NCBI GenBank assembly: GCA_965204575.1
Contig: OZ241993.1
Location: forward strand, 320,001-384,000
Origin: an uncultured candidatus Porisulfidus sp.
GTDB taxonomy: Bacteria > Pseudomonadota > Gammaproteobacteria > Poriferisulfidales > Poriferisulfidaceae
Length of the DNA: 64,000 nucleotides
Reading direction: 5' to 3'
Below the pieces are notes generated by a model. It had not been told where the DNA came from. It was given only the letters and a program-made list of their open reading frames with translations, and searched no databases. The translations under genes and the position numbers were made by a program. Shown here piece after piece: positions 1-64,000 of this stretch. Positions within the stretch are counted from its first letter, which is position 1, and each line of letters opens with the position of its first letter.

Positions 1-1
1 G

Positions 2-832
2 CGTTACGGCGACGACCGCCGCAGCCAACTCGTGGAGGCCGCGCCGCAGGCGCAAGCCTTGGACCCGTCACAACTCATGCCTGCAGAACCTGTCACCGTC
101 GTGCTGTCTCGCAGCGGCCTCGTACGTTCCGCCAAGGGCCACGAGATCGATCCCGCCTCGCTGACCTACAAGACCGACGATGCCCTGAAAGCCAGTGTGC
201 GTACCCGGAGCAACCGGACCGTGCGGTTCCTCGACAGCCACGGCCGGGTGTACACCATGGCCGCCGCACAAATGCCCTCCGCCCGCAATCTTGGCGAGCC
301 GTTGGCACGACATTTCAACCCCCCTGCAGGGGCACAGTTCATCGGGGTGATGGCCAACGAGGAGAATCCCCACTGGCTGATGGGCACCAGTCTCGGCTAT
401 GGCTTCCTCGCGCCCTACGACCGCCTGGAGACCCGCAGCAAGGCCGGTCGGGCCACCCTGACCGTACCGGACGGTGCCGTCGTGCTGCAACCCTACCCGG
501 TGCCGGATCTGGACCAGACCTATGTCGTCGCCGCGACCAGTGCCGGGAACCTGTTGATGGTCAAGGCATCGGAATTACCGACTCTCGGCCGCGGACGCGG
601 CAACAAGATCATCAACATTGCCGGCCCTCAACTGAAAGATGCTCAAGGCGAGCGAGTCACGCTGCTGGCCGCCCTGACGGAGAAGCAGGCATTGGTGCTC
701 TACACCCAGGCGGCTCACCGGGTCATGCGTTTCCGGGATCTGTGCGAACACCAGGGCGCACGCGGCGGGCGCGGCACCAAACTGTCCAAGAGCTGGCGGA
801 ATTTCCAGCGCTTCGAAGTGCGGGATTTATAA
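2..832 (+). CDS. parC: DNA topoisomerase IV subunit A, C-terminal part (truncated by window start)
   Basis: Open frame from base 2 reads RYGDDRRSQLVEA...EPVTVVLS..G.VR.AKGHEID, followed by beta-pinwheel repeats (SARNLGEPL, GRGRGNKII) typical of the ParC CTD. Confidence 0.9.
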   Translation, partial: RYGDDRRSQLVEAAPQAQALDPSQLMPAEPVTVVLSRSGLVRSAKGHEIDPASLTYKTDDALKASVRTRSNRTVRFLDSHGRVYTMAAAQMPSARNLGEPLARHFNPPAGAQFIGVMANEENPHWLMGTSLGYGFLAPYDRLETRSKAGRATLTVPDGAVVLQPYPVPDLDQTYVVAATSAGNLLMVKASELPTLGRGRGNKIINIAGPQLKDAQGERVTLLAALTEKQALVLYTQAAHRVMRFRDLCEHQGARGGRGTKLSKSWRNFQRFEVRDL

Positions 833-841
833 TTCCGAATC

Positions 842-1735
842 ATGCGGATCCTTCTCTTCCTCGGCGTCAATTTCGCGATCCTTCTGGTCCTCGGCATCGT
901 CTTTTCGGTGCTCGGCATCGACGGCCTGCTGGATGCCCAGGGCATGCATCTGGACCTGTACGCACTGCTGGTCTATTCGCTGGTCCTCGGCTTCGCCGGC
1001 TCTTTCATTTCGCTGGCCCTGTCGAAGTGGATCGCCAAGCGGACCATGCGCGTGCGGGTGATCGAACAACCCGCCAACCGTACGGAACAATGGCTCGTCG
1101 ACACGGTCCAGCGCTATTCCGAGGTCTGCCACATCCAACCTCCCGAGTTTGGAATCTTCGACGCTTCGCAGCCGAATGCCTTTGCGACCGGGATGAACAA
1201 AAACAATGCCCTGGTCGCGGTCAGCACCGGCCTGCTGAAACAAATGAGCCAGGACGAAGTGGAAGCGGTGGTCGGCCATGAAATGGCGCACGTCGCCAAC
1301 GGCGACATGGTGACCATGGCCCTGCTTCAGGGCGTGCTCAACACGTTTGTCGTGTTCCTGTCGCGGGTGATCGGATTCCTAGTCGACCGGCTCGTGTTCC
1401 GGGTGCAGCGCGGATTCGGGCCTGGATATTTCATCGTCTCGATCGTCGCCCAAATCCTGCTGTCGATTTTGGCCACCATCGTGGTGATGTGGTTCTCGCG
1501 GCGCCGGGAGTTCCGTGCGGACGCCGGCGGGGCCTACCTAGCCGGACGCGACAAGATGATCTCTGCGCTGCAACGCCTGCGCGAAGTCAGCCAACCCCGG
1601 GACCTCCCGGACACGATGGCGGCTTTTGGTATTTCCGGAGCCCGGCCGGCCTCGCGGATGCGTCAATTATTCCTGTCGCACCCTCCGCTGGAAGAACGGA
1701 TTCGGGCGTTGCAAAACAATGAGGTCCAGCCCTGA
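842..1735 (+). CDS. htpX: Membrane zinc metalloprotease HtpX (M48)
   Basis: MRILLFLGVN start, PNAFATG, HEMAH zinc motif, NGDMVTMAL, SRRREFRADA, SHPPLEERI. Confidence 0.97.
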   Translation: MRILLFLGVNFAILLVLGIVFSVLGIDGLLDAQGMHLDLYALLVYSLVLGFAGSFISLALSKWIAKRTMRVRVIEQPANRTEQWLVDTVQRYSEVCHIQPPEFGIFDASQPNAFATGMNKNNALVAVSTGLLKQMSQDEVEAVVGHEMAHVANGDMVTMALLQGVLNTFVVFLSRVIGFLVDRLVFRVQRGFGPGYFIVSIVAQILLSILATIVVMWFSRRREFRADAGGAYLAGRDKMISALQRLREVSQPRDLPDTMAAFGISGARPASRMRQLFLSHPPLEERIRALQNNEVQP

Positions 1736-1790
1736 CCCCGGTCACGGCAAAAAATCCACCTCTATCACACGTCTCAAAACGAACCAAGCA

Positions 1791-1834
1791 TAGACACGTG
1801 TTTTAATGTATGTTACTATTTACGTAAGTCGTAA
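1791..1834 (+). promoter_or_regulatory. Sigma70-like promoter and candidate HigA operator
   Basis: TAGACA (1791-96), 17 nt spacer, TACTAT (1814-19), then inverted repeat TTACG-N5-CGTAA (1820-34) over the expected start site. Confidence 0.6.
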
Positions 1835-1854
1835 CGAATCCATCGCGATGTTCG

Positions 1855-2133
1855 ATGATACAGGGTTTCAAGGATCGAAACACTCAGCGTTTTTTTGAGG
1901 GTTATCGAATTGCGGCATTTCAGGGATTCGCCAGACAGGCCGTACGCCGTCTTGCTTCTCTGAATAATGCAACATCCCTCAGAGACCTTGCGGTATTATC
2001 GGGTAACCGACTGAAAGTTTTGGGAGGAAATCGACGAGGCCAGTACAGCATACGAATCAACGCGCAGTGGCGGATTTGCTTTCGTTGGGAAGACAGGGGA
2101 CCGTGCGAGGTGGAAATTGTCGATTATCATTGA
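1855..2133 (+). CDS. higB: HigB (RelE/ParE family) toxin
   Basis: 92 aa; GNRLKVLGGNRRGQYSIRINAQWRICFRW...VEIVDYH; toxin precedes antitoxin. Confidence 0.92.
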   Translation: MIQGFKDRNTQRFFEGYRIAAFQGFARQAVRRLASLNNATSLRDLAVLSGNRLKVLGGNRRGQYSIRINAQWRICFRWEDRGPCEVEIVDYH

Positions 2134-2145
2134 GGAGGAGAAACT

Positions 2146-2451
2146 ATGAGCATAAAAAATGGAATGAGGCCGGTGCATCCAGGCGAGATTCTGTGTGATG
2201 AACTGGAGGAGCTAGGCCTGTCGGCCAGTGCATTGGCGAAAGCGTTGGACATTCCAGTGAACCGGATTACCGCGATCTTGAATAGCCAGAGAGGCGTGAC
2301 GGCTGATACGGCGCTACGTCTTGCGTATTATTTCGGGACCTCTCCGCAGTTCTGGATGAATCTGCAGAAGTCCTACGAGCTTCGCAAAGCCGAAATCAAG
2401 GTAGGCCGACAGATTGAAAAGCGCGTCAAACCCTTGCACCGGGCAGCGTAA
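2146..2451 (+). CDS. higA: HigA family HTH antitoxin
   Basis: MRPVHPGEIL, HTH, TADTALRLA.YFGTSPQFWMNLQ; GAGGAG RBS. Confidence 0.93.
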   Translation: MSIKNGMRPVHPGEILCDELEELGLSASALAKALDIPVNRITAILNSQRGVTADTALRLAYYFGTSPQFWMNLQKSYELRKAEIKVGRQIEKRVKPLHRAA

Positions 2452-2484
2452 GGACAGCAGGCGGAGAATGCCTCTCCTGCGGAT

Positions 2485-3084
2485 TCAGTACTGAGTCCGC
2501 CCTTCGAAGGCTGTCATCAGGGTGCCGGGATCCAGGTATTCGAGTTCTCCCCCCACCGGCACTCCGCGTGCCAGCCGGGTCACTTTGGCGTTATGGCGTT
2601 GCGCCATTTCGCCCAGCACGTGTGCCGTGACGTCGCTCTCGACCGTCGTGCCGATGGCCAGAATCATCTCTTCTATCGGTTCGGACTGAAGCCGGGCCTC
2701 CAATTGCGACAGGCCGATCTCCTCCGGCCCGATCCCATCCAGCGGGGATAGCCGCCCCATCAGCACGAAATAGCGTCCCCGGTAATCGGTATTGGCTTCC
2801 AACAGCCGTACATCGGCCGGCCCCTCCACGATGCACAACTGGCTCTCGGACCTTGACGCATCCGCGCAAATTGAACACAGTTCGTTTTCCGTGAAGTTCC
2901 GGCAACGTGCGCAGTGCCGAATGTTGTCCAATGCTTCCTTCAACACGGACGCCAGTACGCGACCGCGCGGTCGATTCCGCTCCAGCAGGTTGAAGGCCAT
3001 GCGCTGCGCCGTCTTTACACCGACGCCAGGCAGGCATTGCAAGGCTTCGACCAGTTGATCCAGAAGGCTGTCCGAAGCCGACAT
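2485..3084 (-). CDS. recR: Recombination mediator RecR
   Basis: LPGVGVKTAQRMAF HhH, CARC..CSIC zinc finger, Toprim (LSPLDGIGP), GVPVGGELEY. Confidence 0.97.
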   Translation of the reverse strand: MSASDSLLDQLVEALQCLPGVGVKTAQRMAFNLLERNRPRGRVLASVLKEALDNIRHCARCRNFTENELCSICADASRSESQLCIVEGPADVRLLEANTDYRGRYFVLMGRLSPLDGIGPEEIGLSQLEARLQSEPIEEMILAIGTTVESDVTAHVLGEMAQRHNAKVTRLARGVPVGGELEYLDPGTLMTAFEGRTQY

Positions 3085-4686
3085 TCAGGATTCCGAGTTC
3101 GCGGATGTGACGCCGTTCATCGGGCCGATAACTTGTTGCGCCCCGAGCTCCTCCTGCAGGGCCCGAACCGTCGGAGATTCTTCGATTTCGCGCTGGGCTT
3201 GCTCGGCCCGTTCCTTGCGGGCGTGGGCATCCTTTTGAGCCTTGGTTTCCTGCTTCGGAACACCAGGGCGAACATGCAGGGAAACCTCTCGTTTGAAGTA
3301 TTCGCTTAACGCCTCGCCCAAGGTTTTTTCAACTCCGGACGGGACCGGATACGCTTTGTCGCAAACCAAATGCAGCGCATCGTCTTCCATGCGCTCTATC
3401 TCACAATTTCTTGCAAAGACCCGGGTATTCCCAAAAATCCCGAGCTGTTCGATCAACTCTCCCCATGCAATTTCCTCACCCCATTCGATCGCTTCCGTTG
3501 ATGTGGGGGGTCCTGCTGCGACCGCAGGCGCGCTTTGGGCCTGCGCGGGGGCATCCTCATCCGAAATCGCAGATCTTGAGGGGGGAGGCGCGTCTTCTTG
3601 CCAACCATCCGGCATGAAGCACAAAAGACGCAACAGGGTCATCTCCAGCCCCGTCTGCTCATCGGGCGCATACTGCAGGTCGCGCTTGCCCTGCAACAGT
3701 ATTTGATAAGCCAACTGGAGGTCGGCCGGGCTGTACGCCGCATTGATCGCACGCGCCCAATCTTGCATTTCTTCCGGGACGTCGGCCTTCACACCTTCGG
3801 ATGCCATTGCGCAGGTATGGAACACTCGGGTCAAATCGTCCAGGATGTCCTGGAATGAAGGGGACAGTTCCCGCAGACCCGCGACCGCCTGCATCACCGC
3901 TTCCGGTTCGCGGCCTGCAAGCGCCATCACCAGCGCTCCAAAGTTCTCGCGTGGCAACAGCCCCAGCATCCGGCCCACTTCGGACTGGGTCAGGCCGTCG
4001 GCACAATAATTGATGGCCTGATCCAAAAGACTCAATCCATCCCGCATGCTGCCGTCCGCCGCACGCGCCAACTGAATCACCGCGTCCGGCTCGGATTCCA
4101 ATTTTTCATGCTCGAGAATCTTGGTCAGTTGTTCTCCGATCTGGGGCTCGTTCAGGCGCTTCAGATGAAACTGAAGGCACCGGGACAACACCGTGGCTGG
4201 AAGTTTCTGCGGATCGGTCGTGGCAAAAAGAAACTTGAGGTGCTCGGGGGGTTCTTCCAGGGTCTTGAGCAAAGCATTGAAGCTGTGCGTCGACAGCATA
4301 TGCACTTCGTCAATCAGGTACACCTTGAAACGGCCCTGCGTAGGGACGTAAGAGGAATCCGAAAGCAGTTCGCGCATTTCCTCCACGCGGGTGCGGGAGG
4401 CCGCATCGATCTCCAAGAGATCCGGGAATTTCCCTTCGTCGATGCCGCGGCAGGCTTCGCACACGCCGCAGGGTTCCGCGCTGACTCCCTGCTCGCAGTT
4501 CAGGCACTTGGCGACGATGCGCGCCAGGGTGGTCTTGCCGACGCCCCGGGTTCCCGTGAACAGGTACGCGTGATGCAACCGGTTGTTTTCGAACGCCTTG
4601 GTCAGAACCTGAAGTACATGCTGCTGGCCGACCACTTCGGCAAACGTGCGGGGCCGCCACCTGCGGGCCAGGACTTCATACGCCAT
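3085..4686 (-). CDS. dnaX: DNA polymerase III subunit gamma/tau
   Basis: YEVLARRWRPRTF, GTRGVGKT Walker A, zinc module, IDEVHML, SRC motif. Confidence 0.97.
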   Translation of the reverse strand: MAYEVLARRWRPRTFAEVVGQQHVLQVLTKAFENNRLHHAYLFTGTRGVGKTTLARIVAKCLNCEQGVSAEPCGVCEACRGIDEGKFPDLLEIDAASRTRVEEMRELLSDSSYVPTQGRFKVYLIDEVHMLSTHSFNALLKTLEEPPEHLKFLFATTDPQKLPATVLSRCLQFHLKRLNEPQIGEQLTKILEHEKLESEPDAVIQLARAADGSMRDGLSLLDQAINYCADGLTQSEVGRMLGLLPRENFGALVMALAGREPEAVMQAVAGLRELSPSFQDILDDLTRVFHTCAMASEGVKADVPEEMQDWARAINAAYSPADLQLAYQILLQGKRDLQYAPDEQTGLEMTLLRLLCFMPDGWQEDAPPPSRSAISDEDAPAQAQSAPAVAAGPPTSTEAIEWGEEIAWGELIEQLGIFGNTRVFARNCEIERMEDDALHLVCDKAYPVPSGVEKTLGEALSEYFKREVSLHVRPGVPKQETKAQKDAHARKERAEQAQREIEESPTVRALQEELGAQQVIGPMNGVTSANSES

Positions 4687-4795
4687 GAGGGTCGATGAGG
4701 AGGATAAAACCGGTTCCGATTCGTCTGCAACTCATTATAGTGTCCCGCCGGATTCATTCACCCGACCCGGTTCCAAGCGCGTACAATCTCCTCTG

Positions 4796-6019
4796 ATGCA
4801 CGGCATTTCCCGCAATCTCGCCCAATTCGGGCAACAACTGGCACAGGTCTTTCTGGTCGGCATGACTCTCGGCATGGTGCGCACGGTCGTGCCGGCACTG
4901 GCGGAAAGCGAATTCTCCGTGGAGCGCGGCTCCTACCTCCTGTTGACCGTCTTCGTCGTCGCGTTCGGATTCGTCAAGGGCACCATGAATTTCGTCGCCG
5001 GACGGACGGCAGACCGGTTCGGCCGGAAGCCCGTGCTGTTGACAGGCTGGCTGTTCGCCCTGCCCGCTCCCTGGTTGATCCTGTATGCCACGAGTTGGAA
5101 CGAGGTGGTGCTGGCCACGCTGCTGTTGGGCATCAATCAGGGCCTGTGCTGGTCGGCCACCCAAACCAGCAAACTGGACTTGGCGCATTCCCAGGAACGG
5201 GGTTTTGCGGTCGGGCTGGACGAGTTCTCCGGCTATATGGGAGTGGCGGTCGCCGGAGTCATGACCGGCTACCTTGCAAGCGCCATGGATGCCCGAGAAG
5301 CATTGTGGGGATTCGGCCTCATCTGCATCATGCTGGCCTTAGGGCTTTTGCTTGGATTCGTGCGCGAAACCCTCCCTTGGGCACACCGTGAACAACAGGC
5401 GACCGAGACCCCGGCTGAAGCGATCCCCGCCACCACATGGGAAGCCTTTGCCAAGGTCTCCTGGCGGGACCGGCGCATGTTTGCGGTCAGCCAGGCCGGG
5501 CTGGTCGAGAAATTCGTGGATACCCTGGTCTGGATCTTTTATCCCGTCTATCTGTACACTCACGGTTTCAGCCTTCCCGACATCGGCTGGATCGTGGGCA
5601 TCTACGGAACGGTCTGGGGGGCCAGCCAGTTCCTGACCGGCCGACTGTCCGACCGGATCGGCCGCTTGATCCCCTGCGTGGCCGGCATGTGGCTGTGCGG
5701 AATCGGGGTCCTGGGTTCGCTGTGGAGCCTGCAATTCGAAACCTGGGCGATCAGCGCCGCCGTCACGGGGTTCGGCATGGCCCTGCTGTATCCCAATCTC
5801 AGTGCCGCGATCAGCGACCTCGCGACTCCCGCATGGCGGGGTTCCGCCATTGGAGCATACCGTTTCTGGCGCGACCTCGGCTATGGCATCGGGGCGCTTG
5901 GGCTGGGCATCCTGGCGAACCTCGCCGGATACTTGGAGGCGGGGTTTTACGGGGTGGCGATCAGCATGTTTGCTTCCGGGGCGGTGCTGGCCTGGCTCGG
6001 CCCGAGACGACCTCGCTAA
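4796..6019 (+). CDS. MFS transporter
   Basis: About 12 hydrophobic segments; motif A copies GRTADRFGRK and GRLSDRIGR; YRFWRDLGY; start placed at ATG 4796 because the longer ORF overlaps dnaX. Confidence 0.88.
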   Translation: MHGISRNLAQFGQQLAQVFLVGMTLGMVRTVVPALAESEFSVERGSYLLLTVFVVAFGFVKGTMNFVAGRTADRFGRKPVLLTGWLFALPAPWLILYATSWNEVVLATLLLGINQGLCWSATQTSKLDLAHSQERGFAVGLDEFSGYMGVAVAGVMTGYLASAMDAREALWGFGLICIMLALGLLLGFVRETLPWAHREQQATETPAEAIPATTWEAFAKVSWRDRRMFAVSQAGLVEKFVDTLVWIFYPVYLYTHGFSLPDIGWIVGIYGTVWGASQFLTGRLSDRIGRLIPCVAGMWLCGIGVLGSLWSLQFETWAISAAVTGFGMALLYPNLSAAISDLATPAWRGSAIGAYRFWRDLGYGIGALGLGILANLAGYLEAGFYGVAISMFASGAVLAWLGPRRPR

Positions 6020-6059
6020 ATTCCTGAAGAACGACCATCGCCTTGTTCCAGCATAGGGG

Positions 6060-6123
6060 TGACTTTTTCCTTATGTATCGTAGAACGGTCATGACTTTTT
6101 TACGATGAAGTAGATTTTGGTCA
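6060..6123. repeat. Two tandem imperfect 32 bp units, each bounded by TGAC...GTCA
   Basis: TGACTTTTTCCTTATGTATCGTAGAACGGTCA then TGACTTTTTTACGATGAAGTAGATTTTGGTCA. Confidence 0.6.
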
Positions 6124-6227
6124 TGCGCCGACGCTTGCTCGGCGACTTAACCACCCGGGGACAGGACCGCCAACAAATGATCTCTCTCAGGTCCGAATCG
6201 AAAGGCAAGGCTGTTATCCATATTCGC

Positions 6228-6557
6228 TCACGACCCTCCTTTCCATGGCATACCCGGCAGTAATGCTACCAGTTGTTCCGAAACGTGCCGGGCCGCCTGA
6301 TCAATATCCCAATAGCAATCGTGAGAAAGCAAGGGTTCGATATCAGCGCGAAATCGGGGGTCGCGCAGCTTGCTCGCAAGATTTCGTTCAAACAAGGCGC
6401 GGGTCACGTGGTCACCATTTTTCTCCATGTACGCCATAAAAGCTGTAACCACGTGAAAGGTGTCCACCTTCGCGCTCCCCAATGCACGCGCCAGGTCAAA
6501 CAGGTCTCGCCCTTTCTTCCGCTGGTAACATGCAGTGATATGGTCTCGGGGAATCAC
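6228..6557 (-). pseudogene. AbiEii-type nucleotidyltransferase toxin with in-frame internal deletion
   Basis: N-terminal MIPRDHIT joined directly to the C-terminal YQRKKGRDLFDL motif; 109 aa; no GGTAL or R.SEDID catalytic motifs; start overlaps the AbiEi stop. Confidence 0.8.
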
Positions 6558-7363
6558 AGATCCGCCTCAATTTCCGCATTGACATAGAGCCGCCAATCCC
6601 GCGCGCGAAGCGTCCGCCCCTTGGGAAGGCCCGGAACAAGCAGCACAGTGCCTTGTGCATGTTGCTTGACATGGGTTTTAAGGGACGACGCCTTGTCCCC
6701 TGAGTCAACGACCTCTAGCAAATAGCCTAATCGTTGCGCCCAAGTAACGGGAGCGGCCAGCGCGGCTGAGACGAGAAGATCCGGAGCAATGTCGTCGGCA
6801 AGTTCGCCGATAATCGTGACCACATGATCCAGCCCGCCGACGCGATGCGCATAGCCGACCAAATCAAGCGCAGTCGCTTCGACGCTTGAGATCAAGAGCG
6901 TCCCCCGAGGAGTATTAACCTCCTGAACCGGCACTTCGGAGATATTCCCACGAGCGATGAAAGCGACCCTTACGGCCCCGCAAGAGATGGGTCGACGATT
7001 CTTGGCAAGAGCGACCTGGAACACCTGTGGCCGCTGGTGAGCCGCACCATAATATTCGGCGGCAGATAAAAGAGCCGTGTAGTACGGCTGCTTCGATTTT
7101 TCCATGAGAGCCGGCACAAACTGGTCTGGCGGCAAACATCCCAAGCGCCGGTATTCGGGCGGCACAATGACGTAGAAGCCGCGGGCAGGGCTTGCAACCA
7201 AGCCTTTTTTCGCCAGACGGGCAAGTGCGAGCCGTGTTGCAGCAGGAGAGGCCCTGAGCGCTGAACCCATTTGGCCTGTAGTGAAATGGTATTGCCCGCT
7301 CGCGGCTAATTCGTCTATGACTGCAGTAGCTCTGGGTCGAGAAGGAGTGTTTTTCATAGTCAT
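6554..7363 (-). CDS. Type IV TA antitoxin, AbiEi family
   Basis: N-terminal wHTH (RGFYVIVPPEY), YYTALLSAAEYYGAAHQRPQVFQV, SSVEATALDLV, AQRLGYLLE; start may be ATG 7357. Confidence 0.88.
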   Translation of the reverse strand: MTMKNTPSRPRATAVIDELAASGQYHFTTGQMGSALRASPAATRLALARLAKKGLVASPARGFYVIVPPEYRRLGCLPPDQFVPALMEKSKQPYYTALLSAAEYYGAAHQRPQVFQVALAKNRRPISCGAVRVAFIARGNISEVPVQEVNTPRGTLLISSVEATALDLVGYAHRVGGLDHVVTIIGELADDIAPDLLVSAALAAPVTWAQRLGYLLEVVDSGDKASSLKTHVKQHAQGTVLLVPGLPKGRTLRARDWRLYVNAEIEADL

Positions 7364-7421
7364 ATAGTATCACTATTAGATGCTTTAAGAAAGTTATAAA
7401 TATTTCTACAGAAATTACAGG

Positions 7422-7450
7422 TTGACTTCAAGGCTTATTCAGACTAGGCT
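7422..7450 (+). promoter_or_regulatory. Putative sigma70 promoter of the phd-vapC operon
   Basis: TTGACT, 17 nt spacer, TAGGCT; AGGAGG RBS before GTG 7493. Confidence 0.45.
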
Positions 7451-7492
7451 GATACTGGTTGAAACGTTTGATGCTTTCAGGAGGAAAATTCC

Positions 7493-7735
7493 GTGGCGGA
7501 GATTGGCGCATTCGAAGCGAAGACTCATCTACCACAACTGCTCCAACGCGTGAAAGCAGGTGAACGGTTCATCATCACTAGGCACGGTCGTCCGGTGGCC
7601 GAACTGGTCCCGTTCCAGTCACAGGATTCCGGAAAAGTGCGATCCGCGATCGACGCCTTGAAGGAATTTCAGAAAACGCACAGCCTCGATGGACTTTCTG
7701 TGCGGACAATCGTCGAGAAAGCGCGCAAGTATTGA
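7493..7735 (+). CDS. Phd/YefM family antitoxin
   Basis: IGAFEAKTHLPQLLQRVKAGERFIITRHGRPVAELVP. Confidence 0.92.
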   Translation: MAEIGAFEAKTHLPQLLQRVKAGERFIITRHGRPVAELVPFQSQDSGKVRSAIDALKEFQKTHSLDGLSVRTIVEKARKY

Positions 7736-8151
7736 TGACTTTTGTCCTTGATTGCTCGGTGGCCATAGCATGGGTCTTCCCCGACGAAGCCTCCGAGGCG
7801 ACTGATCGGCTACGCGATTCACTTGTCGACGGTCGTGCATTCGTTCCGCCCCTTTGGCCCGTCGAGGTTGGCAGTGTGTTGCTCGTCGCAGCCCAGCGTG
7901 GTCGCATCAGTAGCGGCGAGTGGCCGCACATTTGCTCCAACCTGGATGCTCTGCCCATCGAAATCGAACCGATATCTACATCACGCGTGTGGGGAGCCAC
8001 CCTGGGTCTCGCTCATCAGCATGGGCTCTCGGTCTACGATGCTGCCTACCTTGAACTCGCGTCGCGCATGCGGCTACCGCTCGCCACATTGGATCGGGCG
8101 CTCGCCGCTGCGGCACGGGCGACCGGAGTCGATACACCCGTAACCCTGTAA
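7732..8151 (+). CDS. vapC: VapC PIN-domain toxin
   Basis: FVLDCSVA, conserved E (PVEVG), LSVYDAAYLELA, LATLD; overlaps the antitoxin stop. Confidence 0.92.
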   Translation: MMTFVLDCSVAIAWVFPDEASEATDRLRDSLVDGRAFVPPLWPVEVGSVLLVAAQRGRISSGEWPHICSNLDALPIEIEPISTSRVWGATLGLAHQHGLSVYDAAYLELASRMRLPLATLDRALAAAARATGVDTPVTL

Positions 8152-8273
8152 CGCCTTCATGCGAACCCACTGAATGGAGAACCATCTTCCAGCGTGCTGC
8201 ATGATTCCACGAAATATCATAAAATCTTCCATGCGAATGGCCCGAAGCGTTGTGCAGAGGAGGTAATGAGACG

Positions 8274-8495
8274 ATGGCACTGGCCAACTGTTCTGCCGTT
8301 GAGCAGGACCCCGGAAAAGTGAGCGGAACCTTGGTTTTCCGGGGTACACGCGTTCCTGTTTCTACTCTGTTCGAAAACCTCCGAGACGGGGCTACGCTTG
8401 AACAATTCCTGGATTGGTTTCCAGGTGTCGAGCGGTGGCAGGTAGAGAGCATTCTTGATCACGAAAGTCAGGAGTTGAGGGATACGGCTTCTTGA
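8274..8495 (+). CDS. DUF433-type antitoxin
   Basis: DPGKVSG..VFRGTRVPV..LFENL.DGATLEQFLDWFPGV. Confidence 0.88.
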   Translation: MALANCSAVEQDPGKVSGTLVFRGTRVPVSTLFENLRDGATLEQFLDWFPGVERWQVESILDHESQELRDTAS

Positions 8496-8811
8496 AGATA
8501 TTGTTCGATCAGGGTGTGCCCGTCCCCTTGCGCCGACATATGCTTGGGCATCTGGTGGATACCGCATATGAACGAGGATGGTCGAAGCTTCGCAACGGTG
8601 CATTACTTGACCGCGCGGAGGCGGAGGGTTATGAACTTAGGGTGACCACCGATCAAAATCTTCGCCATCAGCAAAACCTCGACGACCGAAAATTGGCAAT
8701 CGTAGTGTTGCTGGCTGCATCGTGGCCGCATCTACGGCGACATGCCGATGAGATTTGACCGCAATTGAACAGGCGGAGGTAGGCGCGTACATTGAAGTCG
8801 AGGCTGGATAA
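8492..8811 (+). pseudogene. PIN-like (DUF5615-type) toxin with a 1 nt frameshift near the 3' end
   Basis: MKILFDQGVP...NGALLDRAE...TTDQNLRHQQNL stops at 8758 (GAG ATT TGA); the -1 frame continues LTAIEQAEVGAYIEVEAG* to 8811, a plausible family C-terminus. Confidence 0.7.
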
Positions 8812-8840
8812 CAGCACTGTAAAAAGAGGTTTTCGGACCT

Positions 8841-10322
8841 TCAGAACAACCTCTGAAAACCCAAGCGAAGGGTGAAATTGTCCCGGTCGTAAAGGTCGAT
8901 ATTGGATTTCGTCTCGGTAAGGCCGAACGTGAGTTCCGGGAGATAACCGTTCCATGAATAGGCCCGATTGGAGACGGTGACGTTAAGGTTCCGATGCTGA
9001 TCCTTGCGCCGCCTCTGGAAAAGCGGATCGGCCCCCTGGTACCGGGATTCCGACAGCGTGGCCACCGCTGACACGTGCCAGTTCAGGCCAAAGACGGTCT
9101 CATAAGCGAGCATTCCCTGGTTTGATTTCCAACGCTGCGTGGACAGATCGGGGTGTTCCATGGAAAACGTCCAGCCCGCCGTCACCCGTGCATTCCGAAA
9201 TGAACGTTCCGTATACAAGTTGAGCGCCTGTCCCTTCGGCTCCAGCCGACTTGAACCCTCGCTGTATTGAGTGTCCCAATAGCGGACATAGCCGCCGAGC
9301 GCCCAATGCCCGGGCAGACTCTGCCGTGCAGAAAGCCGTATCCAGGCGCTGCCCGAATAAGGATCACCGCCCCGCCAACGTTTCTCGTAACCGATATCCG
9401 CGCCGGCATAGCCCGGAAGCTTGTGGCCCGCGAATTCCGTCAGGTAGAACCATTGAGGGCCCGTCGACAGATTCAGCCAAGTGCGGTTGTGCGCCTTGGC
9501 GTTTCGGGCCGTGTTGCGCGCAAGCCCGATCCGGGAGTTCAGGCGCAGGCTTCCATCTTCCCGCAAGGGCATGCGATGGAGAAGGTTGACTCCTGTTCGG
9601 ACCACCCATGCTTCGATCGGCTTCTCGTTCACGGTGAACGGCAACCCGCCGAACAGGGGGATTTCCACCTGATCCACTTCGGTTGCGTTGTTGACGTTAT
9701 CGTCCTTCCAGACACTGAAGTCGTAGTCGATCAGCAAGCTCTTACGGCGATGGATGCGCTCCAGAAATTTCTCCACATTGCGCTGTACCGGCTCCGGCAG
9801 GTCCTTCTTCTCGCGGATCTCCCGGAATATCGCATCGGCTTCCTCGTCTCGCCCCGTTGAGTACAGCATGGCGGCATAATCCAACTGGAGCCGGTCGACC
9901 TGCGGGTATTCCTTGGCAAGCCGCCCCAATATCCGTGTCGCCATCTCGCGGTTGCCAAGCCCCATATATGCCTGCGCCGCCAGGAAAAGGATGTCGGCGG
10001 TCGTCCGCCCGCCCAGCATTTGGGTCGCCTGTTCCAGCAGTTTCAGGGTCTGAGCCGGATTGCCCTGCTGGAGTTGCCGACCCGCCGCCATGATCAGTTG
10101 TCGGTACTTCTCCTCCGAAGCGTGCTGTCCGTCGGGCTGCGCGGGCTCGGGCTCGGCTTCAGCCGATTTCACGGGAACCGATGGTGTGGCTTCATCGGCC
10201 CACCCGGCACCGGGACACAAGCCTAAGAGGATCGCCAAGCCGATACAGGCGGGTCGGGGTAATCCGCCGGGCGACAGAACCAAGCTTTCAGTAATAGGCG
10301 AAGATGTCGGAAAAACAGACAT
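8841..10322 (-). CDS. TPR plus beta-barrel outer membrane protein (Slam/DUF560-like)
   Basis: Signal peptide, TPR helices (RLQLDYA), DDNVNNAT motif, amphipathic strands, KSNIDLYD, C-terminal Phe. Confidence 0.75.
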   Translation of the reverse strand: MSVFPTSSPITESLVLSPGGLPRPACIGLAILLGLCPGAGWADEATPSVPVKSAEAEPEPAQPDGQHASEEKYRQLIMAAGRQLQQGNPAQTLKLLEQATQMLGGRTTADILFLAAQAYMGLGNREMATRILGRLAKEYPQVDRLQLDYAAMLYSTGRDEEADAIFREIREKKDLPEPVQRNVEKFLERIHRRKSLLIDYDFSVWKDDNVNNATEVDQVEIPLFGGLPFTVNEKPIEAWVVRTGVNLLHRMPLREDGSLRLNSRIGLARNTARNAKAHNRTWLNLSTGPQWFYLTEFAGHKLPGYAGADIGYEKRWRGGDPYSGSAWIRLSARQSLPGHWALGGYVRYWDTQYSEGSSRLEPKGQALNLYTERSFRNARVTAGWTFSMEHPDLSTQRWKSNQGMLAYETVFGLNWHVSAVATLSESRYQGADPLFQRRRKDQHRNLNVTVSNRAYSWNGYLPELTFGLTETKSNIDLYDRDNFTLRLGFQRLF

Positions 10323-10370
10323 TTTATTTCCTTGATGTCTGCGCAATTGTAATCGCAATGCAGGTGGAAA

Positions 10371-11060
10371 CTACCTGTCGCTACCCAATTCCCGCTTCTC
10401 ATAGATGTTCGTAATGTGCCGCCCATCCCAGACGTAGCAGAGATGCCGTTCCTGCCGAGCGTTCGAGAGAACGGACGGACGGAAAACAGCGGCGCATTCA
10501 CCTCCGGCCTGGCGGAGGCTATCGTAAACGATCCCATTGGATCCAGACTCGTGTAACGTCCTGCTTAAGTGTTGGCCTGCTGCATGATCGTCAGGGTGAT
10601 AGATGAGTGGCTGCGTGGTTCCTTGTCCGCGCAGGTCATGGAGTTTGCCCTCAAGGTCAACCAGGTAGACCCGCATGTCCAGTTCCATGTGTGGCTGTGA
10701 GGTAGCGCGCAGGAACCGCTCGCGGTAATGCCGGGTTTCGGCAATGGCCGTATCGAGGTGATTCGCGGAATAGAAGACCCCGTAGGAACCATCGGAGAAC
10801 CGGCTGCCGCTCGGATTCAGGTGGGCGAACGCCGCCATAATGATGCTGGTGCCCGGTCCACTGATGCGGTCTTCGGCGGGAAAAACCTGTATGGCGCCCG
10901 CCTCGTCACGAAGCCTGGGGTTGGTCAGCGCGTCCAATTCGAAGATTGCCTCCAGGTCTTGCGGCTCCGCCACCCTCTCGAAGAGCTGGACCGGCGGGAA
11001 TCGGCTGGGAATGATTCGCCAGGACGGCTTCCACGCGATACGGGCAACCGGCAGCGTCAC
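10371..11060 (-). CDS. RES-domain toxin (MbcT/ParT-like)
   Basis: RIIPSRFPP, SRFSDGSYGVFY, TAIAETRH, GIVYDSLR (R-E-S residues). Confidence 0.9.
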   Translation of the reverse strand: MTLPVARIAWKPSWRIIPSRFPPVQLFERVAEPQDLEAIFELDALTNPRLRDEAGAIQVFPAEDRISGPGTSIIMAAFAHLNPSGSRFSDGSYGVFYSANHLDTAIAETRHYRERFLRATSQPHMELDMRVYLVDLEGKLHDLRGQGTTQPLIYHPDDHAAGQHLSRTLHESGSNGIVYDSLRQAGGECAAVFRPSVLSNARQERHLCYVWDGRHITNIYEKRELGSDR

Positions 11061-11461
11061 GCCCAGCCGCCACGCTCTGCGTCGAGGTACTGCCGGACGA
11101 GGAACAAGTCTGCCACTTGGCCGGACAGCATCCGGTCAAGCGCTGACTGGCCGCCGAACAGGGGGGCGGCGTTTGGCTTCTTCACCCATTCATCGGCGGC
11201 TTTTTCGTCGGGCAGAAGAATCTGAAGCGCCTTGTAGATTCCTATGATGTAGGAGATGCGCTCCAGGGCGTCCTTGGGCAGAACGACGTTGGCATCCTTC
11301 TTCCATTTGAAGAAAGTCGAGCGGGCGCTGAGCCCGAGAAGGGTGATCTGTTCTTCGGCCGACAGGCCCCAAAGCTCCATGATGCGGAAAAACGCACGTA
11401 GGGCGGGGCCAGACATGGCCTTGCGGTCGGGAACTGTCGCCGGGAGTGTTTGCGTAGCCAT
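11057..11461 (-). CDS. Xre/MbcA/ParS-type antitoxin
   Basis: HTH, ERISYIIGIYKAL, W.KKPN.APLFGGQSALDRML, VRQYLDAERG; overlaps the RES start. Confidence 0.9.
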   Translation of the reverse strand: MATQTLPATVPDRKAMSGPALRAFFRIMELWGLSAEEQITLLGLSARSTFFKWKKDANVVLPKDALERISYIIGIYKALQILLPDEKAADEWVKKPNAAPLFGGQSALDRMLSGQVADLFLVRQYLDAERGGWA

Positions 11462-11493
11462 AATAAGTACATATATAAATATATGTATTATTA
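11461..11493. promoter_or_regulatory. Palindromic operator upstream of the Xre-RES operon
   Basis: TACATATAT-AA-ATATATGTA (11468-87) flanked by TAATAA/TTATTA, directly upstream of the antitoxin ATG. Confidence 0.65.
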
Positions 11494-11633
11494 TAGTCTA
11501 TTTTTGGACTTTAAGGGGGTATATATGGGAGTATAAGCGCCAACCCCACCCTCTGCAGTAAACTCCCCCAATCTCTCCCTATCAGGGTTGCACTTCAGAG
11601 TTTGACCGGGGAATCAATCTTCCACCAGTTCCG

Positions 11634-13013
11634 TCAACTTAAAACCTGCAGCATCTCTTCGCGACGGGTGAACTTCTCCCGCGGCTTGCCCTTGGGTTCG
11701 CCCCGGCTGACTTCTTCCGCATCAATCCGCTGCCATTCCGGAAAGTCGATGCTGCGCACACCGCGTTCCTGCAGCAACTTGGCCAACGCGTCCATTCCCG
11801 CGCGGTCCGCGGGGAGGTTATTCAGATCCCCCTTCAGAGATTCGACCGTCTGCACCGCGCAGGCGCGGTTGGTTCCGATGATTCCGGAAGGCCCGCGTTT
11901 GATCCAGCCCGCCGTATAGATGCCTGGCACGACCGCCCCATCCGGGCCATCGGTAATCCGGCCATCCTGATTCGGGAAAACACCCCAGGAATCATGGAAC
12001 GGCACACCCTCGATCGGCACTCCCCGGTAACCAATGGAGCGAAACAGCAGCCCGCACTCCAAGGTTTCGGTCTCGCCCGTACCCGAGGCCCGTTGCGAAA
12101 ACGGTTCGCCGGACAGTTCGTTGCGTTCCAGTACCACCCGTTCGATCCGGCCGTCCCCTTCGATTCGGATTGGGCTCCGGCAGAACATCATGCGGCAGGT
12201 CCGGGCCTTGCTCTGCTCTGCATCCTCCGCCATTCTCTCGAAGATTGCCATGTTCTTGGCAGCCACCACGCCTGCCTTCTTGTCGTCGACCTCGGCCTGG
12301 CTGGCTTCATTGAGCACCAACTCTTCTGAAGCGATCGCCGCTTGGCAATTTTCCAGTTCCAGAAACTCGCGCAGTTCCTTGGTGGTGAACTTCGCCTGCG
12401 TCGGCCCCCGGCGCCCAACGACTGCAATTGTTTTGATCCGGCTTTCGGCCAGCGCATCCAAAGCGTGCTGGCTGATGTCGGTATGCTTGAGCTCATCGAC
12501 AGATTTGGACAGGATGCGGGCGACATCCGCCGCCACGTTCCCTTGCCCGATGATCACGGCGGTTTCATGCGAGAAGTCGAATTCCCGGTCCCGGTAGTCC
12601 GGGTGACCGTTGTACCAGCCGACGAACTCCGTCGCGGTATGACTGCCCGCCAGATCCTCGCCCTCGATCCCGAGACGGCGGTCCGTTTCAGCACCGCAGG
12701 TATAAATCACGGCGTGGTAAGCGTCCCGCAACTCCTGCGGCGTGACGTCCCTTCCGACCGTCACGTTGCCGAAAAAGCGAAAACCCTCAAGTGCGGCGAC
12801 TTTCTTGTAGACTTCGATCGACTGCTTGAGCTTGGGATGGTCCGGCGCGACACCACTGCGCACCAGCCCGTAAGGGGAAGGCAGACGCTCGATCAGGTCG
12901 ACCCGGGCAGCGATCTCGGATTTCAGCAATGCCTCGGTGGCATAGAACCCACTCGGCCCGGCGCCGACCACCGCGACCTGCAAGGGCGCGGCTTCTGTCC
13001 CCAGTTGGCTCAC
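11634..13013 (-). CDS. Ferredoxin-NADP+ reductase, adrenodoxin reductase/FprA type
   Basis: GAGPSG FAD motif, PYGLVRSGVAPDHP, FVGWYNGHPD, GQGNVAADVAR, GWIKRGPSGIIGTN. Confidence 0.92.
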   Translation of the reverse strand: MSQLGTEAAPLQVAVVGAGPSGFYATEALLKSEIAARVDLIERLPSPYGLVRSGVAPDHPKLKQSIEVYKKVAALEGFRFFGNVTVGRDVTPQELRDAYHAVIYTCGAETDRRLGIEGEDLAGSHTATEFVGWYNGHPDYRDREFDFSHETAVIIGQGNVAADVARILSKSVDELKHTDISQHALDALAESRIKTIAVVGRRGPTQAKFTTKELREFLELENCQAAIASEELVLNEASQAEVDDKKAGVVAAKNMAIFERMAEDAEQSKARTCRMMFCRSPIRIEGDGRIERVVLERNELSGEPFSQRASGTGETETLECGLLFRSIGYRGVPIEGVPFHDSWGVFPNQDGRITDGPDGAVVPGIYTAGWIKRGPSGIIGTNRACAVQTVESLKGDLNNLPADRAGMDALAKLLQERGVRSIDFPEWQRIDAEEVSRGEPKGKPREKFTRREEMLQVLS

Positions 13014-13017
13014 GGAA

Positions 13018-13323
13018 TCAGAACCCTAGTGCGGCCTTGCGCTCGTCCGCTCCCGGCAGCGGGTCCATTTTCTCTTCGATCACCGGAAGTTCGGGGGCTT
13101 TCTCAGCATTGATTTCGAGCCACTCCTGCTTGTCCTCCGGCAGGTCGTCTTCTTCGTAAATCGCCTGAACCGGGCATTCCGGGATGCAGGCGCTGCAGTC
13201 AATGCAGACATCCGGATCGATGTACAGCATTTCATCGTCGTAGTGAAAGCAGGCGACTGGGCAGACCGTTACACAATCCGTATAACGGCAACCCTTACAG
13301 TTATCAGTTACGATCGTGGTCAT
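13018..13323 (-). CDS. fdxA: Dicluster ferredoxin, FdxA type
   Basis: CKGCRYTDCVTVCPVACF and CIDCSACIPECP with acidic C-terminal extension; AGGAG RBS. Confidence 0.9.
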   Translation of the reverse strand: MTTIVTDNCKGCRYTDCVTVCPVACFHYDDEMLYIDPDVCIDCSACIPECPVQAIYEEDDLPEDKQEWLEINAEKAPELPVIEEKMDPLPGADERKAALGF

Positions 13324-13375
13324 TCAAGGCTCCTAAGTAAGTGAAGCGGGCGCAGGATTAAATTATAGACGAGGG

Positions 13376-14188
13376 TCAACGCGAGTCGAACACCAGGATT
13401 TCGCCGCGGTTCTCTTCTATGCCGTCCCCGCAGTAGCGGCGATAACGCCCACTCATGTGGTCGTCGTCGATCTCGAAGCCGCTCTGCCCCAGGTGGCACA
13501 GGTAAAACCTGAGAAATGTCGGCCGCAGCCAGCAGGAATAAGTGAAGGTCGGCAGTAACTCGACCGGCCGGAACGAAACGATCGAGCCGCGCACCATGCC
13601 GGCGCCCGGACGGATGCCCATCCCGCCCATGACGACGATGGTCCCGGCGCGCATGTTGACGCCGACGAAATCGCCCGCCTGGCCGCCAACCGCGATCAGG
13701 CCGCGGCGCATGGCCGACCCCAATTCGTTCTTGACATCGCCGTGGATCAGGATCTCTCCACCCATGATGCCCATGCGCTGGCCCCGGTAGGCACTGCCCA
13801 CCATGTGCCCGGCATCGCCCATCACCTCGATCCGCCCCCCGCTCATCTCCGGCCCCACCCAGTCCGAAGCGTCTCCGGAAACACGGATGACCCCTCCGGA
13901 CATGCCGGCGCCGAGGTGCATCCCGGCGGAACCATTCACGCGAATCTCGCCCTCCTTCATCCCGGCCCCGATGTACTTGACCCGCGACAGGTCGCCTTCC
14001 AGGCGCAGTGAAACCTGGCCGTTCCCGGTCACCCGGAAGAAGTCCCCGACCCGCACCTTGCGGTTGCCGTGCATCATCCCGAGGTTTTCGATCCCCGACT
14101 GCGACAACCCCTTGATTTTCGCGGGGCTCAGGCATTCCGCCTCGATCGGCACCTCGGGCGTCGCGATCAGTTCCAGCTCGGTGTGCAT
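13376..14188 (-). CDS. fwdC: Formylmethanofuran dehydrogenase subunit C (FwdC/FhcC)
   Basis: GXGXG beta-helix repeats (IGAGMKEGEIRVNG, LGAGMSGG, MRRGLIAVGG), LLPTF. Confidence 0.93.
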   Translation of the reverse strand: MHTELELIATPEVPIEAECLSPAKIKGLSQSGIENLGMMHGNRKVRVGDFFRVTGNGQVSLRLEGDLSRVKYIGAGMKEGEIRVNGSAGMHLGAGMSGGVIRVSGDASDWVGPEMSGGRIEVMGDAGHMVGSAYRGQRMGIMGGEILIHGDVKNELGSAMRRGLIAVGGQAGDFVGVNMRAGTIVVMGGMGIRPGAGMVRGSIVSFRPVELLPTFTYSCWLRPTFLRFYLCHLGQSGFEIDDDHMSGRYRRYCGDGIEENRGEILVFDSR

Positions 14189-14190
14189 GG

Positions 14191-15084
14191 TCAGCCGCTC
14201 TCCAGCAGTTCGTAGAGGGAAAACTTGTACTGGCCGAGCGTTCCGCCGTAGTTCCCCGCACTGACGTAGTCCACGCCACGCTCCGCCGCAGCCTGGATGC
14301 CCCGCCGCATGGCTTCGCGCAGCACAGCCTCGTCGAGGCCGTTGACCACCACCTCGTAAACCGCCGCGATGCCTTCCGGCAGCGCCGAATTCTCCACTCG
14401 CCCCCGCAGGGTCGGGCAGTAGGCTTCGTTGGTCGAGGCGATCAGGTTCTTGTAGCGGGAACCCACCTTGCTGCCGGAACCGACCACGCCCTGCGGGAAC
14501 GGCAGGAACACGCCCGCCACGTCGCGCATCGCATCGGCCGCGCCGGAGGCGGCGCGCAGAGCGGTTCGCCCGCTTTTCCCCAGCATCAACAGGTTGCCAC
14601 CACCGATGGCGGGCTGGACCCCGAACACATCATCGACCAGGAACTCTCCCCCCATGATCGGGATTCTCCAGAACCTCCGGCCCCCCACCACCTTGGCGAT
14701 CTGGTGGCCGTCGCCGAAGAACCGCAGCCGCTGGCCGACCGGGACAGTGGTTTCGCCGTCCAACCCGTTGTAGCAGGCGGTCGTCGGGCAGGTCATCACG
14801 CACTGCCCGATCCGTTCGACCAGGCGGGCGCTCATGTCCTTCTCGCTCATCGCGAACAGCAGCACGCTGATTCCCGGGCGCAGGTCCGGCGTGTCGGTGT
14901 CGGGAATCTCGCATTCCACCGCCGCCTCGCATTTGCAGCGGATCACGGAAGTGGCGAAGCCGGTGAAGGACTGTGCCGCGGCACGCGCCCAGTTCTTGGT
15001 GTCGGCGGTGATGATGACGCGCGCGCCCCACATGCCGAAGGCCTCGGCGAAGGTGTCGACCACCTCGGTCTTGCCGACCCTCAT
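14191..15084 (-). CDS. ftr: Formylmethanofuran-H4MPT formyltransferase (Ftr/FhcD)
   Basis: VDTFAEAF, TGFATSVI, IGQCVMTCPTTA, FFGDG, SGSKVGSRY, ASTNEAYCPTL, AGNYGG.LG; ATG overlaps the fwdA TGA. Confidence 0.95.
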   Translation of the reverse strand: MRVGKTEVVDTFAEAFGMWGARVIITADTKNWARAAAQSFTGFATSVIRCKCEAAVECEIPDTDTPDLRPGISVLLFAMSEKDMSARLVERIGQCVMTCPTTACYNGLDGETTVPVGQRLRFFGDGHQIAKVVGGRRFWRIPIMGGEFLVDDVFGVQPAIGGGNLLMLGKSGRTALRAASGAADAMRDVAGVFLPFPQGVVGSGSKVGSRYKNLIASTNEAYCPTLRGRVENSALPEGIAAVYEVVVNGLDEAVLREAMRRGIQAAAERGVDYVSAGNYGGTLGQYKFSLYELLESG

Positions 15085-16757
15085 TTGCCCCTCTTCTTCC
15101 GCCCGTTCCCGGAATTGCGCAGCGGGATGACCTCGTGATCGTGGAGATAGGAGGCATCCACCCGGTAGTTGTTGAACTGGATCGAATAGTAGTCCTCGAA
15201 GAACGGCCGGATCTGCTCCTCGATCGTCGGATCGTGCTCGGGCTCCGTATGCAGGAACCGCCCGATGTGGTCTTCGACGAATTCGTGATCCTCGATGATC
15301 AGCTTGCCCGCCTTGATGACGTAGCGCGGCGCGTTGAACATCCTTTCGCGGTTTTCGTCGTCGGTAAAGATCGTGATGTCGGCATCCGCGCCCACCCCCA
15401 GGTGCCCCTTGTTCGCCAGGCCCAGCGCCCGGGCGGGGGCGGCTCGGGTGATGATGGCGATTTCCGACAGGGTGTATTCCCGGTCCAGTTGCGGCAGCAG
15501 GCAGTTGTTGATCGCCTTCTGGTTGACCTGCCCCATCATCTCGGCGCGAAAGCCCCGGTCCATCAGCAGGCGGATCAGCCGGGGATACGTTTGGAAGGAA
15601 GCGCCGTTCGGGCTGTCGGTCGAGAACATCACCCGCCAGGGGTCCTGCGAGAGCAGGAACAGCTCCAGGCCGATCGCCCACTGCATGGTATGCGTGTAAT
15701 TCGTGTTCTGGTAGGAAAACGGCATGACCCCGCAGCCGCTCTCGCACTCGGTGTCCGCATTGACCCACTTGGTGTCCTTGGAGCGCAGCATCCAAGTCAG
15801 CGGCGCATCCGCCGTCATGGCGGTCGCCTTGCCGAACATCACCATGCCGATGTCGGTGGTGATGTTTTCGTGGGTGTTGATGTAGTCGATGATGGCTTCC
15901 GAGCCGGTCTGGACGCGCTTTCCAAGTTCGCCGGCATAACTGTGGAACTGGACGTGCGCGATGTGCGCCCGGTGCCCCTCGGCCGCTTTCATCGTATCCA
16001 GCGTGGTCTGGACATTGCCGCTGTGCCCCAGGTTGTTGCAGTGGATGTGCGCCGGATGCGGCAGGTCCAGTTCGTCCACCGCCTCGATGAAGGCCGCGGT
16101 CGCCTGCAGCGGCGTGAACTCGAACGGATCGACTTCCTCGTTGACGTCCGTGACGTTCTCGTTGCGCTTGCCCTTCCAGAGTTCGTCGCTGCCCGCGTTG
16201 ACCAGCTTGACGCCGGCCGCCCGCGACGCCGTGACCCACCACGCGATGGCCTCCTTGAACTCCTTCCTGCGGCCCTGCTTCAGCAGGTCGTACAGGAACA
16301 TGTTGTTGCCGAGCAGGACGTAGAAGCCCTTGTCGATCACCGGCGTGTCGTGGAATTCCTCGATCACGTGGCGCGCCGCCATCGGCGGCACCGCCGCATC
16401 GAAGGCCGTGGTGTAGCCGAGCGCGGCGTAGCGGTAGCCCGTGGCGAACGTCGAGGGCGCGATCCCGCCGACCCCGGAACGGGTGATCGCGGTGCCCGGA
16501 TGGACGTCCAGGCGATGGTCCTCGGGCTGCAACTTGCGCGCGAGATTGACTTTCGGTCCGGCGATGTGGCTGTGGATATCGACCCCGCCCGGCATCACCA
16601 CCATGCCGCGGGCATTGATGGCCCGCGCTTTCTCGGAGATCTTGTCCACCACGCGCCCGTCGCGCACCAGGATATCGCGGACCTCGCCGTCGATGCCGTT
16701 GGCCGGGTCGTAGACCTTCCCGCCCTTGATGCGCAGTTCCACGCTGTTCTCAGCCAT
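15081..16757 (-). CDS. fwdA: Formylmethanofuran dehydrogenase subunit A (amidohydrolase)
   Basis: DIHSHIAG, TFATGYRYA, GVKLVN, HIHCNNLG, HVQFHSY, QWAIGLELFL, GADADI. Confidence 0.95.
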   Translation of the reverse strand: MAENSVELRIKGGKVYDPANGIDGEVRDILVRDGRVVDKISEKARAINARGMVVMPGGVDIHSHIAGPKVNLARKLQPEDHRLDVHPGTAITRSGVGGIAPSTFATGYRYAALGYTTAFDAAVPPMAARHVIEEFHDTPVIDKGFYVLLGNNMFLYDLLKQGRRKEFKEAIAWWVTASRAAGVKLVNAGSDELWKGKRNENVTDVNEEVDPFEFTPLQATAAFIEAVDELDLPHPAHIHCNNLGHSGNVQTTLDTMKAAEGHRAHIAHVQFHSYAGELGKRVQTGSEAIIDYINTHENITTDIGMVMFGKATAMTADAPLTWMLRSKDTKWVNADTECESGCGVMPFSYQNTNYTHTMQWAIGLELFLLSQDPWRVMFSTDSPNGASFQTYPRLIRLLMDRGFRAEMMGQVNQKAINNCLLPQLDREYTLSEIAIITRAAPARALGLANKGHLGVGADADITIFTDDENRERMFNAPRYVIKAGKLIIEDHEFVEDHIGRFLHTEPEHDPTIEEQIRPFFEDYYSIQFNNYRVDASYLHDHEVIPLRNSGNGRKKRGK

Positions 16758-16791
16758 GCCGGCCGTCTCCTGCCCTGGCCTGCGATGGGAG

Positions 16792-18150
16792 TCAGGCCGC
16801 CTTCTTGCGGCCGTTCGCCCGGAGTTTCTTCACCCGGTCGAGGATCCCGGTCAGGACCTCCTCGTCAGTCGGAAACGGGGAATCGAAGGCCGGGCGCAGG
16901 GTGATCGGCACGTCGTCCATGCGATAGACGGTGCCGCCCGTGTTGATCCCGTAGGTGGCCACCATGAAGGCAACCCGCGCCTGCCGGCTGGTGTAGGTCG
17001 GCTTGGCATCCAGCGAAATCACCGGAATTTTCTTCAAGTGCTCAATGGCGCGTTTCGGGAAATTCGAGGCCGGGTCGGTGGCGATCATCATGGCCGCGTC
17101 GGCGTCACCGCGCGCCAGCAGGTCCACGGTGGTGTATTCGCCGGGGTTGAAGCGCGGGTAGCCGCGGTGGAAATTGACGCCGAACGGGTAGCCGGTCTGC
17201 CAGGACACCACGTTGTCGGCGCCGGTGACGTTGCCGTGGCCGCGGACCGGCTTGGCGACGAAGTGCGTATACCTGTTGAGGTCGGTGGCCAGCGCCAGCA
17301 GCGCCCCCGAGTTGAAGTGGCGGCCGCGGGTCATGGTCAGGCCCATGCCGAAGAACAGGACCCCGAAGTTGCAATTCTTCATGCGTTCCACCAGTTCGTC
17401 CAGGACTTCCCGCGACACGCCCGTAATTTCCTCGATGTCGGGATCGATATCGCGGCCCCGCACCAGGGCGCGCAACGCCCACAGCAACTCGAAGTCGCGA
17501 CCGGGCTTGACCCGGATGAGCTGATCCGCCACCGGCGCACTCGGCGTCTTGCGGACGTCGATCAACACCACGTGACGGTCTTTCTTGCCGTTCGGGATGT
17601 AGCGCCCCTTCGGCGTCACGGTATAGCGGGTGAAATGCCGCGGATGGGACTCGGCCGGGTTGCCGCCCCAGTAAATGACCAGGTCGGCGCGGTTCTTGAC
17701 CTCTCCCAGGGTCGACGTGCTTTCGCCCACGCCCTGGAACGCGATGCCGGACGGGCCATGGCACACGGAAGTGGTGGTGTCGATGTTGCCGAGCACCAGG
17801 TCATTGATGGCCACCGCCACCCGCTGCGCCTCGCATGGAGAATCGCTCAGGCCGTAGGTGATCGGGAATTTCGCTTCGTGCAGGATGCGCGCGGCTTCGT
17901 CCATCGCTTCTTCCAATGGCACCTCGCGCCCGTCGATCATCGCCTGCGGGTGATCCTCGATGCCGTGCTGGAGGAACCAGGCCCGGCCGAGAACGCAGGC
18001 GTTCTTGGCTTTCGTAATCCGGTTCGCGTCAAGGTCGACGGTCAACTCCATGTCGTCGCAGACACACCCGCAGAATGTGCAGGTGGCATCCTCGACGATG
18101 CGGATATTGGGTTCGTCCTTGGGGGCTTCGGTGGTTTTGGTGTCGCTCAT
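16792..18150 (-). CDS. fwdB: Formylmethanofuran dehydrogenase subunit B (Mo/W-bisPGD)
   Basis: CTFCGCVCDD...NACVLG [4Fe-4S] ligands, VCHGPS metal-ligand Cys, TLGEVKNRADL, SHPRH, RGHGNV. Confidence 0.93.
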   Translation of the reverse strand: MSDTKTTEAPKDEPNIRIVEDATCTFCGCVCDDMELTVDLDANRITKAKNACVLGRAWFLQHGIEDHPQAMIDGREVPLEEAMDEAARILHEAKFPITYGLSDSPCEAQRVAVAINDLVLGNIDTTTSVCHGPSGIAFQGVGESTSTLGEVKNRADLVIYWGGNPAESHPRHFTRYTVTPKGRYIPNGKKDRHVVLIDVRKTPSAPVADQLIRVKPGRDFELLWALRALVRGRDIDPDIEEITGVSREVLDELVERMKNCNFGVLFFGMGLTMTRGRHFNSGALLALATDLNRYTHFVAKPVRGHGNVTGADNVVSWQTGYPFGVNFHRGYPRFNPGEYTTVDLLARGDADAAMMIATDPASNFPKRAIEHLKKIPVISLDAKPTYTSRQARVAFMVATYGINTGGTVYRMDDVPITLRPAFDSPFPTDEEVLTGILDRVKKLRANGRKKAA

Positions 18151-18175
18151 GGTCTCAACGGGCAAGGCAGGATTT

Positions 18176-18529
18176 TCATTTGGCGTTCAGGCATTCCACT
18201 TCCACCATCATCTGTTTCGACATCGGCATGCCGGAACCTGCGGTGTCGCTTTCCATCAGTTCGCTGGAAGACGGGCCGTACGGGATGAAGATCATCCCGT
18301 CTGGAAGATCCTCATCTTTGCGCGGCTTCCCGCATTCGACTTCCACCTTGCCGGTGGCACAGGACAGGCGTACTCGGTCTCCGGCGGAAAGGCCCAATTT
18401 ACGCATGGTGCTCTCGTTCATCTCGATGGTCGAGGTGACGGTCTGGTACTCTTCCTTGAGTTTCCCGGCATTCAGGGAGGTTCCCTGCTTGCTTGATCGC
18501 CCGGGTATCAGAATCATCTGTTCGGCCAC
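18176..18529 (-). CDS. fwdD: Formylmethanofuran dehydrogenase subunit D (pterin-dinucleotide binding)
   Basis: 117 aa; LIPGRSSKQG, GMIFIPYGP, DTAGSGMP.SK; first gene of the cluster. Confidence 0.88.
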   Translation of the reverse strand: MAEQMILIPGRSSKQGTSLNAGKLKEEYQTVTSTIEMNESTMRKLGLSAGDRVRLSCATGKVEVECGKPRKDEDLPDGMIFIPYGPSSSELMESDTAGSGMPMSKQMMVEVECLNAK

Positions 18530-18703
18530 TGGCGTATCCTGCCGTGGTTTTTATAGGGAAAGAGGATTATACCTTAGGGCTTCCGGGCCGGAATGCGCCG
18601 TATCCCGCTTTCCAGGCAGGCCATCCGCCATCAGCGGGGCCGGCGGGCGGTACCCCGCGCCCCGACCGGAACCTGCCTCGTTTTCCTGCCGCGGGGCTCC
18701 GCC

Positions 18704-21700
18704 CTACCAGCGGGAGCTCGACCGCAGCAGCACCGCGTGCTCCGGGGACCCGTCGATGTCCGTCCGGCGCACCATGTCGAGATGCGCCTCGAAGCCCGAA
18801 TCGTCCGGCACCGCCGACGTCAGACGCCAGCCGACCCGGTATTCCCGCATCCCGTCGACCACGCCCACGCCCGCGTTCGGCGTCCCGGTCAGGCCCCCCG
18901 GCATCGCCAGCCCGTAGCCGGCCTCGGCCCGCAGGCCCCGCGACGCCTCGAACTCCGCGCCCCCCGGCGCAACACCGCGCACGTCCCGCGCGCCCCACAG
19001 GCGCTCCGACGCGCTCGACGACGCCCCCAGCGTCGGCTGCAGCGAAAACGCCATCCCCCGACCCTGGGAGCCCGGATCCAGGCGCACCGCCGCGCTCGCA
19101 CCCCATTCCTCGTAGTCCGAGTCCGCATGCACCACCAGCATCCGCGCCTTCGCCTCCACGCTCAGCCCCGACCCCGGGTCCGCATAACTCATCCCCCCCC
19201 CCAACTCCACGCCGGTGCCGCTCTCCGCGTCGCCCCCGTCGTGCCGCAGGCCCAGCTCCAGCGACGGACGCAACGTCGCGCCCGAATCGAACTCCAGCGT
19301 CCGCGCCCCCTCCAGCGCCAGCCGCATCCGCAGGCTCTCCGCCTCCGTGTCCGACTCCCCCGACACCGCGTCCCAGCGGATGTGCGTGAAAAACGCGTCC
19401 GCCTTCAGCGCCAGGTCCAGGCCTCCGGACGCCCCGGCCTCCCGCAGCAGCCCGCGTGCGCCCAGCGCACCCAGCCGCATCGAAAGCCCGCTCCGGCTCA
19501 CCGACTGCACCCGGCCCAGCTCGACCCGCGCATCCTGGCGGATCCGCATCGAACCCACGCCCCAGCCGACCAGCGCCCAGGCTTCCACCTTCTCGCCCAG
19601 CTGCACGCGCGCGTAGGGACTCACCGTGGTCATCGTGCTCTCCATCTCTCCGGAGTCCACCCCCGGAACCGCGAAGCCGCCGCCGCCGTCGCTCCGGCTC
19701 AGCGCCACCCCCGCCAGCAGATGCGTCCACTGCGCGTCCGCCCCGAACACCCCGGTCACCACCTCGCCGTCCAGGCGCAACCGCCCGGCGTCTCCCGCCG
19801 CGCCGTCGAAGTTCCCGTCATGCGCCACCCGGCCCCAAGCCGAAAGCCCCGGGCCGCGACCGTCGCGCGGCACCGAGACATGGAACGCGCTCCCCCGCAA
19901 CAAATCCCGCGCCGACAGGCGCGATGCGCCCGACTGCGCCAGCCCGGCCAGCGCCGAACCCAGTTCCGCGCTCCCCGGCGACAGCGACTGCCCCGCCACC
20001 GTCACGTGCGCCCCCGGCGCCAGGCCCTCGAAGCGCTTCGACACCACCTCCGTCAACTGGCCCGCCACCGTGCGCCCGAAGCGCGACAGCCACGCCTTCT
20101 GCAGCGGGTCCTCGTTCACAATCAGGCCGGTCGCGCGCGCGTCCGCGATGCGCGCCCCCACCGCGTTCGACAGCGTCAGCGAAAACCGCTCCCGGCCCTC
20201 GTCCACCGCGTCGTCCAGGATCGACACCGATACCGTCTTCTCCGTCTCCCCCGGCGCGAAGCGAAGCGCCCCGCGCGCCGCCGCGTAGTCCGACCCCGCC
20301 GACGCCGTGCCGTCCGCCGTCGCGTAGTCCACCGTCACCGCCTCGGGCAACGCCCGGTTCAGCACCACCGAGAACGACACCGCCGCGTCGCGGCCTTCCC
20401 GCGCGCGACCGCCCTTCAGCTTCAGCTTCGCCGGCCCCGGCACCGACACGCTCACCGTGTTCGACAGCGACCGCCCCCCGGCCGTGCACACCGCGCCCGC
20501 CGTGCCGCAGTCGCGTCCGCCCGCCAGCGTCACCTCCACCTGCCGCTTCCAGTTGCGCGGCGCGACCTGCACCTGCCACAGCCCCGGCTCCACCGGATTC
20601 ACCGACTTCACCCGGCCCTTCGACACCGCGAAGGACGCCGCCTCCAGCACCGTCTCCAGCGGCTCGCCGAAACGCACCCGCAGCGAGAACGCCGTGCCGT
20701 CGTGCTCCTCCGGCACCGCCTCGAACGACGCCTCCAGCGCGCCGCCCTGGGCCGCCTCCGGCTCCGGGGGAGGCGTCCGGGTCACGACCTGCTCTTCTGT
20801 CGGCTCCGGCTCCGGCTCCGGCACTGCCACCGGCTCCGGCGCCTCGGTCACGTCGATGCGGTAGGTCGTCATGCCGCCCGCACCGCTCGCCATCACCCAC
20901 AACTCGGTCGCGCCGCCGTCCGGCGCGAGGCCCAGCGCCACCGCCGTCCCCGAGGGCCGCACCCGCACCGGGCGCGTGTAGCTCGCCGCGCCCCGGCGCG
21001 AGCCCGCGAACACGCTCGACTCGCCGCCCCAGCGCGGCGCCAGCGTCACCCCCGTCGTCCCCGCCGGCACCGACGCCCGGTACGACGTCACCCCCGGCGC
21101 AAACGCCGGGCTCAGCGCCACCGCCGACGAACCGGCCGACAGCGCGAGCCCGCACAGCGGCCCCGCCGACGACGCGCACGACAGGGCCGCCTCGACCGAC
21201 GCGTCCGGCGCCGCCGACGCCACGACCTTCGCCTCCGAGGTGTTCGACAGCACCCGCCCGTCCGGCGAGCACACCGCCCCGTCCGCGTCGCAGTCCCGAC
21301 CGCCCGCCAGCGTCACCGATACCGCCTTCTCCGCCGAGGCCGGCGCGATCCGCACCTGCCACAGCCCCGCATCGGTCTGCTCCACCGCCTCCACCCGGCC
21401 CTGCGACACCGTGAACGCCTCCGCCCGGAGCGTGCGGCTGTAACTCGTCCCCAGCACCTCGCTGAGGCGCACCCGGAACGCGAACGCCCCGCCGTCGTGC
21501 TCCTCCGGCACCGCCTCGAACGACGCCGTCAGCGCGTCGCCCTCGACCTCCGGCAGCGGCTCCTCGCCGCCCCGGTACGTATTCGTCTGCGGAACGCTCG
21601 ACGCCATCGTCCGGGCCCGGGATAGCGCCCAAGCTTCGTCGATAATCGTTATCGTCGTCGACGCGGCGGCCCCCACGCTGTAGAGCGGGTAGATGTCTCC

Positions 21701-22711
21701 AGGGTTTTTCACGTGGGCCAGGGTGAGGACGACGGTCTCGTCACTCTCCCTTTGCCGGGCATCTACTGTGGGGGTCAGGGTGAACCCCACCTCCGACACG
21801 CCGTTCGGCAACTTCAGGAAGTACTCGGTGCCTTCCTTCACCAGTCCCCCGATCCTGGCTATGAGGGCAGTGCTACCGCCGACTTCACCGAGTAAATAAT
21901 CATAATTGGGGCTGAGGGTGTAGTCGCTGGCGGTGGCCGTGCCGCCGATGCCGAGCTTGACGCGGGCCGATCTGGGCAGCGGCGGATTGATCGTCACCTT
22001 CACTCTCGCGGCGGGGGGGAACGGGGGGCCGTTCTTGACTCCCTCCTGGATCCGGCCATCCGGAATCCGCGGCCGGGTCTTTAGCGACGGATTCACCATG
22101 TCGCCGAACTGCACGACGCTACCCCCCTGGTACGCGACCGCGTTGGGACAGCTGGCGCGGATGCTCAGGGCCACGGTCTGGCCGCGCCGCCACCCCAGGT
22201 GCGCGAACCCGAAGATGGCGGAATTGCGACCGCCGTACTGCACCGCATCCCTGAACGCCAGCGCCCGGCTCCCGACGCACAGGCTCAGATCATCCAGCGC
22301 GGTCGTCACGTCACGGTTGAAGTTCATCGCGAAGTAGCCGTTGAGCGGGTTGTACCGGATCGCCAGGATCGTATAGGTGACCCCGCCGTGCACGAAGTCG
22401 TCGTCCGACAGCACGCTCGTGCTCGCGCAGTTCTCGTCGGCCTCCGGGACGAACGGGGAACTACTACTGCTAGAAACAGTAGGGTCGGTATATCTAGTGC
22501 TGCAGGCCGAGGCGGAGTCCTTGGTGTTCACCGACACCGTCAGATTCGCCGTCCAGACCTGCGACCAGGCCGGGGCGCCCGGCAGCAGCAGCGCGCCGAA
22601 CAGCGCGGGCAACAGCAGCAGGCGACCGGAAAGGCGCGGCCTCCGGGACGACGGCCCCGTCATGGCCGATTCCGTTTCGGGGGGGGGGGGGGGGCTTGAA
22701 ATCTGGCTCAT
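18704..22711 (-). CDS. Large autotransporter/adhesin with Calx-beta and Ig-like repeats
   Basis: AGGAG RBS, signal peptide (ALLLPGAPAWS), Calx-beta (VDYATADGTA.AGSDY, FAPGETEKTV, DDAVDEG), AWLSRFGRTVA linker, barrel (LRHDGGDAESG), terminal Trp. Confidence 0.88.
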   Translation of the reverse strand: MSQISSPPPPPETESAMTGPSSRRPRLSGRLLLLPALFGALLLPGAPAWSQVWTANLTVSVNTKDSASACSTRYTDPTVSSSSSSPFVPEADENCASTSVLSDDDFVHGGVTYTILAIRYNPLNGYFAMNFNRDVTTALDDLSLCVGSRALAFRDAVQYGGRNSAIFGFAHLGWRRGQTVALSIRASCPNAVAYQGGSVVQFGDMVNPSLKTRPRIPDGRIQEGVKNGPPFPPAARVKVTINPPLPRSARVKLGIGGTATASDYTLSPNYDYLLGEVGGSTALIARIGGLVKEGTEYFLKLPNGVSEVGFTLTPTVDARQRESDETVVLTLAHVKNPGDIYPLYSVGAAASTTITIIDEAWALSRARTMASSVPQTNTYRGGEEPLPEVEGDALTASFEAVPEEHDGGAFAFRVRLSEVLGTSYSRTLRAEAFTVSQGRVEAVEQTDAGLWQVRIAPASAEKAVSVTLAGGRDCDADGAVCSPDGRVLSNTSEAKVVASAAPDASVEAALSCASSAGPLCGLALSAGSSAVALSPAFAPGVTSYRASVPAGTTGVTLAPRWGGESSVFAGSRRGAASYTRPVRVRPSGTAVALGLAPDGGATELWVMASGAGGMTTYRIDVTEAPEPVAVPEPEPEPTEEQVVTRTPPPEPEAAQGGALEASFEAVPEEHDGTAFSLRVRFGEPLETVLEAASFAVSKGRVKSVNPVEPGLWQVQVAPRNWKRQVEVTLAGGRDCGTAGAVCTAGGRSLSNTVSVSVPGPAKLKLKGGRAREGRDAAVSFSVVLNRALPEAVTVDYATADGTASAGSDYAAARGALRFAPGETEKTVSVSILDDAVDEGRERFSLTLSNAVGARIADARATGLIVNEDPLQKAWLSRFGRTVAGQLTEVVSKRFEGLAPGAHVTVAGQSLSPGSAELGSALAGLAQSGASRLSARDLLRGSAFHVSVPRDGRGPGLSAWGRVAHDGNFDGAAGDAGRLRLDGEVVTGVFGADAQWTHLLAGVALSRSDGGGGFAVPGVDSGEMESTMTTVSPYARVQLGEKVEAWALVGWGVGSMRIRQDARVELGRVQSVSRSGLSMRLGALGARGLLREAGASGGLDLALKADAFFTHIRWDAVSGESDTEAESLRMRLALEGARTLEFDSGATLRPSLELGLRHDGGDAESGTGVELGGGMSYADPGSGLSVEAKARMLVVHADSDYEEWGASAAVRLDPGSQGRGMAFSLQPTLGASSSASERLWGARDVRGVAPGGAEFEASRGLRAEAGYGLAMPGGLTGTPNAGVGVVDGMREYRVGWRLTSAVPDDSGFEAHLDMVRRTDIDGSPEHAVLLRSSSRW
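20435..21540 (-). repeat. Two diverged ~100 aa domain repeats inside the autotransporter
   Basis: AL.ASFEAVPEEHDG.AF..RVR...GLWQV..AP...VTLAGGRDC...GAVC...GR.LSNT at about 21225-21540 and 20435-20742. Confidence 0.85.
22679..22694 (-). repeat. C16 homopolymer in the 5' coding region (G16 on + strand)
   Basis: 16 consecutive G on +, encoding SPPPPP about 6 codons after the ATG. Confidence 0.9.
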
Positions 22712-22852
22712 TGCGATGTCTCCTGGTCTCAGGTGCTTTGGAATCACTCGAGCGGGACGCGCCCGCGATACCAGATTAGATTGGTTTTTCACGGGCCGCA
22801 TCGCCAAAGCGGCTCTACTGTAGAGTCTATCACAAGTTGATGGACCGTTTAT

Positions 22853-24116
22853 CCCCGATCTCCGAGCTAACGCGATTTTGCAGGATTTTTGCCTGCCGCG
22901 GAGTGACGGCAAGAGGTTTTCAAGCGAGTGATGGCCGTTGCGGGGTGATTTCGCGCTTGACAGCGAAGGGTCCGCCCGGTTTTCGAGTTTTCGGCAGCTT
23001 GTCGCGCAGGGCTCCGCTCGCCGCTCAGGCGGCCCGTGCCAGGGTCGCAGCCGAACCGGTCGTCACGAAGTGTCGTAGGCCAGGAACCCGGCCATTCGGT
23101 CCAGCGCCTGCCGGACCCGCTGCACATGAGCCGTCTGGAACACCAGCCGCCGGTTGCGGGCATGCCGCACCACCTTGGCCACCAGGTGGACCCAGCACAG
23201 GCGCACCTGCTTCATCCGGGTCCACAGCCAGTCGCGTCCGAACGCGGCATGCCGCAGCAGCGCGTTGACGTTGGCCGACAGCACCGCCAGCTGCCACCAG
23301 GCGGCGTTCGCCCCGAACTTCCCCGACGGCATCATGCCGCCGGCCAGGTCCTGCTTGAGCACGGCGTGCACCTCTTCGCCATGCCCGCAGCGCTCGTGCG
23401 CGAAGCGCACCACCTCCGAGGCGGTCATCCCCAGGCCCGCCCCCTCCCCGGAGCGCCCCGGATACGGCAGGTTGGTCAGATAGACCCGGTAGCGGTACGC
23501 CGGACGCCCGGACCTCGCCGGCGTCTCGTCCGGGTTCACCCCCAACACGCCAGGCAAGACACGCCGGGTGCCGACATGGTGCAGCAGCTGCCCCCGCGAC
23601 TGCCGCGCGCCCCACGGCGAGACATAATCCAGGTCGGCGCATTCCAGTTCCGGCTCCGAGGCTCGCACCGGCTCCCACCACGACGCCGGCGCCACCCCCA
23701 GAAGCTCCGGCTCGTAGTCGCGCACCAGCCGGCACAGGCTGCGGTCCGCCTCCAGCGCGTCCACGTCCGAGACCCGCTCGTGACCGATCACGTTGAGCAG
23801 CAGCACGGTCAGCATCATCTGCCCGTCGCGCCAGCCCTGCGCCCCGGCCACCTGCACCGGAAGGGTCCGAAACGCCCCGCTGCGGCGCAGCAGCTCCAGC
23901 CACAGGACGGCCCCGCCACAGGCGCTGGTTCGACTCAGATTGGGGTCGCCCCCGATGGCGACCAAAGAGGAAAAATCAGACATATAATGAGACTCCCGGT
24001 TGGTTGTTTCCGGTTCACCCAATGGGTGAAACTTTTGCACCACCGATTTTAACCGTTTCACTCGGTTAAATAAGCACCAACCGGGACCCCACTCTCATTT
24101 AGCTCGGAGATCGGGG
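22853..24116 (-). mobile_element. IS1380-family element, internally deleted (1264 bp)
   Basis: Perfect 18 bp TIRs CCCCGATCTCCGAGCTAA (22853-70 and 24099-116); 5 bp direct repeat TTTAT (22848-52 and 24117-21). Confidence 0.9.
23063..23983 (-). pseudogene. IS1380-type transposase lacking the central DDE core
   Basis: N-terminal QGW.DGQ...LLLN..G...V.D...LEAD and C-terminal ERCG..EE.HAVLKQDLAGG..PSGKFGANAAWW present; LDxDAT and LRxD motifs absent; about 306 aa. Confidence 0.8.
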
Positions 24117-24244
24117 TTTATGAACGGGTTCGCGGGAGGATTGATCCCGCACGCCCGGGCCCGCCCAAAGCGGCCCGAATTCGCCCCTCCCCTGGAAGCG
24201 CGCCGGATTGCCATGCGCGGCAAGCGTCGGTCCCTCCCCGCATC

Positions 24245-24724
24245 TCAAGGCCGGTCCAGGTACTTGAAAACTCCGTATCCCGCCCTGCCGTTGGCCTCGT
24301 CCACCACGTACTCGACAGGAACGATTTGCAGTCCCTCCCATTTCGTGTATTCGGCGAAATGCAGGGTTTTAGCCAGAAAGATGCCGACGGCAATATCGCG
24401 AACCTCTCCCCGGGGCTCCCTCGCTTGAAAATAACAGTCGTATCCCGATGTGAACGTGGAATCCGATGGTTGGAAAATATTTGAAAGGTGCATCAGGACA
24501 TCTGATTTCTTTTCGATCTTTACGGAGGATTCCCGGTAATCCATCGCATGGTTCCTGGAATATTTCCGGGCGAAATTCTCGCAATACCCCAACACGGTTA
24601 AACGGCTTCGCGAATCGACGGATTTTTCCTTTTCGGCCCACACGATGCCCCCGCCGCCGATCCCGTAACCCGCAAGGAGAAGAATCAGGAAGCAACGGTT
24701 CAAACAGGTCTTTCTCATCGGCAT
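24245..24724 (-). CDS. Hypothetical exported protein
   Basis: Basic N-terminus and hydrophobic stretch ending VWA; about 159 aa; no family recognised. Confidence 0.6.
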   Translation of the reverse strand: MPMRKTCLNRCFLILLLAGYGIGGGGIVWAEKEKSVDSRSRLTVLGYCENFARKYSRNHAMDYRESSVKIEKKSDVLMHLSNIFQPSDSTFTSGYDCYFQAREPRGEVRDIAVGIFLAKTLHFAEYTKWEGLQIVPVEYVVDEANGRAGYGVFKYLDRP

Positions 24725-24801
24725 CGGACACCCTGCTGGTTCAACGGTTTTGCCGACTCGGCACAGCAACAGCCCTCAAGGGCACACCACCGACCCGTGC
24801 A

Positions 24802-25974
24802 TCAGCGATCGAGCGGCGTGGCATGGCGTACCGCGAACCAGCCGATCAGCATGCCGGTCAAGGCGATGGCGGCGGCGGCATGGAACGTCGCGGTCGAACC
24901 CAGGTCGTCCCAGACCAAGCCGCTCAACAAGCTGCCAAGCGCAGCGCCCACGCCGAAATTGAGTGACGAATACAGTGCCTGGCCCCGGCTTTGCAGCCGC
25001 CCGGGGAACAATCGGTGAATCAACTGCACCGACACGGCATGGTAAAGCCCGTAGGTCGCCGCATGCAGGAACTGGGTGGCCAGAATCACGACCCAAAACT
25101 CCGGGAAATTCCCCAACACGACCCAGCGAATGGCCGCGAGGGCAAAAGCCAGCGCGAACAGGTTGCGGGCAGGGTGATGTGCGAGATAACGGCTGAAGAA
25201 CAGGAATACCAGAATCTCTCCGAACACGCCCACCGACCACAGCACGGCCAGGCCCTGGATCGGGTAACCGTGCCCTTCCAGATAGATGGAGAAAAACGTA
25301 TAGAACGGCCCGTGGCTGAGTTGCATCAGGACGAATGCCGCCAAAAGCCCCAGCACGGCCGGATGGCGCAACAGGTTGGCCAAGTTGATGTGCGCCGGGT
25401 GACTTCGCTTCTGCGGCCGGCTCGTCAGCGTCAGGGTGGTCAGCCACAGGCCGAAGTGGCAGATGAACAAACTCAGCGGAACCAGCCACCAGATATCGCC
25501 CTCGACACCGAACAATACCGTCGACAGCGTCAGGCAGGCGAAGACAAAGCCCATGGATCCCCACAGCCGGACCCGCGTGTAGGAATAGCGCCGGTCGGTC
25601 TGGTGCTCGAGGTGGGTCAGCGTAAGGCCTTCGACCAGGGGCAGCGAGGCATACCAGAAGAAGCTGAACAGCATCAGCAACGGGATCATTCCGTAAAAAC
25701 TGGTCACCCATTGCAGGCCCAGCGTTCCCGCCGCGCCCCCCAATGCAGCCAGCTGGATCAGCCAAATCCGCCGTTCCGTGCGATCCGCCAGCCAGCCCCA
25801 GAGATTCGGCGCGACAATGCCGAGCGCCATCACCACCGCCACCAGTTGCCCGATTTCAACCGCGCTGAAGCCGAGGAACTTCAGATACAGCGGCCAAAAC
25901 GGCAGGAAAACGCCCAAGGAGGCGAAATAGAAAAAATAAAAGCCGGAAAACCGGGCAAACAGGAGAGGGGTCAC
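24802..25974 (-). CDS. MFS transporter (HcaT/MFS_1-like)
   Basis: YFFYFASLGVFLPFWPLYL, WGWLADR, RVRLWGSMGF, QFLHAATYG, GQALYS. Confidence 0.9.
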   Translation of the reverse strand: MTPLLFARFSGFYFFYFASLGVFLPFWPLYLKFLGFSAVEIGQLVAVVMALGIVAPNLWGWLADRTERRIWLIQLAALGGAAGTLGLQWVTSFYGMIPLLMLFSFFWYASLPLVEGLTLTHLEHQTDRRYSYTRVRLWGSMGFVFACLTLSTVLFGVEGDIWWLVPLSLFICHFGLWLTTLTLTSRPQKRSHPAHINLANLLRHPAVLGLLAAFVLMQLSHGPFYTFFSIYLEGHGYPIQGLAVLWSVGVFGEILVFLFFSRYLAHHPARNLFALAFALAAIRWVVLGNFPEFWVVILATQFLHAATYGLYHAVSVQLIHRLFPGRLQSRGQALYSSLNFGVGAALGSLLSGLVWDDLGSTATFHAAAAIALTGMLIGWFAVRHATPLDR

Positions 25975-25985
25975 GTGCCGCAGGC

Positions 25986-27065
25986 CTAGGGGGCATCAAC
26001 CTCCACGTCTCCACACTGGGCTCGATGACGCAGGGCCTGATCCATCAGGGTCAGGGCCAGCATGGCCTCGGCAATCGGTACGGCACGCAACCCGACGCAG
26101 GGATCATGGCGCCCCTTGGTCACCACCTCGGTCGCTTCTCCCTGCCGATCGATCGTGCGCCCGGGAATCCGGATGCTCGAGGTGGGCTTGAAAGCCAAGG
26201 CGACCCTCAGATCCTGGCCGGAACTCAGCCCCCCCAGGGTCCCGCCCGAGTGATTGGACAGGAAACCTTCCGGCGTGATCTCGTCACGGTGCTCGCTTCC
26301 GCGCTGTTCGACGACGGCGAAACCATCGCCGATTTCCACCGCCTTGACCGCGTTGATGCTCATCATCGCCTGGGCCACCATGGCATCCAGTCGTTCAAAG
26401 ACCGGCTCTCCCCAGCCGACCGGCAGGCCCGTCGCCTCCACTTCCACCCGGGCTCCGACCGAGTCGCCCGCCTTGCGCAACTCGTCCATGAAGCTCTCCA
26501 GCCCGGCAAGCTTGCCGGGCTCCGGGAAGAAGAACGGGTTGGCCTCGACCGCCTCCCACTCCGTCGTCTCGGCACGAATCGGGCCGACCTGCCGCACGCA
26601 TCCGCGGATCGTGACACCGCAGCGCTCGCGCAGCCATTTCCGGGCCACCGCCCCGGCAGCCACCCGGGTCGCCGTCTCCCGGGCGGAAGCCCGCCCACCG
26701 CCGCAATAGTCGCGGATGCCGTACTTGCGCTGGTAGGTATAGTCCGCATGCCCCGGCCGGAACAGGTCGCGCAACTCCGAATAGTCCTTGGACCGGGCAT
26801 CCTGGTTCTCGATCAGCAGCGCGATGGGAGTCCCGGTCGTCTTGCCTTCGAAGACTCCGGACAGGATCTTTACCTGGTCCGGTTCCCGCCTCTGGCTGGT
26901 ATGGCGGGTCTGGCCGGGCCGGCGGCGGTCCAGGTCGTGCTGCAGGTCCGATTCCTGCAAGGCCAGTTGTGGCGGGCAACCATCGATGATGCAGCCGATG
27001 GCAGGGCCATGGCTTTCACCGAATGAAGTCACGGCAAACAAGGTGCCGAAAGTGTTGCCTGCCAT
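25986..27065 (-). CDS. aroC: Chorismate synthase
   Basis: [45 protein letters not shown]. Confidence 0.98.
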
Positions 27066-27200
27066 GATGGCGTCGGATTGTACACTGCGCCTCCGCAGAC
27101 AGACAGAAAAGGGAATTCAGGAGGAAGTCTGAAACGGGTTTCTTGACATTCGACTTGAAATGTGATTAGTGTACTATGCGCACTCACAACGGAGATTGCT

Positions 27201-27455
27201 ATGACTGATACAAGCGCGGAACTGGAAAAAAATCGTGCGACTTACGAGTCGATGAAAGATGAATTAGAACGTAATCATCTTGGCCGTGTTGCGCTTTTTC
27301 ACGACGGCGAATTGGTCGACATATACAATGATGCGGAAGATGCTTATACAGCAGGCAAGTCAACGTACGGTCTAGGCCACTTCACCACTCAAACCATTGG
27401 GGAACCGCCCATTCATTTGGGGATCCTCACCCTTGGGATGAGTGCAAGAGTTTAA
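27201..27455 (+). CDS. Small protein, DUF5678-like
   Basis: 84 aa; ELERNHLGRVALFHDGELVD...DAY.AG...YG; GGAG RBS. Confidence 0.6.
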   Translation: MTDTSAELEKNRATYESMKDELERNHLGRVALFHDGELVDIYNDAEDAYTAGKSTYGLGHFTTQTIGEPPIHLGILTLGMSARV

Positions 27456-27464
27456 ACAACACAC

Positions 27465-27908
27465 ATGGCTTCCTTTAGCGCGAGAGTCGTAGACAACCAA
27501 ATCATCCTGAAAGCGAATATTTCGATTCCAGGAGACACCTTTGATCCCCAAAAAACGTATGATTCTTTATTGGACACAGGAGCACAGCGCTCGCTAATTA
27601 GCCAGAAAGTCGTAGATGATGTCGGTCTGGACGCCATTGGAGATGCTTACATAACCCCTGTCAATGGTACGCCCATCCGCTCACTTCGATATCGAATACG
27701 GATTGATATCCCAATTACCACGGTTCAAGCAACAGAGGATGGTAGGCAGCAGGAAATGGAAACTTCCGTTCGGGGAGTAAATAATATTGAAGCCGTTTTA
27801 TTCCCTGACCAGTACCAACCCGCCAATCACGATGTGCTTTTGGGAATGGATTTTTTGAGTGCTCTCCATTTCACGATGTTTAGGGGTCATTTCATCATTA
27901 GTATCTAA
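27465..27908 (+). CDS. Retropepsin-like (clan AA) aspartyl protease
   Basis: LLDTGAQRSLIS catalytic motif and DVLLGMDFL C-terminal motif; single domain. Confidence 0.85.
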   Translation: MASFSARVVDNQIILKANISIPGDTFDPQKTYDSLLDTGAQRSLISQKVVDDVGLDAIGDAYITPVNGTPIRSLRYRIRIDIPITTVQATEDGRQQEMETSVRGVNNIEAVLFPDQYQPANHDVLLGMDFLSALHFTMFRGHFIISI

Positions 27909-27990
27909 TCTCACCCGCCGCCCCCAAACCCTCTCCCTAGTTCCTCAACTAATCAATTCCCACAGAAGAACGTCTACTCCGCCTTGCGCG

Positions 27991-28024
27991 CTGTCATATG
28001 CGTGTTACAAAATTTGGCTTTAAT
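27991..28024 (+). promoter_or_regulatory. Pho box promoter
   Basis: CTGTCAT-ATGC-GTGTTAC (11 bp period), 10 nt, then TTTAAT -10, upstream of pstS; canonical PhoB geometry. Confidence 0.75.
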
Positions 28025-28082
28025 TCGCGACACCAAGGGGACACTCCCACCCAATCAACTCGAACGCAAAGAGGTTTAACGA

Positions 28083-29108
28083 ATGAAATTCCGCATTTCC
28101 GCGGTTGTCCTGCTTGCGCTTGCCGCTTCGGCAGCCCAGGCCCGCGACCAAATCAACATAGTGGGCTCCTCCACTGTCTATCCTTTCGCCACCGTCGTGG
28201 CCGAAAAGTTTGGTAAATCCACCACTTTCAAGACCCCGAAGATTGAATCCACGGGGTCCGGCGGCGGCCTGAAGCTGTTCTGTTCCGGTGTCGGTGTCAA
28301 CACTCCGGACATCACGAACTCTTCGCGCAAGATCAAGAACGGGGAAGTCGAGAACTGCTCCAAAAACGGTGTCGGCGACGTCACGGAAGCCAAGATCGGC
28401 TACGACGGCATCGTCCTCGCCAACTCCAAGGCGACGGCCCCGATGGAACTGACCCGCCGCGACGTCTTCCTGGCCCTGGCCCGGGAAGTCCCGGACCCGG
28501 GTGGCGCGGAATCCTTTGTGGCCAACCCGTACACCACCTGGAAGGAAGTCAACCCGGCGCTGCCCGATCTCAAGATCGAAGTGCTCGGCCCGCCTCCGAC
28601 CTCCGGCACCCGGGACGCTTTCGCCGAGCTCGCCCTAGAAGGCGGATGCAAGACCTTCGCCTGGATCAAGGCCATGAAGAAGAAGGACAAGAAGATGTAC
28701 AAGTCCTATTGCCATTCCGTGCGTGAGGACGGCCACTACATCGAAGCCGGCGAGAACGATAATCTCATCGTGCAGAAACTGACCGCCAACCCCAGTGCGC
28801 TGGGTGTCTTCGGGTTCAGCTTCCTGGATCAGAATTCCGACAAGGTTCAGGGCTCGGTCATGGACGGCGTCGCGCCGACGTTTGACGCTATTGCCGATGG
28901 CAGCTACCCGGTCTCGCGGCCGCTGTACTTCTACATCAAGAACGCCCATCTGGATGTCATCCCCGGCATTCGGGAGTTCGTCGCTGAATTCATGAGCGAC
29001 AAGGCTAGCGGTTCAGAGGGTTACCTGACTGAAAAGGGCATGATCCCGATGTCCGCCGAAGAGCGTGGCAATTCGGTGCCCCAGATCACCTCGTTCACTC
29101 CGCTCTAA
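28083..29108 (+). CDS. pstS: Phosphate ABC transporter substrate-binding protein
   Basis: Signal peptide, IVGSSTVYPF, ESTGSGGG, GPPPTSGTRDAF, YPVSRPLYFY. Confidence 0.95.
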   Translation: MKFRISAVVLLALAASAAQARDQINIVGSSTVYPFATVVAEKFGKSTTFKTPKIESTGSGGGLKLFCSGVGVNTPDITNSSRKIKNGEVENCSKNGVGDVTEAKIGYDGIVLANSKATAPMELTRRDVFLALAREVPDPGGAESFVANPYTTWKEVNPALPDLKIEVLGPPPTSGTRDAFAELALEGGCKTFAWIKAMKKKDKKMYKSYCHSVREDGHYIEAGENDNLIVQKLTANPSALGVFGFSFLDQNSDKVQGSVMDGVAPTFDAIADGSYPVSRPLYFYIKNAHLDVIPGIREFVAEFMSDKASGSEGYLTEKGMIPMSAEERGNSVPQITSFTPL

Positions 29109-29130
29109 GCAGAAACTTCCAGAGTTCTGC

Positions 29131-29160
29131 AAAGAGGGCCGCGAATGCGGCCCTCTTTTT
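29131..29160 (+). terminator. Rho-independent terminator
   Basis: AAAGAGGGCCGC-GAAT-GCGGCCCTCTTTTT. Confidence 0.9.
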
Positions 29161-29448
29161 GTCATAAGTGACTTGATATCACGCGGGCTACAACTCCAAT
29201 TTCGACAGGCTTAAATGTTTAACCAAGGGCAACAATACACCTGATTTTCTCCCATCAGTATTAGAAATCAATTTGAAAGGAAAAGATACTAAACCCGGAT
29301 CACAGAAATAACGGCTAGAAATTTAACGTAAAACAAATTCATTAAAAAATTTGGAGTGGGGACCCAGAATAGAATGCTTTTCATTGCACTGCGTCCAGTA
29401 GTCATTCATCTTTATACTAGATTCCTTATCTCTATGCTATAGGATGGA

Positions 29449-30567
29449 ATGATGACACCAGTCTACTATCACGTGGATCAATTCCCACCCGACAAACTCA
29501 TTGATTGGTCGAGATTGATCCCTCTAATTGGCCCAGCTGCTGCTGCAATTGCGCGGTACGACGGGATGCTTGCAGCAATTCCAGACCCTAACGTCCTTCT
29601 TACCCCTCTTACTACACGCGAAGCAGTGCTCTCTTCTCGCATTGAAGGCACACAAGCCACTATAGGAGAAGTATTGGAATTCGAGGCTGGACAAATGCCA
29701 GACTCTCCTACACGCTATGACGACATCCACGAAATTCTAAATTACCGTGCTGCCATAAGGGAAGCAGAAAAAATGTTGGCGCAATTACCGCTATCTCAAC
29801 GAGTTATACGAAAAGCACACTCAACGTTGTTGTCTGGAGTACGTGGTGCCGGCAAATCGCCTGGAGAATACCGAAAAATTCCTAATTGGATTGGGCCTCC
29901 CGGTTGCCCTATTGAGCAGGCTAAGTTTGTTCCAATTGAGGCAAATAAACTTCCAAGTGCGATAAGTGCTTGGGAGAACTATATCCATCAGGACAGCCCT
30001 GACCGATTAGTCCAACTCGCTATTTTGCACGCCGAATTCGAAGCGTTACATCCATTCCTAGATGGCAATGGTCGCCTAGGACGCATGATGGTGCCTTTGT
30101 TCCTCTGGCAACATAATCTCATTAGGGCGCCCATGTTTTATATTAGTGCTTACTTTGAGGCTCGTCGCGATGAATATTATGAGGCTCTGCTTGCTGTCTC
30201 ACGTGATGACAATTGGACTGGATGGTGTGTATTTTTCTTGGAGGCAGTCAAAGCACAAGCCGAAGAAAATCTCACCAAAACCCAAGGTATCATTGACCTC
30301 TACAGCAACATGAAAACCCGCATGGCGGATCTGACTCGCTCTCGCTATGCCATTCATGCCCTAGACTGGATTTTTGAGCATCCCATCTTCAAAAGTACCG
30401 ATTTCATTACCACGGCTGGCATTCCAGAACAAACGGCAAAACGAATTTTGAGAATTTTGCTTACCGGAGAAATTCTGAAGAATGTTATTGGCAACCAAGG
30501 TCGCCGAGCTAGAATACTTTCATTTCCTCAACTCTTGAATGTGACAGAAGGTGGCGAAGTATTTTAA
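29449..30567 (+). CDS. Fic family protein (Fic_N, Fic and probable C-terminal wHTH)
   Basis: EAVLSSRIEGT inhibitory-helix motif, HPFLDGNGRLGR catalytic motif; lower GC than flanks. Confidence 0.93.
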   Translation: MMTPVYYHVDQFPPDKLIDWSRLIPLIGPAAAAIARYDGMLAAIPDPNVLLTPLTTREAVLSSRIEGTQATIGEVLEFEAGQMPDSPTRYDDIHEILNYRAAIREAEKMLAQLPLSQRVIRKAHSTLLSGVRGAGKSPGEYRKIPNWIGPPGCPIEQAKFVPIEANKLPSAISAWENYIHQDSPDRLVQLAILHAEFEALHPFLDGNGRLGRMMVPLFLWQHNLIRAPMFYISAYFEARRDEYYEALLAVSRDDNWTGWCVFFLEAVKAQAEENLTKTQGIIDLYSNMKTRMADLTRSRYAIHALDWIFEHPIFKSTDFITTAGIPEQTAKRILRILLTGEILKNVIGNQGRRARILSFPQLLNVTEGGEVF

Positions 30568-30775
30568 TGATTGCCGATACGTGGAAAAGTTTCAAGCGAT
30601 TGATTATTCTTAGAAAAATGATTTTATTAGAAATCTCAACGATCACTTATGATCCACAAAACATTTTGTCGGTCACTTTTTATGAAAAAATGATCCATTT
30701 AGACGTATTGGCGATCACCGATGATCCGCAAAACATTTTATAGGTCACTTTCCGGCAAAAATGATCGCCTAGGTC
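30568..30775. repeat. Tandem array with 72 bp period downstream of fic
   Basis: CGATCAC..ATGATCC.CAAAACATTTT.T.GGTCACTTT...AAAAATGATC at 30640 and 30712, plus a degenerate copy at about 30568. Confidence 0.8.
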
Positions 30776-30776
30776 T

Positions 30777-33611
30777 ATGAAACCCGCCCCCATCCCAAGT
30801 TGCTTAAGAAAGGAAGCGGAATCAGTCTTGGAGGAAATCCGGCCTGCCCTGGATGGCGAAATACTGGACGCGAATCAACCGGCCCTGCTTAACCTGTTTG
30901 CCGCCAGTCCGTTTGCGGCCCGTCTTGCACGGGCCTACCCGGACCTGCTGGAATCCGCCCTGCGTGACCCGGTTGCCAAGGAACTGGAACTGCCCGACCC
31001 CGAAACTGCGGAAGATGCGGACTTCGCGCGTATCCTGCGCCAGGCCCGAGCCCGGGAAATGCTCCGCATCATGTTCCGGGACATCAACGGGCTGGTGGAA
31101 CTGCCGGATACCTTGCACGACCTGACCGCTTTCGCGGACCGGGCCGTGATGGGGGCTGCCCACTGGCACCGCTCCCGAATGAAAGAACCCAGCCCGACCG
31201 ACGAGAGCGGTGAGCCCGTGCCGTTCGTGGTGCTCGGCATGGGCAAGCTTGGCGGGATGGAACTCAATTTTTCTTCCGACATCGACCTGATCTTCACCTA
31301 CCCGGACCCCGCCTCGGACCGGGAAGAGGCACAATCCTATTTCATCCGGCTGGGGCAGAAAACGATCAAGGCGCTGGACGATGTCACCGCCGACGGCTTC
31401 GTCTTCCGGGTCGACATGAGGTTGCGCCCGTTCGGCTCGACCGGCAGCCTGGCACTGCCGTTCTCCTCCATGGAGGGCTACTATCAGAACCACGGGCGCG
31501 AATGGGAACGTTATGCGCTGATCAAGGCGCGGCCGCTGGGCGCGCCCACCGCTGCCGGGGCAGAACTGACTGAGCTGCTTCGTCCTTTCATCTTTCGACG
31601 CTCCCTGGACTTCCACGTGCTGGAAGAATTGCGCACCATGAAGGCAAAGATGGCACACCATGCTCGGCAGGAGACGCTGGAAGACGACCTCAAGCACGGT
31701 CCCGGCGGAATTCGCGAGGCGGAATTCATTCTGCAGAGCGCACAGTTGATCTTTGGCGGGCGGGAGCCGGTTCTCCAACAAACTTCGTGGATACGGGCGT
31801 TGGAGGCCATGGTCCGGTGCGGGAAGCTGACCGACAGCGATAAGCAGTTGTTGTTCGAGGCGTATTCTTTTCTCCGCACCGTGGAGAATCGCCTGCAGAT
31901 GGTCGACGACCAGCAGACGCACACCCTGCCGCAGAATGAGACAGCGCGGGACCGGCTGCAGTTCCCAATGGGCTACTCGGACTGGCAGGAGTTTGTGGAC
32001 GCGCTCACCATGCAGCGAGTCAGCCTGCAACTGGAATTCACCTGCCTGATGCGCGTGGAGTTGGAAGCCGAGCAGGAACATCCGGAAGAATTGAAGGCAC
32101 TGCTGCACGCGATCGAGACAGTCGGGCAGCAACACGGCGGCGACGTGGCCGACTTGAAGCAGGTCTTTGAAAAAATGGGCTTGCAGGACGGTGCGGAAGA
32201 ACCGGCGCAGAGGCTGCACGCCATCGTCGCCTCCGCCGCGTGGCGCGTCCAGAATACCCGCGCGCGACATTACGCGTTAGCCTTGATCCCGAAAATGATC
32301 GAAAGCGCCGGCCGGCAGGATGCTTCCGCACAAGTGCTGAATCTCTTGTTCGACGTGCTGGAAACCCTCCTGCGCCGACCCGACTGCATGGCTCTGTTGA
32401 CCGAGAACCCTCCGGCACTGAACTTGCTCACCGAACTGACCAGCCGCAGTCCGTGGGTGCGGACCCAGGTCCTGGAGTCCCCGCACCTCATCGACGAATT
32501 GCTCTCCCCGAACAGCTTGTTTGGAGAACGGACCCCGGAAATCCTGCAGAAAATCCTGCAACTCGCCCTGCCGGACGACGAGGACGACCTGGAGCAGCAA
32601 ATGAGAGCCTTGCGCCAGTTCCGGCAATCCCAAACCCTGCAAATCGCCGCCTGCAACCTCGTGCACTCGAAATCCCTCTCGGACGTGAGCGACGAATTGA
32701 CCTGGGTCGCTGAAACCGTTACCGCCTGCGCGTGGGAGCTGGCCCTGCAGCAGCAACTCCAGCGCCACGGCCAGCCGCACTGCATCGTCGATGGGCAGCG
32801 CCGTCCGGCCCACTGCGCCATTGTCGCCTACGGCAAGTTCGGCGGGCTTGAAATGGGGTTCGACTCCGACCTGGACCTGGTGTTCGTGCATGACAGCGAT
32901 GGCGAAGAGCAGATGACCGACGGGGAAAAGCCGGTATACAACGAATATTTCTTCACTCGCGTGGCGCAACGATTCATCCACATCATGGAGACTATGACCG
33001 CCTACGGCACCTTGTACGAAATCGATCCCCGGCTGCGGCCGGGCGGACAGTCCGGACAGCCGGTCTGCAGCCTGCACTACTATGAAAAATATCTGGAGGA
33101 AAAAGCCTGGACCTGGGAGCGTCAGGCATTGGCGCGGGCACGGGTGGTCGCGGGCCATGACGCGGTGCGGACAGCATTCGAGCAAGTCCGGGCACGCGTT
33201 TTATGCGTGCCGCGCGAACCCGCCGAACTGCAACAAGAGTTCGTGGACATGCGTCAGCGAATGCTGGATGCGCACCCCCCTCTATCCGAGTCTTTCCACA
33301 TCAAGAGGGACCCCGGCGGGATCACCGATCTGGAGTTCATGGTGCACTATAATGTATTGCTTCACGCTGGAAAACACCCGGAAATCATTGAGCCGACTGC
33401 CACAGTGATGATCCTGGATCGTCTGGCGCAATGTGGCCTGCTGGGCACCGAAACAACTGAATTCCTGCGCGCCTGCTACTTCAGTTACCGCGACCGGATA
33501 CACGTACTCAACCTGCAGGAGTTGCCGCCGCACTCTCCGCCGGACGAATTCGCCGGCGAACGCAAGAAAATTCGGGAACTTTGGGACGAGACCTTCGATC
33601 TGGCGACATGA
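30777..33611 (+). CDS. glnE: Glutamine synthetase adenylyltransferase/removase
   Basis: Two NT domains: GMGKLGG.ELNFSSDIDL with RVDMRLRPFG, and YGKFGG.EMGFDSDLDL with IDPRLRP. Confidence 0.97.
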   Translation: MKPAPIPSCLRKEAESVLEEIRPALDGEILDANQPALLNLFAASPFAARLARAYPDLLESALRDPVAKELELPDPETAEDADFARILRQARAREMLRIMFRDINGLVELPDTLHDLTAFADRAVMGAAHWHRSRMKEPSPTDESGEPVPFVVLGMGKLGGMELNFSSDIDLIFTYPDPASDREEAQSYFIRLGQKTIKALDDVTADGFVFRVDMRLRPFGSTGSLALPFSSMEGYYQNHGREWERYALIKARPLGAPTAAGAELTELLRPFIFRRSLDFHVLEELRTMKAKMAHHARQETLEDDLKHGPGGIREAEFILQSAQLIFGGREPVLQQTSWIRALEAMVRCGKLTDSDKQLLFEAYSFLRTVENRLQMVDDQQTHTLPQNETARDRLQFPMGYSDWQEFVDALTMQRVSLQLEFTCLMRVELEAEQEHPEELKALLHAIETVGQQHGGDVADLKQVFEKMGLQDGAEEPAQRLHAIVASAAWRVQNTRARHYALALIPKMIESAGRQDASAQVLNLLFDVLETLLRRPDCMALLTENPPALNLLTELTSRSPWVRTQVLESPHLIDELLSPNSLFGERTPEILQKILQLALPDDEDDLEQQMRALRQFRQSQTLQIAACNLVHSKSLSDVSDELTWVAETVTACAWELALQQQLQRHGQPHCIVDGQRRPAHCAIVAYGKFGGLEMGFDSDLDLVFVHDSDGEEQMTDGEKPVYNEYFFTRVAQRFIHIMETMTAYGTLYEIDPRLRPGGQSGQPVCSLHYYEKYLEEKAWTWERQALARARVVAGHDAVRTAFEQVRARVLCVPREPAELQQEFVDMRQRMLDAHPPLSESFHIKRDPGGITDLEFMVHYNVLLHAGKHPEIIEPTATVMILDRLAQCGLLGTETTEFLRACYFSYRDRIHVLNLQELPPHSPPDEFAGERKKIRELWDETFDLAT

Positions 33612-34537
33612 GCACACTGGCCCCGCACCCGGACGCCGTAATCTGGCTGGACAACCGCTTGGTCCCCTGGGCCGAGGCAACCACGCATGTCTTGACCCAC
33701 AGCCTGCATTACGGCAGTGGCGTTTTCGAGGGGCTGCGGGCATTCGCCACCGAGCGAGGCCCCGCCATCTTCCGCCTGCAGGAGCACACCGACCGCCTGT
33801 TCACCTCGGCCGGTTGCGTCGACATGACTATCCCGTTCTCCCAAGAGGAAGTCAACCAGGCCTGCATCGACGTGGTCCGGAAAAACCGGCTGGAGACCGC
33901 GTACATCCGTCCGATCTGCTTCTACGGGGCAGAGGGATTGGGGCTGCACGCCAAGGGACTTGAAGTTCACACCGCAGTGGCCGCCTGGGAATGGGGCGCC
34001 TATTTGGGCGTGGAAGGCTTGGAACGCGGCATCCGCGTCTACACCTCGTCCATCATCCGCGATCGCGTCAATTCCCCGCTGACCAGTTCCAAGATCTGCG
34101 GGAATTACGTCTATTCGGCCGTGGCCACGGCACAAGCGAAGCAGGCGGGGTACGACGAGGCGTTGCTGCTGGAAGCGGACGGACGAATCTCGGAGGGCAG
34201 CGGTGAAAACCTGTTCATTGTTCGCGATGGCGTGCTGGAGACTCCAGCGCTAGGATCCGCTCTTGATGGAATCACCCGTCGCACCATCATCGAGCTGGCG
34301 CAGGAAGCCGATCTGGAGGTCCGCGAAAACCGGCTGGTCCGGGATGATCTGCTCCAATGCGAGGAAGCATTTTTTACCGGGACTGCAGCCGACGTCACCC
34401 CCATCCGGGAACTGGACGGCGAAGCCATCGGCAATGGCCAACGCGGGCCTGTCACCTCTCAGCTGCAGCAGCAATACCAAGACATCGTGAGCGGGCGTTC
34501 CGAGCGTCATCTTCACTGGCTGACATTGGTGGAATAA
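33608..34537 (+). CDS. ilvE: Branched-chain amino acid aminotransferase
   Basis: LTHSLHYGSGVFEG.R, K.CGNY, EGSGENLF, LDGITR, FFTGTAA. Confidence 0.95.
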   Translation: MSTLAPHPDAVIWLDNRLVPWAEATTHVLTHSLHYGSGVFEGLRAFATERGPAIFRLQEHTDRLFTSAGCVDMTIPFSQEEVNQACIDVVRKNRLETAYIRPICFYGAEGLGLHAKGLEVHTAVAAWEWGAYLGVEGLERGIRVYTSSIIRDRVNSPLTSSKICGNYVYSAVATAQAKQAGYDEALLLEADGRISEGSGENLFIVRDGVLETPALGSALDGITRRTIIELAQEADLEVRENRLVRDDLLQCEEAFFTGTAADVTPIRELDGEAIGNGQRGPVTSQLQQQYQDIVSGRSERHLHWLTLVE

Positions 34538-34539
34538 TC

Positions 34540-34767
34540 ATGCCCAATCCTCACACCGCGAAGCATCCGAGCTCCTTCAAGACGCCAAATCAGGCGGCTC
34601 AGCAAAATATTCGCCTCAAGCAACTCCCCCTCCACTGCCCCCTGCCGGGAACCAGCCTGTGGAATTCCCACCCCCGGATTTTCCTGCCGATTGAGGACAT
34701 GCCCGACGGCAAGATCCGGTGCCCTTATTGCGGCACTCTATACACGCTGGTGGACTCGGACAGCTGA
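34540..34767 (+). CDS. zf-CHCC zinc-finger protein
   Basis: LPLHCP...LWNSHPRIFL...CPYCGTLY; lies between ilvE and the LPS genes. Confidence 0.85.
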   Translation: MPNPHTAKHPSSFKTPNQAAQQNIRLKQLPLHCPLPGTSLWNSHPRIFLPIEDMPDGKIRCPYCGTLYTLVDSDS

Positions 34768-34772
34768 ATCCA

Positions 34773-36197
34773 GTGCATCTGAGCCTGCCCGATTTCTCCT
34801 CAGTCCGCGCCCTAGTGGTCGGCGATGTCATGCTGGACCGCTACTGGAGCGGGAACGCCGAACGTGTCTCTCCGGAGGCCCCGGTGCCCGTCGTCACCGT
34901 GGAAGACGAACAGCAACGGATTGGCGGGGCAGGCAACGTGGCCGTCAACATTGCTGCTCTGGGTGCCCAAACCACCCTTCTGGCCCCGGTCGGCCCGGAT
35001 CAGCCTGGCCGCACGTTCACCCGCCTGATTCGCAAGCATGGAATCGAAAACCGCCTGATGGTTCAAAGCGGGATGACCACGCCGCTTAAGCTCCGGGTCG
35101 TCAGTCAGCATCAGCAGCTGATCCGGCTGGATTTCGAGAAGCGTGCGAATTTAAACAAGACCCTGTTCCAGAAGCGGTTTCGTTCCGCCCTGAACCATTG
35201 CGATGTCGTCATCCTGTCGGATTACGGCAAGGGAGCCCTGGAAGACCCCCAGCCGCTGATTACCCTGTGCCGCCGCATGGGCAAGCCGGTGTTCGTGGAC
35301 CCCAAACGGGCCAATTTCTCCGCCTATGCCGGCGCCACCGCCATGACCCCGAATCGCCGGGAACTGGAAGCCGCGGTCGGGCCGGTTCCCTCTCTCGAGG
35401 CGATTTCCGCCCATGCCGAAAAACTCTGCCGCCGACACCGCCTGAAAGCGATGCTGGTCACCTTGGGAGAACAGGGCATGCTGTTGCAGAAAGGACGCGC
35501 AAGCACCCACCTTGCAGTGACGGCGCGCGATGTGTTCGATGTCACGGGTGCCGGGGACACCGTGATCGCCATGTTCGCATGCGCCCATGCCGCAGGACTG
35601 TCACTGGAAGAATCCATGCGGCTGGCAAACCTGGCCGCAGGCCAGGTGGTCGGCAAGTTTGGAACGGCGGCCGTCACGCCGGATGAACTGAAGCGGGCCA
35701 TGCGCCTTGAACGGAAAACGGAAACCGGCATTGTTCCCTACAACACCCTTCGCCGGCTGGTCCGTGAAACCCGGGAACTGGGTGAAACCGTGGTGTTTAC
35801 GAACGGCTGCTTCGATCTTCTTCATGCCGGTCATGTGGCACTGCTGGAACAGGCGGCAGAGCTTGGCGACCGACTGGTCGTGGCGGTCAACAGCGATTCC
35901 TCGGTTCGCCGCAACAAGGGGACGGGTCGTCCGATTCAGCTACTCAAGTACCGGCAGCAAGTGCTGGCGGGCCTGGAATGCGTGGACTGGGTCGTGTCGT
36001 TTTCCCAAGATACGCCGGAACAGTTGATCCGCGAAATCCTGCCGGATGTGCTGGTCAAGGGAGCCGACTACAAGCCTTCCCAGATCGTCGGCAAAAAAGA
36101 AGTCGAGAAAGCGGGCGGGAAAGTCGTCGTCCTGCCGCTGATGGAAGGCTACTCGACCACGGATCTGATCCGGCGTATCCGCGAGAGCGAGGAATAG
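34773..36197 (+). CDS. hldE: Bifunctional heptose 7-phosphate kinase/heptose 1-phosphate adenylyltransferase
   Basis: GDVMLDRYW, SPEAPVPV, DVTGAGDTV, FTNGCFDLLHAGH; start uncertain (GTG 34773). Confidence 0.96.
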   Translation: MHLSLPDFSSVRALVVGDVMLDRYWSGNAERVSPEAPVPVVTVEDEQQRIGGAGNVAVNIAALGAQTTLLAPVGPDQPGRTFTRLIRKHGIENRLMVQSGMTTPLKLRVVSQHQQLIRLDFEKRANLNKTLFQKRFRSALNHCDVVILSDYGKGALEDPQPLITLCRRMGKPVFVDPKRANFSAYAGATAMTPNRRELEAAVGPVPSLEAISAHAEKLCRRHRLKAMLVTLGEQGMLLQKGRASTHLAVTARDVFDVTGAGDTVIAMFACAHAAGLSLEESMRLANLAAGQVVGKFGTAAVTPDELKRAMRLERKTETGIVPYNTLRRLVRETRELGETVVFTNGCFDLLHAGHVALLEQAAELGDRLVVAVNSDSSVRRNKGTGRPIQLLKYRQQVLAGLECVDWVVSFSQDTPEQLIREILPDVLVKGADYKPSQIVGKKEVEKAGGKVVVLPLMEGYSTTDLIRRIRESEE

Positions 36198-36200
36198 GCC

Positions 36201-37226
36201 GTGGCAGACCAGGATTCCCGCATCCTGGTGATCGCGCAAGCCTGGGTCGGCGATGTCGTACTCAGCCAGATCCTGTACGCCCTGCTCAAACGCCGGCAGC
36301 CTGATGTCTCCATTGACGTCGTCGCGCCCTCTTGGGCGGAGGCATTGCTCGGGCGGATGCCCCAGGTTTCTCGCCACATTCCTCTTGATGTCCGGCACGG
36401 GCAGCTCGGGCTGTGGCGGCGGTGGGCGACAGCCCGCCGCTTGGATGCGCAGTATCAACAGGCGATCATCATCCCGCGCTCCGTAAAAGCGGCATTGGTG
36501 CCTTGGGCCGCCGGAATCAGGCAGAGAACCGGCTTTGACGCCGGAATCCGCAATGTGCTGATCAATGATTCCCGCTCCCGGCCACCGGGCATTCTCGCCC
36601 GGATGGCACGCCTGACATCGCCGGATCCTGTCGACTCGAATTCCATCCCCTACCCGAGTTTGGAAGTGGATTCGGAACAGACAGCCAGCGTGTTTCGACA
36701 ATGGAACATGGATCCCGATGAAACGGTCGTCGGACTGATGCCGGGTGCCGCCTACGGCCGAGCCAAACAATGGGGTGAGGGATCCTTCGTCCGGCTGGCG
36801 ACCCTGCTCGCCGAGCAAGGGCATCGGATCTGCGTGATCGGCACGGCGGGAGATCGCCCCCTCGGCGACGGCATCGTCCAGGCCGCGCCGGAGCAGACCG
36901 TGAACCTGTGCGGGGAAACCACGCTGGACCAAGCCGTCCACCTGGTTTCGGGGCTTGCGGCTGCGGTTTGCAATGATTCCGGACTGATGCACGTGGCTGC
37001 CGCCGTGAATACTCCCGTCGTCGGCATTTACGGCCCCACCAGCCCCGACACGCACCCGCCCCTGGCCGATGCCCGAAAAATTTGCTCGGCGCGGACCCTG
37101 TGCAGCCCCTGCCATCAGCGCACCTGCCCTTACGGGCACCACGCCTGCATGACCCGCATCACCCCCGAGCAGGTGTGTGAAGCCACACTTTCGTTGCTTC
37201 ATGACCGATCTCCATTGCTACAATAA
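36201..37226 (+). CDS. waaF: LPS heptosyltransferase II
   Basis: WVGDVVLSQ, PGAAYG.AKQW, NDSGLMHVAAA, CSPC.QRTCP.GHHACM. Confidence 0.93.
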   Translation: MADQDSRILVIAQAWVGDVVLSQILYALLKRRQPDVSIDVVAPSWAEALLGRMPQVSRHIPLDVRHGQLGLWRRWATARRLDAQYQQAIIIPRSVKAALVPWAAGIRQRTGFDAGIRNVLINDSRSRPPGILARMARLTSPDPVDSNSIPYPSLEVDSEQTASVFRQWNMDPDETVVGLMPGAAYGRAKQWGEGSFVRLATLLAEQGHRICVIGTAGDRPLGDGIVQAAPEQTVNLCGETTLDQAVHLVSGLAAAVCNDSGLMHVAAAVNTPVVGIYGPTSPDTHPPLADARKICSARTLCSPCHQRTCPYGHHACMTRITPEQVCEATLSLLHDRSPLLQ

Positions 37227-37275
37227 TTAATCGCTCCGTACCTGAAAGAAAGGGCGGAGTGTCTGGAGCCTGAAG

Positions 37276-37363
37276 GCCGAGATGGCGGAATTGGTAGACG
37301 CGCCGGACTCAAAATCCGGTGGGGTAGTCCCCCGTGTGGGTTCGAGTCCCACTCTCGGTACCA
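37276..37363 (+). tRNA. tRNA-Leu (CAA)
   Basis: GCCGAGA/TCTCGGT acceptor stem, CCGGA-CTCAAAA-TCCGG anticodon arm, long variable arm, GGTTCGAGTCC T-arm, encoded CCA. Confidence 0.97.
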
Positions 37364-37416
37364 ACAGCCACGGCATATCATAGGTGGAAGCTGGCACTCT
37401 CTTCGAAGCCCCCCCG

Positions 37417-37722
37417 ATGCCGTATTACAAGCGCCATGTTTTCTTCTGCGTCAACCGGAGGGAAGACGAAGCCTGCTGTCAGGACCATGACGCCCGCGCG
37501 ATGCGGGACTACGCCAAGAAGCGCTGCCAGGAACTCGGCATTCACGGAGCCGGGCAGACCCGAATCAATCAATCAGGCTGTCTTGACCGGTGTGCCGAAG
37601 GCCCGATCATCGTCGTCTATCCGGAAGGCACTTGGTACCGCTACCGCGACCAGGCGGATGTGGACCGAATCATTGATCAACACCTGATTCACGGAAAGCC
37701 CGTCAAGGAACTGGAGATCTGA
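37417..37722 (+). CDS. Thioredoxin-like [2Fe-2S] ferredoxin
   Basis: HVFFCVN...CC...RINQSGCLDRCAEGP.IVVYPEGTWY. Confidence 0.92.
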   Translation: MPYYKRHVFFCVNRREDEACCQDHDARAMRDYAKKRCQELGIHGAGQTRINQSGCLDRCAEGPIIVVYPEGTWYRYRDQADVDRIIDQHLIHGKPVKELEI

Positions 37723-37724
37723 CG

Positions 37725-38762
37725 ATGGATTTCCGTCCGCTTGGCGACACCGGCCTTGACGTCAGCGTCATCTGCCTCGGCACCATGACGTTCGGCGAAC
37801 AGAACACCGAGGCCGAGGCTCATCACCAACTGGACTGTGCGTTCGATTTTGGGGTCAATTTCATCGACACCGCCGAAATGTACGCCATTCCAACCTGTGC
37901 ACGGACTCAAGGATTGACCGAACAATATATCGGCACTTGGCTCGCTTCTTCCCGTGTCCCCAGGGACCGAGTAGTGGTGGCGACCAAGGTGACGGGCCCC
38001 AGTGAATCCATGGATTACTTGCGTGACGGGCCGCGCTTGAACGCAAAGCACATCAATCAAGCCATCGACGACAGTTTGCGTCGCCTGCAGACGGACTACA
38101 TCGACCTCTACCAGGTTCATTGGCCGGAACGCAACACCAATTACTTTGGGCAATTGGGTTATCGGTTTGAGGACGATGAAGATGTGATTCCAATCGAAGA
38201 AACCTATGAGGCATTATGCCGGTTGGTCGAGTCCGGCAAGGCGCGGGCCATAGGAATATCCAATGAAACCCCATGGGGAATGGCGGAATATCTGCGGCTT
38301 TCACGCGAGGGTTCTGGACCCCGCATTGTCTCCATCCAGAATCCCTATAACTTGCTGAACCGAACCTTTGAAGTCGGCCTAGCCGAAATGGCAATACGGG
38401 AGCATTGCGGCCTACTGGCTTATTCTCCTCTCGGATTCGGTGTCTTGACCGGGAAATATGAGCAGGGGCGTCCTCGGGGCTCCCGCCTCCAACGCTGGAA
38501 TTACTTCACCCGTTACAGCAATCCGCAGGCGCAGGCTGCCACCGCCAAATACGTTGCACTCTCTCGTCAATACGACCTGACGCCCGCGCAGATGGCCTTG
38601 AGTTTCATCCAGCAACAACCTTTTGTGACCAGTGCCATCATTGGTGCCACCACTATTGAGCAGCTCCAGGAAAACCTGGAAAGCGCCAATCTGGAACTGC
38701 CTCGCCAGTTGCTGCGCGAAATCGATGCCGTTCACGAGGCCCAGCCCAACCCCGCGCCCTGA
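37725..38762 (+). CDS. tas: NADP(H)-dependent aldo-keto reductase
   Basis: LGTMTFGEQN, FIDTAEMY, YQVHWPER, SNETPWG, LLAYSPL. Confidence 0.93.
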   Translation: MDFRPLGDTGLDVSVICLGTMTFGEQNTEAEAHHQLDCAFDFGVNFIDTAEMYAIPTCARTQGLTEQYIGTWLASSRVPRDRVVVATKVTGPSESMDYLRDGPRLNAKHINQAIDDSLRRLQTDYIDLYQVHWPERNTNYFGQLGYRFEDDEDVIPIEETYEALCRLVESGKARAIGISNETPWGMAEYLRLSREGSGPRIVSIQNPYNLLNRTFEVGLAEMAIREHCGLLAYSPLGFGVLTGKYEQGRPRGSRLQRWNYFTRYSNPQAQAATAKYVALSRQYDLTPAQMALSFIQQQPFVTSAIIGATTIEQLQENLESANLELPRQLLREIDAVHEAQPNPAP

Positions 38763-38764
38763 TG

Positions 38765-39478
38765 TCACATTGGCGGTGACAGCTGCGCCCCTGCCGCTTC
38801 AATCCACTCCTTGACCTGATCGTTCAATTCGGCAGGCTTCAATTTTCCCGCTTGGATCGGAGACCCGATCCGGAGCGTGACCTTGCCGGGCTTCTTGAAG
38901 AATCCGCGCGGCCAGAAATGACCCGCATTGTGCGCCATCGGAAGAACCGGAATCCGGCTTTGCGTCGCGATATGTGCTCCGCCAGCCTGGTAAGGACGGC
39001 GCTCCCCCACCGGAAGGCGGGTTCCCTCCGGGAAAATGACCACCACATCGCCTCGTGCGAATCGCCCTCGCGCCTGTTGCAGCAGGCGCTTCAGGCTCCG
39101 AACCGGGCTGCTTCGGTCAATGACGATCGGGCGGGTCAACGCCAACCCCCAACCGATTACCGGCAACCACAGCAAGGACCGCTTGAGCACAAACGCCGGC
39201 TGCGGCAATAGGACCACCAGCAAAACCGTCTCGAATGCCGACTGGTGATTGGCCATGAGCATATAGGGCCCAGTTTCCGGGAGGTTCTCACGCCCACGAA
39301 TTTCATAGGTGATTCCGCAAAACACCCTTGCACACCAGAGAACGGACACATTCCAGAAGCTCAGCAGCCGGTAGCACGGGCGCCGAGGCAAGCAGGCCGC
39401 GACCGGCACGACGAATACGGCAGCCAGGGTGGCGACAAGCACCCCCAGATAAAAACCCGTGGAACGGATGGCGGACAT
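38765..39478 (-). CDS. plsC: 1-acyl-sn-glycerol-3-phosphate acyltransferase
   Basis: NHQSAFE, IFPEGTR, AHNAG; glyS-gmhB-plsC synteny. Confidence 0.88.
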   Translation of the reverse strand: MSAIRSTGFYLGVLVATLAAVFVVPVAACLPRRPCYRLLSFWNVSVLWCARVFCGITYEIRGRENLPETGPYMLMANHQSAFETVLLVVLLPQPAFVLKRSLLWLPVIGWGLALTRPIVIDRSSPVRSLKRLLQQARGRFARGDVVVIFPEGTRLPVGERRPYQAGGAHIATQSRIPVLPMAHNAGHFWPRGFFKKPGKVTLRIGSPIQAGKLKPAELNDQVKEWIEAAGAQLSPPM

Positions 39479-39488
39479 CCCGCTGCGC

Positions 39489-40031
39489 TCAGGAGGATGG
39501 CGCCAGCAGTTCGTCTACGAATGAGTACAGGTCGTCGTATACCTCAACGCCGTCCGGCAAGTCCTCGTCCTTTTCAGTCTGCTTGCCGTAACCGGTGCGC
39601 ACGAGAATCGGGCGGGCACCTGCTGCCACCGCTGCCCGAATATCCGACAGCTTGTCTCCGACAGCCGGCACATCGGCGAGATCGGTCTCGCAACGGTTTG
39701 CAATATCCTCAAACATGCCCGGGTTAGGCTTGCGGCAATTACTCCCCGTGTCCGGCGCATCCGGGCAGAAGAAGATGGCATCCACCCAGCCGCCGAAGCG
39801 GCCCAGCGAGTTATGCATTTTCTGGTGAATCCGGTTGAGGGTGTCCATATCGATCATGCCGCGGCCAATCCCCGACTGGTTGGTCGCAAGCACCACCCGG
39901 TAACCCGCCTCGTTCAAGCGGGACACCGCCTGCATGCTGCTGTCGATCGGCACCCATTCCTCCGGCGTTTTGATGAAGTCCCCCCTTTCCTCGTTCAGGA
40001 CTCCGTCGCGATCCAGAATTATCAGTTTCAT
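39489..40031 (-). CDS. gmhB: D-glycero-D-manno-heptose 1,7-bisphosphate phosphatase
   Basis: LDRDGVLN, TNQSGIGRG, CRKPNPGM, VGD..SD. Confidence 0.95.
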   Translation of the reverse strand: MKLIILDRDGVLNEERGDFIKTPEEWVPIDSSMQAVSRLNEAGYRVVLATNQSGIGRGMIDMDTLNRIHQKMHNSLGRFGGWVDAIFFCPDAPDTGSNCRKPNPGMFEDIANRCETDLADVPAVGDKLSDIRAAVAAGARPILVRTGYGKQTEKDEDLPDGVEVYDDLYSFVDELLAPSS

Positions 40032-40045
40032 GGTCAGGATGTCAT

Positions 40046-42139
40046 TCAGTCTTGCAGGCGAGAGAAATCCGCGATTCCCAGAAACAGATCCTGTAGACCC
40101 CGCAAAAGACGCAGGCGATTATGACGTATTTTTTGATCTTCCGCCATCACCAGCACTTCGTCGAAGAAGGCCGAGACCGGCTCGGCCAATGCGGCAAGCG
40201 CGCCCAGCGCTTCTCCGTAGGCGCCTGCCGCGCAATTTTTCAGCACTTCCTCGCGTACCGCGACAAGCCGGTCCGCGAGTGTACGCTCGGCGGGCTCCGT
40301 CAACAGTTCGGGGTTGACCTCGGCATCGTTTACGTCGGCTTCGCGCAGGATGTTCCGAATTCGCTTGTGTGTCGCAACCAGCACTTTCGCCTGCGGCGAG
40401 TCCCGGAAATCCTCGACTGCCCGCACCCGCCCGAAAGCATCCAGCGGTCGGGCCGACCCGACCGCCAGAACCGCCTCGATGGCGTCTCTGGATTGCCCTC
40501 GCTCGGCTCCGTACCCGTACATCCGGTCAGCCAGATAACCCCACACCGCCTGCGGAATACCGTCGGCATGAAAGGATTCCGGGTACTCCTTGACTGCCTG
40601 CGCCAGGCAATCCTCCAAGTCCAGATCCAAACCGCATTCCACCACCAGGCGCAGAACACCGTAAGCGGCGCGCCGTACGCCCAGCGGATCCCGGGTCCCG
40701 GTCGGGATTTCGCCTATCGAAAAGACCCCGGCCAGCATGTCCAGCCGGTCGGCCAAGGCCAGCACCTGGCCCGGCAAAGTTTCCGGCAGCGCATCATCCG
40801 CGTACCGTGGTCGGTAGTGGTCTGAAACAGCTCGGCAGACGGCATCCCCCTCCTCTTCAATCCGGGCGTAGTACGCGCCCATGACTCCCTGGAGCTTGGG
40901 AAATGATTGCACGATGTCCGTGCCCAGATCCGCCTTGCACAAATGTGCTGCACGACAGACGGTTTTCACATCCGCATCCGCTTTTCGGGCCACGTATTCC
41001 GCTAGTTCCTCAATGCGCTGAACGCGCTCAAGCAACGTGCCCAGTTTTCGATGGAAAACCACCCGGCCCAAGTCCTCCACACGAGAGCCGAACGACTTCA
41101 AGCGGTCACGCTCAAGATAAAAGGCGGCATCCTGAAGCCGGGAACGCACCACCCGCTCGCAGCCCACTCTAATGTCTCCATTCACGTCCGGAAGATTGGC
41201 GACGGCAAAGAAATGCCGGGACAATACGCCGTCCGGCCCCCGAGTCGAAAAATACTGCTGCTGATCCTCCAGCACCGCCCGAATGACTTCCTCCGGCAAA
41301 TCCAGGAATTCTTCATCGAAGCGTCCCGCAACCACTACTGGAAATTCCGCACTGGCACACACTTCCTCAAGCAGGGACTCCGGTCGAATCGCTGATACCT
41401 TGAACTCGGCCTCGAATTCCTCGATTTGCGACAAAACCTCCTGCTTACGTGCCGCTGCCTCTACCAGTACGTGACCCTGCTCCTTCAGAGCATTCTCGTA
41501 AGCTCCCGCATCCCCCAGTTCGACACTTTGTTCGCCAAGAAAGCGGTGGCCCCGCGTGACTGCGCCACAGGGGGTGTTCATGATTTCTCCAGCAATTGGC
41601 TCGCCACCGTACAGCAATGCCACCCATCGGACAGGGCGAAGAAAGCTCGTCTCTTCCGTTCCCCAGCGCATGCGTTTCTCCAATGGCAGCCCCGCCAAGG
41701 CCCGGTCGAAAATCTCCGGGAGCAGTTCCCGGCAATCACGGGGCTCGACCACTTCGTCAAACTTGAGCCATTCTCCCTTGTCCGTCTTCAGGCGGTCCTC
41801 TCCGGCTTTCCAACGTTGCATTTGTTCTGAATCGGCTTGGCATCCCTTGGCAAAACCCAGTAGTGCCCGGGTGGGTTCGCCTTCCGAGTCGAAAGCGGCT
41901 TCCACCGAGGGGCCTTTACGCATTTCGGTGGCGCCCGCCGTCCGTTCCGCCACGCCCGGAATCCGTAATGCCAAGCGCCTTGACGATGCATACGCTGTCA
42001 CGGCCTGGTCGAACGGGAGACTCACACTCTCCAGTTCGGCAACCACTGCAGCCACCAAGGACTCCCTGAGGGCCTCCAGAGAACGGGGTGGGAGTTCTTC
42101 CGTGCCGAGTTCGAACAGCACGGCTCTGGCTTCGGTCAT
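40046..42139 (-). CDS. glyS: Glycine-tRNA ligase beta subunit
   Basis: LFELGTEELPP, MRWG, FLRPVRW, FP.LQGVMG, DPLGVRRAA, FFDEVLVM...NRL. Confidence 0.97.
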   Translation of the reverse strand: MTEARAVLFELGTEELPPRSLEALRESLVAAVVAELESVSLPFDQAVTAYASSRRLALRIPGVAERTAGATEMRKGPSVEAAFDSEGEPTRALLGFAKGCQADSEQMQRWKAGEDRLKTDKGEWLKFDEVVEPRDCRELLPEIFDRALAGLPLEKRMRWGTEETSFLRPVRWVALLYGGEPIAGEIMNTPCGAVTRGHRFLGEQSVELGDAGAYENALKEQGHVLVEAAARKQEVLSQIEEFEAEFKVSAIRPESLLEEVCASAEFPVVVAGRFDEEFLDLPEEVIRAVLEDQQQYFSTRGPDGVLSRHFFAVANLPDVNGDIRVGCERVVRSRLQDAAFYLERDRLKSFGSRVEDLGRVVFHRKLGTLLERVQRIEELAEYVARKADADVKTVCRAAHLCKADLGTDIVQSFPKLQGVMGAYYARIEEEGDAVCRAVSDHYRPRYADDALPETLPGQVLALADRLDMLAGVFSIGEIPTGTRDPLGVRRAAYGVLRLVVECGLDLDLEDCLAQAVKEYPESFHADGIPQAVWGYLADRMYGYGAERGQSRDAIEAVLAVGSARPLDAFGRVRAVEDFRDSPQAKVLVATHKRIRNILREADVNDAEVNPELLTEPAERTLADRLVAVREEVLKNCAAGAYGEALGALAALAEPVSAFFDEVLVMAEDQKIRHNRLRLLRGLQDLFLGIADFSRLQD

Positions 42140-42145
42140 TGGGCC

Positions 42146-42290
42146 TTATACACAATAGTCCGCAAGCAGACTCTGTATATCCATTGACAGATCTCCGGGG
42201 TCACTTGAAAGAGTCGCGCCCGAAGGTCCGGCCCTAACAGAGGCGAACGCCCCTCCCTGTCCAGCCGCGCCAGTCCCCAGCGCCAATATG
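42146..42290 (-). ncRNA. Putative omega/reRNA scaffold overlapping the tnpB 3' end
   Basis: Structured GC-rich stretch after NAAFNIL ending in hairpin TATACA-G-AGTCTGC-TT-GCGGACT-ATTG-TGTATA; expected position for TnpB guide scaffolds. Confidence 0.55.
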
Positions 42291-43459
42291 TTGAATGCGG
42301 CATTAATGTCCGCATTCCTCACGTATCCGCATGATACGCATTCGAATTTGGCTTGAATCAGACGGCTTGCCTTCGCCACATGACCACATCGATGGCAACG
42401 CTGGCTAGTATAGGCGGGGTTCACCGCCTGCACCCGGCATGCCTTGTATTCCAGTATCCAGCGCAACCGACCCCACCCGCTAGCCGCGATCTCTCGGTTT
42501 AGAGCCGACTTTGCCATCACATGCTTGCCCGGCTTCTCCACCGTGCCCTTGGCCGACTTCATCAGGTTCTTGATGTCCAAGTCTTCTAGGCAGACCGTTC
42601 CAAAACGCTCTGTTAGGTCATGGCTAAGTTGGTGCCTCCAATTGTCACGAATATTAGCGATCTTTCGGTACAACTTCGCCACGGTTCGCTGTTCCCTCTC
42701 GCGACGTCTTGAATTTACTTTGATAATGTCTCCTTTCCGAGTTCGCCTCGGGGCTCCGTCCGCATCTATTAGCGGCACCCGCTGGCGGCGGCTCATCTTA
42801 CGCTTATGCCGCTTTAGCTTGGTTTCAAGGACGGAGACGTCAGGCATAAAAATTTGTTCGTGTTCCGTGGTTGCCACGTTCCATTTACCCTTGTCCAAAC
42901 CGACGGCCTTGCCGTTATCCTCCGGTTCCATGTCCGGAATCTCCCAGAAAACTGACACGTACCACTTCCCGTTCGGACGTTTCGTCACCACCGCCTGCTT
43001 GGCCTTGCCGTATGCCCACGGACCGCCACCCCGGCGGCTGATCGGCATCCAGCCAACCTTCGGAACACACAACCGGCCATTCTGAACCCGTACGTTCTGC
43101 GGAATGGTAAACGAATCACCATCTTCTTTGTGCTTAAACCGAGGAAAACCACGCTTACCTTTCCTTGCCTCTTTTATGGCATCCGCATACCGCTTCAGTA
43201 CGTACCGAACCTCATGGAATGGCAGTTCTTTCAGCCATTCATGGTCTGCGCTGTTGCGCAGTTTCGTGAATTCCAGACCCAGATTGAAAAAAGTGGGCGA
43301 TGGCTTTTCACCCTTGCCCTCTTCGTAGGCTTTCATTGCGTCCCGATTCTGTCCGACCGCCCAGTTCCAGATGTAGCGGTTCGCCCCCGCGATGCCGGAT
43401 AGCCTCTGCGCCCGGCGTAAGGTGCCCGGATACAGGCGATAGACTGACGAGCGAATCAT
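42146..43459 (-). CDS. tnpB: RNA-guided endonuclease TnpB
   Basis: YRLYP...GANRYIWNW HTH, GFPRFK, RuvC AVGLD / CLEDL / NADINAA, CHRC-CVSC zinc finger. Confidence 0.93.
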   Translation of the reverse strand: MIRSSVYRLYPGTLRRAQRLSGIAGANRYIWNWAVGQNRDAMKAYEEGKGEKPSPTFFNLGLEFTKLRNSADHEWLKELPFHEVRYVLKRYADAIKEARKGKRGFPRFKHKEDGDSFTIPQNVRVQNGRLCVPKVGWMPISRRGGGPWAYGKAKQAVVTKRPNGKWYVSVFWEIPDMEPEDNGKAVGLDKGKWNVATTEHEQIFMPDVSVLETKLKRHKRKMSRRQRVPLIDADGAPRRTRKGDIIKVNSRRREREQRTVAKLYRKIANIRDNWRHQLSHDLTERFGTVCLEDLDIKNLMKSAKGTVEKPGKHVMAKSALNREIAASGWGRLRWILEYKACRVQAVNPAYTSQRCHRCGHVAKASRLIQAKFECVSCGYVRNADINAAFNILALGTGAAGQGGAFASVRAGPSGATLSSDPGDLSMDIQSLLADYCV

Positions 43460-43565
43460 GAGTGGATTTTGCCATGCCGAAAGCCAGTTCGGCCCAAGTA
43501 AAGATAAATCATTAAATATGAAAGAACTTTCATGGGTAATGTGGGCTATTGGATATACCCCCCAG

Positions 43566-44447
43566 TTATTCCGCACCCAAGGGGAAATTCAGGGCTTCGC
43601 GCGAAGCGTAGTAGGCTTCTGCGATTTTCTGCGCCCGGCCACGGATGCGCAAAATGTACTTCTGGCGTTCCGTGACGGAAATCGCATGCCGCGCGTCCAA
43701 TAGGTTGAAGAGATGCGAGCACCAGACCAGTTGCTCGTAGGCCGGCAATGGAAGATTCTCTTCGATCAGCCGGTCACATTCCTCCTCTATCTCGTCGAAC
43801 TGGCGAGACAGTTTCTCCGTGTCGGCTTGTTCGAAATTGTAAGCCGATTGTTCGACTTCATTCTGGTGGAATAGCTGCCCGTATGAGATTTCAGCAGCCT
43901 CCTCGCCACCCCAAACCAAGTCGAAGACGCTGTCCGTTTCCTGCAGGAACATCGCAATCCGTTCTATGCCATAGGTCAATTCGCCGAGCGTCGGACGGCA
44001 TTCCAGCCCTCCTGCCTGCTGAAAATACGTGAACTGGCTGATTTCCATGCCATTGAGTTGCACTTCCCAGCCTAGGCCCCACGCCCCTAGCGTCGGGGAT
44101 TCCCAGTCGTCTTCCACAAAGCGGACATCATTCTTGTCCAGAGCGATGCCGAGTTCCTCCAAAGATTGCAGGTACAGATCCTGGATATCGTCCGGCGAGG
44201 GTTTGAGCGCGGCTTGGAACTGATAATAACGCTGAAGGCGGTTCGGGTTTTCTCCGTAACGCCCGTCCGTCGGGCGCCGACACGGTTGCGCGAACGCACA
44301 CCGCCATGGTTCCGGGCCGATTGCCCGCAGAAAAGTTTCCGGGTGGAAGGTTGCTGCGCCGATTGGCAGGTCATGCGCAGGCAGGATCACGCAGCCCTGC
44401 GCCGCCCAAAATTCTTCCAGTCGACGTATGAGGTTCTGTACAGTCAT
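43566..44447 (-). CDS. glyQ: Glycine-tRNA ligase alpha subunit
   Basis: [46 protein letters not shown]. Confidence 0.98.
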
Positions 44448-44464
44448 GGGCTTGACGGTTCGAT

Positions 44465-47400
44465 TCAGGAAAACCGGCTGCGGATAAATTCTTGAGTATC
44501 TGCCAAAGAGAGTTTAACAGTCGTCGGACCGTTGCGCACAAAAAAATCCCCTCCCTCTGCCGTCTCAATTCCCTTCCAATCAAGAAAGACGGGGTCAGGG
44601 CTCCGACGGCAACTCACCATGCAGACACTTTTGCCATCCACGATCTGTACTTTAGGGTCTATGCAAGTTCCGGCACGCGGGCCGAGACTATTTTGTACGC
44701 ATTGCATCAGATGGCGCATGAATTTATCGTCGTTCTCAAGTTGATCCTTTTCAATACCGACGATGGAGCCATCATCGGCGACTCCAATCAAGAGATCGCC
44801 ACCTTCGGTATTCAAAAAAGCTGCAATCGTCTTCAGCGCAGCATGAGTTACACCTTTATCATCCTTACGGTCTTCCTTCAAGTTCCAGCGCAGTGTCGAT
44901 TTGAATTCCAGAGTCTGGGATTCTCCCTGCTCGATTAATTCTTTCGCGCTACGCCGACCGCGAAGGTATTGGTCGAAGAGGTAGTTTTTTACCGCATCTC
45001 CAAAGATTTGATCGTCGGTGATTCGCTTGTACAGGTCGAAATTGGAGTCGACGATATCCTCAATAGCTTCTTCAACTTTTCGATCAAAAGCCAAGCGTAC
45101 ATTTTCTCGCGTGCTCACACGAGCGGAAGCGTCAAGGGCCACGTCCCCTTCCAACCTTTCCATCATCTGGCCGAGAGTGGCACAGTGTTCGGAACCCAAT
45201 TCCGTGCCGAAGCGTTCGTTCAGTTCGAAGATGATCTTCGACAGCATTTCCAGTTCTTCGGGCATAGGGCCATACGGTTCCTCATCGGTGACAGGATCCA
45301 ATCTCCCTGGCCCCCGGTCTAGTTCAATAGCGCCGCTCCCCGTCTCCCGGACCCGATAGGATTCCATATCAATATGCTGCCGTACGTCGAAAGGAAGATC
45401 ATCCCGATCGATGGGCAGCAACGGACACAAACACCGTGCAAAAACATAGAGCTTCTCTAGATCGGGATCGGCGAAAGTCAGTACTTGTGCAAGAAATGCG
45501 TAAAGCCGTATGTAACGAGTCAGTTCTTTCCGGAATTTGTCTTGTTCGTCTTCATCAAGTTCGCAAAAGCGATCTACTGAAGGTGCCAATGCAGCATAAA
45601 GCTGGTCTTGGGTGGGCTGGAGCCCAAAATAAATCTTGGAAAAAGCGTCAATATCTGCGGATGCGTAGACCGGATAGTTGCCAAGGCGCGTTTGCACTTG
45701 GTACAGGAGGTTGGGATCGGTCTCCTCCGATAGCAAAGTTGTTTCGTAATAGGGGTCGAAAGCGGCCTTGATTTCGTCGGCCTCGTTGGCGAAGTCGAGT
45801 ACTAGAGTTTCTGTCTTACCAGGATGGGTACGGTTGAGCCGGGAAAGTGTCTGCACAGCATTCACGCCGCCAAGTTTCTTATCGACGTACATCGTATGGA
45901 GAAGCGGCTGGTCAAACCCGGTCTGGAATTTGTTCGCGACGATCAAGAAACGATACTCCGGCGTATCGAATGTCCCAGCAGTCTGTGCTTCCGACTGTCC
46001 GTTCATGCCGGACTCCGTGTAGGACTGGCCACCGTCCCCAACTGTGCCTGAAAAAGCAACCAAGGCTTTGAAGGGATGGCCCTGCTCGGCGAGATGGCGG
46101 TCCATGGCCAACTTGTAGCGCACCGCGTGCAGGCGTGAACGGGTGACGATCATCGCCTTTGCCTGATTTCTGATCTTATCCTGTACCTGACCCATGAAGT
46201 GCTCGACCATGATGCGTACTTTCGTGTCAATAGCATGCGGATGGAGATCAACATAGGATTTCAGAAGACAGGCGGCTTTCTTTTTGTCATAGCGCGGATC
46301 GCTTTCGACCGTTTTCCAGAGTCGCCAGTAAGCCTTGCAAGTTGCGTAATTTGACAGGACATCCAAGATGAAGCCCTCCTCAATGGCTTGACGCATGGTG
46401 TAGTCGTGGAATGGCTTGAATGTGCCATCTGCATGCTTTGTCCCGAACAATTCCAGTGTCTTGGCCTTGGGGGTCGCTGTGAAAGCGAAGATTGAGAGAT
46501 TGGATTGCCGACCGCGACTCTGTATCTCGGCCAGAATAGTGTTTTCCAATTCTTCTTCCGGGGTTTCCGCCTGAATCTCTTCTTTTTCGGCCTCTTCCAG
46601 CGAGGCTGATGAAAGCGTTGCCTTCAGGCTTTTGCTCGACTCGCCCGACTGCGAAGAATGAGCCTCATCAATGATTAGGGCAAACCGCTTTCCCTGCAGG
46701 TCACCAACTTCAGCAGAAATGACCGGGAATTTCTGAAGCGTGGTGACAATGATTGTCTTGCCGGATTCAAGCGCGTCCTTGAGTTGGCGCGAAGTGGTAT
46801 TAATGTTCTCTACCACACCCAATGTTTGCTCGAACTGCCGTATGTTTTCCTGAAGCTGACGGTCCAGTACGCGGCGGTCGGTAATTACGATGATGGAATC
46901 GAAAATGCGTCGGTCGTCGGCACCATGTAGCGAAGACAATTGATGGGCCAACCAAGCAATGGTGAAACTCTTGCCGCTACCGGCCGAATGCTGGATTAGG
47001 TAGTGTTGCCCCGCCCCATTTTCGTGGGCATCGCATACGAGACGGCGCACGCAATCAAGTTGCTGGTAGCGAGGAAAAATCAGGATTTGCCTGCCAACTA
47101 TTCCTCCATTGCCGTTTTTCTTCTTGAGTTGGTGGATGAATCGTTGGATCAAGTCCAGCACACTGTCGCGTGACCAAGTCTCTTGCCAGAGATAGGCAGT
47201 AGCGTAGCCAGTTTGGGTCGGAGGCACGGGAGGATTCCCGGCCCCGCCGTATTTGCCTTGATTAAAAGGCAGGAAACGTGTTTTGTTCTTGTTCAGACGG
47301 GTCGTGACGTAGACCAAGTACGGGTCAACCGCGAAATGCGCGAGACACCGGCCACTGGCGAACAAGGGTTCCCGCGGGTCACGATCCTTTCTGTATTGCC

Positions 47401-47932
47401 GGATCGCATCCTTAACGGTCTGCCCGGTCAGTGGATTCTTGAGTTCGGCAGTAAAGATTGGAATGCCGTTCAGAAATAGTACTAGGTCCAGACTGTTCTC
47501 ATTCTTGACGCTGTATCGCAACTGGCGCACTACCGAAAATAGGTTTGCTCTGTAGAGACGTTGAGTTTCCTCGTTGAGCCCGCTCGCCGGGCGGAAGTAG
47601 GCCAACCAGAACTGGCATCCCATATCTTTTACGCCATGCCGCAGAACATCAAGTGTGCCGCGTCTCTTGATCTCGCCCGCCAAACGTTCCAGAAACCGCT
47701 CTTCAACTTCTATGCCGTAACGTTGCGAGAGCTTTTCCCATTCCTCGGCCTGGGTTGCTTTCAAGAAGCCCAAGGCATCGTCGCGTAGGAGACATGATTC
47801 TCGGTCGTAATCCTCTGGATGCCGTTTGTGATAACCACCGGGTCTCATTTCCTGACCATTATCAGAACCATCTTGAATCAAGGCCGCCTCAATCGCACCC
47901 TCGAAAGCGCGCTCAGAAACAACTATGTTCAT
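44465..47932 (-). CDS. hsdR: Type I restriction endonuclease subunit R with C-terminal Schlafen/AlbA_2 domain
   Basis: [10 protein letters not shown]...ELKN nuclease, [20 protein letters not shown]; last ~160 aa [10 protein letters not shown]...[18 protein letters not shown]. Confidence 0.93.
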
Positions 47933-47971
47933 GGTGTGATACGGGGAATCTGCGCTGGTCGACTTGGCGCT

Positions 47972-49369
47972 TTACGCAGTAGAGACAGAGGTTTGTCGAA
48001 TGTCTATTTTACCGGTCACGGCGGCGGAAATGAGCGCAGAACGTAATTCTTTCTGTAGTTTTACGACCTGATGAATTTTGGCAATAAGACCATCGATTTT
48101 TGCTATCTCGCAGTCGAGAAAAGCCATAATTTCTCTTTGTTCGCGATAAGGTGGAATAGAAATACTCATATTTGCATATCGCTCTGCGCTTACATTTTGG
48201 ATTGTAGTTTGAATACAACTGCTGAGAAGCCAAAGTTTGTAAGCTCGGGATTGAGTAAAGTAGTCAATAAAAGCTGGTTCTGTTTCCTCATTGAATCGTG
48301 CACGAATAAGATATCCGGCAAATGCCGCCCTACCCCAACTTGAGTCATACCGAAAAGTCATACCAATAGAACCACTCCGAGCAAACAACATGTCACCTGG
48401 AACAAGTAGGTAGGGGTGGGCAAGATTCTCTGGAATAGATTTGAAACTGTCATCTCTCAGTGTCCCATTTTCCTGAATATCTGTAATTCGAATGTAGCGA
48501 GGAAAATCAGGATTGGTGCAATCTGCGGGTTCGTTGGCCCCATACTTCAGAGCTTCTGCAAGCAATCTCTTCAATCGCTTCACCTCCCAATGCTCTGGAA
48601 TCTCGCCTAGCCATTCAATGCCGGAATCTTTCATCGGGACATTGGGATCAAGACCCTTGGTGACAGCATGGCTAATAAGGGCAACACGCCTTTCTTGAAG
48701 CAGATCAATCAATCGCTCCTGCTTTTCAACTAGCATGTCGATTTTTACTGTCTCGCGATCTAGAAAAGTAGTGATGGCTCGTTGTTCGGGTAGCGGAGGC
48801 AAAGCTATTGCCATTCCTTCGATAATTTTGCCGCTAAGATTTGCTAGACCAGTTGTCGTGCCCGCTAGATAGTCAAGATATCTACGCCTCCCATTAAAAA
48901 AACGCCAAAGAAACCGTGGAAATGTATTTTCCTTGACACGAAGTCGCTGCATAAAGTTTGAAAAGCAACAATCCAAGTCTGCCACTTCTTCCGAAACAAT
49001 TGTTGTCTTCCCTATATGCAAAGCAGAGCCACTTGACGTTGTAATCAACAGGTCACCTTCTTCAAGGCGATAGGATGCATGCTCCAATGCTGTAAGTCTT
49101 CTTTTTGCAGGTGTTGAAATATCCCATTCTCCGCTAACCGTCTGTTCAGTCGAACGAAGGACGATCACACCCTCATCATCAAAATCGCTTCCCCATACAC
49201 CACTATCATTTTCTAACAATAACCGTTTTATGCGCGTAACTGCCCAATGCGTCGGAATCTCCCCTAACCACTCAATACCGGAATCCTTATACGCCGGATA
49301 CGGTACATAGCCCCTCTCGTTCAAAGGAGGTTCAGAATGATCCGTCCGAGCACTATTAGACTGATGCAT
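47972..49369 (-). CDS. hsdS: Type I R-M specificity subunit
   Basis: Two KDSGIEWLGEIP..W repeats, two TRDs, PPLPEQ and PPYREQ, ALISAAVTGKID; low GC. Confidence 0.95.
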   Translation of the reverse strand: MHQSNSARTDHSEPPLNERGYVPYPAYKDSGIEWLGEIPTHWAVTRIKRLLLENDSGVWGSDFDDEGVIVLRSTEQTVSGEWDISTPAKRRLTALEHASYRLEEGDLLITTSSGSALHIGKTTIVSEEVADLDCCFSNFMQRLRVKENTFPRFLWRFFNGRRRYLDYLAGTTTGLANLSGKIIEGMAIALPPLPEQRAITTFLDRETVKIDMLVEKQERLIDLLQERRVALISHAVTKGLDPNVPMKDSGIEWLGEIPEHWEVKRLKRLLAEALKYGANEPADCTNPDFPRYIRITDIQENGTLRDDSFKSIPENLAHPYLLVPGDMLFARSGSIGMTFRYDSSWGRAAFAGYLIRARFNEETEPAFIDYFTQSRAYKLWLLSSCIQTTIQNVSAERYANMSISIPPYREQREIMAFLDCEIAKIDGLIAKIHQVVKLQKELRSALISAAVTGKIDIRQTSVSTA

Positions 49370-49446
49370 TATTCATTCGGCTAGAAGCCAGAACCATCCA
49401 CAGACATTCCAACCCCGCACACAGAACACCAAACAGCAGGGTCTAG

Positions 49447-49995
49447 CTATATGTTCGGCGATGGAGGATAGGGTGGTGGAGTTTGATGCAGCCGGACTTG
49501 AATGGGGGTTCTCCCATGCAATACGTCTATAAGACCACGGCGTGCGAGTTGTTGCTCCCATTCGGCATCAGCCCACCCTTGTGGAACGTAATTCCCCCTG
49601 AGGATTTCGAGTTGCGCGATCTTGATTCCCAGTACCTTTGCCATTTCATCAATCAGCGTGGTCAAGAGCGTATTACGCTTTTGTATAGCTCGGTCATATT
49701 GGGCTTTCTCTTCTATAGGCGGCAATTCCTCACCCAAATGCGCCAAGTACTCTTTCCAAGAAGATACTACGCGTGGGCAGTCCCTGAATTCAAGCTCTAC
49801 GAGATTTAATGCTCCGACGTGCTCAGGGCTGATTTGCATGCTTCTCGTCTGCATTAGCGTGCGAAAAACATCTAGCTTGCGTTGCTTGTCGGCACGGATC
49901 TTGTCTAGACATTGAGACGCCATAATGGCAGCGACCGGACCCAACAGAATTGCTGCGATGGTAATCCATGGTAGCCAGGACGCAGTAGCGGTCAT
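49447..49995 (-). CDS. DUF6680-like protein with N-terminal TM helix
   Basis: IAAILLGPVAA...RKLDVFRTLMQTR...HVGALNLVELEF...LIDEMAKVLG...Y.PQGW. Confidence 0.65.
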   Translation of the reverse strand: MTATASWLPWITIAAILLGPVAAIMASQCLDKIRADKQRKLDVFRTLMQTRSMQISPEHVGALNLVELEFRDCPRVVSSWKEYLAHLGEELPPIEEKAQYDRAIQKRNTLLTTLIDEMAKVLGIKIAQLEILRGNYVPQGWADAEWEQQLARRGLIDVLHGRTPIQVRLHQTPPPYPPSPNI

Positions 49996-50333
49996 AAAGC
50001 ATCCCGCAATTTTTTGAATATTACGTTAACCGGGCCTGTCGGAGTCCGGATGCCGATTGAATTTCCACGACCGAAATTTCGCGGCAGTGTCGCAGTGATT
50101 TTTTGCATTAAATCATCCCCTTTCTCGACTAACTTTCCCGTAACCAGCCAAGTTCCAGGGAGAGATTTCAACGTCACGGAAATATCGACATTGCCATCTT
50201 CGGCAGCCTCGTAAGTTCCGTCCAAAAGCCCTCCTACAGCATCTGCCCCAGCGATGATGCCATCTTTCATGGTGAGTACGGCATGGCCGGAGCCTGCTGT
50301 CCCTGTGTAGTACATTGCATAAATGCCATCCAT
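49992..50333 (-). CDS. GrlR-like small beta-barrel protein
   Basis: MDGIY..YY....GSG.AV...KDGII.GAD.....DGTY pattern resembles the GrlR family; start uncertain. Confidence 0.55.
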   Translation of the reverse strand: MDGIYAMYYTGTAGSGHAVLTMKDGIIAGADAVGGLLDGTYEAAEDGNVDISVTLKSLPGTWLVTGKLVEKGDDLMQKITATLPRNFGRGNSIGIRTPTGPVNVIFKKLRDAL

Positions 50334-50395
50334 GATTGTGTTCCGGTTGCATGCGGTAGAAAAATTGTAGCCCAAATCCATTGTCTTAACATCCT

Positions 50396-51022
50396 TCACC
50401 GAAGTGCGTCTACCCATCCGAATGCATCAATGTAGGGAGAAATAATCGTCCGCACCCGACAGACTTCGGCGGCACGTTCGATCTCGTCCACCGATACGAC
50501 CCGGTAACGAATGGCTTCGTACAGTGCCTCCAGCGCGACATCGAGACCACATTTCCTGCGGTAACGGAAACAGTCGACAATCGTCCGGGCTGGCGAGGTG
50601 ATGCGGAAAGGCACGCCTTGCGCCACGCGGCGCTCCACTCCGTATGTCAGCATCGCACCTGAAAACCGGACGATGCGGGACTGAACCGGAGGATTGCGCG
50701 GTATCCGGGCCTTTCGATCTATGGCAAACCATATTCGATGCGGCGACTGAGTGCCGATTTCATGAATTGAAAGCGCCGACATCAGGCATATGATCGCATT
50801 GGGAATCGCCGCTGAAAGCATGGCATAGGATTCAAGTTCCAGAGCCTTGACCTCGGAGTCGGGAAACCGGTAAAGACCTCGTCCATATTTCTCGACGAAT
50901 CCCTCGGACACCAGACTCCCGAGCCGTCTGGGATGAATCCCGAGCGATGCGGCATCCCGGGCACGAAAAAAGGCTCCTAGGTCTGCGCTCCGCAGCGTCT
51001 GAAAATCGGTCATGCTGGACAT
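50396..51022 (-). CDS. AbiEi-family antitoxin/transcriptional regulator (orphan)
   Basis: wHTH with GRGLYR, ICLMSALSIHEIGTQ.P, SPARTIVDCFRYR...GLDVALEAL. Confidence 0.88.
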   Translation of the reverse strand: MSSMTDFQTLRSADLGAFFRARDAASLGIHPRRLGSLVSEGFVEKYGRGLYRFPDSEVKALELESYAMLSAAIPNAIICLMSALSIHEIGTQSPHRIWFAIDRKARIPRNPPVQSRIVRFSGAMLTYGVERRVAQGVPFRITSPARTIVDCFRYRRKCGLDVALEALYEAIRYRVVSVDEIERAAEVCRVRTIISPYIDAFGWVDALR

Positions 51023-51075
51023 GACGCAATTATATACTGTTTAAAATGTCGGCATTTATTTTTAAGTGTATATAT

Positions 51076-53226
51076 TTAAATTTCAGAATCCAGCGTCGCC
51101 AACATCTCCATGATTTCCTGCTCCGTGGCCTTGATGTCAGCCTGAATCTCAGTAAGGGCGCGAGGCTGGGCATGCCGGTAGAAATACCGGTTGAAATTGA
51201 TCTCGTAGCCAACCACCCCCACCATGCCGTCTTTCGAGTCACGTTTCGACAAATCGATCCAGGCATCGGGCACATGGGGTACCACTTCGCAAGCAAAGAA
51301 CTCTCGCACGCTCGTCGGGATTCCATTTTCGTCTACGGAATCCCCTCCCTCAGGAAGCGGCACACGCTCGGTATCGCGCAAATCAGGATCGGGCTCCGGG
51401 CTACCTCCCACATTGCGACACATTTCGGCCGTCTCGTCGCGTTCGCCGAGCGCTGAAAGAATTGCTTTTTTCACAACTGCCGTCAGTTTCAAACCAGCCT
51501 CGCCAGCCTCGGCGTCCAACACCTCTAGAAACGCCTCTCGGTCCTTGTACATCGTGCCGCCCAGCGATTCGAGCAGATTCAGGATCTTCTGTTGCCGTTC
51601 GCGCCCCTGAGTCTCTTCCTCCTCTTTGGCCTTTCCGCGTCTTTTCGATTTCGCCAGATTCTGGAAACCTTTCTGCTCCTCCAGACGAGCAATGCGCTCC
51701 GGACTTGCCTCGAAATTGAGCCGCAGCGGACGCTCCACTGTAATCTTCCGATACCCGAATTCCGTAATCGGGAAAACACGGCTGACAACCTGCTCTTCGA
51801 TCTTTCCATCCGCCTCGACTTCGCGCATCTCGCCATCCCGGAATCTCTTGACGAGATTCAGCACATCCCACGCTTTTTCGTATGGAATTTCGCGCCGCTT
51901 TTCGCCCAAGCTCTTCGGCATGGGCGTCCAGAAGGTGGTGGCGTCGATGAACAGCACCTTGCCCTCACGTTTCGGTTTCTTGCGATTGGTCAACAGCCAG
52001 ATGTAAGTCGCGATACCCGTGTTGTAGAAAAGCTGCTCCGGCAACGCGATTAGCGCTTCCAGTAAATCGTTCTCCATCACAAACCGCCGGATCTCGCTCT
52101 CCCCATTTCCGGCATCTCCCGTAAATAGCGGGGAACCATTCATGATGATCGCAATGCGCGCCCCCCCCTCACTCGGTGTACGAGCCCGCTTGAGCATATG
52201 CAGGAGAAAGAGCGTTTGTCCATCGCTGATACGCGGCAGGCCCACACCAAAACGTCCGGATTCTCCCCTTGCATGCTCACTTTGCACTGCATGCTCGTCA
52301 CTCCTCCAATTCTTTCCGTAGGGAGGATTAGCGATCAGGTAATCGAAAGTTTGGTCCGCGTGCCGGTCATGGGAAAGCGTACTGCCAAAAACAATGTTGC
52401 CGGCGTCGCGCCCCTCCGGATCATTCATGAAAAAATCTGACCTTGAGATGGCCCAGGTCTCCGGATTCACTTCCTGACCAAACAGGTGGATATCGGCATT
52501 GGAATTGAGCGGGCGCTTTACTTGCCGACCGTTTTCCCGCACCCCTTGGGTAATATGCTCTTTGGCGATCATCAGCATCCCGCCAGATCCGCAGCAGGGG
52601 TCATAGATGGTCTGGATGGCGCCTTCCCGGCTGAGATGCTTCTCATCACCGGCCAGCATAAGATCCACCATCAAGTGAACAACGTCGCGCGGAGTAAAAT
52701 GTTCTCCGGGATTCTCATCCAACGCTTCGTTGAATTTGCGAATCAGTTCTTCAAAAATCATTCCCATGGTCGGGTTGTCCACCCGTTTAGGGTGCAGGTC
52801 GACAGTACCAAACCGTTCCAGGACCTGAAACAGCAAACCCGCCTCGTCGAGCTTGCTGATCGTGTTGTCGAAGTCAAAGCGTGCGATGACTTCGCGCATA
52901 TTCTCGCTGAAGCCCGCGATGTAGTTCCGGAGATTCTCGGCAATGTTCTGTGGGTCACCGAGCAAACGCTCGAAATCGTACTGGGATGTGTTGTAGAACA
53001 CGAATCCGGATGCCTTGCGCAGTTGTCCACCCGGCTTTCGAAGCCCTCTTTTCCTCATCTCAGCATTCCGTTTCAGGACTTTTTTCTTGGTTGGAGCCAA
53101 AACACAGTCAAGCCGCCGCAGGACGGTTAGCGGCAAGATGACATCTTGATATTTCCCGCGCTTGAAATTATCGCGGATGAGGTCGGCCACACCCCAGAGA
53201 AAACTGACGATCTCGCTATGATTCAT
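51076..53226 (-). CDS. hsdM: Type I R-M N6-adenine methyltransferase
   Basis: GEHFTPRDVV, YDPCCGSGGML, ANPPYG, FYNTGI.TY, VGYEINFNRYFY. Confidence 0.96.
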   Translation of the reverse strand: MNHSEIVSFLWGVADLIRDNFKRGKYQDVILPLTVLRRLDCVLAPTKKKVLKRNAEMRKRGLRKPGGQLRKASGFVFYNTSQYDFERLLGDPQNIAENLRNYIAGFSENMREVIARFDFDNTISKLDEAGLLFQVLERFGTVDLHPKRVDNPTMGMIFEELIRKFNEALDENPGEHFTPRDVVHLMVDLMLAGDEKHLSREGAIQTIYDPCCGSGGMLMIAKEHITQGVRENGRQVKRPLNSNADIHLFGQEVNPETWAISRSDFFMNDPEGRDAGNIVFGSTLSHDRHADQTFDYLIANPPYGKNWRSDEHAVQSEHARGESGRFGVGLPRISDGQTLFLLHMLKRARTPSEGGARIAIIMNGSPLFTGDAGNGESEIRRFVMENDLLEALIALPEQLFYNTGIATYIWLLTNRKKPKREGKVLFIDATTFWTPMPKSLGEKRREIPYEKAWDVLNLVKRFRDGEMREVEADGKIEEQVVSRVFPITEFGYRKITVERPLRLNFEASPERIARLEEQKGFQNLAKSKRRGKAKEEEETQGRERQQKILNLLESLGGTMYKDREAFLEVLDAEAGEAGLKLTAVVKKAILSALGERDETAEMCRNVGGSPEPDPDLRDTERVPLPEGGDSVDENGIPTSVREFFACEVVPHVPDAWIDLSKRDSKDGMVGVVGYEINFNRYFYRHAQPRALTEIQADIKATEQEIMEMLATLDSEI

Positions 53227-53324
53227 GGCAATGAATGTTACGCAGCGATTGGTTATTGTAATGAGCCCAGACTGGCTGCAAGCGAAACGTCCCCGGAATG
53301 CGCTCGCAGGCAGCCAAATATCAC

Positions 53325-54512
53325 TTATCCCGCCACATCGAAAATCTTGCGGTGTTCCGCAAGAATGTGCCGATCGCTCAAGCTCGCGATGTAGTCGGCG
53401 ATCACCCGAGCCTGACCCTCCTCACCGCGGGTCTTTTTCTTCTCACGGGCCCGTTGATGCAATTCCGTCGGCAGCAACTGCGGGCGATCCATGAACGCAC
53501 GGAATAACTCCCGAATGACACCAACCGCCTTGTTGGAGGCCCGCACCAAACGGTAGTGGCAGTAATACTTCTCGTGCAGCAGCCGCGTCACCGGTGCAAG
53601 TTCAGCACGCAACTCGTCGCTGAATCCAGCCAATCGATCGGGACAGGCGCGGACGGCCTGCGGCGAGTCCGGTTGCGCCTGCTCAATCCGCTTTTTGGTG
53701 GCAAGGATCAGGTCGACCATCATGGCCGTAATCATGCGCCGGTTGGCTTCATGCAGCAAAGCATGCCAAGACAACTTCGGCGAGGCTTTCTGCGCCTCGT
53801 CATAGGCGCGGGAAAACAGCGCCAATTCGCGCACTTCCTCAAGGTCCAGGAAACCCAGTCGCAAGCCATCGTCCAGATCATGGTTGGTATACGCGATCGG
53901 ATCGGCCAAATCCACCAACTGCGCCTCCAGGGTCGGCGACTCGCCCTTCAGAAAACGCTCTCCCAGCGGGCCCAGGGTTTTGGCGATCTCTTTCGGGCAG
54001 CGCTTCAGCACTCCTTCACGTGTCTCAAAACTCAGGTTGAGGCCGCGAAAGTCGGCGTATTTGTATTCCAGTTTGTCGATCACGCGCAGCGATTGCAGGT
54101 TGTGCTCGAATCCCCCATACTCTTTCATGCAGTCGTCCAGCGCATCTTGCCCGGCATGCCCGAATGGCGTGTGACCCAGGTCGTGGGCCAATGCAATCGA
54201 TTCGGACAGGTCTTCATTGAGGCGCAGGGCCCGCGCCAACGTGCGCGACAGCTTGGCCACTTCGATGCTGTGCGTCAGTCGGGTGCGAAAAGATCCATCC
54301 GCATGATTCACCATGACCTGGGTCTTGTACTCCAGGCTACGGAAAGCGGCCGAGTGAATGATCCGGTCGCAATCACGCTGGTACAGCGTCCTGAATTCGT
54401 CCGGAGGCTCTGCATGCTGCCGCCCAAGCGAATTGGATTCGCTGGCTGCGTAAGGGGCAAACCCGGCCCGGTCCGACCCACCGCCCCGCGCTTCCAGCAA
54501 ATCGACTGCCAC
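53325..54512 (-). CDS. dgt: dGTP triphosphohydrolase (HD family)
   Basis: QRDCDRIIHS.AFR.LEYKTQV, RTRLTHS, HDLGHTPFGHAG, FEHNLQSLR. Confidence 0.93.
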   Translation of the reverse strand: MAVDLLEARGGGSDRAGFAPYAASESNSLGRQHAEPPDEFRTLYQRDCDRIIHSAAFRSLEYKTQVMVNHADGSFRTRLTHSIEVAKLSRTLARALRLNEDLSESIALAHDLGHTPFGHAGQDALDDCMKEYGGFEHNLQSLRVIDKLEYKYADFRGLNLSFETREGVLKRCPKEIAKTLGPLGERFLKGESPTLEAQLVDLADPIAYTNHDLDDGLRLGFLDLEEVRELALFSRAYDEAQKASPKLSWHALLHEANRRMITAMMVDLILATKKRIEQAQPDSPQAVRACPDRLAGFSDELRAELAPVTRLLHEKYYCHYRLVRASNKAVGVIRELFRAFMDRPQLLPTELHQRAREKKKTRGEEGQARVIADYIASLSDRHILAEHRKIFDVAG

Positions 54513-54516
54513 GGGT

Positions 54517-55593
54517 TCAGCGCACTCCTGCCAATGTGGCCGACAATAGCCGTTCGTCCACCTGGTCGGTCACTTCCGCCTGCCCGATCGCCCGCATCAG
54601 GATGAAACGCTGTTGTCCTCCGACATTCTTCTTGTCGTGCCGCATATGGGCGCGCAATTGATCGGCCCCCAGGTCTTCCGGCAGCCGGGTCGGCAGCCCT
54701 GCACGGTCGACCAGCGCCTGTATCCGCTCTGCCGCCTGAACTTCGAGCCAGCCCATCCGAACCGACAGGTCGGCGGCAAGCACCAGGCCGCAGGCCACCG
54801 CTTCGCCATGACACCACTGCGCATAGCCCTGCTCAGTCTCGATCGCATGCGCAAAAGTGTGGCCCAAGTTCAACAAGGCGCGGGCACCGGTACGTTCCCG
54901 CTCGTCGGCAGCCACGATCCGCGCCTTGCTGGCGCAGGACGTCTTGATCGCATGCGTCAAGGCTTCCGTCTCCAATGCCAAGACTTCCTCAAGGTGGTCT
55001 TCCAGCCACTCGAAAAATTCCGCATCGTCAATCAAGCCGTATTTGATGACTTCGGCCACGCCCGCCCGCATTTCGCGGGGCGGCAGACTGCGAAGTGTTG
55101 CCGGATCGATCAATACCGCCTTCGGTTGCCAGAATGCGCCGATCATGTTCTTGCCGAGCGGATGGTTGACGCCGGTCTTGCCGCCGACCGAGGCATCCAC
55201 CTGCGCCAGCAACGTCGTCGGAACCTGCACAAAATCCACGCCACGCATGTAGGTGGCGGCAGCAAATCCGGTCATGTCGCCGACCACGCCTCCCCCGACC
55301 GCGATGAAAATCGCGCCACGCCCGAGCTCCTGTTCCAGAAGCCAGGTATAAAGCCCGTTCAGGTCTTCCAGCGTCTTGTGTTGCTCCCCGTCCGGCAGCA
55401 CGTAGCATCCACGGCAAGTCGGGCCCAGGGCCTGCGCGAGAGGCCGGGCATACAGATCTTCCACCCCTGGATGCGTGACCAGCACGACGTCGGACCCCAC
55501 CAGAGGAGCCCAGTGTGCCGGATCTTCAAGCAATCCTTCACCGATCAGGATCGGGTACGAGGCGCCCTTCAGGGCAACAGTCAATTCATCCAC
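54517..55593 (-). CDS. aroB: 3-dehydroquinate synthase
   Basis: GGGVVGD, PTTLLAQVDASVGGKTGVN, LNLGHTFAHAIE, HGEAV, DKK. Confidence 0.98.
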   Translation of the reverse strand: MDELTVALKGASYPILIGEGLLEDPAHWAPLVGSDVVLVTHPGVEDLYARPLAQALGPTCRGCYVLPDGEQHKTLEDLNGLYTWLLEQELGRGAIFIAVGGGVVGDMTGFAAATYMRGVDFVQVPTTLLAQVDASVGGKTGVNHPLGKNMIGAFWQPKAVLIDPATLRSLPPREMRAGVAEVIKYGLIDDAEFFEWLEDHLEEVLALETEALTHAIKTSCASKARIVAADERERTGARALLNLGHTFAHAIETEQGYAQWCHGEAVACGLVLAADLSVRMGWLEVQAAERIQALVDRAGLPTRLPEDLGADQLRAHMRHDKKNVGGQQRFILMRAIGQAEVTDQVDERLLSATLAGVR

Positions 55594-55676
55594 GAAAAAC
55601 TCTTCGGTCTCAAACTACCGTTTGAGGCAAATTGTATACTGCCTAGGTCTCTCACCTCTATCTTTTCTCGGAGACC

Positions 55677-56048
55677 ATGCCAGAAACTTTACTGCTGACT
55701 GCCGGTCGTCACACCGCCACGATCACCTGCTACGACACGCCGACCGCGCAGGCGATTTGCGCCGCGCTGCCGATCCAGTCCGAAGTCCACACCTGGGGGC
55801 AGGAAATCTACTTCGGGGTGCCCGTCGAAGCCGATCTTGAAGCCGATGCCCGCGATGTGGTGGAGGCCGGAGAGATCGCGTTCTGGGTGGAAGGCCGGTG
55901 CATTGCGATCGGGTTCGGACCGACTCCGATTTCACGCGGTGACGAGATCCGGCTGGCCGCGGCGGTCAATATCTGGGGGCATGCGGACGATGTCCACGGT
56001 TTCGCCGCCTGCGTTCCCGGCGACCCGGTCATGGTGCGTCGCGCATGA
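55677..56048 (+). CDS. Cyclophilin-like fold protein
   Basis: TPTA.AI..ALPI....TWG.EIYF...GEIAFW..G..IAIGFGPTPIS...EIR....VNIWG. Confidence 0.8.
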   Translation: MPETLLLTAGRHTATITCYDTPTAQAICAALPIQSEVHTWGQEIYFGVPVEADLEADARDVVEAGEIAFWVEGRCIAIGFGPTPISRGDEIRLAAAVNIWGHADDVHGFAACVPGDPVMVRRA

Positions 56049-56356
56049 ATCCGGTCCGCGGGAAATTCCCGACCCCTCCCGAACCCGAAAAAGTCGCTTC
56101 AGACTGGCAACAGCGCGGTTTTTCCTGCGGAACGTTCGAAGACTCTCCGGGACGCGCCTGGCGAGATTTCACTCACGATAGCAACGAGCTGATTACGGTT
56201 GTGGAGGGCCGGCTGCAATTGACCCTGGAAGGAACCGACATGGTCCTGGAACCCGGGGACGAGGCCTTCATTCCACGGAATTGTCTTCATTCGGTAATCA
56301 ATATCGCCCCGACCCGCACCGTCTGGCTGTATGGCTACGACAGTCCGGGCGTCTGA
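56045..56356 (+). CDS. Cupin domain protein
   Basis: H...EL..V.EG and PGDE.FIP....HSV cupin motifs; ATGA overlap with the upstream gene. Confidence 0.85.
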   Translation: MNPVRGKFPTPPEPEKVASDWQQRGFSCGTFEDSPGRAWRDFTHDSNELITVVEGRLQLTLEGTDMVLEPGDEAFIPRNCLHSVINIAPTRTVWLYGYDSPGV

Positions 56357-56874
56357 TCAAGCCACTCGACGATGTTTTCGCAGGCTGCGCGCACCGTCAG
56401 GCCATCCATGTTGACCTGGTAGTCGCACAATTCCCGGTATAGCGGTTCGCGTTCGAGAGACAACCGTTTCAAAACCTCTTCCGGATCCCCGTCCTGCAAT
56501 AGCGGGCGGGTGCGGTCGGCACGCAAGTGCTGCAATTGGGCCTCCAGCGGCACGCGGAGGTAGATGACCGTGCCACGCGAAGCCAAGAGGCGGCGGTTGT
56601 CGGCGTCCAGTACGGCACCCCCGCCGGTCGCCAACACGATATTCTTCCGTTCGACCAGTTCCGCGATGACCTCGCGTTCCCGACGACGGAACCCCTGCTC
56701 GCCCTCGTGCTCAAATATTTCCGAGACCGTCACTCCGGTACGCTCTTGCAGGACTGCGTCGCTGTCGAGGAATTCCCGTCCCATCGCTTTCGCCAGCATG
56801 GAGCCGACCGTCGTCTTCCCCGCGCCCATCGGGCCGATCAGGAACACATTGGAAGGGTGAACGGGTATGCCCAT
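56335..56874 (-). CDS. aroK: Shikimate kinase
   Basis: GPMGAGKTTVG, FLDSD, GE.GFR.RE, ATGGG, RPLL, REPLY. Confidence 0.97.
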   Translation of the reverse strand: MGIPVHPSNVFLIGPMGAGKTTVGSMLAKAMGREFLDSDAVLQERTGVTVSEIFEHEGEQGFRRREREVIAELVERKNIVLATGGGAVLDADNRRLLASRGTVIYLRVPLEAQLQHLRADRTRPLLQDGDPEEVLKRLSLEREPLYRELCDYQVNMDGLTVRAACENIVEWLDQTPGLS

Positions 56875-56935
56875 AACGCATCGTCATAGTCAAAGCCACA
56901 CTATACTGTAGCCCTGTCCATACTCCAGTTCCGAC

Positions 56936-59332
56936 ATGAAGATCGTCCGTCGCCTGCTGAGACTGATCGCCCTAGGGGTGATGCCGGCCCTGCTCGTCGT
57001 GCTCGGGGCCTATTTGTACATCCAGCCCAGCATGCCGACGGTCCAGGAACTGCGCGATGTCCATCTGCAGACCCCGCTTCGCGTGTACTCCCAGGATGGC
57101 GCATTGCTCGCGGTCTACGGCACCAAGCGACGCATTCCCGTCAGTCTGGACGAAATCCCGATGTCGATGCGCCAGGCCTTCATCGCGTCCGAAGACGCGC
57201 GTTTTGAGCAACATTTCGGAGTGGATTTGCAGGCCTTGGTCCGCGCCGCCGTGGATCTCGCGCGCAGCGGACGGATCCGCCAAGGCGGCAGCACCATCAC
57301 CATGCAGCTGGCGCGCAACTTCTACCTGACTCGTCAGCGTCACTTCGTTCGCAAATTGCGCGAGATTTTCCTCGCTTTGCGCATCGAACAGGAACTCAGC
57401 AAGGATGAAATCCTGGAACTGTACCTGAACAAGATCTTTCTTGGACATCGGGCGTACGGCGTGGGTGCCGCGGCCGAGGTTTACTACGACACTTCCCCCC
57501 GACACCTGACGCTGGCCCAGGTGGCCACCATCGCCGGCCTGCCCAAGGCGCCCTCGACCCTGAACCCGGTCACCAACCCCGAAGCCTCCCGTGCGCGCCG
57601 CCGCTACGTATTGGATCGCATGCTGCAGGACAGGCACATCACAAGCGAACAATTTCAAGAAGCCGTAGACGCTCCCGTCACCGCACGGCTAGGCCACTAC
57701 CGCGGCCAGTCTTCAGCGCCCTACGTCGGAGAGATGGTCCGGGCCGAAATGGTGGGACGATTCGGGACAGATGCCTATACCGGGGGCTACACGGTTTACC
57801 TGACGATACGCAACGATTTGCAGACGGCGGCCCGCAAAGCCGTGCGAAGGGCCTTGATCCGCTACGACCTGCGCCACGGCTGGCGCGGTGCGGAAAATCG
57901 CCTGACACCGCTCCCGGAAAGCAAGCAGGAGCTTGATCGGGTTCTGGCCAACACGCCGACTCGCGGCGGCTTCGAGAACGGCATCGTGATTCATGCTGGC
58001 CCGGATGTCGCACATATCTACCTCGGCCGCGGCCGTTGGGCGGAACTCACTCTCGACGAGATTCTCTGGGCAAGGCCGATGGAGCACGTCGACCGGCGCG
58101 GACCTACGCCGAGGGCGACTTCGGATGTGGTGAATCCGGGCGATATCGTGCATCTGATATTTGAGGACAACGTCTGGCGCCTGCGCCAGATTCCGGAAGC
58201 CTCCGGCGCACTGGTCGCCATTGATCCGACCGACGGCGCGATCCGGGCGCTGACCGGCGGCTTCGATTTCGCCTTGAGCAAGTTCAATCGCGCGACTCAG
58301 GCGCATCGCCAGCCGGGCTCCAGCTTCAAGCCGTTCCTGTATACCGCGGCCCTGGCCAAGGGCTACACCCCGGCCACGCTGATAAACGATGCGCCCGTGG
58401 TCTACCACGACCAAGGCATCGAAGGGGCCTGGCGTCCTGAAAACTACAGCGGCCGGTTCTACGGGCCTACCCGGCTCCGTGAGGCACTGACTTATTCCCG
58501 AAACGTGGTCTCGATTCGCATGCTCGACGACATTGGAAGCGACTACGCGCGCCATTTCGTGGAGCGGTTCGGTTTTGATGCCTCGACTCTTCCCGACAAC
58601 CTGACGCTGGCGCTGGGCTCAGGCGAAGTGACCCCGTTGCAAATGGTGGCGGCATTCGCGATTCTTGCCAATGGTGGCTACCAGGTCGAGCCCTACTTGA
58701 TCCAGCGCATCGAGGACACAACCGGTGACTTGGTTTACGTGGCCAATCCCCGAAAAGTCTGCGACGATGCCTGCCAGATTCAGGTCTTGTCGTCGCTGGC
58801 ATCCTCTGAACAGGAAATGCCCGCACTGATGCCGGAAAACTCCGCTTCGCGCGTCCTCGAAAAACGAATTCACTACCAAATCGTCAACATGTTGAAGGAT
58901 GTGGTCCGGTTTGGAACTGCACGCGCCGCATTGGCACTGGAACGCGGGGACCTGGCTGGAAAAACCGGCACCACGAACGACCAGCGCGATGCCTGGTTCA
59001 GCGGATTCAACTCCCAGCTCGTGGCGACGACCTGGGTTGGCCGGGACGACTTCGGGAAACTCGGGCGGCGCGAAGTCGGCGGCACGGCGGCCCTGCCGAT
59101 GTGGGTCGATTTCATGAAGGTGGCGTTGACCGGCTTGCCGGAAAAACCGCTTGCCATTCCTCCCGGCATCGTCCAAGTGCGGATTGACCCGAAAAACGGC
59201 CTGTTGGCTCCGCCCAACAGCAAGGATAGCGTCGTGGAGACCTTCCGCGAGGAACGGGTGCCCGATCGCCTGTCAAAGGAAACCGTCCTGACGCCTGGAG
59301 AAGGCACCGACATCCCCGAACAACTGTTCTGA
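56936..59332 (+). CDS. mrcA: Penicillin-binding protein 1A
   Basis: EDARF and GGSTITMQLARN glycosyltransferase motifs; GSSFKP, SRN and KTGTT transpeptidase motifs. Confidence 0.96.
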   Translation: MKIVRRLLRLIALGVMPALLVVLGAYLYIQPSMPTVQELRDVHLQTPLRVYSQDGALLAVYGTKRRIPVSLDEIPMSMRQAFIASEDARFEQHFGVDLQALVRAAVDLARSGRIRQGGSTITMQLARNFYLTRQRHFVRKLREIFLALRIEQELSKDEILELYLNKIFLGHRAYGVGAAAEVYYDTSPRHLTLAQVATIAGLPKAPSTLNPVTNPEASRARRRYVLDRMLQDRHITSEQFQEAVDAPVTARLGHYRGQSSAPYVGEMVRAEMVGRFGTDAYTGGYTVYLTIRNDLQTAARKAVRRALIRYDLRHGWRGAENRLTPLPESKQELDRVLANTPTRGGFENGIVIHAGPDVAHIYLGRGRWAELTLDEILWARPMEHVDRRGPTPRATSDVVNPGDIVHLIFEDNVWRLRQIPEASGALVAIDPTDGAIRALTGGFDFALSKFNRATQAHRQPGSSFKPFLYTAALAKGYTPATLINDAPVVYHDQGIEGAWRPENYSGRFYGPTRLREALTYSRNVVSIRMLDDIGSDYARHFVERFGFDASTLPDNLTLALGSGEVTPLQMVAAFAILANGGYQVEPYLIQRIEDTTGDLVYVANPRKVCDDACQIQVLSSLASSEQEMPALMPENSASRVLEKRIHYQIVNMLKDVVRFGTARAALALERGDLAGKTGTTNDQRDAWFSGFNSQLVATTWVGRDDFGKLGRREVGGTAALPMWVDFMKVALTGLPEKPLAIPPGIVQVRIDPKNGLLAPPNSKDSVVETFREERVPDRLSKETVLTPGEGTDIPEQLF

Positions 59333-59420
59333 ACTCAACCGAAAATCGGGTATACAATTCTTTCTTGCCCGGGTCTATCAAGAGTAAATTTTAGAATTCT
59401 TTCCATGGAGACCTCCGAAA

Positions 59421-59948
59421 ATGAATCGCAACCTGATTCTCCTGCTCGCTGCCGGCGCACTCGGCATCATCCTCTTATCTCTCGCCATGAACCAAGGCTC
59501 GTTTCTTGGGATGACCTCATCCGAACCTATGGACACCGAAAGTCAGGCTGACAGCACTGACGCAGAACAGGCCAAGGCGATGGTGGCTCAGGCTCTTGGA
59601 TATATGGACGAACATGGCACAGCCGCCCTGATCGAGAAAGTCAATGCGGGTGCCCCTGAATTTCATCAGGGTCAGTTTTACGTTTTCGTTCTGGACAATG
59701 CCGGGACTATCGTGGCTCATCCTATTGATCCCAGTTGGGTGGGAGTGAGCGACGATGTCGGAACGGATGCCGATGGCAATGTCTTTCTTGCACGAATGGC
59801 TGCGGCAGCCGCCGAAAATCCGGACGGCAGCTGGTTCGATTACCGCTGGCCGCACCCGGTCACGGAGGAGGTGGTCACCAAATCCAGCTGGATCGTGATG
59901 CGTGACGACCATGTCGTTGGCGTCGGCATCTACTTAGAGGAGAAATAG
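59421..59948 (+). CDS. Stand-alone single Cache domain protein
   Basis: N-terminal hydrophobic anchor; YVFVLD..G.IVAHP, D.DG..F, W.DY.WPHP.T....K.S, VGVGIY. Confidence 0.8.
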   Translation: MNRNLILLLAAGALGIILLSLAMNQGSFLGMTSSEPMDTESQADSTDAEQAKAMVAQALGYMDEHGTAALIEKVNAGAPEFHQGQFYVFVLDNAGTIVAHPIDPSWVGVSDDVGTDADGNVFLARMAAAAAENPDGSWFDYRWPHPVTEEVVTKSSWIVMRDDHVVGVGIYLEEK

Positions 59949-59950
59949 GA

Positions 59951-59966
59951 GCATCCGGACGGATGC
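59951..59966. terminator. Hairpin between convergent cache and hemE genes
   Basis: GCATCCG-GA-CGGATGC; no U-tract. Confidence 0.4.
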
Positions 59967-59983
59967 CCCCGGTCGTCCAAGGT

Positions 59984-61030
59984 TCAGTTCGTATCAGCGC
60001 TGAAGCGGTGGACTTCGTCGATTAGACAGGCAAGCTGATCCGGATCGATATCCGGCGTGATGCCGTGCCCGAGGTTGAACACGTGGCCTGGGTGGGGGCC
60101 ATAATCTTCCAGTAGTGCACGTGCGGCGGCACGCAGGTCCTCCGCGTCCTCACGCAGCATGGCCGGATCCAGATTCCCCTGCAAGGCGCAGACTTGCCCC
60201 ACCTCCTCCCGTGCGGCGCGCAGATTCACAGTCTCGTCCAAGCCGATTGCCTCGCAACCGATCTTGCTGACTTCGGTCAGCTGCCCGCCACCCCCGCGGG
60301 CAAACATGATGCGCGGCACAACCGGCCCCAGTTTCTCCATGATGCGCTCGACCGGCTGGAGCGAGAAACGGACATAATCCTCGCCTTCCAAGATGCCTCC
60401 CCAACTGTCGAAAATCATGACCACGCTGGCGCCGGCCTCGATCTGCGCCTCCAGATAAAGGGCGACGGAATCCGCCAGAATCGAAAGTAGATGGTCGAGT
60501 TGATCCGGTTCGGACCGGAGCCACTCGGCGACACGGGCGAACTCGCTGCGGCTTCGGCCCTCGATCATGTAGGTCGCCAATGTCCAGGGGCTGCCGGCAA
60601 AACCGATTACCGGGACTTGCCCTCCAATCTCCCGGGACAACAAGGAAACGGCTTCGCCGACATAGCGGAGTTCCTGGTGCGGGTCTGGAACCCCCAACGC
60701 CCGGATGTCGGCTGCACTGCGGACCGGGCGCTCGAAATACGGCCCGGTCCCCTCGGAAAACCCGAGCCCCAACCCCATCGCGTCCGGAATGGTCAGGATG
60801 TCGGAGAACACGATCGCTGCATCCAGCGGATAGCGGCGCATCGGCTGCAACGCGGCTTCGCAGGCATAGTCCGGCGTCCGGCATAAATTGAGGAAGCTTC
60901 CGGCGCGCTCGCGCAATTCCCGATACTCCGGAAGGTAGCGCCCGGCCTGGCGCATGATCCAGACAGGCGTGCAGTCGGTCGGCTGCCGCCGCAGGGCGCG
61001 AAGGAATCGATCGTTTTCCGGGACCGCCAT
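59984..61030 (-). CDS. hemE: Uroporphyrinogen decarboxylase
   Basis: PVWIMRQAGRYLPEY, FSDIL, IGFAGSPWTLATY, QGNLDP, FNLGHGI. Confidence 0.98.
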   Translation of the reverse strand: MAVPENDRFLRALRRQPTDCTPVWIMRQAGRYLPEYRELRERAGSFLNLCRTPDYACEAALQPMRRYPLDAAIVFSDILTIPDAMGLGLGFSEGTGPYFERPVRSAADIRALGVPDPHQELRYVGEAVSLLSREIGGQVPVIGFAGSPWTLATYMIEGRSRSEFARVAEWLRSEPDQLDHLLSILADSVALYLEAQIEAGASVVMIFDSWGGILEGEDYVRFSLQPVERIMEKLGPVVPRIMFARGGGGQLTEVSKIGCEAIGLDETVNLRAAREEVGQVCALQGNLDPAMLREDAEDLRAAARALLEDYGPHPGHVFNLGHGITPDIDPDQLACLIDEVHRFSADTN

Positions 61031-61037
61031 CGGGGCC

Positions 61038-62453
<1,416 letters not shown>

Positions 62454-62498
62454 CTAAGCCTCGGCCAAGTTTCCGGCAGGATGCCGGAAGATCAAAAA

Positions 62499-62708
62499 TC
62501 AACGGTAACGCGGTCGCGATTGCTTGGACAGACGTTTGGCATTGCGCTTGATCGCCGCTGCAGCCTTGCGTTTACGCACTTCGGTCGGTTTTTCGTAGTA
62601 CTCACGGCGACGGGCTTCCGAAAGTACTCCTGACCGCTCGCACGCACGGCGAAAGCGACGAATCGCGACGTCAAAAGGCTCGTCTTCCTTGACTCGAATT
62701 CCAGGCAT
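62499..62708 (-). CDS. rpsU: 30S ribosomal protein S21
   Basis: [29 protein letters not shown]. Confidence 0.97.
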
Positions 62709-62894
62709 TTAGATTCATCAAATGGCCAAAAATGGACTGCGTATTGTACATGGTCAGCAAAAACGGGCTAAATCGTACAAAGGCTCAAAGCGACCTTTGT
62801 AGTACCCGAAGAGATGCGCCCGGAGGTTTCTATGCGAAATGCGGAAGCGTCAAAACCCGCGATAATAGCGGTGCCGTTATGCTGACTTTGTCGA

Positions 62895-63941
62895 ATGCCT
62901 ACAGCTGAAACCACCCGGGTGCTTGGCATCGAGACCTCCTGCGATGAAACCGGAATCGCGGTTTGGGACAGTGCGCGTGGACTTCTCTCCCATAAGCTCT
63001 ACAGCCAGGTCAAGACTCACCGGCAGTACGGCGGGGTCGTGCCGGAACTGGCCTCGCGCGATCATGTGCGTCGCCTGCCCCAGTTGACCTTGGATGCCCT
63101 GGAGGAAGCCAGGTGCCTGCCTACGGATCTGGATGCCATCGCCTATACGGCCGGGCCCGGACTGATCGGTGCCCTGATGTCCGGCGCCTCGTTCGCCTGC
63201 GCCATGGCCTACGCGCTGGACCGGCCGGCACTCGCCATTCACCACATGGAAGCCCACCTGCTGGCCCCCCTGATGGACAATCCGGATTTTTCGCCCCCTT
63301 TCGCGGCGTTGCTGGTGTCAGGCGGCCATAGCCTGCTGATGCAGGTCGATCAGATCGGCCAATACACGTGCCTAGGCCAGAGCATCGATGATGCCGTTGG
63401 CGAGGCCTTCGACAAAACCGCACGCATTCTGGATCTGCCCTATCCGGGCGGCCCTGCCTTGGCAAAACTCGCGGAGCGCGGAGATCCCGAACGCTTTCAT
63501 TTTCCACGCCCGATGCTGGATCGCGAAGGTTGCGACATGAGTTTCAGCGGGCTCAAGACCCATGCCCGCCGTTTGGCCGAAGCCAATCCGGAAGATGCCC
63601 AAGCGGCCGCAGACATCGCGGCCGGCTTTCAGGAGGCGGTGGTTGACGTCCTAGTCGCCAAGTCTCAGCGTGCGCTGGAGCAGAGCGAGTTGAACCACCT
63701 TGTCGTGGCAGGTGGGGTCGGTGCAAACCGGAGACTGCGAAGCCGGCTGGCGCAAGCCCTCGAGGAGAACGGCCAACAGGTCCTTTGGCCTCCCCCCGAA
63801 TACTGCACGGACAACGGGGCCATGATCGCCTTTGCCGGCTCTCTGCGCCTGCAAGACTCCGACGCACTCAGTGGCCTGGAAATCCGGAGCCGAGCCCGAT
63901 GGCCCCTGGAAGAGCTTGCTTCCCCGTCCCCTCTCACCTGA
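62895..63941 (+). CDS. tsaD: tRNA threonylcarbamoyladenosine synthesis protein TsaD
   Basis: LGIETSCDETG, GGVVPELASRDH, HHMEAH, LLVSGGH, GEAFDK, CTDNGAMIA. Confidence 0.98.
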   Translation: MPTAETTRVLGIETSCDETGIAVWDSARGLLSHKLYSQVKTHRQYGGVVPELASRDHVRRLPQLTLDALEEARCLPTDLDAIAYTAGPGLIGALMSGASFACAMAYALDRPALAIHHMEAHLLAPLMDNPDFSPPFAALLVSGGHSLLMQVDQIGQYTCLGQSIDDAVGEAFDKTARILDLPYPGGPALAKLAERGDPERFHFPRPMLDREGCDMSFSGLKTHARRLAEANPEDAQAAADIAAGFQEAVVDVLVAKSQRALEQSELNHLVVAGGVGANRRLRSRLAQALEENGQQVLWPPPEYCTDNGAMIAFAGSLRLQDSDALSGLEIRSRARWPLEELASPSPLT

Positions 63942-64000
63942 GGCGGCGCTCCACACAGCGTCAGGCTAGTTGGCTCTTCGACCGGTAGTGGAAAAATCCG

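What the first reader, a model, noticed from the sequence alone, without database searches (positions are those of the whole stretch)
13376..18529. Archaeal-type, apparently redox-competent formylmethanofuran dehydrogenase operon in a gammaproteobacterium-like genome
Seen: fwdD-fwdB-fwdA-ftr-fwdC, tightly packed. FwdB keeps CxxCxxxC...C [4Fe-4S] ligands, the VCHGP metal-ligand Cys/His and RGHxNV, and a separate FwdD is present. Known: the Fhc complex of Methylorubrum (fhcBADC) has lost the pterin cofactor and FwdD and only releases formate, whereas methanogen Fwd/Fmd interconverts formyl-MFR and CO2. Inference: this hybrid has bacterial gene order with Ftr built in plus an intact Mo/W site, so it could oxidise formyl-H4MPT straight to CO2, or run in reverse. 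No polyferredoxin fwdF/G is in the cluster.
Basis: partly seen in the sequence, partly recalled or inferred. Interest (0 to 1): 0.78.

Follow-up and report, generated by a model that had tools for sequence, protein, structure and literature searches.

The report
Bacterial redox-type formylmethanofuran dehydrogenase operon
A sponge-associated bacterium carries a seven-gene operon that looks like a working, archaeal-style metal enzyme able to burn formaldehyde-derived carbon straight to CO2 and hand the electrons to NADP+, not the formate-releasing version known from model methylotrophs.

Summary
fwdD-fwdB-fwdA-ftr-fwdC lies at 13376-18529 on the minus strand. FwdB keeps all four [4Fe-4S] cysteines, the Cys-His pair and the Arg of the Mo/W site, and matches archaeal FwdB far better than Methylorubrum FhcB (E 1e-112 against 7e-11). 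These follow fwdC in 60 of 62 related loci that are long enough to show it. In a sample of 401 Gammaproteobacteria there are two operon kinds. This "type 1" (20 genomes) has FwdD, intact FwdB, ferredoxin and reductase. An Fhc-like "type 2" has none of the catalytic residues (0 of 43) and no FwdD. The two often lie in tandem. FwdB is the best-conserved subunit in type 1 and ties with FhcC as the worst in type 2. This genome has only type 1, no recognisable formate dehydrogenase, and genes of H4MPT, methanofuran and Moco synthesis. The most likely function is formyl-MFR oxidation to CO2 with NADP+ reduction; this is untested. The fwdDBA-ftr-fwdC layout is already in print (PMC7325909), and this scan has noted the seven-gene form before on other DNA.

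The parts
18176..18529 (-). fwdD: small cap subunit (molybdopterin dinucleotide-binding 'fourth domain'), 117 aa
   Evidence: PF01568 E 2.7e-11. NF042908 FwdD scores 76 bits, below its 175-bit cut-off. Solved FwdD chains match: 2ki8_A 4.5e-15 and 5t5i_D 4.3e-13. A homologue lies upstream of fwdB in 76 of 76 related loci with room for it.
16792..18165 (-). fwdB: Mo/W-bis-pterin subunit with an N-terminal [4Fe-4S] domain, 457 aa
   Evidence: TIGR03129 503.9 bits. Archaeal FwdB chains match at E 1e-102 to 7e-115 over the full length, against 7e-11 for Fhc subunit B 6s6y_B over the C-terminal part only. C29, C32, C36, C57, C135, H136 and R308 are invariant in 27 aligned sequences and in 15 of 15 type-1 loci.
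15081..16757 (-). fwdA: amidohydrolase subunit (formyl-MFR hydrolase/synthase site), 558 aa
   Evidence: TIGR03121 684 bits. Archaeal FwdA 8rja_A scores 460 bits, FhcA 6s6y_A 348 bits. H62, H64, K184, H239, H268 and D381 are conserved in at least 97% of 58 type-1 and type-2 sequences.
14191..15084 (-). ftr (fhcD): formyl-MFR:H4MPT formyltransferase, 297 aa; its start overlaps the fwdA stop by 4 nt
   Evidence: PF01913 and PF02741. TIGR03119 397.8 bits. FhcD 6s6y_D 7.8e-86 and archaeal Ftr 1ftr_A 5.4e-85.
13376..14188 (-). fwdC: beta-helix subunit with an FhcC-like C-terminal tail, 270 aa
   Evidence: TIGR03122 248 bits. Archaeal FwdC chains align only to about residue 217, whereas FhcC 6s6y_C aligns over 19-266, including LLPTF and RRYxGD.
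13018..13323 (-). fdxA: 7Fe ([3Fe-4S][4Fe-4S]) ferredoxin, 101 aa, the proposed electron acceptor of FwdB
   Evidence: The 7Fe ferredoxin I chains (e.g. 1axq_A) match at E about 1e-32. NF045490 FdxA scores 120.5 bits, below its 135-bit cut-off. All nine Cys are invariant in 20 sequences. It follows fwdC in 60 of 62 loci.
11634..13013 (-). fprA-like NADPH:ferredoxin reductase (adrenodoxin reductase family), 459 aa
   Evidence: 1cjc_A adrenodoxin reductase 1.1e-108 and 1lqt_A FprA 2e-108, both full length. Orthologues of at least 58% identity occur in 24 of 400 genomes, all of them among the 55 genomes with Fwd/Fhc.

Best explanation
The seven genes fwdD-fwdB-fwdA-ftr-fwdC-fdxA-fprA encode a bacterial, redox-active formylmethanofuran dehydrogenase with a docked formyltransferase and its own electron outlet. 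The proposed path has three steps. (1) Ftr moves the formyl group from formyl-H4MPT to (methylo/methano)furan. The formyl-H4MPT is made from formaldehyde by Fae, MtdB and Mch, and in this organism the formaldehyde probably comes from methanethiol oxidase. (2) FwdA hydrolyses formyl-MFR. (3) The formate is not released. FwdB/FwdD oxidise it to CO2 at a Cys-ligated Mo- or W-bis-pterin site, and the electrons leave through the FwdB [4Fe-4S] cluster to the 7Fe ferredoxin and then through the FprA-type flavoprotein to NADP+. Shown here: gene content, residue conservation, synteny, phyletic coupling, and the presence of cofactor pathways. Inferred: cofactor loading, direction of the reaction, the ferredoxin/FprA/NADP+ route, and Ftr docking on FwdC.
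For: FwdB is archaeal-like over its full length, with every FeS and active-site residue aligned. FwdD is present.

In a 401-genome class sample, 55 genomes have a FwdB/FhcB homologue, and these fall into two kinds. Type 1 is D-B-A-ftr-C-fdx-fpr and keeps C-C-C-C/C-H-R in 15 of 15 loci fetched. Type 2 is B-A-ftr-C, has no D, and keeps the Cys, His or Arg in 0 of 43.

Median pairwise identity over 60 random pairs is B 76.8, A 69.5, Ftr 63.1 and C 59.2% in type 1, with B above A in 58 of 60 pairs. In type 2 it is B 40.7, A 63.8, Ftr 61.7 and C 41.0%, with B above A in 0 of 60 pairs. B is therefore constrained like a catalytic subunit only in type 1.

fdxA-fprA follow fwdC in 60 of 62 loci with room for them. 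FprA orthologues are found in 19 of 20 type-1 genomes and in 0 of 345 genomes without Fwd/Fhc.

This genome has a single FwdB and no type 2. No FDH alpha passes its cut-off, nor any NAD-FDH, and no formate-THF ligase was found. Its only other MopB enzyme has no Cys-His dipeptide.

Cofactor genes found are beta-RFAP synthase, MptN-like ligase, MoaE and MoeA, MfnB, MobA and a TupA/TupB-like transporter.

The operon sits at the same chromosomal place (aroC-MFS ... SlipAM-MFS) in close relatives, so it is native.

In 24-33 of 80 related loci (by gene) it lies beside Mch, Fae and other H4MPT-pathway genes, and in 17 of 80 beside methanethiol oxidase. This genome has the mtoX cluster elsewhere.

Weak hint: contigs of two sponge metatranscriptome runs from one study, 90-97% alike, cover parts of all seven genes and bridge the fwdC-fdxA-fprA, fwdA-fwdB and fwdB-fwdD junctions. 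DNA carry-over was not excluded.
Against: There is no biochemical evidence anywhere for a bacterial enzyme of this kind, and none was found in the searches listed under Tried and rejected.

Two of five complete type-1-only genomes (G052, G254) do carry an FdsA-like FDH. Absence of FDH is therefore not a general trait of type-1 holders.

No ModA was found. The Tup-like proteins score below NCBIfam equivalog cut-offs, so metal uptake and the choice between Mo and W remain open.

FwdD scores below the curated FwdD cut-off, and FdxA below the curated FdxA cut-off.

The related loci are kin, so the synteny counts are not independent events. The loci fetched for the residue and conservation counts also come from one class.

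Most type-2 FhcB proteins keep the four FeS cysteines (34 of 43), so keeping those cysteines is not proof of redox function.

The tallies include four unpublished genomes (G039, G141, G296, G308), whose DNA I did not fetch.
Confidence: 0.65

Rival explanations
1. The complex is redox-active, but FdxA and FprA are not its electron outlet. They might serve cofactor maturation or general ferredoxin turnover, or feed electrons inward, with the electrons from FwdB going elsewhere, for example to the respiratory chain through another carrier.
For: A second FdxA paralogue (53% identity) exists in the genome. In two sampled loci fpr, or fdx-fpr, lies beside a type-2 operon with no type 1 (L154, L164). 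One locus has fpr upstream instead of downstream (L092) and one lacks both genes (L088). One sigma-70-like site lies in front of fdxA, but that is no more than chance gives (1 found, 1.2 expected).
Against: The order is conserved in 60 of 62 loci. The gaps between fwdC, fdxA and fprA are only 52 and 4 nt. FprA orthologues occur only in genomes that have Fwd/Fhc: 24 of 24, and 0 of 345 others. From recall: FprA-type enzymes use 7Fe ferredoxins as partners.
Confidence: 0.15
2. It is only an Fhc-like formyltransferase/hydrolase. FwdB and FwdD are cofactor-less scaffolds and formate is the product.
For: The only bacterial complex studied, Methylorubrum FhcABCD, works this way (PMC6926001, passages). 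The gene order B-A-ftr-C and the FwdC tail are Fhc-like. Two type-1-only genomes have an FDH that could use formate.
Against: Every feature that Fhc lost is retained and invariant here. Genomes that need a hydrolase carry a separate, degenerate type-2 operon, often in tandem. B is the most conserved subunit. This genome has no recognisable FDH or formate-THF ligase to dispose of formate.
Confidence: 0.08
3. It runs in the reductive direction, fixing CO2 to formyl-MFR with electrons from NADPH via FprA and FdxA, for C1 assimilation.
For: Archaeal Fwd is reversible and normally reduces CO2 (PMC6926001, passages). FprA-type enzymes normally pass electrons from NADPH to ferredoxin (recalled).
Against: From recalled values, the CO2/formyl-MFR couple (about -530 mV) lies far below NADPH (-320 mV). 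No bifurcating or energy-coupling module is in the operon. The neighbours are formaldehyde-producing and formaldehyde-oxidising genes: Fae, Mch and methanethiol oxidase.
Confidence: 0.05
4. It is a recently imported or decaying island without a role. The basis would be its high GC3 and its flanking transposase and toxin-antitoxin genes.
For: GC3 of the fwd genes is 0.86-0.89, against 0.37-0.81 for most of the other called genes of the window (the two ORFs just upstream also reach 0.86-0.89). A transposase fragment, a large adhesin-like gene and Xre-RES genes flank the operon.
Against: The operon sits between the same aroC-MFS and SlipAM-MFS genes in relatives of 87-99% FwdB identity, and the adhesin and toxin-antitoxin genes are the strain-specific inserts. 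All frames are intact. A truly decayed copy looks different (L173).
Confidence: 0.02

Closest known systems
Archaeal tungsten/molybdenum formylmethanofuran dehydrogenase FwdABCD(FG) (Methanothermobacter wolfeii 5T5I; also 8RJA, 9SFI, 7BKB, 9SW6)
   Same: The FwdA, B, C and D subunits all have full-length matches. FwdB keeps the [4Fe-4S] cysteines, Cys-His and Arg, and FwdD is a separate cap.
   Different: No FwdF/G polyferredoxin or FwdE is in the cluster. Ftr is encoded inside the operon. FwdC has an Fhc-like tail. A 7Fe ferredoxin and an FprA-type NADPH reductase are attached. The host is an aerobic-type gammaproteobacterium, and the likely direction is oxidative.
Formyltransferase/hydrolase complex FhcABCD of Methylorubrum extorquens (PDB 6S6Y; PMC6926001)
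   Same: The gene order is B-A-ftr(D)-C. Ftr belongs to the unit. The FwdC C-terminus aligns with the FhcC region that holds the helix-loop-helix. Both work in the H4MPT formaldehyde-oxidation context.
   Different: FhcB lacks the FeS domain, Cys118 (Ser62), His119 and Arg288, and has no FwdD. Here all of these are present. FhcB matches the window's FwdB only at E 7e-11, over the C-terminal part.
fwdDBA-ftr-fwdC operon of Hakuba Actinobacteria (Merino et al. 2020, PMC7325909, passages read)
   Same: It has the same five-gene order, no fwdE/F/G, and a FwdB reported to have an N-terminal [4Fe-4S] domain and Cys118.
   Different: The phylum and proposed role differ (Wood-Ljungdahl context, with H4MPT synthesis genes not observed there). 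No ferredoxin/FprA module is reported, and no paired Fhc-type operon.
Mycobacterium tuberculosis FprA / bovine adrenodoxin reductase with 7Fe ferredoxin partners
   Same: The 459-aa protein matches both over the full length at E about 1e-108. The ferredoxin is of the Azotobacter FdI 7Fe type.
   Different: Here the pair is welded to a C1-oxidation operon and is proposed to run from ferredoxin to NADP+.

Membership tests
Fwd/Fmd formylmethanofuran dehydrogenase | FwdB with an N-terminal CxxCxxxC...C [4Fe-4S] motif | tested here: met
   C29, C32, C36 and C57 align with solved FwdB and are invariant in 27 sequences.
Fwd/Fmd formylmethanofuran dehydrogenase | Metal-ligand Cys/Sec followed by His, plus the catalytic Arg (Cys118, His119, Arg288 of M. 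wolfeii FwdB) | tested here: met
   C135-H136 and R308 align with the CH and RGH motifs of 5t5i_B. They are present in 15 of 15 type-1 loci and 0 of 43 type-2 loci.
Fwd/Fmd formylmethanofuran dehydrogenase | Separate FwdD cap subunit (fourth domain) | tested here: met
   PF01568 passes its cut-off and solved FwdD chains match at 4e-13 to 4e-15. The curated archaeal model NF042908 is not reached (76 of 175 bits).
Fwd/Fmd formylmethanofuran dehydrogenase | FwdA amidohydrolase with binuclear-metal ligands, and a FwdC beta-helix | tested here: met
   TIGR03121 and TIGR03122 pass their cut-offs. The HxH, Lys, His, His and Asp positions are conserved.
Fwd/Fmd formylmethanofuran dehydrogenase | FwdF/FwdG polyferredoxin electron-transfer subunits | tested here: not met
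   No such gene is in the operon. The only ferredoxin is a 101-aa 7Fe FdxA. The rest of the genome was not searched for FwdF/G.
Fwd/Fmd formylmethanofuran dehydrogenase | Bound Mo/W-bis-pterin guanine dinucleotide and dehydrogenase activity | not testable with these tools
   Only the biosynthesis genes (MoaE, MoeA, MobA) and a Tup-like transporter were found.
Fhc formyltransferase/hydrolase complex | B subunit without pterin and FeS motifs, and no FwdD | tested here: not met
   All the motifs and FwdD are present.
Fhc formyltransferase/hydrolase complex | ftr (fhcD) inside the operon, in the order B-A-D-C | tested here: met
   The fhcBADC order is given in PMC6926001.
Fhc formyltransferase/hydrolase complex | FhcC C-terminal helix-loop-helix that serves as the platform for FhcD | tested here: inconclusive
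   Residues 217-266 align with FhcC 6s6y_C and not with archaeal FwdC. No structure or complex was modelled for this pair.
FprA/adrenodoxin reductase-type NADPH:ferredoxin reductase | Full-length homology to AdR/FprA | tested here: met
   1cjc_A 1.1e-108 (residues 9-458) and 1lqt_A 2e-108. Individual FAD and NADP motifs were not checked.
7Fe ferredoxin (Azotobacter FdI type) | Cys pattern for one [3Fe-4S] and one [4Fe-4S] cluster, plus the C-terminal extension | tested here: met
   C9, C17 and C50, and C21, C40, C43 and C46 are invariant. It aligns with FdI over residues 4-95. The assignment of ligands to clusters is recalled. NF045490 is 120.5 bits, below its 135-bit cut-off.

The most novel reading that the evidence does not exclude
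Type 1 is an oxygen-tolerant, NADP+-reducing Mo/W formyl-methanofuran dehydrogenase supercomplex, FwdABCD plus docked Ftr with FdxA taking the place of FwdG. It lets aerobic bacteria oxidise formaldehyde carbon to CO2 without ever releasing formate. It would also be the surviving ancestral form from which the textbook Fhc hydrolase arose, by tandem duplication followed by loss of FwdD and of the metal site.
Probability: 0.3. Interest if true: 0.75.

Novelty: new variant of a known kind. Interest (0 to 1): 0.6.

Why it matters
Textbook bacterial C1 metabolism ends the H4MPT pathway in free formate, made by the cofactor-less Fhc complex, and leaves CO2 formation to separate formate dehydrogenases. 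If the type-1 complex is active, many uncultured Gammaproteobacteria have a direct formyl-to-CO2 step that yields NADPH. These include upland-soil-cluster-gamma methanotroph relatives, marine sediment lineages and sponge symbionts. Such a step would change carbon and redox budgets in models of methane, methanol and methylated-sulfur turnover. It would also offer an aerobe-derived relative of the archaeal CO2-fixing Fwd enzyme for biochemistry. The clean within-class contrast between type 1 and type 2 operons gives a ready experimental pair.

Tried and rejected
Complex prediction of FwdB with FdxA returned 'no answer' (scores 0.30 and 0.22, mark 0.32). It counts neither for nor against binding.

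Recent-island reading. It was prompted by the high GC3 and the flanking transposase and toxin-antitoxin genes, and was rejected because close relatives share the same chromosomal position.

The PBP_like_2 protein at window 28083-29108 was considered as a tungstate binder. It is a phosphate-binding protein (9jwy_A 2.6e-85).

The 763-aa MopB enzyme at genome position 1428846-1431137 was considered as a hidden formate dehydrogenase. It has no Cys-His dipeptide, and its best solved match is acetylene hydratase over part of its length. Its function was left open.

Naming the nearest non-gammaproteobacterial relatives. Of 10 representative clusters looked up, only two gave an organism: Methanoculleus and Pirellulales.

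The promoter and terminator scan gave nothing above chance.

Literature. The searches found no paper describing the seven-gene operon, a bacterial FwdD in methylotrophs, or a biochemical test. (term 'fhcB' alone) mostly returned unrelated liver-fluke papers. PMC3282944 held nothing relevant. An earlier scan note says a CO2-forming role was already suggested for Methylomirabilis. My search did not find that statement.

Errors corrected: wrong frame, a term with a slash, and a script time-out.

RNA.

Full report
WHAT IS THERE. Five minus-strand genes fill 13376-18529 exactly as reported: fwdD (117 aa), fwdB (457 aa), fwdA (558 aa), ftr (297 aa) and fwdC (270 aa). The gaps between them are 10, 34, -4 and 2 nt. 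Pfam and NCBIfam assign them clearly. TIGR03129, TIGR03121, TIGR03119 and TIGR03122 all pass their curated cut-offs. FwdD passes PF01568 but not the archaeal 'exception' model NF042908. Two more genes follow on the same strand, 52 nt and then 4 nt downstream. The first is a 101-aa ferredoxin of the 7Fe ferredoxin I kind (E about 1e-32 to the solved 7Fe ferredoxin I chains, e.g. 1axq_A; all nine Cys invariant in 20 homologues). The second is a 459-aa flavoprotein that matches bovine adrenodoxin reductase and the FprA chain 1lqt_A over its full length (E about 1e-108).

IS FwdB OF THE ACTIVE KIND? Against the Protein Data Bank, FwdB matches five archaeal FwdB chains over its whole length (E 1e-102 to 7e-115). 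It matches the subunit B of the Fhc entry 6s6y only at E 7e-11, and only over the C-terminal part. In the printed alignments C29, C32, C36 and C57 line up with the FwdB [4Fe-4S] cysteines. C135-H136 line up with the metal-ligand Cys (an X, which I read as selenocysteine, in 9sfi_Q) and His. R308 lines up with the RGH arginine. According to passages of Hemmann et al. 2019 (PMC6926001), these are the features that FhcB has lost: Cys118 became Ser62, His119 and Arg288 are not conserved, there is no N-terminal FeS domain, and there is no FwdD. That paper also gives the gene order fhcBADC.

THE HYBRID CHARACTER. FwdA is closer to archaeal FwdA (460 bits) than to FhcA (348 bits). Ftr is equally close to FhcD and to archaeal Ftr. 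The beta-helix of FwdC is closer to archaeal FwdC, but those alignments stop near residue 217. FhcC aligns through residue 266, with LLPTF and RRYxGD conserved. In Fhc, the C-terminal part of FhcC forms a helix-loop-helix instead of the beta-hairpin of FwdC, and FhcC is the binding platform for FhcD. I infer that Ftr docks here too. I did not model this.

RELATIVES AND SYNTENY. A scan of one genome per species found 478 stretches that encode a relative. The best 80 (72-99% FwdB identity) are all uncultured-bacterium MAGs. Nearly all are titled Gammaproteobacteria, Chromatiales, Ca. Porisulfidus, Ca. Oxydemutatoraceae, USCg_Taylor or Thiotrichaceae, and a few carry other labels. Using profile HMMs built from these loci, FwdD lies upstream of FwdB in 76 of 76 loci with room. 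fdxA-fprA follow fwdC in 60 of 62 loci with at least 5.4 kb downstream. The two exceptions are L088, which lacks both, and L092, which has fpr upstream. In 22 of 56 loci with about 8 kb downstream, a second, divergent B(-A) set starts right after fprA. Conserved neighbours in 24-33 of the 80 loci (by gene) are H4MPT-pathway genes: Mch, Fae, an MptN-like ligase and an MtdB-like gene. A beta-RFAP synthase-like gene is a neighbour in 42 of 80. In 17 of 80 the upstream neighbours are methanethiol oxidase MtoX (760 bits, cut-off 650) with MauG-like and TlpA-like genes.

TWO OPERON KINDS IN ONE CLASS. I searched TIGR03129 in 401 genomes of the class at E <= 1e-25, and 55 have a match. Scores are bimodal. 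Twenty genomes have a copy of at least 494 bits. Fourteen of these also have a second copy of 234-386 bits (one of them only as fragments). Thirty-four genomes have only a low-scoring copy (185-410 bits), and one has a broken high-type copy.

I fetched 53 regions, leaving out the four unpublished genomes G039, G141, G296 and G308. Type 1 is D-B-A-ftr-C-fdx-fpr. Type 2 is B-A-ftr-C, with no FwdD. It also has no fdx or fpr, except in L154 (fpr adjacent) and L164 (fdx-fpr adjacent). Both types lie in tandem or close together in L131, L134, L136, L143, L145, L146 and L147.

All 15 type-1 FwdB proteins have C-C-C-C/C-H-R, with invariant TTSVCHGPS and KPVRGHGNV. None of the 43 type-2 proteins has the Cys, the His or the Arg. 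Thirty-four of the 43 still have the four FeS cysteines. L173 is a fragmented, decayed type 1.

CONSTRAINT. Over 60 random locus pairs each, median identity in type 1 is B 76.8, A 69.5, Ftr 63.1 and C 59.2%, with B above A in 58 of 60 pairs. In type 2 it is B 40.7, A 63.8, Ftr 61.7 and C 41.0%, with B above A in 0 of 60 pairs (12 type-1 and 33 type-2 operons with all four genes). A and Ftr act as internal controls because they are about equally conserved in both sets. Only B flips from best conserved to about the worst conserved (level with C). The pairs are not independent.

Among 150 representatives of 50%-identity clusters from a 1.84-billion-protein library, only about 16 keep all seven residues, so these residues are easily lost when not needed. 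In a FastTree tree (midpoint-rooted, supports not examined), type 1 forms a tight clade. It sits next to FwdD-FwdB fusion proteins and to a clade with intact residues that includes Methanoculleus, far from type 2. Within one locus the two paralogous sets are only 25-32% (B), 43-49% (A), 51-56% (Ftr) and 32-38% (C) identical.

THE ELECTRON OUTLET. I searched FprA in the same class sample, where 400 genomes were scored. Orthologues of at least 58% identity occur in 24 genomes. Nineteen of these are among the 20 type-1 genomes; the missing one, G010, is 75% complete and its contig ends at fwdC. The other five are G361 (decayed type 1) and G119, G204, G381 and G131 (type 2). None of the 345 genomes without Fwd/Fhc has such an orthologue. 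Five genomes have 41-46% relatives. These tallies include the four unpublished genomes. In this genome the operon's fdxA has a 53%-identical paralogue elsewhere, and fprA is single. From recall: FprA-type enzymes exchange electrons between NADP(H) and 7Fe ferredoxins, and the CO2/formyl-MFR couple is far more negative than NADP+/NADPH. Both facts favour the direction formyl-MFR to ferredoxin to NADP+.

THIS GENOME. It is a closed 1.82-Mb genome, 98.75% complete. Earlier notes of this scan and the run records point to a sponge-associated bacterium. It has one FwdB and no type 2. It has Mch, Fae, two Mpt_N proteins, beta-RFAP synthase and an MptN-like ligase, with MoaE and MoeA directly beside fae. 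It has MfnB and MobA. A TupB/ATPase/TupA-like transporter is present but scores below equivalog cut-offs, and no ModA was found. It also has an mtoX cluster with 69% MtoX identity.

It has no PQQ methanol dehydrogenase over the cut-off, no FDH alpha over the cut-off, no NAD-FDH and no formate-THF ligase. Its only other MopB enzyme lacks a Cys-His dipeptide. If the complex released formate, I can see no enzyme in this genome that would use it.

This pattern is not general. Of five complete type-1-only genomes, G000, G400 and G317 lack an FDH, but G052 and G254 have an FdsA-like one.

NATIVE, NOT AN ISLAND. In relatives with 87-99% FwdB identity the operon lies between aroC-MFS on one side and SlipAM-MFS(-dnaX) on the other. 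In this window the 1402-aa Calx-beta protein, a transposase fragment, an Xre-RES pair and AbiEi/PIN genes are strain-specific insertions around it.

EXPRESSION. Contigs from two sponge metatranscriptome runs of one study, 90-97% alike, cover 22 and 19 of 30 bins. They include records that bridge the fwdC-fdxA-fprA, fwdA-fwdB and fwdB-fwdD junctions. These come from a related strain. DNA in the libraries was not excluded and no control stretch was laid, so this is a weak hint.

WHAT IS KNOWN. The layout fwdDBA-ftr-fwdC without fwdE/F/G, with a FwdB that has the FeS domain and Cys118, was reported for Hakuba Actinobacteria (PMC7325909, passages). Wells et al. 2023 counted 149 bacterial FwdB and 94 FhcB homologues and inferred transfer from Archaea (PMC10100899, passages). 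I found no paper on the ferredoxin/FprA module, on the type 1/type 2 contrast, or on any biochemical test.

Earlier notes of this scan describe redox-type bacterial Fwd operons on other genomes. They include the seven-gene gammaproteobacterial form 'wired to NADP+' and a genome with Fhc plus Fwd plus an NADPH-ferredoxin reductase. My results agree with them and were obtained on this window's own data.

VERDICT. This is a new variant of a known kind: a conserved bacterial Fwd-Ftr complex with its own ferredoxin-NADP+ outlet. It is probably the CO2-forming end of formaldehyde oxidation in this symbiont. Confidence is 0.65, and the main gap is the complete lack of biochemistry.

Noticed in passing
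genome G000:C1:579584-580510 (locus L187:3584-4510, + strand), outside the window: There is a second Ftr paralogue (308 aa, 40% identical to the operon's Ftr). It scores 302 bits on NF002554, just over the cut-off. It sits between a 5-formyl-THF cyclo-ligase gene and folD. This suggests a formyl link between the H4MPT/MFR and folate pools in a genome without formate-THF ligase.
   Followed up: partly
window 18704-24769: A 1402-aa Calx-beta, autotransporter-like protein, a DDE transposase fragment and a 174-aa ORF lie between the MFS-like gene and fwdD. GC there reaches 0.73. None of them was detected at this spot in the closest relatives (L013-L017), so they appear to be a strain-specific insertion.
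   Followed up: partly
window 10371-11461 and 6554-8151: An Xre-like antitoxin with a RES toxin, and AbiEi and PIN genes, were not detected in the corresponding flank of the closest relatives, so they appear to be inserted between fprA, SlipAM and the MFS gene.
   Followed up: partly
window 42146-43576: An IS605-type TnpB/Cas12f-like gene (476 aa) is wedged between the glycyl-tRNA synthetase alpha (43566-44447) and beta (40046-42139) genes on the same strand. It overlaps glyQ by about 10 nt.
   Followed up: no
window 44465-53226: A type I restriction-modification system (HsdR with a Schlafen/AlbA_2 tail, HsdS, HsdM) has DUF6680, an unknown 141-aa gene and an AbiEi-like gene embedded between hsdS and hsdM. 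Its GC3 is low, 0.37-0.64.
   Followed up: no
genome G000:C1:1427370-1432255 (locus L012): A TsuA/YeeE-like transporter, a 763-aa cytoplasmic MopB enzyme with no Cys-His dipeptide (best solved match acetylene hydratase, partial) and an FNR-like reductase lie together. The function is unknown. The same trio of MopB scores recurs in relatives.
   Followed up: partly
genome G000:C1:141442-145484 (locus L186): A methanethiol oxidase (MtoX) cluster with a 249-aa ORF homologue, a MauG-like di-haem protein and a TlpA-like protein. In 17 of 80 related loci this cluster lies directly upstream of fwdD, which points to methanethiol as the source of formaldehyde.
   Followed up: partly
genome G000:C1:1480503-1482212 (locus L010:503-2212): moaE and moeA lie directly beside fae at the end of the H4MPT gene island.
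   Followed up: no
window 13362-13389, minus strand: A sigma-70-like site (TCGACT, 16 nt, TATAAT; 10 of 12 positions) lies at the fwdC/fdxA junction. It could be an internal promoter, but the count is no more than chance gives.
   Followed up: no
locus L173 (G361:C33:122001-142000): A decayed type-1 operon with fdx-fpr upstream, FwdD intact, and FwdB and FwdA in fragments. It shows what loss of the system looks like.
   Followed up: partly

Follow-up and report, generated by a model that had tools for sequence, protein, structure and literature searches.

The restriction subunit (HsdR) of a type I restriction-modification system encoded in the window, i.e. the 64,000-nt stretch of DNA that was analysed and in which all coordinates below are given, carries a Schlafen/AlbA_2 domain at its C-terminus. 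HMM and fold both identify this tail as a true Schlafen/AlbA_2 domain, far beyond chance, and the protein belongs to a large and well-conserved subfamily of HsdR proteins in which the domain is under purifying selection. The reading that we tentatively favour, while rating it well short of probable, is that the domain may be an RNase effector that the restriction complex switches on or off according to its state.

This type I restriction-modification system makes up an accessory island of 8.9 kb, inserted between glyQ and a dGTPase-like gene. The two flanking genes lie only ca. 100 nt apart in the island-free sites of three genomes of the same genus. The genes of the island start with hsdM and an orphan abiEi, continue with two small genes and end with hsdS and hsdR; the features of the region are as follows.

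44448-53324, no strand assigned: whole island, between the dGTPase-like HD gene (53325-54512) and glyQ (43566-44447)
51076-53226, minus strand: hsdM, 716 aa (Pfam N6_Mtase and HsdM_N; PADLOC MTase_I, 1e-257)
50396-51022, minus strand: AbiEi-like antitoxin/regulator, here without an AbiEii partner (Pfam AbiEi_4; PADLOC AbiEi, 3.8e-60)
49992-50417, minus strand: 141-aa protein in the same slot as the DUF6680 gene, with a 95% homologue in the sister locus L005
49447-49995, minus strand: DUF6680 protein, 182 aa (Pfam), in a slot filled by AbiEii in sister loci
47972-49369, minus strand: hsdS with two target-recognition domains (Pfam Methylase_S in two stretches; PADLOC Specificity_I, 5e-118)
44465-47932, minus strand: hsdR::AlbA_2, a single ORF of 1155 aa, stop codon included
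47438-47488, minus strand: PD-(D/E)xK nuclease motif of HsdR, D149...E163-x-K165 (Pfam HSDR_N and alignment)
46658-46981, minus strand: HsdR motor core from Walker A (GSGKS, 318-322) to DEAH (422-425) (Pfam, motifs and alignment)
44468-44980, minus strand: C-terminal Schlafen/AlbA_2 fold unit, residues 985-1155 (Pfam match at residues 1004-1141, 44510-44923)
44900-44923, minus strand: E1004-x4-E1009-x-K1011 motif (ESQTLEFK)
44774-44776, minus strand: D1053, the third acidic residue (in GVADDG, which starts at 1050)

When empty sites were aligned to the island junctions, the borders were not clean, and the search of the flanks for a target-site duplication gave only short direct repeats at chance level. 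A promoter/terminator scan returned fewer sites than in shuffled controls. The 141-aa protein had no family match in Pfam, NCBIfam or PADLOC and fell only into unnamed clusters in an Atlas look-up, and the DUF6680 protein had zero relatives in the metagenome scan. Since AbiEi is present and no AbiEii was found, the island does not qualify as carrying an AbiE type IV toxin-antitoxin system.

Judged by its motifs, the HsdR portion is a complete type I restriction subunit with both nuclease and SF2 translocase motifs. Pfam matched HSDR_N to residues 128-216 (E 2.5e-16), SWI2_SNF2/ResIII/DEAD to residues 287-494 and T1R_D3-like to residues 661-714, and the PADLOC REase_I model matched at 2.5e-33. 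D149...E163-x-K165, GSGKS at 318 and DEAH at 422 were all present, which bears out the initial annotation of a complete HsdR; in the alignment, D149 and K165 were invariant and E163 was at least 90% conserved. The score for the NCBIfam hsdR model TIGR00348 (203.6 bits, E 5.5e-60) was under the cut-off of 284.55, and the protein is a clear relative within a subfamily that this model scores low. hsdM and hsdS are in the same operon as hsdR, in an order shared with the sister loci. Unfused plasmid HsdRs with 41-46% identity align from residue 1 to residues ca. 943-1009. Since the nuclease and ATPase motifs of HsdR are kept across the fusions, the predicted RNase domain has been added to HsdR without replacing any part of it.

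The segment in which an AlbA_2 tail had been proposed to follow HsdR (44465-44955) corresponds to residues ca. 993-1155 and the stop codon of an ORF that runs unbroken on the minus strand, and the proposed E-x4-E-x-K pattern with a downstream D was found as ESQTLEFK from residue 1004 and GVADDG from residue 1050. Pfam SLFN_AlbA_2 (PF04326) matched residues 1004-1141 over profile positions 1-117 of 118 with an E-value of 1.4e-19 (71.1 bits; cut-off 25.3), and a whole-genome scan placed the domain at the same spot. In a phmmer comparison, ESQTLEFK was aligned with ESQSIEFK of pig SLFN11. The full-length AlphaFold2 model (1155 aa, 56 aligned homologues) was poor, with a mean pLDDT of 56.6 and a pTM of 0.38; the model of the AlbA_2 domain had a pLDDT of 96.1. 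With this domain model, Foldseek gave a probability of 1.00 to 3lmm, 2kyy, SAMD9 and SLFN13. VIA-align gave Z-scores of 14.5 to 3lmm, 12.3-12.4 to the DNA-binding and tRNase domains of SAMD9 and 8.4-9.6 to the active-site C-lobes of SLFN5/11/12/13/14, against values of at most 4.8 for unrelated folds. The identification of the tail as AlbA_2 in the initial annotation is thus confirmed by HMM and by structure.

The system is not peculiar to the window, and on this point the initial annotation was overstated. HsdR::AlbA_2 proteins form a widespread subfamily in metagenomes: they were found in 38 genome loci, all of uncultured bacteria from about ten phyla, and among the 120 closest HsdR cores 101 have the domain. 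These counts rule out a fusion unique to the window's genome. Sister operons usually have the order hsdM-abiEi-abiEii-hsdS-hsdR::AlbA_2, and AbiEii was found in all 12 sister loci in which the ORF after abiEi was scanned. In the plasmid collection, zero HsdR-AlbA_2 fusions were found; the domain as query returned 20 records, all with at most 40% identity and other architectures. Literature searches on Schlafen/AlbA_2, type I restriction, HsdR, PrrC and anticodon nuclease turned up no account of an HsdR-AlbA_2 fusion, and the word Schlafen occurs zero times in a 2025 review of restriction-modification biology.

Identity is 65-91% across the ca. ten phyla. A survey of the fusions, in which loss of the catalytic residues would have spoken against the initial annotation, instead found that 161 of 165 long fusions, and 288 of the 298 domain sequences as a whole, keep the complete E/E(D)/K/D set. 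Among the 298 sequences, E1004 was conserved in 291 and E1009, K1011 and D1053 in 295 each, and the equivalent of D1053 was kept in all 165 long fusions. The AlbA_2 domain is under purifying selection, with a dN/dS of 0.06-0.13, at most equal to the value for the HsdR core, in the 7 of 8 locus pairs that allowed the calculation; in the remaining pair (window versus L006), the domain dS was saturated. Compared with L005, its nearest relative, the window has a dS of 1.88 in the AlbA_2 part as against 0.55 in the core; the domain is thus much more diverged than the core, which suggests exchange at the module level.

The domain has also been repeatedly lost or frameshifted in several lineages. It is absent from 19 of the 120 closest cores, its presence and absence on the HsdR tree require at least eight state changes, and 8 of the 38 loci are broken. 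An unfused relative (P0285, 1019 aa) shares the Pfam architecture and 73% identity over residues 5-1001; it ends in ...AEELIKL, two residues short of the GES..EFK motif, and lacks the whole domain. The domain is, thus, dispensable for the restriction-modification enzyme.

Domains of the same AlbA_2 clade are found at the C-termini of a ZorD/DpdE-like SNF2 helicase, an MkoB-like protein, TPR proteins and uncharacterised proteins of ca. 420 aa. The pSlfn proteins are described as following a sensor-effector rule (PMC13056530), as are Cash (PMC13462974) and SLFN-pAgo (preprint 2026.05.29.728809), and the occurrence of this clade on other defence motors fits that rule. Links between Schlafen domains and type I systems also recur. 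On a Pseudoalteromonas plasmid, an N6_Mtase-AlbA_2 fusion occurs, and hsdS and hsdR are separated by an AlbA_2 gene. A Schlafen-ATPase (GHKL) module fused to HsdS is described from Poribacteria (bioRxiv 10.64898/2026.05.29.728809), and the source data of PMC13056530 show type I restriction-modification genes to be frequent beside pSlfn genes.

Under the reading of a gated RNase, the AlbA_2 domain is predicted to cleave RNA, most probably tRNA, in a metal-dependent manner and would give the restriction enzyme a second effector. The RNase would be silent in the resting R2M2S1 complex and would be turned on by a change in the state of HsdR, the likeliest switch being HsdR on unmodified DNA, translocating or stalling. 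Recognition of foreign DNA could then lead to DNA cleavage and translation arrest together, which might provide cover when the type I enzyme cuts slowly or fails to cut. According to the discussion of PMC13056530, ssDNA bound by the SLFN11 helicase activates the SLFN11 tRNase. The identity and fold of the domain, its conserved catalytic set, its low dN/dS and the retained HsdR motifs are consistent with this reading, as are the sensor-effector pattern of the clade and the other links between Schlafen domains and type I systems. On the other hand, E/E/K/D is the signature of nearly all AlbA_2 domains, and its conservation here is therefore no proof of catalysis. AlbA_2 domains also bind DNA (SAMD9 on DNA, 7ksp, Z 12.4), the domain is dispensable as judged from the unfused cores, the state changes and the broken loci, and an RNase firing at every unmodified site could damage the host. 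Characterised Schlafen nucleases act as dimers or higher oligomers. A more specific version, which is slightly more doubtful, is a restriction enzyme wired to translation shutdown: unmethylated DNA or an HsdR stall would pair or unmask the Schlafen domains of the two HsdRs, and tRNA would be cut. A single holoenzyme would then both restrict DNA and mount an abortive or arrest response, making it a bacterial counterpart of the DNA-activated SLFN11 that occurs in about ten phyla of uncultured bacteria, usually with AbiE as a three-layer cassette.

The low dN/dS, the identity kept over about ten phyla and the catalytic set retained in 161 of 165 long fusions argue strongly against the tail being a relic without function, left from an ancient fusion. 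Loss and frameshifting in several lineages would suit such a relic, which we consider very improbable; the Pfam E-value of 1.4e-19 together with the dN/dS of 0.06-0.13 rules out relic or chance. It is unlikely, although less so, that the tail binds nucleic acids or targets DNA and cleaves no RNA in defence, acting in DNA holding or finding, as a second DNase, or in clearing RNA or R-loops ahead of translocation. The DNA-bound SAMD9 domain (7ksp, Z 12.4) matches the model as well as the SAMD9 tRNase crystal form does, some members are named 'putative DNA binding domain-containing protein' at NCBI, and closely related HsdRs work without the domain. Such a role is harder to reconcile with the nearly invariant catalytic residues (161 of 165 long fusions), and recurrent loss and decay suit a costly toxic effector better. 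In addition, the characterised prokaryotic Schlafen domains described in PMC13056530, PMC13462974 and preprint 2026.05.29.728809 all cleave tRNA, and those in the first two sources are phage-triggered tRNases, in line with the tRNase function that had been attributed to Schlafen domains in the initial annotation.

If the tail is an active RNase, its trigger may differ from that of the preferred reading. We regard as rather improbable a PrrC-like guard, the reading put forward in the initial annotation, in which the intact restriction-modification complex would silence the RNase until an anti-restriction protein (an Ocr/ArdA-type DNA mimic or a Stp-type peptide) inhibits or distorts the complex, leading to release and abortive infection. 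PrrC sets the precedent, being encoded inside the type IC EcoprrI locus and activated once T4 Stp inhibits EcoprrI (PMC12707154). The AlbA_2 gene of the Pseudoalteromonas plasmid occupies a PrrC-like slot, from hsdS to hsdR, and sister operons carry AbiE, another abortive-infection module, which fits a layered fail-safe design. PrrC combines an ABC-type NTPase with a HEPN-type nuclease. Neither HsdR nor the small genes beside it in the island had a Pfam, NCBIfam or PADLOC match to either domain, so homology to PrrC is lacking; moreover, no anti-restriction sensor was identifiable, and the partners in the other fusions of the clade are direct sensors or motors rather than guarded targets. Less likely again is a trigger independent of the restriction-modification reaction, with HsdR as a mere scaffold and the RNase set off by a phage protein on the C-terminal helical region or the domain, or by pairing of unassembled HsdR. 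RorSlfn5 is reported to be set off by a phage protein binding its fused domain (PMC13056530), and the dS difference between domain and core (1.88 versus 0.55, window versus L005) suggests exchange of the module. A scaffold role, however, leaves unexplained why the partner is always a complete, motif-intact HsdR in a full hsdMSR operon.

Restriction-modification is usually viewed as a DNA-acting first line and abortive infection as a separate back-up, and in the PrrC precedent the two are coupled via a separate guard protein. If the gated-RNase reading is true, no tighter coupling of the two would be known than a restriction subunit with its own Schlafen RNase: one protein would both cut foreign DNA and halt protein synthesis. 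It would also offer a simple testable system for the gating of a tRNase by a DNA motor, a question that is open for human SLFN11 too. If the domain is merely a nucleic-acid-binding accessory, the finding is an ordinary HsdR domain variant. A large conserved Schlafen architecture has been missed by surveys confined to cultured, complete genomes.

The closest described proteins are the pSlfn proteins (RorSlfn5, EcoSlfn7; Perez Taboada et al., Nat Microbiol 2026, PMC13056530), which likewise have PF04326, Ex4(E/D)xK, a presumed sensor fusion and a defence context. The tested pSlfn members are reported there to be phage-activated tRNases, whereas in the protein of the window the partner is a complete type I HsdR. 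No HSDR, ResIII, SNF2, helicase or restriction term occurs in the table of that study (5,930 proteins, 55 architectures), where the sole near case is a 516-aa T1R_D3-like.SLFN_AlbA_2 fragment, listed as pSlfn15 'P-loop_NTPase.pSlfn'. The survey was based on RefSeq complete genomes, and the HsdR::AlbA_2 family is found in uncultured lineages. PrrC-EcoprrI and RloC resemble the proposed role as tRNA-cutting abortive effectors tied genetically and functionally to a type I enzyme (PMC12707154); PrrC is a separate polypeptide triggered by T4 Stp, in contrast to the single fused polypeptide of the window. This likeness is one of logic, not of homology, and the PrrC analogy of the initial annotation goes too far if taken as kinship.

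Human SLFN11 (and SLFN13/14) also unites an RNase of the Schlafen type with a nucleic-acid motor in a single polypeptide, its active-site C-lobe superposes with the domain model, and DNA on its helicase part activates tRNA cleavage (PMC13056530). According to the same source, the nuclease of SLFN11 is N-terminal and two-lobed and its helicase is C-terminal, whereas the window's protein has a single AlbA_2 unit C-terminal on an SF2 restriction motor that also bears a PD-(D/E)xK DNase. SLFN-pAgo and the Schlafen-GHKL-HsdS protein of Poribacteria likewise join a Schlafen effector to a DNA-sensing defence protein, and SLFN domains are described as exchanged among pAgo, NACHT and restriction-modification proteins (bioRxiv 10.64898/2026.05.29.728809). 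The Poribacteria module, as described there, includes a GHKL ATPase and sits on the specificity subunit, whereas in the window a bare AlbA_2 domain sits on the restriction subunit.

The gene hsdR::AlbA_2 was a single ORF at the end of a type I R-M operon with the following genes.

53226-51076, minus strand: hsdM
51022-50396, minus strand: AbiEi-like gene
50417-49992, minus strand: 141-aa gene, no family
49995-49447, minus strand: DUF6680 gene
49369-47972, minus strand: hsdS
47932-44465, minus strand: hsdR::AlbA_2, uninterrupted ORF of 1155 aa with the tail domain at the 3' end, last gene of the operon

Pfam assigned four regions to its product.

Residues 128-216: HSDR_N
Residues 287-494: SWI2_SNF2/ResIII/DEAD
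Residues 661-714: T1R_D3-like
Residues 1004-1141: SLFN_AlbA_2 (E 1.4e-19; 71.1 bits, gathering score 25.3)

The nuclease motif (D149...E163-x-K165), GSGKS at 318 and DEAH at 422 all lay in the HsdR part, and alignments with unfused plasmid HsdRs (41-46% identity) spanned residues 1 to ~943-1009 and then ended. The NCBIfam hsdR model matched the ORF strongly at 203.6 bits, under its curated cut-off of 284.55, and PADLOC gave REase_I models only, across the first ~750 residues, with no PADLOC model matching the tail. The HsdR part is a complete, motif-complete restriction motor. The initial annotation had read 44465-44955 as a Schlafen tail on a complete HsdR, and this reading was borne out by the single ORF and the Pfam match; the strings it quoted were found from residue 1004 (ESQTLEFK) and residue 1050 (GVADDG), the motif residues being E1004-x4-E1009-x-K1011 plus D1053.

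When the tail was used as a phmmer query against PDB sequences, Schlafen proteins were the sole matches at E < 1, and tail segments were paired with GEIVPFPESQSIEFK and GGSLFIGVDDKS of pig SLFN11. The predicted model of residues 985-1155, based on a 70-sequence alignment, had a mean pLDDT of 96.1 and a pTM of 0.91. Foldseek placed 3lmm (DIP2311), 2kyy, the SAMD9 DNA-binding and tRNase domains, and SLFN13, SLFN11, SLFN14, SLFN12 and SLFN5 in the top ranks. VIA-align gave Z 14.5 against 3lmm, 12.4/12.3 against SAMD9 and 8.4-9.6 against Schlafens on chain residues ~165-350, the lowest Schlafen entries being SLFN12 (7.8) and SLFN14 (6.1), with unrelated folds as controls at Z ≤4.8. This chain stretch contains the SLFN11 motif residues paired by phmmer, and PMC13056530 places the nuclease motif in the Schlafen C-lobe. 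The AlbA_2 identity held in the profile score, model confidence and structural comparison alike; the tail is predicted to fold well as a Schlafen domain, and its catalytic residues are conserved.

A tail-only search restricted to proteins of 635-2022 aa (E ≤0.001) returned 1530 matches, the best 120 of which all carried PF04326 and HsdR families, with tails 75-91% identical to the query. Among the 120 matches listed for the HsdR core (residues 1-980; 71-94% identity), 101 had PF04326 and 19 (975-1039 aa) lacked it. A search of the species-representative genomes gave 50 loci, 38 of them of HsdR type: 27 with a single intact ORF, 3 cut by contig ends and 8 damaged (broken, frameshifted, remnant-only or, in L023, split by a DDE transposase). 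All 38 were in metagenome-assembled genomes, labelled Gammaproteobacteria, Gemmatimonadota, Binatia, Thermodesulfobacteriota, Acidobacteriota, Terrimicrobiaceae, Latescibacterota, Chloroflexota classes, Eubacteriales and Rhodothermales, or about ten phyla by our own assignment of these labels. The HsdR-AlbA_2 fusion was not found in the plasmid collection. This distribution, in metagenome-assembled genomes and not in the plasmid collection, explains its near-absence from the RefSeq complete genomes surveyed in PMC13056530, the available part of which has one 516-aa fragment of this kind only. A literature search, covering the supplementary files of that paper in part, found no described HsdR-Schlafen fusion. 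The HsdR-AlbA_2 fusion is real and well conserved, a candidate prokaryotic Schlafen effector with a type I restriction subunit as its fused partner.

In the 298 domain sequences pooled from all searches, E1004 was present in 291 and E1009, K1011 and D1053 in 295 each, while N1041, G1050, D1063 and R1133 were invariant (298/298). The E/E(D)/K/D set, whose retention the initial annotation had pointed to, was intact in 161/165 proteins of at least 1000 aa and in 288/298 domain sequences overall. Pairwise dN/dS was attempted on eight locus pairs; the domain value was 0.06-0.13, at or below that of the HsdR core, in the seven pairs giving a value, and domain dS was saturated in the eighth (the window versus locus L006). 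The Schlafen/AlbA_2 domain is under purifying selection. Between the window and L005, its nearest named relative, the AlbA_2 part (44468-44980) had dN 0.115 and dS 1.88 as compared to 0.035 and 0.55 for the HsdR core, a higher divergence that suggests recombinational exchange of the hsdR 3' end.

P0285, an unfused HsdR of the same subfamily (1019 aa; 73% identity over residues 5-1001), terminates 2 residues short of the GES motif. A quick maximum-likelihood tree of 183 HsdR cores was rooted on three plasmid HsdRs; its rows came partly from the tail-directed search, which inflates the fused share, and the unbiased share is the 101/120 of the listed core matches. Both basal branches were fused, and 19 short forms with differing end points occupied at least 8 separate positions; P0295, P0307 and P0313 were frameshifted or cut within the domain. 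The AlbA_2 domain is dispensable, and repeated loss together with strong constraint would be expected for a useful but costly effector. In L023 (8620-9987; Thermoanaerobaculaceae MAG), the DDE transposase lay between a 1019-aa HsdR and a stand-alone 182-aa AlbA_2 ORF, and such insertion is one route of tail detachment. A relative, P0204 (1329 aa, representative library), carried HsdR, AlbA_2 and a C-terminal LexA-like Peptidase_S24, a hint that in some lineages the tail may be controlled by proteolysis or in connection with DNA damage.

An AbiEi homologue followed hsdM in 22/27 intact sister loci, one of the remaining five lying on a contig too short to judge, and the ORF after abiEi was AbiEii in 12/12 sister loci scanned; the common cassette is therefore hsdM-abiEi-abiEii-hsdS-hsdR::AlbA_2. 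In the window (49447-51022, minus strand), as in L005, AbiEi was an orphan, and the 141-aa and DUF6680 genes took the usual AbiEii position. This pair could be a swapped toxin module; no lead came from an Atlas look-up of the 141-aa protein, which returned unnamed clusters only, or from a metagenome scan with the DUF6680 protein, which returned no relatives. The operons of more distant HsdRs of the lineage had other defence genes embedded in them: AAA+HNH, DUF4433+macro or AAA+DUF4276. The operon that carries the fusion is conserved and combines several layers of defence.

Fifteen same-genus genomes included three with the fused HsdR (91, 86 and 79% identity) and one with the short form; in three same-genus genomes without the island, ~100 nt separated the dGTPase-like gene from glyQ. 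The island is accessory. Only 17 nt (44448-44464) lay between the hsdR stop and the glyQ start, with no terminator-like site within this gap, whereas empty sites had ~92-116 nt upstream of glyQ; read-through from the defence operon may reach the essential glyQS. A TnpB/IS605-OrfB-type ORF (42146-43576, minus strand; Cas12f1-like_TNB, OrfB_IS605, HTH_OrfB_IS605) lay between glyQ and glyS, which are directly adjacent in three same-genus genomes; a mobile element therefore splits the pair. Elsewhere in the window, an ORF of 1402 aa (18704-22912, minus strand) carried Calx-beta and cadherin-like domains and lay in a 67-73% G+C patch, most of the window being 52-62%.

The genome carrying the window (1.82 Mb) had three further AlbA_2 genes.

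G000:C1:1701480-1703366 (L001): GmrSD_N-AlbA_2 fusion, 628 aa, PADLOC HEC-05-like
G000:C1:1708644-1710008 (L003): AlbA_2-HATPase_c_4 protein, 454 aa
G000:C1:23680-24159 (L004): solo AlbA_2 domain, 159 aa

In the nearest AlbA_2 clade, the domain was C-terminal in uncharacterised ~420-aa proteins, TPR proteins, a ZorD/DpdE-like SNF2 helicase, an MkoB-like protein and HsdR carrying Peptidase_S24. Schlafen domains and type I R-M are linked in other settings as well: a Schlafen-GHKL module is joined to HsdS in Poribacteria (preprint 10.64898/2026.05.29.728809), and the 10,775-row neighbourhood sheet of PMC13056530, which also contains control genes, has 846 occurrences of the type I REase term. In the cultured bacterium Pseudoalteromonas nigrifaciens KMM 661, a type I R-M locus (L061; plasmid NZ_CP011038.1, 5156-12337) had an N6_Mtase-AlbA_2 fusion together with an AlbA_2-HATPase_c_4 gene placed between hsdS and hsdR; it is an experimentally tractable relative.

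The tail would cut RNA, with tRNA as the most probable substrate; this activity would be gated by the state of the R-M complex and switched on when HsdR engages unmodified DNA. Taken as a whole, this proposal is tentative, though we prefer it to the others. The DNA-engagement trigger is favoured because the partner senses the invader directly in all characterised fusions and because SLFN11 is a DNA-activated precedent. Such coupling would be of benefit when type I cleavage is slow or unsuccessful; single-site linear DNA is translocated by type I enzymes but poorly cut. A guard of the PrrC kind, released by anti-restriction proteins or stalled translocation as the initial annotation proposed, agrees with the sequence data equally well, and we consider it unlikely, as we do a tail that only binds; an RNase with a trigger independent of R-M appears somewhat less probable still.

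Prokaryotic Schlafen domains have a conserved Ex4(E/D)xK, many presumed sensor partners and 55 architectures (PMC13056530). Binding of a phage protein to the fused domain of RorSlfn5 leads to tRNA cleavage (PMC13056530), a cA4-activated Schlafen tRNase is active as dimers in filaments (PMC13462974), another is gated by pAgo (preprint 10.64898/2026.05.29.728809), and Schlafen RNases serve as back-up effectors alongside BREX (PMC12839542). PrrC is described as a guard of EcoprrI (PMC12707154). HsdR-AlbA_2 and PrrC-EcoprrI are alike in logic without being homologous.
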